DNA from: an uncultured Lachnospiraceae bacterium
Lineage (GTDB): Bacteria > Bacillota > Clostridia > Lachnospirales > Lachnospiraceae
Direction of reading: 5' to 3'
DNA length: 35,745 nt
Assembly: GCA_964653815.1 (NCBI GenBank)
Contig: CAZZHJ010000002.1
Coordinates: 1 to 35,745, forward strand
The notes below the pieces were generated by a model, which saw nothing but the letters and a program-made list of their open reading frames with translations, did no database searches and was not told where the DNA came from. Positions 1 through 35,745 of the stretch are shown here, one piece after another. Position numbers and translations under genes: made by a program. How positions within the stretch are numbered: position 1 is the stretch's first letter; each line of letters starts with the position of its first letter.

Positions 1-2
1 CT

Positions 3-1298
3 TTTGACGGTTCCTGGGGATATCAAGTTACAGGTTATTATGCACCTACTTCCCGCTATGGAACGCCGCAGGATTTTATGTATCTGGTAAATACCTTGCA
101 CAAAAATAAAATCGGCGTCATATTGGACTGGGTACCGGCGCACTTTCCGCGGGATGCTTTCGGACTTGCAGAATTTGACGGCTCATGTCTGTATGAACAT
201 CCCGATCCCAGAAGAGGGGAACATCCTGACTGGGGAACCAAAATATTTAATTATGCGAAGAATGAGGTCCGCAACTTTTTGATAGCCAACGCTATGTTCT
301 GGGTGGACAAGTTCCATGTAGATGGTTTGAGAGTGGATGCGGTAGCTTCCATGCTCTATCTGGATTATGGAAAGAGAGACGGTCAATGGCTGCCCAATGA
401 GTACGGCAACAACAAAAATCTGGATGCAATTGAATTTTTCCGTCATTTAAACAGCGCTATGCAGAAGCGTTTCCCGGGAACCATGATGATTGCCGAAGAA
501 TCTACGGCATGGCCTATGGTAACAGGAGATGTTAAAGAAGGCGGTCTGGGCTTTACATTTAAATGGAATATGGGCTGGATGCATGATTTCTGTGAATACA
601 TGAAGCTGGATCCTCTCTTTAGAAAAGACAACCATTATAAAATGACCTTTGCCATGAGTTATAACAATAGTGAAAATTATATTCTGCCATTGTCTCATGA
701 TGAGGTAGTGCATTTGAAGTGCTCCATGTTAAAGAAGATGCCGGGCTTTTATGTAGATAAATTTGCAAATCTGAGAGTGGGTTACACTTATATGTTTACC
801 CATTCCGGCAAGAAGCTGTTATTTATGGGACAGGAGTTTGGTCAGGATAACGAGTGGAATGAAGCGAAGGAACTTGACTGGAGCCTTTTATCCGATGACT
901 TACACAGTTCCATGAAATATTATGTTTCCAAGTTGTTGGAGCTTTACCGTAAATATCCCTGTCTGTATGAAATTGATAATGACTGGGGCGGCTTTGAGTG
1001 GATGAATGCCGATGATATGGAGCAGAGTACTTACAGCTATGTGAGAAAAGCTTCTAACGGTAAAAACAACTTATTGGTTGTATTAAACATGACACCAATG
1101 GAGAGGAAGGAATTTACAGTAGGTGTTCCGAAGAAGAAAAAGTATAAACTGCTTTTAAATTCTGATGATACCTGTTTTGGAGGAAATGGCAGGGAGATTC
1201 CGAAAGAGATCACCGCAAAGGCAAAAGAAGCGGATGGAAAGCCTTATTCCCTGACTTTTGACCTTCCGCCGTATGGAGCGGCCGTTTTCCAGTTTTAA
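3..1298 (+). CDS. glgB: 1,4-alpha-glucan branching enzyme (5'-truncated by window edge)
   Basis: Frame is open from nt 3 ([20 protein letters not shown]). GH13 motifs present: [17 protein letters not shown] (nucleophile Asp), IAEES (acid/base Glu), LSHDEVVH. Confidence 0.97.
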
Positions 1299-1307
1299 TG
1301 ACAGGGT

Positions 1308-1334
1308 TAACGGAATTCTTAAAAATGCCGAAAT
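1308..1334 (+). promoter_or_regulatory. Putative sigma-28/SigD promoter for the DUF6240-flagellin-fliS unit
   Basis: TAAC-N15-GCCGAAAT versus the consensus TAAA-N15-GCCGATAT, directly upstream of a flagellar unit. Confidence 0.6.
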
Positions 1335-1336
1335 AT

Positions 1337-1367
1337 AGGGTGAATGCTTTTTGCATTCACCCTTTTT
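1337..1367 (+). terminator. Intrinsic terminator after glgB
   Basis: Perfect 11-bp stem AGGGTGAATGC / GCATTCACCCT, 5-nt loop, followed by TTTT. Confidence 0.8.
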
Positions 1368-1408
1368 AATGCAACCGGTATCTTAACCGAAAACGGAGGA
1401 TATAGACT

Positions 1409-4387
1409 ATGAATGTGGCAATTAACCAGACAGAGCAATATAAAGAAAATGTCCATGTAAAAGGGACTTACAAAGGTCATGAAGGTTATGGGAAAAATGT
1501 AAAGGACAATTCTTCTGCTCCGGACAGTTTTCACTGGGATAAGTCTTCTTCCGCTGTAGGCAATAAAGCTTATCGGGAAGATAAAAATAAAGCAGAAGAT
1601 ATTTTATCGGATGCATCTCTCCATGATGCAAAGAACAGTAAAAACTATATGGTGGTTATGTCTAATACTCTTTCCGATGAAGATTATAAGAAGCTTCAAG
1701 AAAACGGGGGAAATCCAGGTGATTATGAACCGGGGGAAATGGTAACGGTTATTGATGAGATAAAAGTGACGCTGGCCCGTGCCGGAGTTCACATCGCAGG
1801 ATATACGGATGATCTGGATGAAAATGCAGTAAAAGAAGCAGTGGGAAATGAGGCTTATGCTGCTGCCATAGCACATGCTTTGGAATCCAGGAATCTGCCT
1901 GTTACGGAAAAGAATATTAAAGATTGTTATAATGAAATAGAGAAGGCGTCTCATATAACAGAACTTTCTGATGGCGCCAAAAAATATTTGCTGGAAAATG
2001 ATTTGGATCTGACTATTGATTCATTGTATAAAGCATCTTATGCCGGTGCAAAAGATGCATCAGCACAGCCTGCCGGTTATTTTGGGGCAGGAGCGGAAGG
2101 TTATCTGGCGAAAAAAGGTACAGTAGAAGACCTGTCCGCCATGGATGAGCAGATTAAAAAGGTAATTGAAGGGGCAGGATTGGAAGCTGATCAGGAAACC
2201 ATGGAAAATGCCAGATGGCTTTTGGAAAAGGGACTACCGCTTACAGAAGAGAATTTATTCCGCCTGCAGCAGATGAATACACTTTCTTTTCCCATAAAAG
2301 CAGAGGAAGCAGCGCTGGCGGCAGCAGATGCCCTGACAGTAGGACTTTCTGCCAAGGACGCAGATTTATCCGTAGGTGACGGATATAAGGAAGATGACCA
2401 GGGATATATTAAAAAGGCACAGGAACTGGATGAGAAAACGAAAGCTTTGACAGATGAAGATTTGGAGAATGCTGTCAGAAGAGGGAAATCGTTAACTTTA
2501 TTCCAGTTATTTCAGATGGGAAGATTTAGGGGGACAGAGGCTGATGACGCTGCGCCCGAGGATAAGCATCTGATCAGCGCAAAAAGGCAATTGGTGGAGA
2601 TTCAGCTCCGTATGAGCGCCCAGGCGAATCTTAAATTAATGAAGCAGGGAATTCATATTGAGCTGGAGCCCTTAGATAAATTATTAGGACTTTTAGAAAG
2701 AGAAGAAAGCCTGTTCCATTCCACAGAGCTTGCGGAGGTTTCCACACGGGCGGAGGAAATTAAAAATATGCCGGCTGCGGCTATTGGTATTTCTGTCCGT
2801 GAAGAGTGGATGATAAACAGAGTCTTTACCTTAGACAGAGTCTATGAAGCAGGAAAATCCCTTGCACAGACTTATGCAAAGGCAGGGGAGACTTACGAAG
2901 CGTTAATGACTGCGCCCCGGGCTGATTTAGGGGATTCCATTAAAGATGCTTTCCGCAATGTGGATGAACTTTTGAATGAGAGTTCCATGGAGTCTTCGGA
3001 AGACAATCGGAGAGCGGTTCGGATTCTCGGATACAATCAAATGGAAATTACAAAAGAAAATATAGAGGCTGTTAAAGAAGCGGATGCCATGTTAAACAGA
3101 GTGCTTTCCAATCTTACGCCGGAAAAGACATTGAGAATGATTCGTGACGGAAAGAACCCCCTGGAAATGAATCTGGACGAATTGTGGGGTTATTTATCCG
3201 AAAGCGGAGGAGATGTTGGAGATATTGAAAAGTACAGCAGTTATCTGCGCCGTCTGGAGCAAAATAAAGAGATTTTGCCGGAAGAAAAAGAAGCATACAT
3301 AGGAATTTACCGCCTGCTGAGACAGATTGAAAAAGGCGATGGGGCGGCAATCGGTACAGTAGTTTCCAATAAACAGGATTTAAATCTGCAGAACCTGTTA
3401 AGTGCAGTCAGAACCCGGAAGAAAGGTTATGTGGATGCAAAGGTTGACGATGCCTTTGGTCTTTTAGAGGATATAGAAAGAAACGGAACTTCCATTTCAG
3501 ATCAGATTTTAAATTATTATCAGCAGAAAGCAGGAAAACTGGCAGACGATATGGGAAGGTCTGACGGGGAGGCGGAGAATGCTCCTGATTATGATGAAAT
3601 AGAACAATTCCGCAGTATGGGAGCAGTATCCGAAGAACATTTCAATGCTTTATTGAATGACGAAATTCCTCTTACGGCAAATAATATATTGGCACAGGAG
3701 GCGTTGATGTCACAGGGCAGCCTGTTTACAGACCTGGTGAAGATGGCAAAAGCGGATAGAAAGGAAGAAAGTCTTTTCAGGAAATTTGAACATTTGCAGG
3801 ATGCCATGGATGAAGGGGAGCCGGCTGTAAAAGAAGCATATGAAGATATGGCGAAAGAAGCTACAGAGGTTGTAAAGAACCGTGCGGCGGAAAGCGGCAG
3901 TTATATTGATGTCAGGTCTATGGCAGTTTCTGCAAGGCAGATAGAAATTATTAGCAAACATGCAAGAAAAGAGAATTATTATGTACCTGTCCGCACGTCG
4001 CAGGATTGGACTATGGTCCATGTTCAGATTGTAAGCGGAAAAGGACAGGGAAAGGTTTCTGTGGATTACAGAGGTAGTGAGGAAGGTATGGGTAGAGCAG
4101 GAGCGACCTTCGTAGTGAAGGAAACCCATATAGAAGGCCTTATTGGCGTATCGGAAAGCCGGGATGTGGATAAATATACAGAAATTGCCGGAAAATGTGC
4201 AGAAGAAATACTTGCCAAAACCGGAAAAGAAGCCGATATAACTTGTGTACACAGTGAAACGATGAATCTGGATGCTTTTATGACGGCAGATGCAGGAGAA
4301 AAACAGACATCCACTAAAATGCTGTATCAGGTGGCAAAGGCATTCATTCATGTAATAGAACAGGAGGTTACACAAAATGAGAGTTAA
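1409..4387 (+). CDS. Large flagellar-associated protein (DUF6240-like), possible FliK-like C-terminal domain
   Basis: 992-aa acidic ORF with GGAGG RBS. Repeated L-x3-(L/I)-P/x-(L/V/I)-T-x2-N-(I/L) motif. Overlaps the flagellin start. Family recalled from Lachnospiraceae gene context, not searched. Confidence 0.65.
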   Translation: MNVAINQTEQYKENVHVKGTYKGHEGYGKNVKDNSSAPDSFHWDKSSSAVGNKAYREDKNKAEDILSDASLHDAKNSKNYMVVMSNTLSDEDYKKLQENGGNPGDYEPGEMVTVIDEIKVTLARAGVHIAGYTDDLDENAVKEAVGNEAYAAAIAHALESRNLPVTEKNIKDCYNEIEKASHITELSDGAKKYLLENDLDLTIDSLYKASYAGAKDASAQPAGYFGAGAEGYLAKKGTVEDLSAMDEQIKKVIEGAGLEADQETMENARWLLEKGLPLTEENLFRLQQMNTLSFPIKAEEAALAAADALTVGLSAKDADLSVGDGYKEDDQGYIKKAQELDEKTKALTDEDLENAVRRGKSLTLFQLFQMGRFRGTEADDAAPEDKHLISAKRQLVEIQLRMSAQANLKLMKQGIHIELEPLDKLLGLLEREESLFHSTELAEVSTRAEEIKNMPAAAIGISVREEWMINRVFTLDRVYEAGKSLAQTYAKAGETYEALMTAPRADLGDSIKDAFRNVDELLNESSMESSEDNRRAVRILGYNQMEITKENIEAVKEADAMLNRVLSNLTPEKTLRMIRDGKNPLEMNLDELWGYLSESGGDVGDIEKYSSYLRRLEQNKEILPEEKEAYIGIYRLLRQIEKGDGAAIGTVVSNKQDLNLQNLLSAVRTRKKGYVDAKVDDAFGLLEDIERNGTSISDQILNYYQQKAGKLADDMGRSDGEAENAPDYDEIEQFRSMGAVSEEHFNALLNDEIPLTANNILAQEALMSQGSLFTDLVKMAKADRKEESLFRKFEHLQDAMDEGEPAVKEAYEDMAKEATEVVKNRAAESGSYIDVRSMAVSARQIEIISKHARKENYYVPVRTSQDWTMVHVQIVSGKGQGKVSVDYRGSEEGMGRAGATFVVKETHIEGLIGVSESRDVDKYTEIAGKCAEEILAKTGKEADITCVHSETMNLDAFMTADAGEKQTSTKMLYQVAKAFIHVIEQEVTQNES

Positions 4388-5498
4388 TTATAATGTTTCC
4401 GCATTGATTGCTAACAAATCCTTAAACCAGAATGATAACAAGTTATCAAGTGCGTCCGAAAGATTATCTACAGGTTATAAAATTAATCACGCAAAGGATA
4501 ATCCGTCAGGTCTTGCTATTGCAAAAAGAATGAATATGCAGCTTAGAGGATTAAGCGATGCATCCCAGAACGCATCAGATGGTGTTTCCATTGTCCAGAC
4601 AGCAGAAGGTGCTCTTCAGGAAATCCAGGAGATGATACAGCGTATGAATGAGCTGGCAGTACAGGGGGCTAACGGAACCTACTCGGAAAAAGAGCGGGAA
4701 ATGATAGATATGGAAATAAGCCAGCTGAAAGAAGAAATCGAGAGAATTGCCCAAGATACAGACTTTAATGGGAAAAGGCTGTTAAATGGGGACTGTGATT
4801 TAAAGGGATATACCGATGCCCAGGGAGTAAAGGTTACCTATTATGCAGACGAGGTTCCTGTTGGAAAATACACGGTTTCTGCTATTAATCCTACATATGA
4901 TGCAGATGGAAATCTTATGGATGGTTCGGTTACTCTTTTGCAAGACGGAAGCGATACGGCATTTCCGGATGATGCGAATATATCTTATGATGGAAATAAA
5001 GCAACAATAACAGCAGCCAATAGTTTTGAAGTAACTATTTCATTGGATACAACAATCACAACTGCATCTGCTGATGGAAGTATTACTTTGGATTTAACAG
5101 GCCTTGGCGCTATGAGAATGCAGATAGGTGCCAATGAGGGTGAGGTAATGGAAATCCGTATTCCTACCATGTCCTTGGAAACCTTAAAATTGGATAAAGC
5201 GGACTTTACTACAAAGGAAGGCGCTGTAAAAGCAATTGGTTTGACGAAAGATGCAAACGCTTATATATCTAAAATCAGGAGCCGTTTAGGTGCATATCAA
5301 AACCGTTTGGAGCATACATCCAAAAGCCTGGATATTACAGAGGAGAATGTTACGGGCGCATATTCCCGTATGATGGATACGGATATGGCGGAAGAGATGA
5401 CGGAATATACCAACCTTCAGGTATTGACACAGGCAGGCATTTCCATGCTGTCACAGGCAAACGAGAGACCACAGCAGGTATTACAGTTATTACAGTAG
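4377..5498 (+). CDS. fliC: Flagellin
   Basis: N-terminal ERLSTGYKINHAKDNPSGLAIA and IQRMNELAVQGANGT; C-terminal RSRLGAYQNRLEH and QAGISMLSQAN...VLQLLQ; AGGAGG RBS. Confidence 0.97.
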   Translation: MRVNYNVSALIANKSLNQNDNKLSSASERLSTGYKINHAKDNPSGLAIAKRMNMQLRGLSDASQNASDGVSIVQTAEGALQEIQEMIQRMNELAVQGANGTYSEKEREMIDMEISQLKEEIERIAQDTDFNGKRLLNGDCDLKGYTDAQGVKVTYYADEVPVGKYTVSAINPTYDADGNLMDGSVTLLQDGSDTAFPDDANISYDGNKATITAANSFEVTISLDTTITTASADGSITLDLTGLGAMRMQIGANEGEVMEIRIPTMSLETLKLDKADFTTKEGAVKAIGLTKDANAYISKIRSRLGAYQNRLEHTSKSLDITEENVTGAYSRMMDTDMAEEMTEYTNLQVLTQAGISMLSQANERPQQVLQLLQ

Positions 5499-5507
5499 GT
5501 GTAAGAT

Positions 5508-5984
5508 ATGAAAGACGAGTTAAAGCAGCAATATGCCCTTAGGATTACACAGGCAAATAAAACAGGACTTGTGGTTATTTTATATGAGATGTTCCTTACA
5601 TACATTGATGATGCGAAGATGGATTTAAAGGGACAGGATAACAAGACCTTTCGTAGTAATATCCAGCGGGCAAGAGGTTGTCTGAAAGAATTGATGGGTT
5701 CTTTGAATTATGATTATGAGCTGGCATCTAATCTCTTAAAGCTCTATATCTATGTGAGCAAACTGTTGGTAACGGCAGACTTACATAAAGATGAAAAGGC
5801 TCTTGATGAAGCATGTAAAATTATGCAGAAGCTTCATGATGCATATGAGACAATCAGTAAAGAGGACCATAGCGCTCCGGTGATGGGAAATACCCAGACT
5901 GTTTATGCAGGTCTTACCTATTCTAAAAATGATTTAACCGTCAATTTAGATGAAGGTGGAGGAAGCAGGGGGTTCTTCGTATAA
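5508..5984 (+). CDS. fliS: Flagellar export chaperone FliS
   Basis: ITQANKTGLVVILYE, ELMGSLN and LASNLLKLYIY pattern typical of FliS; immediately follows flagellin. Confidence 0.88.
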   Translation: MKDELKQQYALRITQANKTGLVVILYEMFLTYIDDAKMDLKGQDNKTFRSNIQRARGCLKELMGSLNYDYELASNLLKLYIYVSKLLVTADLHKDEKALDEACKIMQKLHDAYETISKEDHSAPVMGNTQTVYAGLTYSKNDLTVNLDEGGGSRGFFV

Positions 5985-6251
5985 AGATTCAGCAATTTCA
6001 GCAGGCGGCAAATCTAATTTGTCTGCCTGCTGTTTTAAAAATTTGTAACGTTTTAAAACAGCATTCACTTCATAAATATAGCAGTCAATCAGGTCAGGGT
6101 CAGTTACATTATCAAAATTTGAATAAGCAGCATCCATGGCCTGTTTTGTTTTTTTCATTTCTTCCATCAGACGCTGTCTTTGCAGATCACGGCAAGCTTT
6201 TTCGTCAGGCTCTTTTTTTGCAGCCCAGAAGGGTTTAATAAATAACTTCAT
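5946..6251 (-). CDS. yaaL: YaaL / DUF2508 family sporulation-associated protein
   Basis: AYSNFDNVTDPDLIDCYIYEVNA...RYKFL motif; GGAGG RBS upstream on the minus strand; adjacent to bofA. Confidence 0.85.
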   Translation of the reverse strand: MKLFIKPFWAAKKEPDEKACRDLQRQRLMEEMKKTKQAMDAAYSNFDNVTDPDLIDCYIYEVNAVLKRYKFLKQQADKLDLPPAEIAESLYEEPPASSTFI

Positions 6252-6318
6252 TTACTACCTCCGCATTTCCATAATTCAGTATTCCCGATTAAAATCAGAA
6301 TCATACATACCCTATACC

Positions 6319-6346
6319 ATTGTATGTTTTAAGAATGAAATAATGC
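6319..6346 (-). promoter_or_regulatory. Putative SigE promoter for yaaL
   Basis: Minus strand reads GCATTAT-N13-CATACAAT; the -10 matches the SigE consensus CATACAHT. Confidence 0.55.
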
Positions 6347-6361
6347 AGGTACACATATAAT
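6333..6361 (+). promoter_or_regulatory. Putative SigE promoter for bofA
   Basis: GAATGAA-N14-CATATAAT; bofA is SigE-controlled in Bacillus subtilis. Confidence 0.5.
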
Positions 6362-6394
6362 TTAGCAAAAGAAATTAAGTAAAGGATAAAAGCT

Positions 6395-6703
6395 ATGGAT
6401 GAAATGAAGCTATGGTTTATCCGGAATCTGGGGATGAAAGAATCTGATTTCTGGGGTGTAATCATTATTTTTTCCGTATGTGCAGTAGTCTGTCTGATTA
6501 CATATATGAAGAAAAAAGCCGGGTTTTTAACAGGATGTCTTGTCCGTATGGTCATCGGCATTGCATTGATTTTCTTTGCAAATTATCTGTTTCAGATAAA
6601 CGGGGTAGGGCTTTCTGTAGGGATTGGTCCCATAAGTATATTGACAAGCGCAATCCTAGGTATTCCGGGGGTTTGTCTGCTCTATGGTATTCTTTTAATT
6701 TAA
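6395..6703 (+). CDS. bofA: Pro-sigmaK processing inhibitor BofA family protein
   Basis: Small hydrophobic protein ending VGIGPISILTSAILGIPGVCLLY (BofA-type LGIPG motif); next to yaaL. Confidence 0.82.
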   Translation: MDEMKLWFIRNLGMKESDFWGVIIIFSVCAVVCLITYMKKKAGFLTGCLVRMVIGIALIFFANYLFQINGVGLSVGIGPISILTSAILGIPGVCLLYGILLI

Positions 6704-6749
6704 AAAAATATACAATGTTCACAAAAAATCTTTTTTTATAAAAAAGGTA

Positions 6750-6778
6750 TTTACAGGTTAAAATCCCTGTACTATAAT
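6750..6778 (+). promoter_or_regulatory. SigA-type promoter of the tad operon
   Basis: TTTACA-N17-TATAAT. Confidence 0.75.
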
Positions 6779-6869
6779 CCATTTTACAAACAAATTCATA
6801 AGCAACTCAAAAGTCCGTTTCGGACAGGTTTTCCAATTTGTTTCAAATTAAATATAGGAGATAAGGAAT

Positions 6870-7310
6870 ATGTTATTACTTTATAGCATATTGATCATCG
6901 CCCTCTTTACAGATTTTTATAAATGCCGTATTTATAACTGGCTGATTTTAGCAGGATATTTTGCCGGGTTTTGCCATTGCCTTTGCAATCAAGAAGTATG
7001 GTACATTTCCCTGGGAGACAGTCTTTTTACATTAGCGATTCTGTATCCGCTTTTTGTAATAGGAGCCTTCGGAGGAGGCGATATCAAGTTATTTATGGTG
7101 ATTGCCCTGTTTTTTGGATTGGAAGGAACCCTTAATATCATCATTTCATCCGTTATGGCAGGAGCGGTTCTTTCGATTCTGAAAATCATATTCATTCTGT
7201 TTCAAAAGAAAAATATTTCTTTGGCACATCTTTATATTCATTTTTCATTACCCATTTTAATCGGGACAATTCTAATACATCAAGGAGGCATACAATGGAT
7301 AACGTTTTAG
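6870..7310 (+). CDS. cpaA: Prepilin peptidase, A24 family (CpaA/TadV-like) #1
   Basis: Membrane protein with both catalytic Asp motifs: TDFYKCRIYN and GAFGGGDIKL. Confidence 0.88.
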   Translation: MLLLYSILIIALFTDFYKCRIYNWLILAGYFAGFCHCLCNQEVWYISLGDSLFTLAILYPLFVIGAFGGGDIKLFMVIALFFGLEGTLNIIISSVMAGAVLSILKIIFILFQKKNISLAHLYIHFSLPILIGTILIHQGGIQWITF

Positions 7311-8320
7311 CAATTTTTGATTCCGAAAAAAATTATATTAAGAAACTGGCAGCTTTTTTTGAAAGTCGTACCACAATGCCATTCAGTGTTTTGGCCTTTG
7401 ATAATCCTGAAAAGCTGACACGTCATTTTTCAGAAAACAAGGCGGCAGTACTGCTGGTCCACAAAAAGAAATGGCAGCCATCCATAAGGGAGCTGGCAAA
7501 CCAGATTATTTTGTTAGTTGAAGAAAAGGAAGAGGAACGTCTGGAATCGGATTTCACGGAAAGCCAACTGCCGGCAGTATGTAAATACCAGTCGGGAGAG
7601 GCTATAGCTAAAAAAATTCTGAGTATATGTTCTGTGGCAAAAGCGCCTCTTCTGCCTGAATATCAGATAGAATGTGCAAACAGCACCAGGGCCGAGGTTA
7701 TAGGAGTTTATACACCGGTAGGACGAAGCCTGCAGACCTCCTTTGCAATTACTTACAGCCGCCTTCGGGCCAATGCCCAAAAGACATTATACTTAAATTT
7801 TGAAGTATTTTCAGGGTTTGGGGCTTGGTTTGAAAGAAAATATGAAACAGATTTAATGGACTTAATGTATTTTCTGGATGGACCTACGGATAAATTTTTA
7901 TTGAAACTTGCGGGAATGAGTGAAAAATTTGGCGGGCTTGATTATATACCGCCTGCCATTTCATATGAGGATTTTATGCTGGTAAAGGCAAAAGAATGGA
8001 TACGGCTAATTCAGACTATTGCGGAAAAAAGCGATTATGAGGTTATCGTATTAGATTTGGGTTCCCAGATGCAGGGATTATTCGATATCTTATCCCTTTG
8101 TAAAAGAATCTATACCATTACCAGACAGGATGGAATTGCAATGGCAAAAATAAATGCCTATGAAAAAGCGTTGCAAATGTCCCAAAAGCAGGGAGTCCTG
8201 AATAAAACGGTAAAATGCAATTTGCCTGTTTTTCAAAGAATACCCCAGAAAGCGGCCGACCTTGGGTGCAGCCAGCTGGCGGACTATATGAGAAAAGAAC
8301 TGAGAGAGGTATTTTCATGA
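7295..8320 (+). CDS. CpaE/TadZ-like protein (pseudo-receiver plus degenerate ParA/MinD-type ATPase)
   Basis: N-terminal LAIFDSEKNY receiver-like start; VIGVYTPVGRSLQTSFA Walker-A-like region; YEVIVLDLG Walker-B-like region; precedes cpaF. Confidence 0.75.
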   Translation: MDNVLAIFDSEKNYIKKLAAFFESRTTMPFSVLAFDNPEKLTRHFSENKAAVLLVHKKKWQPSIRELANQIILLVEEKEEERLESDFTESQLPAVCKYQSGEAIAKKILSICSVAKAPLLPEYQIECANSTRAEVIGVYTPVGRSLQTSFAITYSRLRANAQKTLYLNFEVFSGFGAWFERKYETDLMDLMYFLDGPTDKFLLKLAGMSEKFGGLDYIPPAISYEDFMLVKAKEWIRLIQTIAEKSDYEVIVLDLGSQMQGLFDILSLCKRIYTITRQDGIAMAKINAYEKALQMSQKQGVLNKTVKCNLPVFQRIPQKAADLGCSQLADYMRKELREVFS

Positions 8321-9543
8321 AAAGTTTTGAAGAAATAAGAATAGAAAACCGGAGGGAACTGCTGGATAGAATCGATTATACCCGTGATATTTCAGACAAT
8401 GAAATCATGGAACTGATAGATGAAAGGGTTTTAAAAGCGGGCCGGGAATATGGTCTGACACTTCAGCAAAAGAGCAGGTTGAGAAAAGAACTTTTCGCAT
8501 CTATCCGGCAATTAGACGTTTTAGAAGAATTTCTTTCTGATAATACAGTAACAGAAATTATGGTAAATGGCCCCGACCATATTTTTATCGAAAAAGAGGG
8601 CAGGCTGGAGGAACAAAATGTACATTTTGAATCAAAGGAAAAGCTTTCTGATGTAATACAGCAGATTGTTGCAAAGGTCAACCGGATTGTAAATGAATCA
8701 TCGCCCATTGTGGATGCAAGACTGTCGGGAGGCGCCAGAGTTAATGTAGTTATGCCGCCCGTTGCCCTAAACGGACCGATTCTGACAATCCGGAGATTTC
8801 CGGACCGGCCTATGAGCGCAGAGGATTTATTTCAGAATCATTCTGTTACCAGGGAAGTTATGGAATTTCTTCAGTCGCTGATAAAGGCACGTTTTAATAT
8901 TTTTATCAGCGGCGGCACAGGAAGCGGGAAGACAACCTTTCTCAATATATTATCCCATTACATTCCCAAAGAGGAAAGAATTATAACTATTGAGGATAAC
9001 GCGGAATTACAGATTTTAAATATTCCAAATATTGTCCGTATGGAGACAAGAAATGCAAATGTAGAAGGATGTAAAGCAGTCAGCATACGTGATTTGATCA
9101 AAACAGCGCTTCGTATGAGGCCTGACCGGATTATTGTGGGAGAAGTACGTTCCGAAGAAGCCATAGACCTGCTTATGGCAATGAATACCGGACATGACGG
9201 TTCTTTATCCACAGGACATGCCAACAGTGCAAAGGATATGCTCATCCGTTTGGAAACCATGGTGTTAATGGGAATGGAGATGCCTCTGGATGCTATCAGA
9301 AGACAGATTGCATCGGCTGTTGATATTATTGTCCATTTAGGAAGGCTGCGTGACCATAGCAGGAAAGTTTTGGAGATTGTGGAGGTAACCGGTTATGTGG
9401 ATGGAGAGATTACTCTTTCACCTTTGTACACTTTCGTGGAAAACGGTAGTAATGAAAAAGGGCAGATACAGGGAAGCTTTGAGAGGAAAGAAGCTTTAAT
9501 ACATAGGGAGAAATTGAAAAGTGCAGGGATAGAGCTGGTATGA
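8317..9543 (+). CDS. cpaF: Flp pilus assembly ATPase CpaF/TadA
   Basis: GGTGSGKTT Walker A, TIEDNAEL Asp box, LRMRPDRIIVGEVR, NTGHDGSLSTGHAN His box. Start reassigned to ATG 8317 (ATGA overlap with the previous stop, GAGG RBS). Confidence 0.96.
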   Translation: MKSFEEIRIENRRELLDRIDYTRDISDNEIMELIDERVLKAGREYGLTLQQKSRLRKELFASIRQLDVLEEFLSDNTVTEIMVNGPDHIFIEKEGRLEEQNVHFESKEKLSDVIQQIVAKVNRIVNESSPIVDARLSGGARVNVVMPPVALNGPILTIRRFPDRPMSAEDLFQNHSVTREVMEFLQSLIKARFNIFISGGTGSGKTTFLNILSHYIPKEERIITIEDNAELQILNIPNIVRMETRNANVEGCKAVSIRDLIKTALRMRPDRIIVGEVRSEEAIDLLMAMNTGHDGSLSTGHANSAKDMLIRLETMVLMGMEMPLDAIRRQIASAVDIIVHLGRLRDHSRKVLEIVEVTGYVDGEITLSPLYTFVENGSNEKGQIQGSFERKEALIHREKLKSAGIELV

Positions 9544-10289
9544 AAAGTCAAAAAATTCAAAAAGAAATTGTTTTCTGTTCCCGGAAGGAAAAAGTCGTAA
9601 TCTTTTTAAAAGGTTTTATTCTTTTATCAATCATAGGTTTTTTGTTTTATAATTCCTGGATTGGAATTTTGGCAGGAAGTCCTCTTCTGCTTTTGTATTA
9701 CCGGTTAGAACATAAAAAGCTTTTAAAGAAAAAAGCAGAGCATCTGGAAAAACATTTCAAAGAAGCTTTGCTGAGCATTTTATCGGCATTAAAGGCGGGA
9801 CATTCCATAGAAAATGCTTTTAGAGAAGCTTACAGGGATTTGGAATACCGGTTTGGCAGTGAAGACGCAATGGTAAAAGAACTGCTTTTCATTAACAGAC
9901 AGGTTAAAAATAACATTCCCATAGAACAGCTTGTAGAAACATTTGCGAAAAAAACAGAATCGGAAGATATTTTGGATTTTGCACATGTCTTTAAAATTGC
10001 TAAAAAAAGCGGAGGCGACATGGGAAAAATAATGGAAAGAACTATTTCTATCATTACCCGGAGAATGGAAATCAAAGATGATATCAGAATACTGGTAGCA
10101 GGAAAAAAATATGAACAGCAGATTATGAATCTGGTCCCAATGGGTATTATTTTGTATATCCGGCTGAGTAATCCAGGCTATTTTAACGGGTTATATTGGA
10201 ATTTTGCAGGAATAGTGATTATGACGGCGGTATTGATTATTTATTTGGGAGCATATTGCCTGTCGGAACGAATTTTGGAGATAGCATAA
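9540..10289 (+). CDS. tadB: TadB (type II secretion F-family) membrane platform protein
   Basis: FKEALLSILSALKAGHSIENAF and IAKKSGGDM T2SSF domain with flanking TM helices. Confidence 0.88.
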   Translation: MKSQKIQKEIVFCSRKEKVVIFLKGFILLSIIGFLFYNSWIGILAGSPLLLLYYRLEHKKLLKKKAEHLEKHFKEALLSILSALKAGHSIENAFREAYRDLEYRFGSEDAMVKELLFINRQVKNNIPIEQLVETFAKKTESEDILDFAHVFKIAKKSGGDMGKIMERTISIITRRMEIKDDIRILVAGKKYEQQIMNLVPMGIILYIRLSNPGYFNGLYWNFAGIVIMTAVLIIYLGAYCLSERILEIA

Positions 10290-11599
10290 TGAGGAAAACA
10301 GAAAAAATAGAAAAGGCTGTAAGTCCCGTTATAAGAGAGCGCTTGAAACGACTGTATCCGGGAAAAGATGAAAATGAATTAGTCAAAGCTTTCTATATTA
10401 AAAAATTTAAATTAATGGGATTAACTCTGTGCGGAGGGATTGTTTTAGCTTTTTTACTTTTTATATCCAATGAGGTACAGGGAAAGATATCCGAAGAAGG
10501 AGAGATCATAAGAGATAATTACAGCGGCTTGACAATGGAAATTCCTGCAAGGGTATACAGCGAACAGTATGGGGAAATGGATGTAGAAATTGCGGTTGCT
10601 CCCCGAACTTATACAGAAGAAGAAAGAGAGGAAATTTTTCATGAGGCAGAGCAATGGCTGGAACAGGTAATGACAGGAAACAACGAAGGGCTTGATTGTG
10701 TCAGGGGAAATCTGGTATTTCCCGGTTTTTATAAAGATACAGATATAGCAATTGAGTATAGCAGCAGTAATTACGGACTGGTTAACGGAAGCGGAGAAGT
10801 AAAAAATCAGGAGCTGAAAAAAGAAGAAAAGGTTTTGATCAGGGCAGAATTTTCTTACGATAACGTTACAAAAACAAAAGACTATGAAGTAACGGTTTAT
10901 CCGCCTGTTTTAACACCTTCGGAAGAATTTAAAAAAACTCTTGAAGAGACGCTGATAACAGAAAATATTCTCCAAAAAGAGAATGAAGTATTTTTGCTTC
11001 CGAAGCAAATCGGAAAAGAGCAGGTAACTTTTCGGGAAAGAGGAAATAAAAATTTTATATACATATTCTTTTTGGGTATTCTGTGTGCTGCATGCCTGTA
11101 CAAAGGAATGGATAAAGATTTGGACAAGCTTTATGAAAAGCGTCAGCAAAAATTATTATTCCGCTATCCGGAATTCGTCAGTAAGCTGGCATTACTAACG
11201 GGTACGGGAATGAGCGTTACCGGAGCCATCAGGCGTATTTACGCAGATAAAAAAGATGAAAAGGGAGACCCGCTTTATGAGGAGTTGGGAATTTTTGTAA
11301 GAGGATTAGACAATGGGATGCTGGAAGAACATGCGTTGGAGGAATTTGGAAAGCGAAGCGGTCTAATACAGTATCGAAAATTCTGCACGCTGTTATCAAT
11401 CAATATGAAAAAAGGGTCTCTGAATTTAAAGACCATGCTGGAAAATGAGGCAGAGGAAGCCTTTACAAACCACCAGCAGCAGATTAAAAAAATGGGTGAA
11501 GAGGCAGGGACAAAACTGCTGCTGCCTATGATCATGATGTTGGGAGTTGTGGTTGTCATTATTATGATACCGGCTTTCATGACATATCAGATATCTTAA
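10289..11599 (+). CDS. tadC: TadC-like membrane platform protein with a large extracytoplasmic insert
   Basis: C-terminal YPEFVSKLALLTGTGMSV and GEEAGTKLLLPM T2SSF domain. Start at ATG 10289 overlaps the tadB stop. Confidence 0.82.
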   Translation: MRKTEKIEKAVSPVIRERLKRLYPGKDENELVKAFYIKKFKLMGLTLCGGIVLAFLLFISNEVQGKISEEGEIIRDNYSGLTMEIPARVYSEQYGEMDVEIAVAPRTYTEEEREEIFHEAEQWLEQVMTGNNEGLDCVRGNLVFPGFYKDTDIAIEYSSSNYGLVNGSGEVKNQELKKEEKVLIRAEFSYDNVTKTKDYEVTVYPPVLTPSEEFKKTLEETLITENILQKENEVFLLPKQIGKEQVTFRERGNKNFIYIFFLGILCAACLYKGMDKDLDKLYEKRQQKLLFRYPEFVSKLALLTGTGMSVTGAIRRIYADKKDEKGDPLYEELGIFVRGLDNGMLEEHALEEFGKRSGLIQYRKFCTLLSINMKKGSLNLKTMLENEAEEAFTNHQQQIKKMGEEAGTKLLLPMIMMLGVVVVIIMIPAFMTYQIS

Positions 11600-11615
11600 G
11601 AAAGGAGGAAAAGCC

Positions 11616-11783
11616 ATGAAAACATTCAAGCAGTTTTTGAGAGATGAAAAAGGCATAGGAACAGTGGAAATGATACTGATTCTGGTTGTACTGATTGCGC
11701 TGGTGCTGATTTTTAAAGAACAGATGACAGACCTGGTAAACAATATTTTTGACAAAATCAGCAAACAAAGTAACAAGGTATGA
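11616..11783 (+). CDS. flp: Flp1-family type IVb major pilin (55 aa; not in ORF track)
   Basis: AAGGAGG RBS, then MKTFKQFLRDEKG|IGTVEMILILVVLIALVLIFKEQMTDLVNNIFDKISKQSNKV: class III signal with Gly -1, Glu +5 and a hydrophobic helix. Confidence 0.93.
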   Translation: MKTFKQFLRDEKGIGTVEMILILVVLIALVLIFKEQMTDLVNNIFDKISKQSNKV

Positions 11784-11828
11784 GCGGTCAAACGGTAGAA
11801 AAAGAACGTAAAGGTTCGGGGAGGCATC

Positions 11829-13262
11829 ATGAAGAAAGTAAAACAGACAGAGGGTTCTATAACGATTTACCTTGCCCTTATATTTACAATCATATTGTCG
11901 TTTCTTTTATTTATCATAGAAGGAGCGAGGGAAAATGCAATACGGATGAAGGCGGAACTTGCCATGGATCTTTCCATGAGTTCAATATTTGCTGAATATA
12001 ACAGACAATTGCTTGAGCAGTATGATTTGTTTTTTATTGATGCCTCTTACGGACAGACAGACGCCTCCACAGAGCGTATTGGAGAGCATTTGAAAGGTTA
12101 TATGGATGATAATTTTCAAATAGGAGGTGATTGGGGTATCGTAAGAGATTTATTATCCATGAAGACGGAAGATGTAAATATAATCGATTATTCCCTGGCA
12201 AGCGATGAAGAAGGGGTTTTAATAAAGCGTCAGGCAGTTTCTTACATAAAAGACTTGTACGGAATTTCTTATTTGGAACAGCTGCAAAAGCAAATGGATA
12301 CCATTGAAAAAGAAAGTCTTTTTACCAGGGATGTGACAGGAGAAAGGCTTGCTAATCAAAGTGCCATAGATAATTTTGAAATTCCTCCAAAACAAGTAGG
12401 GGAAGATGAGTGGGAGGAAGTTGAATTAAATAATCCGGCAGACGGGGTTAATGCGGCAAGAGGCATTCTATCCCTAGTTATTGATGGAGAAAGTGAGTTG
12501 TCTGTGTCCGGTGTTAACTTATCAAATTACATTTCTGCAAGGAATTGCAATAAAGGCAGCGGTCTGGTGGGCAGAGAAAAAACCGACATAACCGATGAAC
12601 TGATTTTTAATGAGTATCTGATTCATAAATGCGGCAGCTATACGAATCCCAAAGAAACAGGTGCGCTGCAGTATCAATTGGAATACATTCTTATGGGAAA
12701 GAATAATGATGTGGAAAATTTAAAAGCGGTTGTCAACAGGCTGCTTTTGTTGAGGGAGACTGCAAATGTGGTTTATCTGTTTTCGGATAGCGGCAAAATG
12801 GCGGAAGCAGAAGCTCTGGCGCTGGCTGTCACTTCGGCAATTGCATTGCCGGAACTGGCAGAATTGGTAAAGATTTCGTTGATTTTTGCATGGGCATATG
12901 CGGAAAGTGTTTATGATGTACGCACTCTTTTAAAGGGAGGAAAAATCCCGCTAATAAAAAGCAGTGAAACATGGCATTACAGTATTTCCGGAATGTTGGA
13001 TTTTGCATCAGATACATCTGTGGATACATCAGATGGTATAGGGATTACTTATGAGGAATATCTACGTATTTTTCTGGCATCAGAAAATGTGCAAATAAAA
13101 ACAAGCAGGGCAATGGATATTATAGAAATGGATGTACGTAAATGTGAAGGAAACAAATATTTCAGGTTGGACACCTGCGTGGATTATCTGCAGGCGGAAG
13201 TATTGATATCCAGCAGTTATGGATATAATCACAGCATTACAAGGTCCTATTGCTATTATTAA
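11829..13262 (+). CDS. Large TadG-like pseudopilin (DUF5702-like)
   Basis: Class III-like signal TEG|SITIYLALIF (no Glu +5, as in TadG/GspK types); AEYNRQLLEQYDLF; YQLEYILMGK. Confidence 0.75.
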   Translation: MKKVKQTEGSITIYLALIFTIILSFLLFIIEGARENAIRMKAELAMDLSMSSIFAEYNRQLLEQYDLFFIDASYGQTDASTERIGEHLKGYMDDNFQIGGDWGIVRDLLSMKTEDVNIIDYSLASDEEGVLIKRQAVSYIKDLYGISYLEQLQKQMDTIEKESLFTRDVTGERLANQSAIDNFEIPPKQVGEDEWEEVELNNPADGVNAARGILSLVIDGESELSVSGVNLSNYISARNCNKGSGLVGREKTDITDELIFNEYLIHKCGSYTNPKETGALQYQLEYILMGKNNDVENLKAVVNRLLLLRETANVVYLFSDSGKMAEAEALALAVTSAIALPELAELVKISLIFAWAYAESVYDVRTLLKGGKIPLIKSSETWHYSISGMLDFASDTSVDTSDGIGITYEEYLRIFLASENVQIKTSRAMDIIEMDVRKCEGNKYFRLDTCVDYLQAEVLISSSYGYNHSITRSYCYY

Positions 13263-13286
13263 TAAAATGAAATGGGGTGACAAAAG

Positions 13287-14237
13287 ATGTCCTTTTTGAA
13301 AAGAAACAAATGGATTCATAGTGCATTATCTCTCCAGACACATTTCAAAAAACACACTTACAAAAATTATTTGATTTTCCCCAAGATCAAAAAACACAAA
13401 AGTAACTACTTTTCAAAAAGGATATCTTCTGTCATCCCATTTACCTCGGAGGGCAGTCTGTCTATAGAGGCTGCTCTCATTATTCCGATTTTTATGTTTG
13501 TTATAATGGCTGTTTTATCCTTTGTGGAAATACTCAGGCTTCAGATAAAAATAGACAATGCTATGCAGCAATGCGCAAAGGAATTGTCCGTATATGGATA
13601 TGCCTTTGATGAGTTTGGCAAGGATATGGTCGGGGATCTGTCTTTTCCTGTAGAAACTTTATTTTCGGAAACATATATAAAAAACCGGGTTATTGCAGAG
13701 GTGGGAGAGGAATACCTTAAAAATTCCCCCGCAGAAGGAACTTCCTTGCATTTTACCGGCAGCCGAATTATGAAAGATGATAGAATTGAAATTCGCTGTA
13801 GTTATTATGTTACACCTTTCTTTTCGTTATCACCCCAGACGGGATTTCTCACAGGGACGACTGCTGTGGCCAGGGCATTTACCGGATATGATAATATGGC
13901 CGCAGTATCTCTGGAGGACAAGGAAGAATATGTTTTTGTAACGCCAAATGGTACAGTCTATCACAGAAACCGGAGCTGTCATTATTTGGATTTATCCATA
14001 GAAAAGGCTTTTACTGACCAATTATCGGGGCTGAGAAATGAAGATGGAGGTATTTATAAAAAGTGTCCTATTTGTGGAGGAGAAAACAGCGGAACAGTTG
14101 TATTTATTACAAAATATGGGGACAGATATCATCAGGATATTTTGTGCAGCGGATTAAAAAGGACAATTGAAGCAATACCCATTTCGCAAACAGGAAGCAG
14201 GGCGCCGTGTACAAAATGTGGCGGAGAAAGGGAATAG
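13287..14237 (+). CDS. TadE-like minor pilin with two C-terminal His/Cys (Ada-like) metal-binding repeats
   Basis: EG|SLSIEAALIIP TadE signal; two YH-x4-C...C-x2-C repeats. Confidence 0.8.
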   Translation: MSFLKRNKWIHSALSLQTHFKKHTYKNYLIFPKIKKHKSNYFSKRISSVIPFTSEGSLSIEAALIIPIFMFVIMAVLSFVEILRLQIKIDNAMQQCAKELSVYGYAFDEFGKDMVGDLSFPVETLFSETYIKNRVIAEVGEEYLKNSPAEGTSLHFTGSRIMKDDRIEIRCSYYVTPFFSLSPQTGFLTGTTAVARAFTGYDNMAAVSLEDKEEYVFVTPNGTVYHRNRSCHYLDLSIEKAFTDQLSGLRNEDGGIYKKCPICGGENSGTVVFITKYGDRYHQDILCSGLKRTIEAIPISQTGSRAPCTKCGGERE

Positions 14238-14238
14238 A

Positions 14239-14670
14239 ATGATTTGGATACAGGGTCTTTTGGCAGTATTGCTGGCAGCTATGGCAATAGGGGATATAAA
14301 GTATAAAAAAATAAATATATGGGGCATAGGAGTGGGGAGCATTCTGGCAATGGCAGGGCTTATTATTTACGGACAGTCCCGGATTAGAAGTCTGGCGGCA
14401 GGAATTGGAATTGGTCTGACTGTATGTTTACTGCATTGGGTCACACAAAAAGGAATTGGTTTGGGAGATGGTATGTTAGCGGTACTAATCGGGAGTTGTA
14501 CAGGAGCAGAATTTACAATCATCTGCCTGTGTGCAGCATTTTTTCTAGCATCGTTTGCGGCATTGGCCTTGTGCTGCTTAAAAAGAATGGGGCGAAAAAG
14601 CAGGATTCCCTTTGTCCCCTTTTTGTTTCTTGGATATATGATAACTCTCGGCATGAAAGGGGGCGGATAA
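14239..14670 (+). CDS. Prepilin peptidase, A24 family #2
   Basis: AIGDIKYKKI and GIGLGDGML catalytic Asp motifs; C-terminal RIPFVPFL. Start reassigned to ATG 14239. Confidence 0.87.
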   Translation: MIWIQGLLAVLLAAMAIGDIKYKKINIWGIGVGSILAMAGLIIYGQSRIRSLAAGIGIGLTVCLLHWVTQKGIGLGDGMLAVLIGSCTGAEFTIICLCAAFFLASFAALALCCLKRMGRKSRIPFVPFLFLGYMITLGMKGGG

Positions 14671-14671
14671 T

Positions 14672-15094
14672 GTGATGGGTTGTTTAAAAGATCATAAAGG
14701 AAGTTTTGCCATAGAGGCAGCAATTATTATCCCATTTATTGTCTGTCTGCTTATGACAATTCTGTTTTTTGCATTTTTTCTATATGACAGGTGTTCCCTA
14801 GAAAGGGCGGCAGGATCAGCAGCATTAAGAGGAAGCCAGGAAATATGGGAATCTTCGGACGTACAATACCAGAAGGCAAATGAGGGCATTGATTTTGTTT
14901 TATCCCATAATCTGTTGGGAACTGATTGTGTGGACAAGCAAATTAAAATAAGCGGAAATGAAATAAAGGTTGTATTAAAAATGCAATATCATAAGTGGGA
15001 ATTTCAGGCAGAGTCCCAAAAGAAGGTTGTAAATCCTATAAACTTTATTAGAATTTGCAGAAAAGGGAAAGGAGTTATAGAAAAAATACAATGA
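14672..15094 (+). CDS. TadE-family minor pilin
   Basis: KG|SFAIEAAIIIP class III signal plus hydrophobic helix. Start is GTG 14672 or ATG 14675. Confidence 0.85.
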   Translation: MMGCLKDHKGSFAIEAAIIIPFIVCLLMTILFFAFFLYDRCSLERAAGSAALRGSQEIWESSDVQYQKANEGIDFVLSHNLLGTDCVDKQIKISGNEIKVVLKMQYHKWEFQAESQKKVVNPINFIRICRKGKGVIEKIQ

Positions 15095-16455
15095 ATATAG
15101 AGTATAAAAGAGAGAATCATAAGAGTTATCTTATCATCAAAGATTATGAATCGGAAGAACAGTTGAACACGGCAGAGAAAACACAAAATGATTATGATAT
15201 GAAAATGCTTTGTGATAATCATATTGACGGGCTTCTTACGGTATCTGTACATACTTTTAACGGGGAAAAGGAATTATATTATGATATCAGTGTCAGGCAG
15301 CCTTTGAGCATTTTGTATGAAAAAAAGGATATGGGAAAAGAAGAGTTAAAAAGGCTCTTTGAAGGAATAAAAAAGGCTCTGGAAAATATGGAAGAATATC
15401 TACTGGATATGGAGTGTCTGGTGTTGGAGCCGGAATATATATTTGTTCATTCTTCGGAAGAAAGTATAGATTTATTATATTGTGCTTACCAAAGAGAAAA
15501 TTTTGAACAAAAGGCATATGATTTTGCAGAATACATTTTAAACAGGATTAATCATGAAGATGAGCAGGCTGTCGTATATGCATATGGCTTTTATCGAAAT
15601 ATTAAGGAAGAAAGAGGAGATTTATTAAGAGCGTTGGAAAGACTGTTAGAGGAAAAAGAAAGTGATCAAGCTGAAAGTGGTGTCAAGGAGCAGCAGGAAG
15701 AATCCATGCACTTTGAGAGCATAAGAGAAAACCAGGATTTCTATTTTGATGAAGAGGATACTGTTGAAACGTCAGATAAGGAAAAAGAGGTCAAGAAAAA
15801 TAGTCAGATTATGAGAACGGTGTTTTTTATGATTTTGGGATTGGGAGGAATCGGAATCTTAATCTACAGCGCGTGGAAATATAGCCTAAACTGGAGTAAT
15901 CTGTTCTCAGAAAAGGAATCTGTTGTGGGAGCCGCTTTATTTATTGCATCGCTGGCAGGTTTGTGTATTTTCTATATTTTGGATATCATATGGCAGAATC
16001 AAGTAAAAAAAGAAGAAGTCATTGAAGAAAAAGAAAAAACAATAATTGAAGAAATCCCGGAGAGTGATTTTGATGAAGAAGTCCGGCGGGAACAGGAACT
16101 TGAAGTGGATTTGAAAGAAAATTCTTGTGAAACAGTGCTTTTACAGGAAAATTGTTATCATGAACAGCGCATACTAAGCGGACGGGTAAGAGGCAGGAAG
16201 AAACAGATTGATTTATCGGTTTTTCCTTTTATTATTGGAAAAAATAAAGATCAGGCGGATTATGTGTTAGATGATTCTTCAGTCAGCAGAATGCATGCCC
16301 GCTTTACTTTAAGAGATGATATTGTATATCTTACAGATTTAAACAGTACAAACGGGACCTGTAAAAACGGAATACGGTTAGAACCCAATGAATTGGTCAT
16401 GTTGGAGGCAGAGGATGAAATAAGTTTCGGAAGGCTTACATTCACCTATCATTGA
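15091..16455 (+). CDS. DUF6382-like domain / 2 TM helices / FHA-domain protein
   Basis: C-terminal FHA motifs FIIGK, VSRMHARF, LTDLNSTNGT; two central TM helices; start ATG 15091 overlaps the previous stop (ATGA). Confidence 0.85.
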   Translation: MNIEYKRENHKSYLIIKDYESEEQLNTAEKTQNDYDMKMLCDNHIDGLLTVSVHTFNGEKELYYDISVRQPLSILYEKKDMGKEELKRLFEGIKKALENMEEYLLDMECLVLEPEYIFVHSSEESIDLLYCAYQRENFEQKAYDFAEYILNRINHEDEQAVVYAYGFYRNIKEERGDLLRALERLLEEKESDQAESGVKEQQEESMHFESIRENQDFYFDEEDTVETSDKEKEVKKNSQIMRTVFFMILGLGGIGILIYSAWKYSLNWSNLFSEKESVVGAALFIASLAGLCIFYILDIIWQNQVKKEEVIEEKEKTIIEEIPESDFDEEVRREQELEVDLKENSCETVLLQENCYHEQRILSGRVRGRKKQIDLSVFPFIIGKNKDQADYVLDDSSVSRMHARFTLRDDIVYLTDLNSTNGTCKNGIRLEPNELVMLEAEDEISFGRLTFTYH

Positions 16456-16480
16456 CATGGATTTTGGAAAATGATACCCT
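16452..16480 (+). promoter_or_regulatory. SigA-type promoter for the rhomboid operon, overlapping the FHA gene stop
   Basis: TTGACA-N17-TACCCT with extended TG at 16472-16473. Confidence 0.65.
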
Positions 16481-16499
16481 TTTGAGTAGAAGAGGGAAA

Positions 16500-17570
16500 A
16501 TGGCTGGCATGGAAAAAAGAATATCTTATTATCTTGGGCAGAACGGGTATCTGAAAATGCTCACTAATTTATCAGAATTTACTGTTTTCTTTAAAAAAGA
16601 AAACGGTTTTATCAGTATGATAGAATTAGTGAATATGGACGTAAATCCGTATGTTTCGGAAGATACAGTATATAATGTGACACAAAAAGCACAATGGAGG
16701 TTTGTGGATCAGGGACATGAAGAAGTGCATTATCTGGTCCTGGTAATAACCGGGGAGCCCGAAAGGGCATTGAGGCTGGGAGAAAAAGAACAGTTTTTTT
16801 GGATCATTGACAGCGCTAGCAATACGCTCTGCATTCCTGAAAATAAAGCAGAAGATTTTTATGGGATGAAGGGAGAGATAGAATCCTGGCTTACGGCGGA
16901 ATATGATGATACTGAGCAGGGTGAACTATCATCTTATGGGGCGGATGGCAGGCGAATCAGAAGTCTTAGGGAACAGCCCCTGGTTAATCACGGAATATTT
17001 TTGATAAATGTATTGGCATTTACTTTCTGTACATTATCGGGAGATGTGTTGTATAATTATGGTGAATTGACTCTGAAAGAAGTTTTAGACGGACAGTGGT
17101 ATCGCATTTTTACCAGTATGTTTCTTCACGGTGGGATGTCACATCTGGCCGGAAATATGATTATACTCTTTTTTCTCGGGAATATTGTGGAAAAAGAGCT
17201 TGGGCATATAAAGTACTTTGTTTTATATTTTGTATCCGGAATAGCAGGTGCGGCAGCCTCCCTTTGGATGCAGTCAATCAGGATGGTAAGCGGGGAAACG
17301 ATCATAGGTTCTATAGGGGCCAGCGGAGCTATTTTTGGTATGCTTGGCGGACTGCTTTGGATTCTGATTCGAAATAAAGGGAAATTAGCAGAAATGACTT
17401 TTCCAAGAGTGTTGTTTTTGGTATGCTATTCCTTGTATGGAGGATTAACTGGTACAAATGTGGACAATGCTGCACATTTCGGAGGATTGGTAATAGGCTT
17501 TTTAATCACTGCTTTATTATATAGGAAAAACAGGAAGCTGAAGAAAGGGAAAAACGCCGATGAAAATTAA
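16500..17570 (+). CDS. Rhomboid intramembrane serine protease with N-terminal soluble domain
   Basis: WYRIFTSMFLHGGMSHLAGN, catalytic GASG and AAHFGG. Start at ATG 16500 (or 16509) after GAGGG; the TTG at 16452 is the -35 element. Confidence 0.92.
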   Translation: MAGMEKRISYYLGQNGYLKMLTNLSEFTVFFKKENGFISMIELVNMDVNPYVSEDTVYNVTQKAQWRFVDQGHEEVHYLVLVITGEPERALRLGEKEQFFWIIDSASNTLCIPENKAEDFYGMKGEIESWLTAEYDDTEQGELSSYGADGRRIRSLREQPLVNHGIFLINVLAFTFCTLSGDVLYNYGELTLKEVLDGQWYRIFTSMFLHGGMSHLAGNMIILFFLGNIVEKELGHIKYFVLYFVSGIAGAAASLWMQSIRMVSGETIIGSIGASGAIFGMLGGLLWILIRNKGKLAEMTFPRVLFLVCYSLYGGLTGTNVDNAAHFGGLVIGFLITALLYRKNRKLKKGKNADEN

Positions 17571-18558
17571 TATTTATTATGGCGGTCGGGGATTGGTAGA
17601 TGATCCGTCATTATTTGTTATCAACAAAATGCAGGAAGTATTGGAAGAACTGAATGTAAAAGTTGAACGCTTTATGCTGGCAGAGATGAAAAATAATATT
17701 ACTACGCTGCCCCAGACATTGAAGAGTGCTGACGGGATTATTCTGGCGACTACCGTGGAATGGTATGGAATCGGTGGCTATCTTCAGACCTTTTTGGATG
17801 CGTGCTGGCTTTATGGAGACAAGGAAAAAATCAGCACCATCTATATGTGCCCCATTGTTATGAGCACTACCTATGGAGAGAGGGATGCGAGCCTGAATTT
17901 AACCGTTGCATGGGAAATATTAGGCGGAAAACCTTGCAGTGGCATTTGCGGGTATATTTCAGATACTGCCATGCTGGAAAATAACAAAAGCTATATCGGC
18001 ATCATAGAAAGAAAAGCAGAGAATATGTACCGCACCATTAACCAGAAGGTTGCCTGCTTTCCGGCAAGTAATCAGGCAGTAAATCAAACCGTTGCGGTAA
18101 ATAAAAACATCAATCTTACACCACAGGAATCTGAACAGTTGTCCCAATATGTGGCGGATGAAACTTATGTACAGACCCAGAAAGAAGATATCAGGGAACT
18201 GGCAAGTTATTTTAAAGGTATGATGGACAGGGATGAAAATGAGGATGAAAAGCTGTTAGAAGAATTTCGTGCACATTTTAAACCGAGACCGGACTGCAAG
18301 GTATTATATAAAATAGTAATAGAGAACAAACAGCTTCCTTTGATTATTAACGTTAATAACAAAGAACTGGAATGTGAATTTATGGAGAAGGATGGAGAAG
18401 AGGTCCTGATCAGTACAGATATGGCTACAATAACAGAAATTTCCCAAGGACGAATGAGTTTTCAAAGGGCATTTATGAGTACGGGAAATATGAAGGTTAA
18501 GGGAGATTTTAAACTGCTGCGTATGCTGGATCAGCTGTTTGTATTTATGGAGGGCTAA
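17560..18558 (+). CDS. Flavodoxin-like (FMN reductase-type) plus SCP2 sterol-carrier domain fusion
   Basis: N-terminal MKINIYYGG...ADGIILATTVEWYGIGGYLQTFLD flavodoxin fold; C-terminal GRMSFQRAFMSTGNMKVKGDFKLL SCP2 motif. Confidence 0.78.
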   Translation: MKINIYYGGRGLVDDPSLFVINKMQEVLEELNVKVERFMLAEMKNNITTLPQTLKSADGIILATTVEWYGIGGYLQTFLDACWLYGDKEKISTIYMCPIVMSTTYGERDASLNLTVAWEILGGKPCSGICGYISDTAMLENNKSYIGIIERKAENMYRTINQKVACFPASNQAVNQTVAVNKNINLTPQESEQLSQYVADETYVQTQKEDIRELASYFKGMMDRDENEDEKLLEEFRAHFKPRPDCKVLYKIVIENKQLPLIINVNNKELECEFMEKDGEEVLISTDMATITEISQGRMSFQRAFMSTGNMKVKGDFKLLRMLDQLFVFMEG

Positions 18559-18561
18559 GAG

Positions 18562-18972
18562 ATGAGCGATAATAATTGTATTTTTTGCAAAATTGCAAAT
18601 GGGGAAATACCGTCTAAGTCGATTTATGAGGATGAGGATTTTAAAGTTATTTTGGATTTAGGACCGGCAACAAAGGGACATGCATTGATTCTTCCGAAGG
18701 AACATGCAACCGATCTTTTTGAACTGCCCGAGGAAACTGCGGCAAAAGCCATGGTTCTTGCAAAAAAACTGGGAAAGCAGATGAAAGAAAATCTGCATGC
18801 GGATGGGTTAAATCTGGTACAAAATAATGGAGAGGCAGCAGGGCAGACGGTTAAACATTTCCATTTGCATCTGATTCCCCGTTATCAGGATGACGGACAG
18901 AATATTTTGTGGAATCCCGGAGAGGCTTCACAGGAAGAACTGGAGGAAACCAAAAACATAATTATCGGTTAA
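18562..18972 (+). CDS. HIT family nucleotide hydrolase
   Basis: NCIFCKIANGEIPS; AGQTVKHFHLHLIPR histidine triad. Confidence 0.95.
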   Translation: MSDNNCIFCKIANGEIPSKSIYEDEDFKVILDLGPATKGHALILPKEHATDLFELPEETAAKAMVLAKKLGKQMKENLHADGLNLVQNNGEAAGQTVKHFHLHLIPRYQDDGQNILWNPGEASQEELEETKNIIIG

Positions 18973-19003
18973 GTGCAAAAGAGGAAACAAAAGGAGAAGA
19001 ATC

Positions 19004-19381
19004 ATGAGTGTGTCGGGAGAAAATTATTTAGAAACAATATACAGACTGGGAAAAGAAAATAAAACAGTCCGTTCAATAGATGTGGCAAGGGCGTTGGAGG
19101 TTTCCAAGCCCAGCGTCAGCAGAGCAATGGGACTTTTAAAAGATGCCGGATATATAGAGATTCCCCAAAGCGGAGAGATTTCATTTACAAAAACCGGATT
19201 AAAAAAGGCTGAGGATTTAGTAAAGAAACATGAAAATATCGTGCGGTTTCTGATGATGACAGCGGATGTTTCCCAGGAAACTGCCGAAAAGGATGCAGAC
19301 AACATAAAACATTTTATCCAGGAAGAAACTTTTAAGGGTATTTTGAACTTTATGAAGCAGGTAGATGAATATGAAGAATAA
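19004..19381 (+). CDS. DtxR/MntR family transcriptional regulator
   Basis: ENYLETIY and VRSIDVARALEVSKPSVSRAM winged HTH, followed by dimerisation helices. Confidence 0.88.
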   Translation: MSVSGENYLETIYRLGKENKTVRSIDVARALEVSKPSVSRAMGLLKDAGYIEIPQSGEISFTKTGLKKAEDLVKKHENIVRFLMMTADVSQETAEKDADNIKHFIQEETFKGILNFMKQVDEYEE

Positions 19382-19428
19382 AAGACCTGGAGCAGCGAAA
19401 TAGTATTGTTTTTACAGTATTTTATGTC

Positions 19429-19457
19429 TTGACAAAGATAGAGATATTATTTACAAT
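19429..19457 (+). promoter_or_regulatory. SigA promoter of the tyrS leader
   Basis: TTGACA-N17-TACAAT. Confidence 0.8.
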
Positions 19458-19489
19458 TTGTGTAATTTCAATTATATGTTTTATATAAA

Positions 19490-19765
19490 GGCTATGACAG
19501 GAACAAGTAAGATAAAGGGAAACGCACAGAAAGCAGCCGGCTGATGAGAGGCGCGCGGGAAGCTCTATCTGAATACATCCTACAGCTGCACACCGAATAT
19601 TCCAAAAGGGAATGAGTAGGCTGTGACGGAAGATAACCGTTAGCGTATCGGCGTATCCCGCAAGGGTGTACGTAATGAGGCAGGAAGTGTGAGCTTTTTG
19701 CGAAGACAGGTGGTAACACGGGATTTTACCCGTCCTTTCAAATTATGAGAGGGCGGGTTTTTTAT
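19490..19765 (+). ncRNA. T-box riboswitch (Tyr specifier)
   Basis: AGTA and GCTGATGAGAG stem-I elements; specifier GAA-TAC at 19574-19576; T-box AGGTGGTAACACG at 19708-19720; terminator ACCCGTCCTTTC...GAGAGGGCGGGT followed by a T run; upstream of tyrS. Confidence 0.93.
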
Positions 19766-19887
19766 TGCACACCTTGTTCATAGCATAATTCTATGGGATA
19801 AATGTAAAGCAATAAAGAAAATGCCCCGTAATTTGGGGATGAGGAAAAGAAAACAAGATAAAAAAGAATAAGAAAAGGAGAAGAAAA

Positions 19888-21111
19888 ATGACAGTATTTG
19901 ATGAATTAAAGGCCAGAGGCCTTTTGGCACAGTTAACGGACGAAGAGGAAATCAAGGAACTGGTAAATAACGGAAAGGCGGTTTTCTATATCGGCTTTGA
20001 CCCTACGGCGGACAGTCTTCATGTAGGACATTTTATGGCGCTCTGCCTGATGAAAAGGCTGCAGATGGCAGGGAACAAGCCTATTGCATTGATTGGCGGT
20101 GGAACGGCCATGATTGGGGACCCTTCCGGCAGAAGCGATATGCGTAATATGATGACCACGGAAACCATTGACCATAACTGCGAATGCTTTAAAAAACAGA
20201 TGAGCAAATTTATTGATTTTTCCGATGGCAAAGCGCTGATGGTAAATAATGCGGAATGGCTCAGGGATTTAAATTATATTGAATTTATCAGGGATATCGG
20301 AGCGCACTTTTCCGTAAACCGTATGCTGACAGCGGAATGCTACAAGCAGAGAATGGAAAAGGGCTTAAGTTTCCTGGAATTTAACTACATGATCATGCAG
20401 AGCTACGATTTTCTTTCTCTCTATGAAAGATACGGATGTAATATGCAGTTCGGGGGAGATGACCAGTGGAGCAATATGCTTGGCGGCACGGAGTTAATCC
20501 GCCGGAAGTTAGGAAAAGACGCTTATGCAATGACCATTACCCTTTTACTGAATTCCGAGGGAAAGAAAATGGGAAAAACCCAGAAAGGCGCAGTATGGCT
20601 TGACCCTGAAAAGACTTCTCCTTTTGAGTTTTACCAGTATTGGAGAAATGTAGGAGATGCGGACGTATTAAAATGTATCCGTATGCTTACCTTCCTCCCC
20701 ATGGAAGAGATCGAGAAAATGGATTCCTGGGAAGGCAGCCAGTTAAATACCGCAAAGGAAATTCTGGCATTTGAACTGACTAAAATGATTCACGGCGAAG
20801 AAGAAGCGGTAAAGGCCCAGGAGTCCGCAAGAGCATTGTTTACAAGCGGCAATGCGGCAGATATGCCTACGGCTGTTTTAAGTGCGGAGGACTTTAAAGA
20901 GGATTCCATTGATATTTTATCAATTCTTGTAAAATCCGGTCTTGTTCCTACCAGAAATGAAGGAAGAAGAGCCGTAGAACAGGGCGGCGTCAGCGTTGAC
21001 GGAGAAAAAGTAGGGGATATTAAAGCAACTTTTACAAAAGAACAGTTGAGCGGCGACGGTCTTGTGGTAAAACGCGGCAAGAAAAATTTCCGTAAGGTTG
21101 TTGTGGAATAG
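19888..21111 (+). CDS. tyrS: Tyrosine--tRNA ligase
   Basis: [15 protein letters not shown] (HIGH), [13 protein letters not shown] (KMSKS) and C-terminal S4 domain. Confidence 0.98.
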
Positions 21112-21122
21112 GAAGTGATTTT

Positions 21123-21632
21123 ATGGCGCTTTCGCCGGTTATGAGAATGCAGCTTATAAACGGAGTGGAAAGAGTGCTTCATGCACCGGGCAATCCAACC
21201 CATGAATTAAAGGAAATGAGTCTGGTGTTGGATTACCATATGGATAAAGAAGATATAGGAGCGTTGGCGAAGGATGTGGCGGGGGCTTTAAAGGCCCACA
21301 GCCGCACCTTTGCCAATGTGCGTTGTAATCTGGTTCACTGGAAAAGGGATGAAATCATACAAAATGAGGTCTGCCCCCTGGCAATGGTACAATTAGGACG
21401 CTTTCTGGAAAATTATGAACAGATTGAAGAGACTAAAAAGGTTGAAATCCTCTGCGAATATTTGAAACGGTTTCATGCCAGGAGCAAACTGATACTGGTG
21501 CTTAGTGATTCCGCTTATAGCATTGAAAGCAGGGAGCAGCTAAAAGGCGCCCTTATTCCTTTTTTACAGTACAAGCTTTTATTTGCCGGTAATAATACTG
21601 TTAATAAGCTGAAGGAGACAGGGACACCATAG
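21123..21632 (+). CDS. Hypothetical protein, possible degenerate vWA-like alpha/beta fold
   Basis: ORF starts 11 nt after tyrS; alternating strand/helix pattern (MSLVLD, VRCNLVHW, KLILVLSD). Confidence 0.6.
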   Translation: MALSPVMRMQLINGVERVLHAPGNPTHELKEMSLVLDYHMDKEDIGALAKDVAGALKAHSRTFANVRCNLVHWKRDEIIQNEVCPLAMVQLGRFLENYEQIEETKKVEILCEYLKRFHARSKLILVLSDSAYSIESREQLKGALIPFLQYKLLFAGNNTVNKLKETGTP

Positions 21633-22317
21633 AAAGCAGAGTTTCCTGCTGGCTGTGACTGATCTGGATCTTTCCTTGACAGAGATTTATCAGGTTCCGG
21701 TTTTTCAAGCTTTCAATGATGCGGTTTATTGTCCGAAGGGAACAGCCTGCCTTTGCGGCTAATTCCTCCCGCTTTATGGGAAGACGGATTTGCCCGTTTA
21801 CGGCTTTATGGCGAAGGCATTCCGTAAGCAGAAGATGAAGACAGCGGGTTTCGTAATCCATGTATAGAAAATGGCGTTCGAAACTAACCTGTGTGGAAAG
21901 CTGTTTCATAAGCATTTGTGTGCGGAGAAAAAGAGCATGGGCATCCGAGCTGATCCATGTGCGGTAAATGCCTGCCGGCAGGGAGAGACAGATACAGTCC
22001 GTATATGCCATAACCGTTGAAATACTGTATTCCCCTCTGGAAAACATTTCGTAGTCGCCCACAATTTCAAAAGGAGCAGCCTCTAAAAGACAAAGAGGAA
22101 ATTCCGTTGTATTCTCATCTAAAATCTGCAGCTTTCCCTTTAACAGAAAATAAACGGTATGCGGGGGCGTATTGCAGTAAATCAATATTTTCCCTTTCAA
22201 AATCCGGTTTATATTCAGACAATCCTGCACCCGGGCAGGGCATTGTTTAAAAAAGTCTTCAAGCTTAGAAAATACTTCCTGTGAGGAACAATAAGTTAAG
22301 CAGTCTTTTATTTTCAT
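21601..22317 (-). CDS. Crp/Fnr family transcriptional regulator
   Basis: cNMP-binding beta-barrel (VYFLLKGKL, IVGDYEM, STVMAYTDC) and C-terminal HTH KREELAAKAGCSLRTINRII. Confidence 0.92.
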   Translation of the reverse strand: MKIKDCLTYCSSQEVFSKLEDFFKQCPARVQDCLNINRILKGKILIYCNTPPHTVYFLLKGKLQILDENTTEFPLCLLEAAPFEIVGDYEMFSRGEYSISTVMAYTDCICLSLPAGIYRTWISSDAHALFLRTQMLMKQLSTQVSFERHFLYMDYETRCLHLLLTECLRHKAVNGQIRLPIKREELAAKAGCSLRTINRIIESLKNRNLINLCQGKIQISHSQQETLLSMVSLSPSAY

Positions 22318-22332
22318 AAATTACCTCAAAAC

Positions 22333-22374
22333 ATGACAAATGGCATTTTATTTTTGTTTGACCTATCATATCCT
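22333..22374 (+). promoter_or_regulatory. Putative Crp/Fnr site and -10 element of deoD-deoB
   Basis: Near-palindrome ATGACA-AA-TGGCAT (22333-22346) and TATCCT (22369-22374), giving class II activator geometry. Confidence 0.55.
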
Positions 22375-22423
22375 AAAAATATGAAATTGACAACTGGTAA
22401 ACTGCAACAATAAGGAGGAGAAA

Positions 22424-23137
22424 ATGCCGACACCACATAATGAAGCAAAACGAGGGGAAATCGCAAAAACTGTATTAATGCCGGGAGACCCGCTGCGGGC
22501 CAAATTTATCGCAAATAACTGGCTGGAAAATTTTAAACTTGTAAACCAGGTAAGAAATATGTATGCCTACACGGGAACCTATAAGGGCAAAGAGCTTACA
22601 GTAATGGCAAGCGGAATGGGCATGCCCAGTATGGGGATTTATTCTTATGAACTGTATAAGGAATATGATGTGGATAAGATTATACGAATCGGAAGCGCAG
22701 GAAGCTATACACAGTCATTGAAACTGTTTGATATTGTTCTGGCGGAAAAAGTATGGAGTCAGTCCACATATGCAAAAACGCAAAGCGGGTTTGAGGAAAA
22801 TTTTCTGTTTCCCGAAAAGAGGTTAAATGATACAATTAAAACAATGAGTGACACATTGGAAATTCCCATTGTCCGAGCTTGTATTCATTCGACAGACGCC
22901 TTTTATCAGGAACCGGATGCAGATGATTATATAAAAATCAGGGATGCTTACGGCTGTCAGTGTGTAGAGATGGAAAGCTTTGCCTTATTCCATAATGCCA
23001 ATGTATTGGGAAAGCAGGCGGCATGTATTCTGACGGTATCGGATTCTTTTGTGACAGAAGAAAAAGCCACGGCAAAGGAACGGCAGCTATCCTTTGAAAA
23101 AATGATTATGCTTGCGTTGGAATCAGCGGTTAAGTAA
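22424..23137 (+). CDS. deoD: Purine nucleoside phosphorylase DeoD-type
   Basis: [41 protein letters not shown]. Confidence 0.96.
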
Positions 23138-23153
23138 AAAGGAGGAATTGCAT

Positions 23154-24332
23154 ATGCGGTATAAAAGAATATTTCTGATTGTATTGGATTCCCTTGGAAT
23201 CGGCGCCATGCCCGATGCGGCGGAATACGGGGATGCGGGGACAAACACCTTTGTCCATATCTGGGAACGGATGCAGGGACTTAATATTCCCAATTTACGG
23301 AAACTTGGAATGGGAAATCTGTGCCGGGTTACGGAGGATGAAGAAACCCTGGGTTACCGGATGCGCTTAAAGGAGGCCAGCACCGGCAAGGATACCATGA
23401 CCGGTCATTGGGAAATGATGGGTATTTTAACGACAAAACCCTTCCGTACCTTTACAGATACCGGTTTCCCCGATGAACTGATCAAAGAACTGGAAGAAAA
23501 ATGCGGAAGAAAAATCATAGGAAATAAAGCTGCCAGCGGAACGGAAATACTGGAAGAGCTTGCGGAGCGGGAAATACAGAACGGAGAATTAATTGTGTAT
23601 ACGTCTGCGGATTCCGTATTGCAGATTTGCGGGAATGAGGAGACTATGGGAGTGGAAACACTTTACCGCTACTGTGAAATCGCAAGGGAGCTGACCATGA
23701 AGGAAGAGTGGAGAGTGGGAAGAGTCATTGCACGCCCTTATACAGGACAGAAAAAAGGAGAATTCCGCCGTACTGCCAACAGAAGGGACTATGCCCTTGC
23801 GCCGGAGAAGAAAACGGTCTTGGATTTCCTCAAAGAAAGCGGGATTCCCGTAGTGGGAATCGGCAAGATAGAGGATATTTTTGCAGGCCATGGAATTACG
23901 GAAAGCGAGCATTCTAAAAGCAGCGTTCACGGAATGGAACAGACCATCCGGAAAGCAAAGGAATTAAAAGAAGGCCTTGTGTTCACAAATCTGGTGGATT
24001 TTGATGCCCTGTGGGGACACAGAAGAGATCCCATAGGCTATGGTAAGGAAATTGAGGCATTTGACGTAAAGCTGGGAGAGCTTCTTTCGGTTTTGGGGGA
24101 GGATGACCTTGTAATGCTGACCGCCGATCATGGGAATGACCCCACCCATACAGGAACAGACCATACGAGGGAAACAGTTCCCCTTTTAATGTATGCAAAA
24201 TCCATGTCCGGGCAGGCGGAGCTGGAAGAAGCGGACACTTTTGGGGTTATCGGGGCAACGGTTGCAAAGAATTTTGCCGTGGATTTGCCGGATAGCCTGA
24301 TTGGAGAGTCCATATTGGAAAAATTGGTGTAA
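23154..24332 (+). CDS. deoB: Phosphopentomutase
   Basis: [55 protein letters not shown]. Start ATG 23154 after AAGGAGG. Confidence 0.97.
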
Positions 24333-24350
24333 ATAAAACAGAAAAAATAT

Positions 24351-24400
24351 AAAATATATGCCTATAGTCAATATATAGATTGATTATAGGCATATTTTTA
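24351..24400. terminator. Bidirectional terminator between convergent deoB and gntR
   Basis: 17-bp stem ATATGCCTATAGTCAAT / ATTGATTATAGGCATAT flanked by A and T runs. Confidence 0.75.
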
Positions 24401-25141
24401 TTTTTGTCCGCCGCCCTGATTGCTGATCACAAAATTCAGATGATAATACTCAGGAATAAAATAGAATTTATTTCTTGCAAAAGGACGCTCCATTTTATCC
24501 AGATGTAAAGCCTCAATCAAAATCAGGGGAGTGTCTAAAGGAATCTTTAAAAATTCAATTTCTATGGCATTGGCATGAATGAGTTTGATTTTCATGTCCA
24601 TTTTTTTAGAATAATGAAACAGTGTTTCTAAAATCAATTCTTTAATAGAGTCCGTATCTGACGTGTTCAACTTTAATTCATCAAAAAACATAGCCGGAAT
24701 CTGGGTAAACGAATACCCTAAAACGGTTTTCTCCGATTGAAAAACACAATTGCATGCCAAAACCAGATCGCTGGCCCCTAAAGATAAACGGTCTCTTGCA
24801 ATATCCGTAGGCGCTCCGTAATTGTAGGTTATGGCAGTTTCCGTAATAGGCAGCTTATTCATGGAAAGAAGGGGATGGATGATTTGTTCCTTTGAGGAAT
24901 GTTTGACACTGGGAGCTACCAGCGTGCCCTTTCCCTGGGATTTGATAATCATGCCGTCCTCGTGGAGAATAGCAAGAGCCTGTCTTAAGGTATTCCGGCT
25001 GACGCCGTATTTTTGTGAAAGAGCAGTTTCACCGGGGAGCGTTTCGTTTGGAGGATAAACGCCGTCCGTAATGTCTTTATAAAGAGAATTGTATACCCCG
25101 ATATAAGCAGGTATGTTTTCCGGGTGTAATTTGGTATTCAA
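24398..25141 (-). CDS. GntR family regulator (HutC/UTRA type)
   Basis: LPGETALSQKYGVSRNTLRQAL...QGKGTLV wHTH plus UTRA-like C-domain. Likely TTG start at 25141 with AAGGAG 8 nt upstream. Confidence 0.9.
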   Translation of the reverse strand: MNTKLHPENIPAYIGVYNSLYKDITDGVYPPNETLPGETALSQKYGVSRNTLRQALAILHEDGMIIKSQGKGTLVAPSVKHSSKEQIIHPLLSMNKLPITETAITYNYGAPTDIARDRLSLGASDLVLACNCVFQSEKTVLGYSFTQIPAMFFDELKLNTSDTDSIKELILETLFHYSKKMDMKIKLIHANAIEIEFLKIPLDTPLILIEALHLDKMERPFARNKFYFIPEYYHLNFVISNQGGGQK

Positions 25142-25157
25142 TAAAACATCTCCTTTA

Positions 25158-25331
25158 AACTTGATGAACAAGTTGATCATATCATAAATACGAGTATCTG
25201 CATCCATCCTTTGATGTGGCGGACATATGGGAATACTTTCCACGTTAAAACTCATTTTATCATAATAATCAGATGTTGACAAGGTGGATGGACTATGCTA
25301 GACTTTAATCATGTTGAACATGTTGAACAAG
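25158..25331. promoter_or_regulatory. Divergent control region: SigA promoter plus repeated GntR-type operators
   Basis: TTGACA(25276)-N17-TAGACT(25299) with extended TG; AACTTGATGAACAAGTT at 25158-25174; CATGTTGAACATGTTGAACAAG at 25310-25331. Confidence 0.7.
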
Positions 25332-25374
25332 TAGAGCGGAAAATAAATGGAAAGGAGGAGTAAAGAGAAGGCGG

Positions 25375-26169
25375 ATGATTCGGATATGTAGTGACAAAGA
25401 TGAAGAAGTACTGCTCCGGTTTTTAAAAAGAGATTCTATGCTGCACACATATATCATTGCCGATATGGAACGGTACAGATTTGATAAGCCATATCAAAAA
25501 ATCTATATGATGGAGAATAAGAATTTCTGCGAAGGTGTTTTTCTGGAATACTACAATAATTTGATATTTTCGAAGGTTGAAGGAAATATAGAACCGGAAG
25601 AGATCATCAAATATATTTTACCGGAAATTACAAATATAATGGGCGAGTTGAAGGTTGTGAAAAAAGTTGCAAATTATTTGGGGTTATCAGGCAGCATGAC
25701 GACTAACAATTTATATGCACAAAAGAGAGCCGCAAAACAATATAGCGGTGATTTGCCGGATGTGCGGATGGCCGGATTGCGTGATGTGGACGCTATTTAT
25801 GATTTTTTAATGAGCTTTCCCGAATTTACGGAGATATACGCCCAAAAGGAAATGATTGAAAACCGGATAGAAAAAGGAGAAGGCATTCACGTTTTGCTGG
25901 AAAAAGACGGAAAGATAGTGGCGCACGGAAATAGTGCCGCATCTACAGATGAAACCTGTTTTCTGGGAGGAATCTGTGTTTTGCCCGGCGAACGTAAAAA
26001 GGGGTATGCAATGGCTGTTGTACAGATGCTGTGTAACGAAATACACAAGCAGAACAGAATCCCCTGTGTGTTTGCTCCGGAAGAAAAAGAATACACCATT
26101 TTCCAAAGGCTGGGTTTTGAAAAATGCGGAAAATGGGGAACAATTCAAATGAAAGGAGATAACAGATGA
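25375..26169 (+). CDS. Two-domain GNAT family acetyltransferase-like protein
   Basis: LGGICVLPGERKKGYA acetyl-CoA loop; RLGF C-terminal motif. Confidence 0.82.
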   Translation: MIRICSDKDEEVLLRFLKRDSMLHTYIIADMERYRFDKPYQKIYMMENKNFCEGVFLEYYNNLIFSKVEGNIEPEEIIKYILPEITNIMGELKVVKKVANYLGLSGSMTTNNLYAQKRAAKQYSGDLPDVRMAGLRDVDAIYDFLMSFPEFTEIYAQKEMIENRIEKGEGIHVLLEKDGKIVAHGNSAASTDETCFLGGICVLPGERKKGYAMAVVQMLCNEIHKQNRIPCVFAPEEKEYTIFQRLGFEKCGKWGTIQMKGDNR

Positions 26170-27581
26170 ATAAAAACAAACTAAAAGTCAGCGAAATTTT
26201 GGGATACGCTGTGGGAGGCATCGGAGATGCGACCTCTTACAATTTTGTAATTGCATTATTTTCGTTTTTTATGACTACAATTGCAGGTATCAGTCCGGCT
26301 GTGGCAGGTATGATCATATCGGCAGGCGTTGTCTGGGATGCTGTTACCGATCCTGTTGTGGGATATTTAATAGATAATACGAAGGGAAGATACGGAAAAA
26401 GAAGACCCTGGATGCTGGGTTCGGCAATTCCTTTGGGGGCTGCCATGATTCTGATGTTTTTAAAGGTGGATCTTCCCCAGACACAAAAGATTGCTTATTA
26501 CCTCATTATGGTATTTGTGTTCTGGCTGTCCTATACGGCATTTAACATTGCATATTATTCCTTTGGATCTGTCATTACCGAAGACGACAGCGAAAGAGTA
26601 AAGGTGCAGGCATACAGGAATGTATTAAGCTATGTGGGGCTCTTCTGCGCCAGCTCGGTGCCTACCTTTGGAGTGGCAAAGCTGGTGGAAAAAGGATTTA
26701 CAGACGGAGATGCATGGTCCATTATGGCGGTGGTGGCAGCGGTTATTTCCGTTGTATCTATCATTCTGATGTGGAAATTTACAAGAGGAAAGGAATCGGC
26801 GGAAGAAGTAAGCAATAACCGGGAAAAAATGAATGTGGGCGGATTTTTTAAAGACATTGTGTGCCTGATGAAAATGAAGCCTTATCTGCTCATTATTGTG
26901 TGTGCGCTTCTTGCAAATATTTATATGACGCTTTTCAATTCCAGTCTGCTGTATTATGTCTGCTACAACATGGGATTGAGCGAGGCTCAGGCTTCCATGA
27001 TGTTTACTACCAGTAATATTGTAGCCATCCTGTTCAGTCCTGTTATCGCAAAGCTGGTAGAAAGATTTAATAAAACTAATGTTTTTGTAGGGACAATGGT
27101 CTTCAGCGGTCTGGTAATGATCATCGCAAAGTTTACAGGCATTCCGTCTATAGCTGTAGGATGTGTGTATGTAGCTCTTACCGGTCTTGGAACCTGTGCA
27201 TACTGGCTGTGTATTTTCAACTTCCTGTTTGATGTGGTGGATTATAACGAGTTTAAGACGGGAACCCGCCGGGACGGAATCATTATGTCATACTATTCTT
27301 TCCTGTTAAAACTGGGCGGAGCTGCGGCAGCGGCAGTTCAGGGCATCCTTTTGGAAAAGAGCGGATTTAATGTGGAGCTGGCTGTACAAAACGAATCTGC
27401 ATTAGGTATGATTGAAACCATGTTTACTATTCTGCCGGGTATTATCATGATAGGCTCCGGACTTGTAATGCTTTTAACACCCTTGAAGGATAAAGAAATG
27501 GATATTCTTAGAATTGAATTGGACAAAAAACGTGCCGGCGAAGAATATTCCGCAGAAAAATTTGCTTCTATTATGAAATGA
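26166..27581 (+). CDS. MFS transporter, glycoside-pentoside-hexuronide (GPH):cation symporter family
   Basis: WDAVTDPVVGYLIDNTKGRYGKRRPW and DVVDYNEFKTGTRRDG motifs; about 12 TM helices. Confidence 0.93.
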   Translation: MNKNKLKVSEILGYAVGGIGDATSYNFVIALFSFFMTTIAGISPAVAGMIISAGVVWDAVTDPVVGYLIDNTKGRYGKRRPWMLGSAIPLGAAMILMFLKVDLPQTQKIAYYLIMVFVFWLSYTAFNIAYYSFGSVITEDDSERVKVQAYRNVLSYVGLFCASSVPTFGVAKLVEKGFTDGDAWSIMAVVAAVISVVSIILMWKFTRGKESAEEVSNNREKMNVGGFFKDIVCLMKMKPYLLIIVCALLANIYMTLFNSSLLYYVCYNMGLSEAQASMMFTTSNIVAILFSPVIAKLVERFNKTNVFVGTMVFSGLVMIIAKFTGIPSIAVGCVYVALTGLGTCAYWLCIFNFLFDVVDYNEFKTGTRRDGIIMSYYSFLLKLGGAAAAAVQGILLEKSGFNVELAVQNESALGMIETMFTILPGIIMIGSGLVMLLTPLKDKEMDILRIELDKKRAGEEYSAEKFASIMK

Positions 27582-27640
27582 TAAATAAAACGTTAAACGA
27601 GACTAACAATAAATAATATTTTAAAACAGGAGGAATAAAA

Positions 27641-28492
27641 ATGAACCAAAACAAAGCAGCAGTGGTTATGCAGACAGATTTCGGAAAAGGAATTGCTGTA
27701 TGTACCATGCAGGGAGTATGCACTATGGTTGATAAGGAATTAAGGGTATTTGATTGTTCCCACGATATTAATAATTTTGATACGTATCAGGCATCCATTT
27801 CTCTGGATTACATTGTGGATTTCTGGCCAACAGGTACCGTATTCATTTCTGTTGTAGACCCGGGTGTAGGGACAAGCCGCCGTGCCAGCGTGGCAAAACT
27901 GAAAAACGGAAGCTATGTAGTAACGCCTGATAACGGAACATTGACACATTTAAAGGAACGAATCGGTATTGAGGAAATTCGCATTATAGACGAAAAAGTC
28001 AACCGTTTAAAAAATACGGAGAAATGCAATATTTTCCATGGAAGAGATTTATTTGCATATTGCGGGGCCAGGCTGGCATCGGGAATTATTACATTTGAAG
28101 AAGTAGGGCCTGCTTATAATGTAAATGAAATTGTAACCCATGAACTTCTTCCCTATAAGGTAGAGGAATCTGTAATAACAGGTATGATTGCCAATGCGGA
28201 TTATCATTTCGGCTTAATCTGTTCCAATATACCGGCGGAAGTTTTTGAAACGGAAAATATCCGGCACGGGGATTATGTCCATGTAACCATCCAAAAGAAA
28301 GGGCAGGAAGCTCCTGCATTTGAAGGGGAAGTTCCTTTTTGCCAGTCATTCGGCTTTGTGAAAGAAGGAGAACCCTTGCTGATGGTAAGCGAATCGTTAC
28401 ACATCCAGGCGGCGTTAAACTGTGCCAACATGGCGGAAAAATATGATTTACACGCAGGAAGCGACTGGACAATGAAAATAGAAAAATCTTAA
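27641..28492 (+). CDS. SAM hydroxide adenosyltransferase (DUF62, SAM hydrolase / halogenase superfamily) paralog 1
   Basis: QTDFG, VVDPGVGTSRR, TPDNG, FHGRDLF. Confidence 0.92.
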   Translation: MNQNKAAVVMQTDFGKGIAVCTMQGVCTMVDKELRVFDCSHDINNFDTYQASISLDYIVDFWPTGTVFISVVDPGVGTSRRASVAKLKNGSYVVTPDNGTLTHLKERIGIEEIRIIDEKVNRLKNTEKCNIFHGRDLFAYCGARLASGIITFEEVGPAYNVNEIVTHELLPYKVEESVITGMIANADYHFGLICSNIPAEVFETENIRHGDYVHVTIQKKGQEAPAFEGEVPFCQSFGFVKEGEPLLMVSESLHIQAALNCANMAEKYDLHAGSDWTMKIEKS

Positions 28493-28503
28493 GGAGGATG
28501 AAT

Positions 28504-29367
28504 ATGAAACCTGTTATTGTAATGCAGTCAGATTTTGGAACAGATTCCGGTTTGGTATCATGTATGCACGGAATTTGCAAAATTGTGGACCCTCAGTTAC
28601 AGATATTTGATATCACACATGTTTTACCCGCTTTTGATATTGAAGCTGCTTCTTTCTGCCTTCAGTATACGGTTCCATGCTGGCCCGAGGGAACGGTATT
28701 TGTTTCTGTAGTAGATCCCGGAGTCGGAACTGACAGGCGTGCCAGTGTGGCAAAATTGAAAAATGGAAGCTATGTGGTAACACCGGACAACGGAGCCCTT
28801 ACTTATTTGCATCAGATGATTGGCGTAGAAGAAATAAGGGAAATAGACGAGACCGTAAACCGTTATCCGAAAACTATGGAAATCAGCGTTTTCCACGGAC
28901 GGGATTTGTTTTCTTACTGTGCGGCAAGGCTTGCGTCGGGTCTGATTACTTTTGAAGAAGTGGGGCCTGAATATCCCTTAGAAGAAATCGTATTGCACAA
29001 AACTTATGCATCCTGCAAAAAAGGTAATGGCGTGGAAGGAAGCATCTTATGGTTTGACCCCTTCGGCAGCGCTGGTACATCTATTAAAAATGCTGACCTT
29101 GCACAGTGCGGCTTTAAAATCGGCGATAAAGCAATAGTGAAAATATATGATGAATCCACACTGTTGTTTGAAGGAATCATTCCATATGAGAAGTCCTTTG
29201 GATACGTTAAAAAGGGAAATCCGGTAATTTTTAACGGACTTACCTCTTTTGTGACCATTGCCGTAAATGAAGGCAGTTTTGCAGACCGGTATCAATTAAA
29301 TCAGGAAAAAGTATATAGAGTAGAAATTATAGAAAGGGGTAAAGATGTGGACACAGAATATTCCTAA
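28504..29367 (+). CDS. SAM hydroxide adenosyltransferase (DUF62) paralog 2
   Basis: QSDFG, VVDPGVGTDRR, TPDNG, FHGRDLF. Start 28504 preferred because ATG 28498 abuts the AAGGAGG RBS. Confidence 0.92.
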   Translation: MKPVIVMQSDFGTDSGLVSCMHGICKIVDPQLQIFDITHVLPAFDIEAASFCLQYTVPCWPEGTVFVSVVDPGVGTDRRASVAKLKNGSYVVTPDNGALTYLHQMIGVEEIREIDETVNRYPKTMEISVFHGRDLFSYCAARLASGLITFEEVGPEYPLEEIVLHKTYASCKKGNGVEGSILWFDPFGSAGTSIKNADLAQCGFKIGDKAIVKIYDESTLLFEGIIPYEKSFGYVKKGNPVIFNGLTSFVTIAVNEGSFADRYQLNQEKVYRVEIIERGKDVDTEYS

Positions 29368-30340
29368 AGTAGAACTTCATTGTCATCTGGACGGTTCCAT
29401 TCCCCTGTCTGTTATTAAAGGACTGTGTCAAAAAGAAAAAATTGCCATACCCGGAAGTGAAAAGGCATTCCGCAAACTGGTGGAAGCCGATGAAAATTGC
29501 AAAAGCTTATGTGAATACTTAGAGGCTTTTAAACTTCCTTTGTCCTGTCTGGCAACAGAAGAGTCCTTTTATGAGGCGGCTTATGGAGAGGCTTTGGAAG
29601 CATCAAAAGAAGGCGTGCTTTATCAGGAACTCCGTTTTTCTCCCCTTTTATCAGAAAAGCCGGGACTTTCTTCAGAAAGTATCATAGAAGCTGCCATAGA
29701 AGGACTTGTCAGGGCAAAAGCGGAATGTGGAATACATGTGGAACTGCTTTTGTGCGGAATGCGTCATTTCACGGAGGCACAGAATTTCCGGATTCTGGAA
29801 CTAACAAAAAAATATCTGTCCTGGGGCGTATGTGGTGCAGACCTTGCAGGAGATGAGGCGGCATTTGCAAACGAAAAATTTCTCTCTTATTTTAAACGCG
29901 CATCCGCAATGGATATTCCTTTTACGGTGCATGCAGGAGAGTGCAGAAGAGCAAAGAATATTGAAATTGCAGTTTTGGAGGGGGCCCGCAGAATAGGTCA
30001 TGGAATTGCAATGAGTGGAAATGAACAGCTTTTGGAAATACTTTGTAAAAAGAATATCGGGGTAGAATTGTGCCCCAACAGCAATGTGCAGACAAAAGCA
30101 GTTTCTTCATGGCAGGATTATCCTTTCAGAGAATTTCTGGAACGGGGAATCAAAATATCTATTAACACGGATAACCGCACTGTTACCAATACAACCATTA
30201 CAAATGAGTTAAATGTGTTAAAAGAGAAATTTGCTCTGACAATAGAGGAGGCGGCAGCTATTATGAAACAGGCCATGGAAACGTCTTTTGCAGAAGAAAG
30301 CCTGAAAAAGGACATTATCAAAAAACTATCGTCTGATTGA
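29345..30340 (+). CDS. add: Adenosine deaminase family protein
   Basis: PKVELHCHLDGS, TVHAGE, RIGHG, ELCPNSN and INTDN amidohydrolase motifs. Confidence 0.93.
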   Translation: MWTQNIPKVELHCHLDGSIPLSVIKGLCQKEKIAIPGSEKAFRKLVEADENCKSLCEYLEAFKLPLSCLATEESFYEAAYGEALEASKEGVLYQELRFSPLLSEKPGLSSESIIEAAIEGLVRAKAECGIHVELLLCGMRHFTEAQNFRILELTKKYLSWGVCGADLAGDEAAFANEKFLSYFKRASAMDIPFTVHAGECRRAKNIEIAVLEGARRIGHGIAMSGNEQLLEILCKKNIGVELCPNSNVQTKAVSSWQDYPFREFLERGIKISINTDNRTVTNTTITNELNVLKEKFALTIEEAAAIMKQAMETSFAEESLKKDIIKKLSSD

Positions 30341-30400
30341 TCTTATGAATAAAATAGAATAGTTTTGTAATAATGCAGAAATAGTAAACTGATTTAGAAT

Positions 30401-30447
30401 GGCGCTCCGGGCAGCATAAAGAATGGCTGTCAGGAGCGTTTTACTTT
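30401..30447 (+). terminator. Intrinsic terminator closing the GNAT-MFS-DUF62-DUF62-add operon
   Basis: GGCGCTCC-G-GGCAGC ... GCTGTC-A-GGAGCGTT stem followed by TTACTTT. Confidence 0.65.
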
Positions 30448-30614
30448 GTTACGGCAGTTCCATCTGCAGTCCGGAATCCGATTTCTGCTCAAAAGGCATC
30501 CATAGAATGACGGTAGAAAACAATCTGTTTCAGATGATAATTAAGATAAACTTAAGGTAAAAGCAAATAAAATATGTTAGAATAAATAAAAAGTGCAGAA
30601 AGGAAACGTTAGCC

Positions 30615-31049
30615 ATGATTAGAGAAATCAATGAAAATGATTACGATGGGTTGATGAAATTGTATATGCAGCTTCATGATAATCCCTTTCCGGTCAAAGA
30701 TGAAAAAATGCTGAACTTATGGAACCGGATTTTAAATGATAAAGACCATCATATTATTGTGGCGGAAAAAGACGGTAAAATCGTATCTTCCTGTGTCTGC
30801 GTTATTATACCTAATTTAACCCACGGACAGCAGCCATATGCATTTGTGGAAAATGTAATTACCGATGAAAACTACCGTAAGCAGGGACTGGCAACAGAAT
30901 GTCTGAATTATGCCAGAGAACTGGCGGTAAAAGAAAATTGTTATAAGTTAATGCTGCTTACCGGTTCCAAATCGGAAAGCACCCTTAAATTTTATGAACA
31001 GGCAGGCTATAACCGAAAAGATAAAACAGCATTTATCCAATGGATTTAA
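30615..31049 (+). CDS. GNAT family N-acetyltransferase
   Basis: IIPNLTHGQQPYAFVENVIT, YRKQGLA, CYKLML, FYEQAGY. Confidence 0.92.
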   Translation: MIREINENDYDGLMKLYMQLHDNPFPVKDEKMLNLWNRILNDKDHHIIVAEKDGKIVSSCVCVIIPNLTHGQQPYAFVENVITDENYRKQGLATECLNYARELAVKENCYKLMLLTGSKSESTLKFYEQAGYNRKDKTAFIQWI

Positions 31050-31086
31050 GGCTTAAAACATGAGAGATAAGACCGTTTTATAGGAC

Positions 31087-31149
31087 ACCTCTTTTGCTAG
31101 ACTAAAACAAGTAACAGGAACATTTTAGTTTGGCAAGGAGGTTTTATTT
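31087..31149 (+). terminator. Long hairpin (terminator-like) that also covers the RBS of the small ORF
   Basis: ACCTCTTTTGCTAGACTAAAA (31087-31107) pairs with TTTTAGTTTGGCAAGGAGGT (31123-31142) using G-U pairs, followed by TTTATTT. Confidence 0.55.
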
Positions 31150-31257
31150 ATGAAAGGATATGTGGTGACAGACGGATATATGGGATTTACGGGAAGCGGA
31201 TATATGCTTTTTGCAAGTGAAGAAGATTACAGAGAATATATGGAAGATGCAGCTTAA
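31150..31257 (+). CDS. Small protein, 35 aa (not in ORF track)
   Basis: AAGGAGG RBS then MKGYVVTDGYMGFTGSGYMLFASEEDYREYMEDAA. Confidence 0.75.
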   Translation: MKGYVVTDGYMGFTGSGYMLFASEEDYREYMEDAA

Positions 31258-31271
31258 AATGAAAAATCCTC

Positions 31272-31330
31272 TTGACAGAAAAAATATTCATGCTATTATA
31301 TAGATAATCGATATATAGATTGTCGATACA
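31272..31330 (+). promoter_or_regulatory. SigA promoter and likely PadR autoregulatory operator
   Basis: TTGACA-N16-TATTAT with extended TG, followed by tandem imperfect repeats ATAGATAATCGATAT / ATAGATTGTCGATAC. Confidence 0.6.
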
Positions 31331-31381
31331 ATAGCGCGCAATGAATAACGATCAACAAAATTGATGACAGGAGGAAAAGAA

Positions 31382-31723
31382 ATGCCCATAGACAAAAGTT
31401 TACTTTCAGGAAGCACCACCATGCTGCTTCTAAAATTATTATCAGAAAAAGATATGTATGGTTATGAAATGATTGAAACCTTACAAAAGCGTTCCCAGAA
31501 TGTCTTTGTCTTAAAAGCGGGGACTTTGTACCCTTTGCTTCACTCTTTGGAAGAAAAAGGATATTTGACCGTTTACGAAAAAGAAGCGTCCGGGAAGGTA
31601 AGAAAATATTACAGCATTACAAAAGAAGGGAAAAGCTTTTTAAAGGTTAAACAGGAGGAATGGAAAGAGTATTCCGGTGCGGTTGCCGATGTGTTGGGAG
31701 GTGCAGTTTATGGAATTGCATGA
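31382..31723 (+). CDS. PadR family transcriptional regulator
   Basis: DMYGYEMI, KAGTLYPLLHSLE, RKYYSITKEG. Start ATG 31382 after AGGAGG. Confidence 0.94.
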   Translation: MPIDKSLLSGSTTMLLLKLLSEKDMYGYEMIETLQKRSQNVFVLKAGTLYPLLHSLEEKGYLTVYEKEASGKVRKYYSITKEGKSFLKVKQEEWKEYSGAVADVLGGAVYGIA

Positions 31724-33071
31724 ATATCTTGACACGCTTTCGGAACAGATTCGCTGCAAGAAAGCCCGTCCCATGATTGTAGAAGAAATAGAAAACCATA
31801 TTAGTGACCAGACCGAGGCCTACATAAAAAGTGGAATGGAAGAAGACGAAGCGGTAAAAAAGGCTGTTTTGGAAATGGGCGATCCTGTAGAAACAGGAGT
31901 GGCATTAGACCGGGTTCACAGGCCCAGAATGCAGTGGGAGCTTATTATATTAGCGGCTTTGCTGAGTATTATCGGCTTAGTGATGCAGATTATTATTTTT
32001 AAAGTCGGATGTCTTTCCAACGATGTCAATGTAACGACTATCAGGGATAGTTTTATCGGCAATGCAGTTTTGAATACGCTCATAGGTTTTGTGGTAATAG
32101 CAATTATATGTGCTGTTGATTATACCTTTTTGGGAAAACACCCTGTAGCAATCTGGTGTGTTGCCTGTGTCTGCCTTTTGATAAACCATTTTATACGAAA
32201 TTCTATGGCGTACTCTTTGCGCTTTACTTTTGGATATTATATTGTTACATTAATGACGCCTATGTTTGCGGCAGTGGTTTTCTGCTATAGAGGAAAAGGA
32301 ATAAAGGGCTTATTAAAATGCATTGCTCTTTATGGCGTAGCAATGTTTCTTCTTGTCCCCACCTTGTCAACTGCAGGAGGAACAGTAGAATTATTCATAG
32401 CTGCCCTTTTCATTTTGACCGTTTCCATTATAAAGGGATGGTTTGGAGAAAGGAAGGCAAGTAAGCTTGCCCTTATATGGATTCCCGCCATAGCTTTCCC
32501 AGGGATACTAATAGCTTCCGCATTTCATATGGAAGGCGGTTTGTTTCTCCATGAGTATCAGGCAGCAAGAATCAGGTCAATATTTACGCAGACCGAGGAA
32601 TCCTATTATATAGAAGTAATAAAAGAAGAACTGAACCATATCAGTCTTTTTGGAAATAAAGAACTGCCGCTTACGTCGCTTCCCGCTATTCAGAATGATT
32701 ATGTAGTAACATCTATGCTGATGTATTTTGGAGTGGCATTTACCGTGGCAGTTTTGGGAATCGTTGCATACTTTTTGTGGAAAGGATTCCGGTTAAGTTT
32801 TAAGCAAAAAAATCAGCTGGGTTCAATGATTAGCCTTGGCTGTGTATGCCTGCTGTCCGTAAAAAGTATTCTCTATCTTTTTTCCAATATAGCCGTTTTC
32901 AATGTTTTTGCCCAGATGAGCATGCCGTTTTTATCCTATGGTCTGGGGAATGCGGTTGTCAATGGAGTACTGACAGGATTATTGCTGAGCGTATACCGTA
33001 ATACAGATATTGTTTCTGAAAAGAGAATAAAACCCCGTTATGTATTCCGCTCTCCTATACAAAAGGTTTAA
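31710..33071 (+). CDS. FtsW/RodA/SpoVE (SEDS) family protein with N-terminal permease-prefix/HAAS-like domain
   Basis: EEIENHI...AVLEMGDPVETG prefix domain; YQAARI, LPAIQNDYV and MPFLSYG SEDS motifs. Start ATG 31710 after GGAGG. Confidence 0.85.
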   Translation: MELHEYLDTLSEQIRCKKARPMIVEEIENHISDQTEAYIKSGMEEDEAVKKAVLEMGDPVETGVALDRVHRPRMQWELIILAALLSIIGLVMQIIIFKVGCLSNDVNVTTIRDSFIGNAVLNTLIGFVVIAIICAVDYTFLGKHPVAIWCVACVCLLINHFIRNSMAYSLRFTFGYYIVTLMTPMFAAVVFCYRGKGIKGLLKCIALYGVAMFLLVPTLSTAGGTVELFIAALFILTVSIIKGWFGERKASKLALIWIPAIAFPGILIASAFHMEGGLFLHEYQAARIRSIFTQTEESYYIEVIKEELNHISLFGNKELPLTSLPAIQNDYVVTSMLMYFGVAFTVAVLGIVAYFLWKGFRLSFKQKNQLGSMISLGCVCLLSVKSILYLFSNIAVFNVFAQMSMPFLSYGLGNAVVNGVLTGLLLSVYRNTDIVSEKRIKPRYVFRSPIQKV

Positions 33072-33108
33072 TAAATTTTAAATTAAATACTTGCACAGAA
33101 AAACTCCT

Positions 33109-33162
33109 AAAAAAGCCATATAACTGCTAAAAAATCAGAAAAAGCAGATATATGGCTTTTTT
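33109..33162. terminator. Terminator-like inverted repeat after the SEDS gene
   Basis: AAAAAAGCCATATA-A-CTGCT ... AGCAG-A-TATATGGCTTTTTT. Confidence 0.7.
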
Positions 33163-33164
33163 CG

Positions 33165-33193
33165 TTGAAATTGAAAGTAAAAATTTATATAAT
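33165..33193 (+). promoter_or_regulatory. SigA promoter of the fumarate hydratase genes
   Basis: TTGAAA-N17-TATAAT. Confidence 0.6.
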
Positions 33194-33276
33194 ATAAAAA
33201 GTGTGTTAGTATTATTTCCATAATAAATGTAAAAACAGATAAAATAGATATAAGGAATCGTGGAAAGGATAAAGCA

Positions 33277-34119
33277 ATGAGAACCATACAAATTTCAGAA
33301 GTGACGCAGAATATTAAAGAAATGTGTATTGAAGCCAATCATTTTCTTACAAAGGATATGAAAACGGCGTTGGAGGATGCCTGCGAAAAGGAAAAAGCGC
33401 CATTAGGGAAACAGATTTTGTGTCAGCTTCAGGAAAATCTGAATATTGCGGGAGAGGATATGATTCCCATTTGCCAGGACACGGGAATGGCAGTTATTTT
33501 TATGGAAGTGGGACAAGATGTTCACTTTGAAGGAGGTTCTCTGGAAGATGCCGTTCATGAAGGGGTCAGAAAAGGTTATGTGGAAGGATTTCTTCGAAAA
33601 TCAGTAGTAAAGGATCCCTTAATCAGGGAAAACACAAAAGATAATACCCCGGCAGTCATTCATTATGAAATTGTTCCCGGAGATAAGCTTAAAATAACAG
33701 TTGCACCTAAGGGGTTCGGCAGCGAAAATATGAGCCGTGTATTTATGCTGAAGCCGGCTGACGGCATCGAAGGTGTAAAGAACGCCATATTAACAGCTGT
33801 TAAAGATGCAGGTCCTAATGCCTGTCCGCCTATGGTAGTGGGAGTTGGAGTGGGAGGCACTTTTGAAAAATGTGCTTTGATGGCCAAAAAGGCTCTTACC
33901 AGACCGGTAGATGAACATTCCCCTATTCCATATGTAAAAGAAATGGAAGAAGAACTTTTAACCAGAATAAATAAAACCGGTATCGGGCCGGGGGGATTGG
34001 GAGGAACCACAACTGCCCTAGCAGTTAATATCAATACCTATCCCACCCATATTGCAGGACTTCCTGTGGCAGTTAATATTTGCTGCCATGTAAACAGACA
34101 CAGTGTCAGAGTGCTGTAA
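33277..34119 (+). CDS. Class I fumarate hydratase / L-tartrate dehydratase family, alpha subunit (Fe-S)
   Basis: PICQDTG, KGFGSEN, NACPP, NICCH. Confidence 0.93.
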   Translation: MRTIQISEVTQNIKEMCIEANHFLTKDMKTALEDACEKEKAPLGKQILCQLQENLNIAGEDMIPICQDTGMAVIFMEVGQDVHFEGGSLEDAVHEGVRKGYVEGFLRKSVVKDPLIRENTKDNTPAVIHYEIVPGDKLKITVAPKGFGSENMSRVFMLKPADGIEGVKNAILTAVKDAGPNACPPMVVGVGVGGTFEKCALMAKKALTRPVDEHSPIPYVKEMEEELLTRINKTGIGPGGLGGTTTALAVNINTYPTHIAGLPVAVNICCHVNRHSVRVL

Positions 34120-34162
34120 CAAACGTGGAAAATGTATAGAAAGATTTACGAGGGAAGAGAAA

Positions 34163-34714
34163 ATGGATCAATATATCAAAGCACCATTATCCGGAGAAGA
34201 TGCGGCAAAACTAAAATCGGGAGATTATGTTTATATAACCGGTACAATATATACTGCAAGGGATGCCGCTCATAAAAGAATGTATGAAGCTCTGCAGAAT
34301 AATCAGCCCCTGCCTATAGATATGGAAAATAACATTATTTATTATATGGGACCTTCACCGGCCAGAGAAGGAAGGCCTATCGGTTCCGCGGGACCTACTA
34401 CGGCAAGCCGAATGGATAAATACGCTCCTGAACTTTTGGATTTGGGACTGCGTGGAATGATCGGAAAAGGAAAAAGAACCGAAGCGGTCAGGGATGCCAT
34501 TGTAAGGAATGGCGCGGTGTATTTTGCGGCAGTAGGAGGCGCAGGCGCACTTTTATCCAAATCTATTTTATCATCGGAAGTAGTTGCTTATGACGATTTG
34601 GGAACAGAAGCAATCCGTAAATTGGAAGTGAAAGATTTTCCGGTTATTGTGGTTATAGACAAGGACGGCAACAATTTGTATGAAACCGCTGTCAAAGCTT
34701 ATGAGCAGGAATAA
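34163..34714 (+). CDS. Class I fumarate hydratase / tartrate dehydratase family, beta subunit
   Basis: TARDAAHKR, GPTTASRMD, MIGKG, VIDKDGNN. Start ATG 34163. Confidence 0.93.
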   Translation: MDQYIKAPLSGEDAAKLKSGDYVYITGTIYTARDAAHKRMYEALQNNQPLPIDMENNIIYYMGPSPAREGRPIGSAGPTTASRMDKYAPELLDLGLRGMIGKGKRTEAVRDAIVRNGAVYFAAVGGAGALLSKSILSSEVVAYDDLGTEAIRKLEVKDFPVIVVIDKDGNNLYETAVKAYEQE

Positions 34715-34848
34715 GACAAAGCGGATTTTGCATAAAACATAAAAATAAGAAATTTATTTGGAATGGATAAAATGAGTTTCTTCCTATATATATGTAAGAT
34801 GATTCTTTAGATATACCAGATATTGAGTTTGATAAGAAAGAGGTTTCT

Positions 34849-35553
34849 ATGCGTATTGCATTAATGGTTATTCGAAAATTGTTCCTGGTTCCTATTATGT
34901 TTTTTAAATTGTGGAAGGCAGGTAAAAATTATAATGGAGATTATATGCCGGGATTTCTGATTGCAAAGGGCATTGCCACCCACGGGATTCATGCCGGTAA
35001 TATTACCATAGAGGTACATGGACAGGAGAACATTCCCCAAAAGGACGGATTTATTTTTTATCCGAATCATCAGGGGCTGTTTGATGTTTTAACGTTTTTA
35101 TATTCATGTCCAAGGCCCTTTGCCTTTGTTATCAAAAAAGAAGCAAAGGATGTTATTTTGCTGAAACAGACAATTGAGGCTACAGGTTCCCTCGCTATGG
35201 ACAGAGATGATCTTCGCCAGTCCATGCAGATTATTAATCAGGTGGCAAAGGAAGTAAAGGAAGGCCGCAATTATATTATTTTTGCGGAAGGTCACAGGAG
35301 TAGAAATGGAAATAAGCTTTTAGAATTTAAAGGAGGCAGTTTTAAGGCCGCACAGAAAGCAAAATGTCCTATTGTGCCCTGCGCTTTGATCAATTCCTTT
35401 GTTCCTTTTGATGAAAATTCCATACGTCCGGTAACAGTAAAACTGATTTACTTAAAACCGATGTATTATGAAGAATACCAGCATATGAAATCCAATGAAA
35501 TTGCGGATGATGTAAAAAGGCGAATTGAAGAGGCCATTGCCAAGTATGAATAA
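34849..35553 (+). CDS. plsC: 1-acyl-sn-glycerol-3-phosphate acyltransferase family protein
   Basis: NHQGLFD (HX4D), FAEGHRS, FKGGSF, PIVP. Confidence 0.88.
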   Translation: MRIALMVIRKLFLVPIMFFKLWKAGKNYNGDYMPGFLIAKGIATHGIHAGNITIEVHGQENIPQKDGFIFYPNHQGLFDVLTFLYSCPRPFAFVIKKEAKDVILLKQTIEATGSLAMDRDDLRQSMQIINQVAKEVKEGRNYIIFAEGHRSRNGNKLLEFKGGSFKAAQKAKCPIVPCALINSFVPFDENSIRPVTVKLIYLKPMYYEEYQHMKSNEIADDVKRRIEEAIAKYE

Positions 35554-35597
35554 TGCAGTAATGGCTATAATTATCTTGAAAAGATAGATAAAATCAA

Positions 35598-35626
35598 TTG
35601 ACAAATAAAATCCACTTATGTATAAT
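35598..35626 (+). promoter_or_regulatory. Consensus SigA promoter of the tRNA transcript
   Basis: TTGACA-N17-TATAAT, perfect consensus. Confidence 0.88.
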
Positions 35627-35690
35627 AATTTTTGCGTCACGAAATGGACGTAGCAACTTTATATTGGTAGAGGATAAAGTTCAGCGGTAC

Positions 35691-35745
35691 GGAGAAATAC
35701 TCAAGAGGCTGAAGAGGCGCCCCTGCTAAGGGTGTAGGTCGTTCA
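35691..35745 (+). tRNA. tRNA-Ser(GCT), 3'-truncated by window edge
   Basis: GGAGAAATACTCAAGAGGCTGAAGAGG D-arm; anticodon arm CGCCC-CTGCTAA-GGGTG with GCT at 35725-35727; start of the long variable arm. Confidence 0.93.

Follow-up and report, generated by a model that had tools for sequence, protein, structure and literature searches.

A predicted operon for import and breakdown of an S-adenosyl sulfonium compound in gut Lachnospiraceae

Described relatives

DUF62 enzymes bearing an Asp-Arg-His triad are established in the literature as hydrolases that split (R,S)-SAM into adenosine and methionine. What is this reaction for? The described members PH0463, TM0894 (2ZBU), MJ1651, StDUF62, SaciSAMH and HvSAMH have been discussed as intracellular repair enzymes, but PMC12120602 openly questions what DUF62 hydrolases do physiologically and doubts even the repair role. 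In archaeal DUF62 knock-outs, intracellular (R,S)-SAM goes up (10.1101/2025.08.29.672840). The halogenases FlA and SalL lack the water-activating triad (PMC10491745); FlA Asp16 and Trp50 provide the reference positions for ribose binding and adenine stacking (PMC1282579). On the side of import, TCDB 3.A.1.29 comprises the predicted 'methionine precursor' ECF importers, MtsU (PMC3654945).

The window analysed here (the whole stretch of 35,745 nucleotides from an uncultured Lachnospiraceae bacterium, contig CAZZHJ010000002.1) encodes two DUF62 proteins. They have the Pfam domains, fold, triad, ribose Asp and adenine-stacking aromatics of the described hydrolases, but differ in being two paralogues of separate clades in one transporter-linked operon, with Leu or Ser at the Asn215-equivalent and Glu or Leu at the Ser269-equivalent position. 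Fold and pocket scaffold are also common to FlA and SalL, whereas the triad sets the window proteins apart from these. In operons that combine an ECF importer with DUF62 genes the importer adjoins the hydrolases as it does here, and a subset has the same GntR regulator, GNAT protein and promoter palindrome; the window instead has a GPH cation symporter, no riboswitch, and adenosine-catabolic genes for which no linked copy was found in 51 ECF loci. Add, DeoD and DeoB are themselves ordinary deo-type enzymes over their family cut-offs; here they are located behind a pair of SAM hydrolases and a dedicated importer. Among HutC-family repressors (YvoA/NagR), YvoA is the best solved match to the window GntR profile. 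The preliminary description knew of no account of the module, and literature searches found none of the GPH/add/deo version, nor of the palindrome and the GNAT partner.

Layout of the locus

The ORF list and profile searches of the window confirmed nine genes as real, at the positions previously given. The features are:

21601..22317, minus strand: Crp/Fnr-type regulator (Pfam cNMP_binding and HTH_Crp_2), divergent from deoD
22424..23137, plus strand: deoD, DeoD-type purine nucleoside phosphorylase (TIGR00107 256.9 bits, cut-off 232.25)
23154..24332, plus strand: deoB, phosphopentomutase (TIGR01696 504.7, cut-off 341.2)
24356..24395, unstranded: bidirectional terminator-like hairpin between deoB and gntR, within 24345-24410
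24398..25141, minus strand: GntR/UTRA (HutC-type) predicted repressor, from its domains; start corrected to TTG 25141
25159..25173, unstranded: predicted operator before gntR (PWM 18.8 bits)
25276..25304, plus strand: sigma-70-type promoter by sequence, TTGACA-17-TAGACT with TG extension
25309..25332, unstranded: two overlapping predicted GntR operators directly after the -10 box (21.7 and 24.8 bits)
25375..26169, plus strand: putative tandem-GNAT-fold acetyltransferase, from domain profiles
26166..27581, plus strand: GPH:cation symporter, predicted importer (TIGR00792 257.8, cut-off 231.35)
27641..28492, plus strand: DUF62a, SAM hydrolase-family (PF01887 and PF20257)
28498..29367, plus strand: DUF62b, SAM hydrolase-family (PF01887 and PF20257)
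29345..30340, plus strand: add, adenosine deaminase (TIGR01430 282.3, cut-off 216.55), overlapping DUF62b
30401..30447, plus strand: terminator-like hairpin with U-rich tail 3' of add (hairpin 30401-30440, z -3.5)

The architecture first proposed stands. ORFs and families of the GNAT-GPH-DUF62-DUF62-add operon, divergent from GntR, are as claimed; hairpins bound it on both sides (24345-24410 and 30401-30440); and ORFs and family profiles place deoD-deoB next to it, divergent from the Crp/Fnr-type regulator. The deoB/gntR hairpin region lies between convergent genes and has a z of -7.3 on one strand and -6.0 on the other. A near-identical sequence to the hairpin after add is found 3' of DUF62b in L144, a locus without add. 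The most probable start codon of gntR is TTG at 25141, not 25282, judging from the AAGGAGA site ahead of it and the agreement with orthologue lengths. Every gene shows purifying selection, with dN/dS of 0.03-0.16 relative to genome G003 and, for add, 0.20 relative to G007.

The DUF62 pair

Both proteins contain the two DUF62 domains (PF01887 and PF20257), and the triad attributed to them is indeed there, D73/R80/H133 in each when aligned to PH0463. Among GPH-linked DUF62s the Asp and Arg are invariant and the His occurs in 26 of 27. DUF62a, the one protein modelled, gave a pLDDT of 92 and a TM of 0.80 to 2ZBU. The paralogues are 47% identical and fall on separate old clades, both accompanying the transporter; a recent tandem duplication was rejected as their origin because the clades are separate. 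SAM halogenase identity was rejected as well, given the triad and the TIGR04507 scores (60-68 bits; cut-off 400).

How would such a pocket hold its substrate? DUF62a has the ribose-binding D13 and the adenine-stacking aromatics F46, F190 and F237. These four positions are retained in 12-13 of 13 a-type rows and, if Tyr is allowed, in 14/14 b-type rows. At the FlA Asn215 position the alignment places L192 of DUF62a and S191 of DUF62b, and at the Ser269 position E251 and L248. By sequence alignment only, a-type rows have Leu (13/13) and Glu (12/12) at these two positions, and all 14 b-type rows have Ser/Ile/Thr and Leu/Val/Met/Ile. Canonical-type rows have Ser at the Ser269 position throughout (52/52) and mostly Ser (40/52) at the Asn215 position. 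At the Ser269 position both paralogues are therefore unlike PH0463, TM0894 and the 52 canonical-type rows, and neither has Asn at the 215 position; on this alignment both differ from every solved hydrolase included at the residues for the adenine-amino (Asn215) and methionine-carboxylate (Ser269) contacts. Because both DUF62s deviate at these positions, their substrate may be a SAM analogue instead of SAM. FlA Asp21 and Trp217 were dropped as specificity markers, being absent from PH0463 and TM0894 too. Against the (R)-SAM hydrolase equivalogs NF053629 and NF058624, the window DUF62s score 94-136 bits (cut-offs 350 and 470).

Regulation

The palindrome ACWTGTTSAACAWGT lies directly downstream of the promoter of the GNAT-GPH-DUF62 operon, and TTGAC recurs at equal spacing in orthologous upstream regions. 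A PWM was trained on loci that include 14 from outside the window's genus, all with conserved palindrome. The 21.7- and 24.8-bit operators are its top two hits in the 2.25 Mb assembly and the 18.8-bit operator is the third. Outside the training set, 12 loci have an orthologous GntR and 11 of these contain the palindrome, vs 2 of 60 loci without that GntR; the palindrome also heads ECF-importer/DUF62 operons with the same GntR. The GntR and UTRA domains, and the promoter palindrome that co-occurs with the regulator, identify a HutC-type protein with predicted binding. GntR would bind the palindrome and repress, and may autoregulate gntR through the predicted operator at 25159..25173. Since the palindrome is common to GPH-type and ECF-type operons with this GntR, the GPH likely stands in for an ECF importer inside a single regulon. 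The PWM scan of the genome found no GntR palindrome at deoD-deoB.

Met-precursor ECF systems consist of ECF S, T and ATPase genes under SAM or Met riboswitch control. There is no ECF gene in the region, and Rfam gave no riboswitch in the window or in seven related loci (no S-box or T-box at gathering score); riboswitch control of the module was dropped on this ground.

The GNAT protein and the GPH symporter

The GNAT gene accompanies GntR across loci, and in L033 and L043 the two are fused. Its structural matches are generic tandem-GNAT proteins only (TM 0.5-0.65 over the query, 8-17% identity), and the attempt to read an acceptor from structure was dropped for that reason. The protein may make or modify the GntR signal, or acetylate an amine product.

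The symporter belongs to a dedicated GPH subfamily and scores above the GPH:cation symporter cut-off. Family membership, together with the exchange with ECF importers, suggests that it works as an importer. Its solved relatives are MelB and MFSD2A; to our knowledge, characterised GPH carriers transport glycosides or lysolipids, never sulfonium zwitterions. An order-wide search found the subfamily in 0/400 other genomes, so it is rare, and a plasmid collection yielded eight records, every one distant (24-44%).

Distribution of the core

The conserved core, GntR divergent from GNAT-GPH-DUF62a-DUF62b, occurs in Lachnospiraceae, Oscillospiraceae and one spirochaete. Its order is seen in 4/18 genomes of the window's genus, in Flavonifractor and Spirochaetaceae loci and, up to the contig end, in Pseudoflavonifractor; 33 of 46 metagenome loci are close GPH matches, with the core order wherever those extend far enough. 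GPH and DUF62a have consecutive accessions in B. coccoides/producta, B. marasmi, B. hominis and F. orotica, and the gene set is present in Blautia producta and Mediterraneibacter gnavus. The four carriers of the genus are closest kin (tyrS 98-100%) and thus count as one event; in 8/8 non-carrier congeners examined, the site from tyrS-orf169 to padR/fumA is either empty or occupied by other genes. DUF62 occurs in 28/400 genomes of the bacterial family. A dedicated ECF importer, not GPH, is found at 51 of 75 GTDB DUF62 loci, and in Diplocloster an a-type DUF62 lies downstream of ECF. SAM auxotrophy as the module's purpose was rejected, because all five genomes tested have metK and a MetH-type gene.

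add, deoD and deoB as accessories

TIGR01430 and the motifs HCHLDG, HAGE, GHG and NTDN mark the window Add as an adenosine deaminase; its DD motif has Asn in place of the second Asp, which is also the case in L147 and L172. DeoD and DeoB pass their cut-offs (TIGR00107 and TIGR01696), and DeoD-type phosphorylases also accept adenosine. Within the genus, deoD was seen only in the four module carriers among 18 genomes, and so was the window-type deoB. The latter is of a foreign type by sequence, at 46-49% to the single deoB match of each of 13 non-carrier congeners. In the window, deoD-deoB is a separate unit beside the Crp-type gene, outside the GntR operon. A Crp/Fnr-type gene accompanies the pair in four carrier species and, from the layout, likely controls it.

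Elsewhere the arrangement is tighter. L147 has GNAT-GPH-DUF62a-DUF62b-add-deoB-deoD in one tight operon, whose GPH, DUF62a and Add are 99-100% to B. producta proteins, and L172 has the run GPH-DUF62a-DUF62b-add-deoD-(small ORF)-deoB. Identities of add and GPH go in parallel (59 vs 65% for window-L147, 40 vs 47% for window-L172, 39 vs 51% for L147-L172). The deoB and deoD of L147 are just 46-48% to the window copies, which argues for separate recruitment; the L172 deoD and deoB are of the window's type (72% and 66%). Accession numbers place add two steps away from DUF62a in E. hominis, in L. pacaense, on a plasmid of E. clostridioformis and in a MAG of Acetivibrio; in B. producta the distance is three, counted from GPH. 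The gene was not found in two of the four carrier species of the window's genus. The synteny anticipated for the whole gene set holds in part: the core of two DUF62 genes and GPH recurs across lineages, but among the 12 with at least 1.5 kb of flank visible, add/deoD/deoB adjoin the module in three and are all missing in nine. They are optional accessories of the module. No linked add, deoD or nucleoside hydrolase was found in 51 ECF loci, and 13 distant-GPH control loci gave a single punA hit. A nucleoside hydrolase in L162 was left uncounted as a weak operon member (245 nt off, own TTGACA, absent in the similar locus L193).

Proposed route and alternatives

The locus is probably an import-and-breakdown operon for an S-adenosyl sulfonium compound whose adenosine is recycled. 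In this scavenging operon, which is likely substrate-inducible, the GPH symporter would take up the compound (by inference SAM itself, the damaged R-epimer of SAM or a near analogue), DUF62a and DUF62b would hydrolyse it to adenosine and a sulfide, and Add, DeoD and DeoB would convert adenosine to purine base and ribose-5-phosphate, with the separately regulated deoD-deoB of the window working on the product from outside the GntR operon. Of the scavenging chain originally envisaged, the tie between the DUF62 pair and an importer (GPH/ECF) under one repressor stands, as do the single operons of L147 and L172; the chain is qualified by the accessory status of add/deo, by the separate deoD-deoB of the window and by the two altered pocket positions, which leave SAM itself a candidate substrate. 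Several observations speak against the favoured reading: (R)-SAM hydrolase NCBIfam scores far under cut-off, add as the next accession in a Dorea-type GPH branch, other known cargo of GPH relatives, nine of 12 lineages without adjoining add/deoD/deoB, and pocket deviations at two positions. An active (S,S)-SAM hydrolase next to MetK would, moreover, be expected to run a futile cycle.

Could the module exist to acquire sulfur or methionine, in the manner of the predicted 'methionine precursor' ECF systems, with add/deoD/deoB disposing of by-product adenosine and no carbon or energy route? This is possible though doubtful. Most relatives have a micronutrient-type ECF importer without nucleoside genes, such genes are absent from most GPH lineages, and a Met-precursor ECF family is on record (MtsU in TCDB; PMC3654945). 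However, no S-box or T-box reached gathering score in the window and seven related loci, the regulator is of GntR/UTRA type, a MetH-type gene is kept in tested genomes, and the altered residue is the position matching the methionine-carboxylate contact. Might the GPH instead import a neutral adenine nucleoside direct to Add/DeoD, while the two DUF62 enzymes have an independent function, for instance removal of (R,S)-SAM inside the cell, and simply share the operon? In Dorea sp. and Lachnospiraceae 50-23 the GPH and add accessions follow each other directly, and archaeal knock-outs do raise (R,S)-SAM in cells (10.1101/2025.08.29.672840). The Dorea-type GPH branch is nested inside DUF62-linked GPHs, on a longer stem. 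A search for this type of locus gave ordinary module copies without add in 2/29 Schaedlerella-genus genomes, and one case of a distant, unlinked add among 201 relatives. In the DNA loci seen, however, the constant GPH neighbours are DUF62s and not add, and ECF-DUF62 operons without add have the same palindrome and GntR; housekeeping repair requires no importer and no two old paralogues, and DUF62 is in just 28/400 family genomes. We consider this reading improbable.

Equally improbable is that crp-deoD-deoB has nothing to do with the GntR module and that both simply came to lie next to each other in an insertion hotspot. The tyrS-orf169/padR-fumA site is variable in 8/8 non-carrier congeners examined, and deoD-deoB has a divergent regulator of its own, lacks the palindrome and is set off from gntR by a hairpin. 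Yet window-type deoD/deoB (72%, 66%) directly follow DUF62b-add in L172, the module run of L147 also includes deoB/deoD, though of a different type, and within the genus the DeoD-type enzyme and this deoB were found only in module carriers. A more speculative and rather unlikely idea is that gut anaerobes diversified DUF62 into hydrolases for non-SAM adenosyl-sulfoniums, with the invariant Glu of DUF62a marking a carboxylate-free substrate such as decarboxylated SAM and the GNAT acetylating the freed amine or making the GntR signal from it. If true, this would give the first GPH family member carrying an adenosyl-sulfonium, and the operon would be a novel catabolic pathway of Blautia and M. 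gnavus.

Significance

In cultured gut species (B. producta/coccoides, M. gnavus and Enterocloster), the locus connects DUF62 hydrolases with an importer, with genes of adenosine catabolism and with a repressor that has predicted operators, and a long-puzzling family would gain a directly testable role. If the import-and-breakdown reading is true, gut bacteria would have an additional way to use up SAM-type compounds, yielding inosine; a GPH subfamily and the orphan ECF importers of the same regulon would gain a cargo class; and SAM-cleaving enzymes with altered pockets would be on offer.

Genes and boundaries

All genes that the preliminary description placed in 21601..30447 are present at their positions and passed the family tests. 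The GNAT and GPH symporter genes overlap by 4 nt, gaps of 59 nt and 5 nt separate GPH from DUF62a and DUF62a from DUF62b, and DUF62b and add overlap. Terminator-like hairpins bound the operon, as had been claimed: a strong hairpin lies between deoB and the convergent gntR, and a second one 3' of add. Further copies of deoD, deoB, add or DUF62 were not found by tblastn in the assembly, which is 68% complete. Past the terminator lies a second, single-domain GNAT (30615-31049), found in carrier genome G003 and absent at the same site in carrier G012; it appears to be a unit of its own. A 169-aa ORF without Pfam or NCBIfam match (21123-21632) overlaps the end of the Crp-type gene and is retained 3' of tyrS in several congeners. 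The tyrS leader (19490-19770) has a terminator and a T-box-like GGTGGTAACACG motif; Rfam makes no call there at gathering score. Positions 1409-16455 hold DUF6240, flagellin and fliS genes, then a Tad/Flp-type pilus cluster that includes DUF5702 and a DUF6382-FHA protein.

Distribution of the core

How far does the gene order extend? Within the genus, the module is present in 4 of 18 genomes, which count as one event because they are closest kin (tyrS 98-100%); in 8 congeners examined the site is empty or holds other cargo. The proposed synteny of two DUF62 genes with a GPH transporter is borne out beyond the genus. A GTDB scan gave at least 75 loci, a sample, and among those listed gntR divergent from GNAT-GPH-DUF62a-DUF62b was found in Flavonifractor An92 and a Spirochaetaceae MAG, with the same order in Pseudoflavonifractor up to DUF62a, where a short contig ends. 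Searching metagenomes with a profile of the GPH turned up 46 loci; the 33 with a close GPH match keep the core order as far as their contigs extend (in L173 the second DUF62 is partial only), and the 13 with a distant GPH have no DUF62. As an indirect measure, the longest contig has the size of a DUF62a cluster's in 23 of 74 close GPH clusters versus 0 of 11 distant ones. GPH and DUF62a accessions are consecutive in B. coccoides/producta, B. marasmi, B. hominis and F. orotica, and M. gnavus has a protein identical to the GPH of metagenome locus L153. The module is nevertheless uncommon, with DUF62 of any kind in 28/400 genomes of the family and the module's GPH in 0/400 of the order.

A Schaedlerella MAG (L039:10049-11451) carries a disrupted module, with DUF62a lacking its 5' third, GNAT and GPH missing, and repeated sequence at the junctions. 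DUF62a and add of Enterocloster clostridioformis (P0353 and P0569; XBX10744.1 and XBX10742.1) are labelled plasmid-borne; the module can therefore be mobile.

A predicted operator and two importers

A palindrome, ACWTGTTSAACAWGT, lies upstream of GNAT in GPH loci, directly behind the -10 box. A matrix trained on 14 loci, all outside the genus, has its top three matches in the whole assembly at 25318, 25309 and 25159 (18.8-24.8 bits); the next best scores 14.4 bits, and shuffled genomes give 2-11 matches at ≥14 bits. The stretch between crp and deoD has no match. Sites of at least 15 bits occur in 11 of 12 loci with an orthologous GntR versus 2 of 60 without; these 72 non-training loci among the GTDB matches listed include kin, which are not independent of each other. 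In one of the 11 (L046) the palindrome is far from the module, and the lone GntR locus without it (L042) ends at a contig edge. Among the GTDB loci listed, GNAT accompanies GntR in 12 of 15 against 2 of 60 others, and a dedicated ECF importer stands beside one to six DUF62 genes in 51 of 75. GNAT is even fused to GntR in two loci (59% identical, with different linkers). From the ECF loci, the palindrome and the co-occurrence of GntR and GNAT, we infer that GPH-type and ECF-type loci belong to a single regulon in which either importer can stand in for the other.

The two fusions (L033:5868-7421, L043:5877-7421) are GntR/UTRA regulators of 514-517 aa with GNAT at the N-terminus, in Lachnospiraceae ECF-DUF62 operons that each have a perfect palindrome upstream. 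Several tandem DUF62 paralogues, including triad-less and half-length copies, occur in ECF operons L021, L022, L024, L029, L030 and L046. Eight others (L023, L028, L034, L035, L052, L057, L068, L073) contain a Sapep-type M20 dipeptidase; none of them carries the module's GntR or GNAT.

The DUF62 pair

In a quick maximum-likelihood tree of 86 rows (212 at the outset, 171 after dereplication, then thinned), the 14 GPH-linked proteins of the DUF62b kind (b-type) form a single clade (support 99) and the 13 of the DUF62a kind (a-type) fall in another (98) together with four ECF-linked rows; the canonical clade contains neither. What would such enzymes cleave? The Asp-Arg-His triad, which PMC10491745 describes as DUF62-specific, is kept in both, as are the ribose Asp and three aromatics, and the DUF62a model fits well onto solved members. 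In the SAM halogenase FlA, Asn215 contacts the adenine amino group and Ser269/Arg270 the methionine carboxyl (PMC1282579); the same residues are listed as critical in PMC3999930. In the sequence alignment the solved members PH0463 and TM0894 retain Asn and Ser at these positions. The a-type proteins have Leu at the Asn215 position (13/13) and Glu at that of Ser269 (12/12), and all 14 b-type proteins have Ser, Ile or Thr at the former and a hydrophobic residue at the latter. Canonical rows keep the Ser in 52/52 and lack the Asn in 40/52, and the Glu is also found in a large ECF-linked clade. Because the triad, ribose Asp and aromatics are kept and the Asn215 and Ser269 positions changed, both enzymes likely function as SAM hydrolases do, on a substrate whose leaving group may differ from methionine.

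Genes behind the pair

The preliminary description chained DUF62 to add and deoD/deoB. Such a single run does exist in two metagenome loci. L147 encodes a GPH, a DUF62a and an Add that match proteins of B. coccoides/producta at 100%, 99% and 99% identity; in it, add starts 15 nt past DUF62b and is followed by deoB and deoD with ends overlapping or abutting, the whole preceded by three palindromes. L172 has DUF62b-add-deoD-(small ORF)-deoB, with deoD frameshifted in its own assembly. The chain is accessory all the same, add or deoD/deoB being present in 3 of the 12 lineages whose contigs show 1.5 kb or more past DUF62b (this genus, L147, L172, L148/150/192, L153-160, L161, L162/193, L164, L170, L173, L016, L020). 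None of the 51 ECF loci among the GTDB loci listed has a linked copy; in one, L019, deoB lies on the opposite strand ~6 kb away. Add was not found in G003 and G012, nor was any PF00962 match in the Flavonifractor genome, and this counts against a fixed pathway; in the G012-like L144 a terminator near-identical to the window's follows DUF62b.

The accession of add stands two away from that of DUF62a in E. hominis, L. pacaense, the E. clostridioformis plasmid and an Acetivibrio MAG; its identities run parallel to those of GPH, which suggests an old component of the module, frequently lost. Identities to the window's deoB and deoD (46-48% in L147, 66-72% in L172) are out of step with GPH and point to at least two recruitments. 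The PNP common to the genus is of PunA type (one copy classified), and within the genus the DeoD type was seen only in module carriers. DeoD-type enzymes take adenosine directly, so add would be dispensable.

Only a foreign-type deoB is seen in the four carriers (window 23154-24332; G003, G007, G012), and another (46-49%) in 13 other congeners; the native gene has possibly been displaced. For a longer-stemmed GPH branch from Dorea-type MAGs (P0152/P0236 with P0483; MCI9237077.1, MCI9237076.1), the next accession is add. In a single lineage (L150:5263-7065, L192:11427-13230, L148:14626-16429), the genes that come after the module are one resembling TadA/cytidine deaminases and one for a purine/cytosine permease.

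Physiological reading

Is the system a response to methionine shortage? All five genomes tested have metK and a MetH-type gene, and an Rfam search of the window and 7 related loci came up without a riboswitch; induction by substrate thus fits better than control by methionine starvation. In four of those five the DUF62 content is just the two module copies. In published work, hydrolysis is R-specific and knock-outs raise the R share (10.1101/2025.08.29.672840), and StDUF62 prefers R, is inhibited by salt and has had its role doubted (PMC12120602).

The proposed scavenging route largely holds as a reading of the genomes, with its downstream genes reduced to accessories and its substrate to a candidate. 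A 2009 ECF paper reportedly predicted an importer of SAM or a methionine precursor. In the literature covered, mainly the main text of openly available articles, we found no account of a DUF62 operon linked to a transporter. The system consists of known families assembled in an undescribed regulon, and is, on a balance that tips modestly this way, best read as a module for import and DUF62 cleavage with accessory downstream genes and a candidate substrate. With it, the role of DUF62 becomes testable in cultured gut bacteria.

What the first reader, a model, noticed from the sequence alone, without database searches (positions are those of the whole stretch)
27641..29367. Tandem DUF62 paralogs keep the catalytic triad but have rewired substrate-binding residues
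Seen: the N-domains are nearly identical over GTVF(I/V)SVVDPGVGT(S/D)RRASVAKLKNGSYVVTPDNG, while the C-domains diverge strongly. Compared from memory with fluorinase FlA: the adenine-binding Asn of IDHPFGN is Leu in paralog 1 (ADYHFGL) and Ser in paralog 2 (FDPFGS). The Met-binding loop DLGTTDDS becomes DFGKGIA (shortened, no second Asp) and DFGTDSG. The carboxylate-binding YLNSR becomes MVSES and IFNGL. Established: active sites in this family sit between the N-domain of one subunit and the C-domain of its neighbour. Inference: the true substrate may have a modified base or aminoacyl arm, the two copies may split (S,S)/(R,S) specificity, or they may form hetero-oligomers with hybrid sites.
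Basis: partly seen in the sequence, partly recalled or inferred. Interest (0 to 1): 0.8.

Follow-up and report, generated by a model that had tools for sequence, protein, structure and literature searches.

The report
Paired enzymes scavenging a SAM look-alike
A gut-bacterial operon keeps two different enzymes of the SAM-splitting (DUF62) family side by side, each with an intact catalytic centre but a fixed change where SAM's carboxyl group normally binds, so together they likely strip adenosine from an imported SAM look-alike such as decarboxylated SAM, which would give this puzzling family a new, testable substrate.

Summary
Both genes are intact DUF62 proteins with the Asp-Arg-His triad. 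Ordinary changes, also seen in solved hydrolases or the common Firmicute clade: Asn215→Ser (31/32 of clade C), loss of Asp21, loss of Arg270. Clade-fixed changes: paralog 1 (clade A) has Asn215→Leu (65/65) and Ser269→Glu (64/64); paralog 2 (clade B) has Ser269→hydrophobic (73/73). Ser269 is kept in all five displayed PDB sequences and 47/48 ordinary ones. A is followed by B in 20 of 26 informative loci, and their distances correlate (r=0.91). They sit in a GntR-operator-controlled GNAT–importer operon, with adenosine deaminase beside them in four loci. Best reading (0.4): an inducible scavenger of an adenosyl-sulfonium lacking the carboxylate (dcSAM or N-acetyl-dcSAM), probably as mixed trimers. 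An A2B model scored 0.86 (best control 0.00), but this may reflect likeness to solved trimers. An A-plus-dead-paralog fusion also exists. No substrate was tested. The scan earlier noted related ECF–DUF62 operons on other DNA, but not this GPH-linked pair.

The parts
27641..28492 (+). DUF62 paralog 1, clade A (283 aa). Triad D73/R80/H133; ribose Asp13; aromatic cage F46/F190/F237; L192 at FlA Asn215; E251 at FlA Ser269
28498..29367 (+). DUF62 paralog 2, clade B (289 aa; second ATG at 28504). Triad D73/R80/H133; Asp12; F46/F189/F234; S191 at Asn215; L248 at Ser269
28214..28216 (+). Leu192 codon of A: Leu in place of the adenine-binding Asn, 65/65 in clade A
28391..28393 (+). Glu251 codon of A: Glu in place of the carboxylate-binding Ser, 64/64 in clade A and 43/43 in clade D
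29239..29241 (+). Leu248 codon of B: hydrophobic in place of the carboxylate-binding Ser, 73/73 in clade B
26166..27581 (+). GPH-family (MelB-like) cation symporter, presumed importer
   Evidence: TIGR00792 257.8 bits, cut-off 231
25375..26169 (+). Two-domain GNAT acetyltransferase-like protein; homologues are fused to the GntR in 9 clade-D operons
   Evidence: no PDB sequence hit
24398..25141 (-). GntR/HutC (UTRA) regulator, divergent; likely TTG start at 25141
25161..25172 (.). Putative GntR operator, site 1 (core WTGWTNAACAWG)
25310..25331 (.). Putative operator, two tandem sites just downstream of a sigma70-like promoter (25276-25304)
   Evidence: 5 matches in the window, 0.34 expected
29345..30340 (+). 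Adenosine deaminase, overlapping the end of B
   Evidence: TIGR01430 282 bits, cut-off 216.55; next to B in the window, L045, L173, L183
22424..24332 (+). deoD (purine nucleoside phosphorylase) and deoB (phosphopentomutase): neighbouring nucleoside catabolism, no operator match in front

Best explanation
This is a GntR-linked operon with a GPH symporter and two DUF62 enzymes that likely import and split an adenosyl-sulfonium whose side arm lacks SAM's carboxylate, most likely decarboxylated SAM (dcSAM) or its N-acetyl form, and that probably assemble into mixed trimers. Shown: intact triads and purine/ribose pockets; clade-fixed loss of the carboxylate-binding Ser (Glu in A, Leu in B); conserved A-then-B pairing; a shared operator motif. 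Inferred from family chemistry: triad-activated water attacks C5' and releases adenosine plus a thioether (3-methylthiopropylamine or its N-acetyl form). Inferred from neighbours: adenosine would go through add, deoD and deoB, and the GNAT would acetylate the amine to detoxify it or to make or clear the GntR signal. Predicted: hybrid sites N(A)+C(B) and N(B)+C(A). Odds for the parts: carboxylate-free arm about 0.55, specifically dcSAM or acetyl-dcSAM about 0.4, co-assembly about 0.45.
For: Ser269 binds the Met carboxylate in FlA (PMC1282579, passages). It is Ser in all 5 PDB sequences displayed, in 32/32 clade C and in 15/16 unassigned homologues, but Glu in 64/64 A and 43/43 D, and hydrophobic in 73/73 B, 59/73 of which carry an acid one residue earlier. 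An Asp at the carboxyl position is how spermidine synthase selects dcSAM over SAM (PMC1282579; an analogy, different fold). Triad: 65/65 A, 72/73 B. Aromatic cage kept. Purifying selection: synonymous/non-synonymous codon differences 74/22 and 66/26 against L003. Pairing: A is followed by B in 20 of 26 informative loci and by a triad-less paralog in 4; mirror r=0.91 over 35 pairs. The same operator lies before all 4 ECF-linked A-B loci and 10 of 12 GNAT-bearing D-operon loci, none of which were used to derive it, tying A+B and D to one kind of signal. GNAT is present in 14 of 15 A-B loci with enough flank. Adenosine deaminase follows B in 4 loci. Fusion P0240 (A-type plus triad-less half; 32 members). 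A2B model: score 0.86, best control 0.00; the mark was reached by 116/157 solved and 2/215 mismatched pairs; runs agree at least 88%; partner pLDDT at least 86. Solved homotrimers exist, so this may show likeness only.
Against: No substrate was measured. Arm-binding residues vary among real SAM hydrolases (Asp21, Arg270), so Ser269 could also be dispensable. dcSAM keeps its amine, yet the amine-binding Asp21 is lost in A and B and Asp210 is only 46/65 in A; this fits the acetylated form or another arm better. A's Leu for Asn215 is not explained by dcSAM. The window's own B lacks two acids most B proteins have (G193, G247). Two same-genus genomes with A+B also encode SpeD and SpeE, so hydrolysing (S)-dcSAM could be wasteful. 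Two genomes carry A+B and D together, so they are not simply equivalent. add was found in only 1 of 5 genomes tested, and deoD/deoB lack the operator. L038 has A alone. G1459 has B without A, in a decayed operon. P-X-Y-Z arrays occur without A (L056, L184), so the dead paralog need not pair with A. Co-inheritance in one operon gives mirror trees by itself.
Confidence: 0.4

Rival explanations
1. A and B are independent homotrimers for two related carboxylate-free or otherwise arm-modified substrates: the two sulfur epimers of one compound, or the compound before and after GNAT acetylation.
For: Both N-domains keep the triad and both C-domains keep the aromatic cage. Clade D genes occur as the only DUF62 in some genomes (G169, G212). 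Solved members are homotrimers (PMC4859513).
Against: Triad-less and N-domain-only paralogs, and the A-plus-dead fusion, show that this clade can use mixed assemblies. A almost never occurs without a partner.
Confidence: 0.2
2. The substrate is SAM itself; A and B split the (S,S) and (R,S) epimers or bind (R,S)-SAM in a new way, with Glu251 holding the alpha-amine.
For: Homologues differ in epimer choice: FlA1 prefers (S,S) and StDUF62 (R,S) (PMC12120602). The arm pocket already varies among hydrolases. C and D often share one ECF importer.
Against: Ser269 is kept both in the halogenases displayed and in the hydrolases displayed. A cytoplasmic (S,S)-SAM hydrolase would oppose SAM synthetase (inference). 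The operon is under a GntR operator, and no SAM or T-box riboswitch was found in the window.
Confidence: 0.17
3. The base is modified (N6-substituted, deaminated or deaza), at least at sites that use A's C-domain.
For: Asn215, which binds the adenine amino group, is Leu in 65/65 A and in none of 192 other representatives. B varies (S39/N19/T10/I5).
Against: Ser is normal in clade C (31/32). Clade D, under the same operator, keeps Asn (42/43). An ordinary adenosine deaminase follows B in 4 loci. The final Asn loop and the three aromatics are conserved.
Confidence: 0.12
4. The pair cleaves or transfers a non-sulfonium 5'-substituted nucleoside, or a diet-derived nucleoside conjugate that GPH imports as a glycoside.
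For: All arm-binding residues are remodelled; the importer is a sugar-type symporter; the family's physiological role is doubted (PMC12120602).
Against: Triad chemistry needs a good leaving group at C5' (established chemistry); every characterised member uses a sulfonium (PMC10491745).
Confidence: 0.07
5. Both are ordinary, redundant (R,S)-SAM hydrolases and the changes are drift.
Against: Leu192 and Glu251 are invariant across 65 representatives whose C-domains are only about 49% identical to one another. Both paralogs are kept together under purifying selection.
Confidence: 0.04

Closest known systems
DUF62 SAM hydroxide adenosyltransferases / (R)-SAM hydrolases (PH0463, T. maritima 2ZBU, T. 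thermophilus 2CW5, MJ1651, StDUF62, SaciSAMH, HvSAMH)
   Same: Both Pfam domains, the fold (TM about 0.8), the Asp-Arg-His triad, the ribose Asp, the purine aromatic cage, and a trimer-type interface.
   Different: The carboxylate Ser is Glu or Leu; the adenine Asn is Leu in A; the genes come as a fixed pair in an importer-GNAT-GntR operon; scores are far below the NCBIfam (R)-SAM hydrolase cut-offs.
Fluorinase FlA / chlorinase SalL
   Same: Fold and overall SAM-pocket layout; about 22-25% identity in structure alignments.
   Different: The halogenases lack the triad; A and B have it and lack Arg270/Ser269. TIGR04507 scores 60 and 68 against a cut-off of 400.
Firmicute ECF-linked DUF62 clades C and D (Mts/Hts-type ECF importers; the families are named in PMC3654945 tables)
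   Same: Same protein radiation. D shares Glu at Ser269, the GntR/GNAT module and the operator.
   Different: C keeps the full SAM arm pocket. D keeps Asn215, Asp210 and an acid at Asp21 and can stand alone. A+B mostly use a GPH symporter. None of these has an enzyme assay in the papers found.
Spermidine synthase (aminopropyltransferase) dcSAM selection
   Same: An acidic residue at the carboxyl position excludes SAM (Asp101).
   Different: Unrelated fold and reaction; an analogy only.

Membership tests
DUF62 / SAM hydroxide adenosyltransferase family | PF01887 plus PF20257 above cut-off | tested here: met
   143/58 and 154/58 bits against cut-offs 26.3/25.5
DUF62 / SAM hydroxide adenosyltransferase family | Two-domain fold like PH0463/SalL | tested here: met
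   AlphaFold models pLDDT 92.5 and 91.1; Foldseek TM 0.75-0.84 to PH0463, 2ZBU and SalL
DUF62 / SAM hydroxide adenosyltransferase family | Asp-Arg-His triad | tested here: met
   D73, R80, H133 in both; aligned to PH0463
DUF62 / SAM hydroxide adenosyltransferase family | IDxxFGN adenine motif (PMC4859513) | tested here: not met
   FGL in A, FGS in B; FGS is also normal in clade C, so the motif is not universal
(R)-SAM hydrolase (NCBIfam NF053629, NF058624) | Score above the equivalog cut-off | tested here: not met
   102/470 and 94/350 (A); 116/470 and 136/350 (B); these models are narrow
(R)-SAM hydrolase | Carboxylate-binding Ser (FlA Ser269) | tested here: not met
   Glu251 and Leu248
(R)-SAM hydrolase | Hydrolyses (R,S)-SAM to adenosine and methionine | not testable with these tools
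   needs an assay
DUF62 family | Homotrimer | tested here: inconclusive
   Only A2B was modelled (0.86, control 0.00); homotrimers were not modelled
SAM-dependent halogenases (FlA, SalL) | No triad; halide pocket; TIGR04507 | tested here: not met
   Triad present; 60 and 68 bits against 400

The most novel reading that the evidence does not exclude
Gut Clostridia carry an inducible route that imports decarboxylated SAM (or the acetylated form) and splits it with an obligate A/B hetero-oligomer whose active sites are hybrids of two paralogs. This would be the first DUF62 enzyme with a substrate other than SAM and the first mixed-subunit member, and clades A, B and D together would mark a dcSAM-scavenging branch of the family.
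Probability: 0.2. Interest if true: 0.8.

Novelty: new variant of a known kind. Interest (0 to 1): 0.6.

Why it matters
The physiological job of DUF62 enzymes is openly disputed (PMC12120602). This locus supplies sequence-defined subfamilies with an invariant pocket change, a candidate importer, a regulator with a predicted operator, and cultured carriers: Blautia producta/coccoides for type A and Enterocloster clostridioformis for type B. A short substrate panel can therefore test whether the family has radiated onto SAM derivatives. If dcSAM is the substrate, gut bacteria would consume a polyamine-pathway intermediate. Hybrid active sites would also be a handle for engineering fluorinase-fold enzymes.

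Tried and rejected
Gene conversion or recent duplication as the cause of the near-identical N-domain: rejected. S-ribosylmethionine (base-free substrate): considered because of the GPH importer, then disfavoured because the three purine-stacking aromatics are kept in A and B. Riboswitch control: no Rfam hit in the window; among 10 loci, no SAM or T-box hit. deoD/deoB in the same regulon: no operator match. The first operator matrix was mis-centred and gave noise; it was replaced by an exact pattern. A true A-B fusion: not found among 93 longer proteins (weak evidence). Single-copy A(N)/B(C) chimeras P0187, P0217 and P0224 are one-contig singletons and were not used as evidence. GNAT function: no PDB sequence hit, and the atlas gave no answer. 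Expression: no RNA holder listed; three raw RNA runs laid 0 reads and one run of uncertain type held relatives' contigs, so no test. The 50%-representative search was still queued at submission. Plasmid search: only distant homologues (at most 42% identity). The three primary DUF62 papers (PMC7736106, PMC3063057, PMC2692205) were not held, so hydrolase-specific ligand contacts were mapped through FlA/SalL numbering; those papers or their supplements may describe Firmicute clusters. Literature searches (listings and abstract starts only, 40 of 102 listed) showed no paper on a dcSAM-cleaving or heteromeric DUF62; subscription journals are not covered.

Full report
1. Observation. The window holds two tandem ORFs, P0001 (27641-28492) and P0002 (28498-29367). 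Both carry the two DUF62 Pfam domains, fold like PH0463, T. maritima 2ZBU and SalL, and are the only two DUF62 genes in this 68%-complete genome. Identity is 92% over residues 63-99, 63% over the N-domain and 23% over the C-domain. The triad D73/R80/H133 is present in both. The conserved stretch is not a recent copy: 19 of 37 codons differ synonymously, and own-partner identity (0.70) equals other-partner identity (0.69) over 35 pairs. The closest named relatives are Lachnospiraceae MAGs at 92%.

2. Which substitutions matter. FlA contacts come from PMC1282579 (passages) and PMC12080486 (passages): Asp16 ribose; Asp21/Ser23/Asp210 amine; Asn215 adenine; Ser269/Arg270 carboxylate; aromatics 50/213/254. 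I built a FastTree of 257 representatives (418 sequences clustered at 85%) from homologue searches and loci, and tallied residues by clade. Clades A and B were gathered with the window's proteins as queries, so their size reflects sampling. Ordinary changes: Asn215→Ser is 31/32 in clade C, the common ECF-linked Firmicute type. Asp21 is Gly in PH0463 and Ser in 2ZBU. Arg270 is absent from the three hydrolase-type PDB sequences displayed. Special changes: clade A (65 representatives, support 98) has Leu at Asn215 in 65/65 and Glu at Ser269 in 64/64 (one truncated). Clade B (73, support 96) has a hydrophobic residue at Ser269 in 73/73 (Leu 68), with Asp or Glu just before it in 59/73. Ser269 is Ser in 5/5 PDB sequences displayed, 32/32 clade C and 15/16 unassigned. 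A third clade, D (43), has Glu there in 43/43 while keeping Asn215 (42), Asp210 (42) and Glu at Asp21 (41).

3. Context. The window reads gntR(-) | GNAT > GPH symporter > A > B > adenosine deaminase, with deoD-deoB on the other side of gntR. Of 122 loci annotated, 30 hold an A gene, and 4 of these end at the contig edge. Of the other 26, 20 have B next (two partial, one frameshifted), 4 have a triad-less paralog next, 1 is E-E-A-C, and 1 (L038) has A alone. Several loci are duplicate records, so about 16 are independent. In whole-genome searches every genome with A had B adjacent: 3 of 401 family-level, 4 of 18 genus-level, own genome included in each. The class sample (399 scored) gave no further A or B score among its matches; I read the loci of 9 of its 16 matching genomes, not all. 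The order sample (401) gave one lone B, in an operon with a frameshifted GNAT and a GPH remnant. A and B distances correlate at r=0.91 (35 pairs: 11 same-locus, 24 paired by equal contig length). The importer is GPH or ECF. GNAT accompanies 14 of 15 A-B loci with enough flank, and is fused to the GntR in 9 D-type loci. Adenosine deaminase follows B in the window, L045, L173 and L183; other nucleoside enzymes follow in L041 and L048.

4. Regulation. A palindromic motif (core WTGWTNAACAWG) was read from 9 gntR-GNAT spacers. It has three sites in the window (5 matches, 0.34 expected) and 9 sites in the whole 2.25-Mb genome. Out of sample, it lies before all 4 ECF-linked A-B loci and 10 of 12 GNAT-bearing D-operon loci, and not before deoD. 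A+B and D therefore likely answer to the same kind of signal, and both lack Ser269. No riboswitch was found in the window.

5. Mixed assembly. Active sites lie between protomers (PMC12120602, parts 1-2 of 3 read). Sister arrays contain paralogs with a degenerate N-domain but an intact C-domain (clade P: triad lost in 5/5, Asn215 and Ser269 kept in 5/5), and paralogs of 146-177 aa with the N-domain only, three with and three without an intact triad. P0240 is a natural 550-aa fusion of an A-type enzyme to a P-type half, in a cluster of 32 members, some labelled Solobacterium. Such halves make sense only in hetero-oligomers (inference). An A2B model scored 0.86 against a best control of 0.00 (mark reached by 116/157 solved and 2/215 mismatched pairs; at least 88% run agreement; partner pLDDT at least 86). 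It put A 187-190/248-251 against B's N-domain loops and B 188-189/245-248 against A's. Because homologous trimers are solved, this shows compatibility, not preference. P arrays also occur without A (L056, L184), and both A and B keep full catalytic halves, so independent homotrimers remain possible.

6. Mechanism. Shown: intact catalytic and nucleoside halves, a remodelled arm pocket, fixed pairing, importer, operator. Inferred: hydrolysis at C5' of a sulfonium, giving adenosine. The loss of the carboxylate Ser with gain of acid recalls how spermidine synthase selects dcSAM. I therefore put dcSAM or N-acetyl-dcSAM first; the latter is recalled as a mammalian metabolite and was not confirmed by my search. 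The acetylated form would also explain the loss of amine-binding Asp residues and the linked GNAT. Against this: A's Leu is unexplained, two carriers make their own dcSAM, add is patchy (1 of 5), and A+B co-occur with D in two genomes.

7. Comparison and novelty. These are DUF62 family members by domain, fold and triad, but they fail the Ser269 and IDxxFGN features and the narrow (R)-SAM hydrolase models. Characterised members act on SAM only (PMC10491745, passages; bioRxiv 2025.08.29.672840, part 1 of 4). My searches showed no description of this pair, of a dcSAM hydrolase or of a heteromeric DUF62, but three primary papers could not be read. Earlier notes of this scan describe the ECF-linked C/D operons and five-paralog arrays on other DNA; none matched this GPH-linked stretch. 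Verdict: a new variant of a known kind, interest 0.6.

Noticed in passing
L073:3877-5418, L085, L086, L124, L125, L126, L128, L129, L132: GNAT-GntR/UTRA fusion proteins (about 510 aa) in ECF plus clade-D operons; an unusual acetyltransferase-regulator architecture.
   Followed up: partly
L055, L068, L080, L088, L056, L069, L098, L115, L184: Arrays of up to five DUF62 paralogs, including triad-less and N-domain-only members.
   Followed up: partly
P0240 cluster; P0051; P0119: Fusions of two DUF62 units. P0240 recurs in 32 members; P0051 and P0119 are singletons.
   Followed up: partly
one search hits P0242-P0260, P0264-P0303: DUF62 fused to a lactonase (SGL), an alpha/beta hydrolase, an amidohydrolase, TYW1 or a metallophosphoesterase in several sequences each.
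   Followed up: no
L053, L066, L093, L110, L137, L176, L177, L179, L180: An M20 peptidase sits between the ECF genes and DUF62 (clade D, E or C).
   Followed up: no
L189 and L183 (G1459): Decayed copy of the operon: operator kept, GNAT frameshifted, GPH and A deleted, B and add intact.
   Followed up: yes
P0187, P0217, P0224, L105:733-1569: Chimeric paralogs crossing over in the conserved N-domain core; singletons, possibly assembly artefacts.
   Followed up: partly
window 21601-22317 (-) and 24356-24395: Crp-type regulator divergent from deoD-deoB; a long hairpin between the convergent deoB and gntR.
   Followed up: no
window 4377-5984 and 6870-15094: Flagellin-like and FliS-like genes followed by a Tad/Flp-type pilus-like cluster (prepilin peptidases, CpaF-like ATPase, TadB/C/E-like); judged by eye.
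   Followed up: no
L046:9417-9513: Purine riboswitch just downstream of the ECF-A-B-GNAT-GntR operon, ahead of a MATE-like gene.
   Followed up: no
clades C/D versus A/B, residues 54 and 57: Interface residues R54/Q57 are invariant in C and D but S or C / Y or F in A and B; possibly an assembly code.
   Followed up: no
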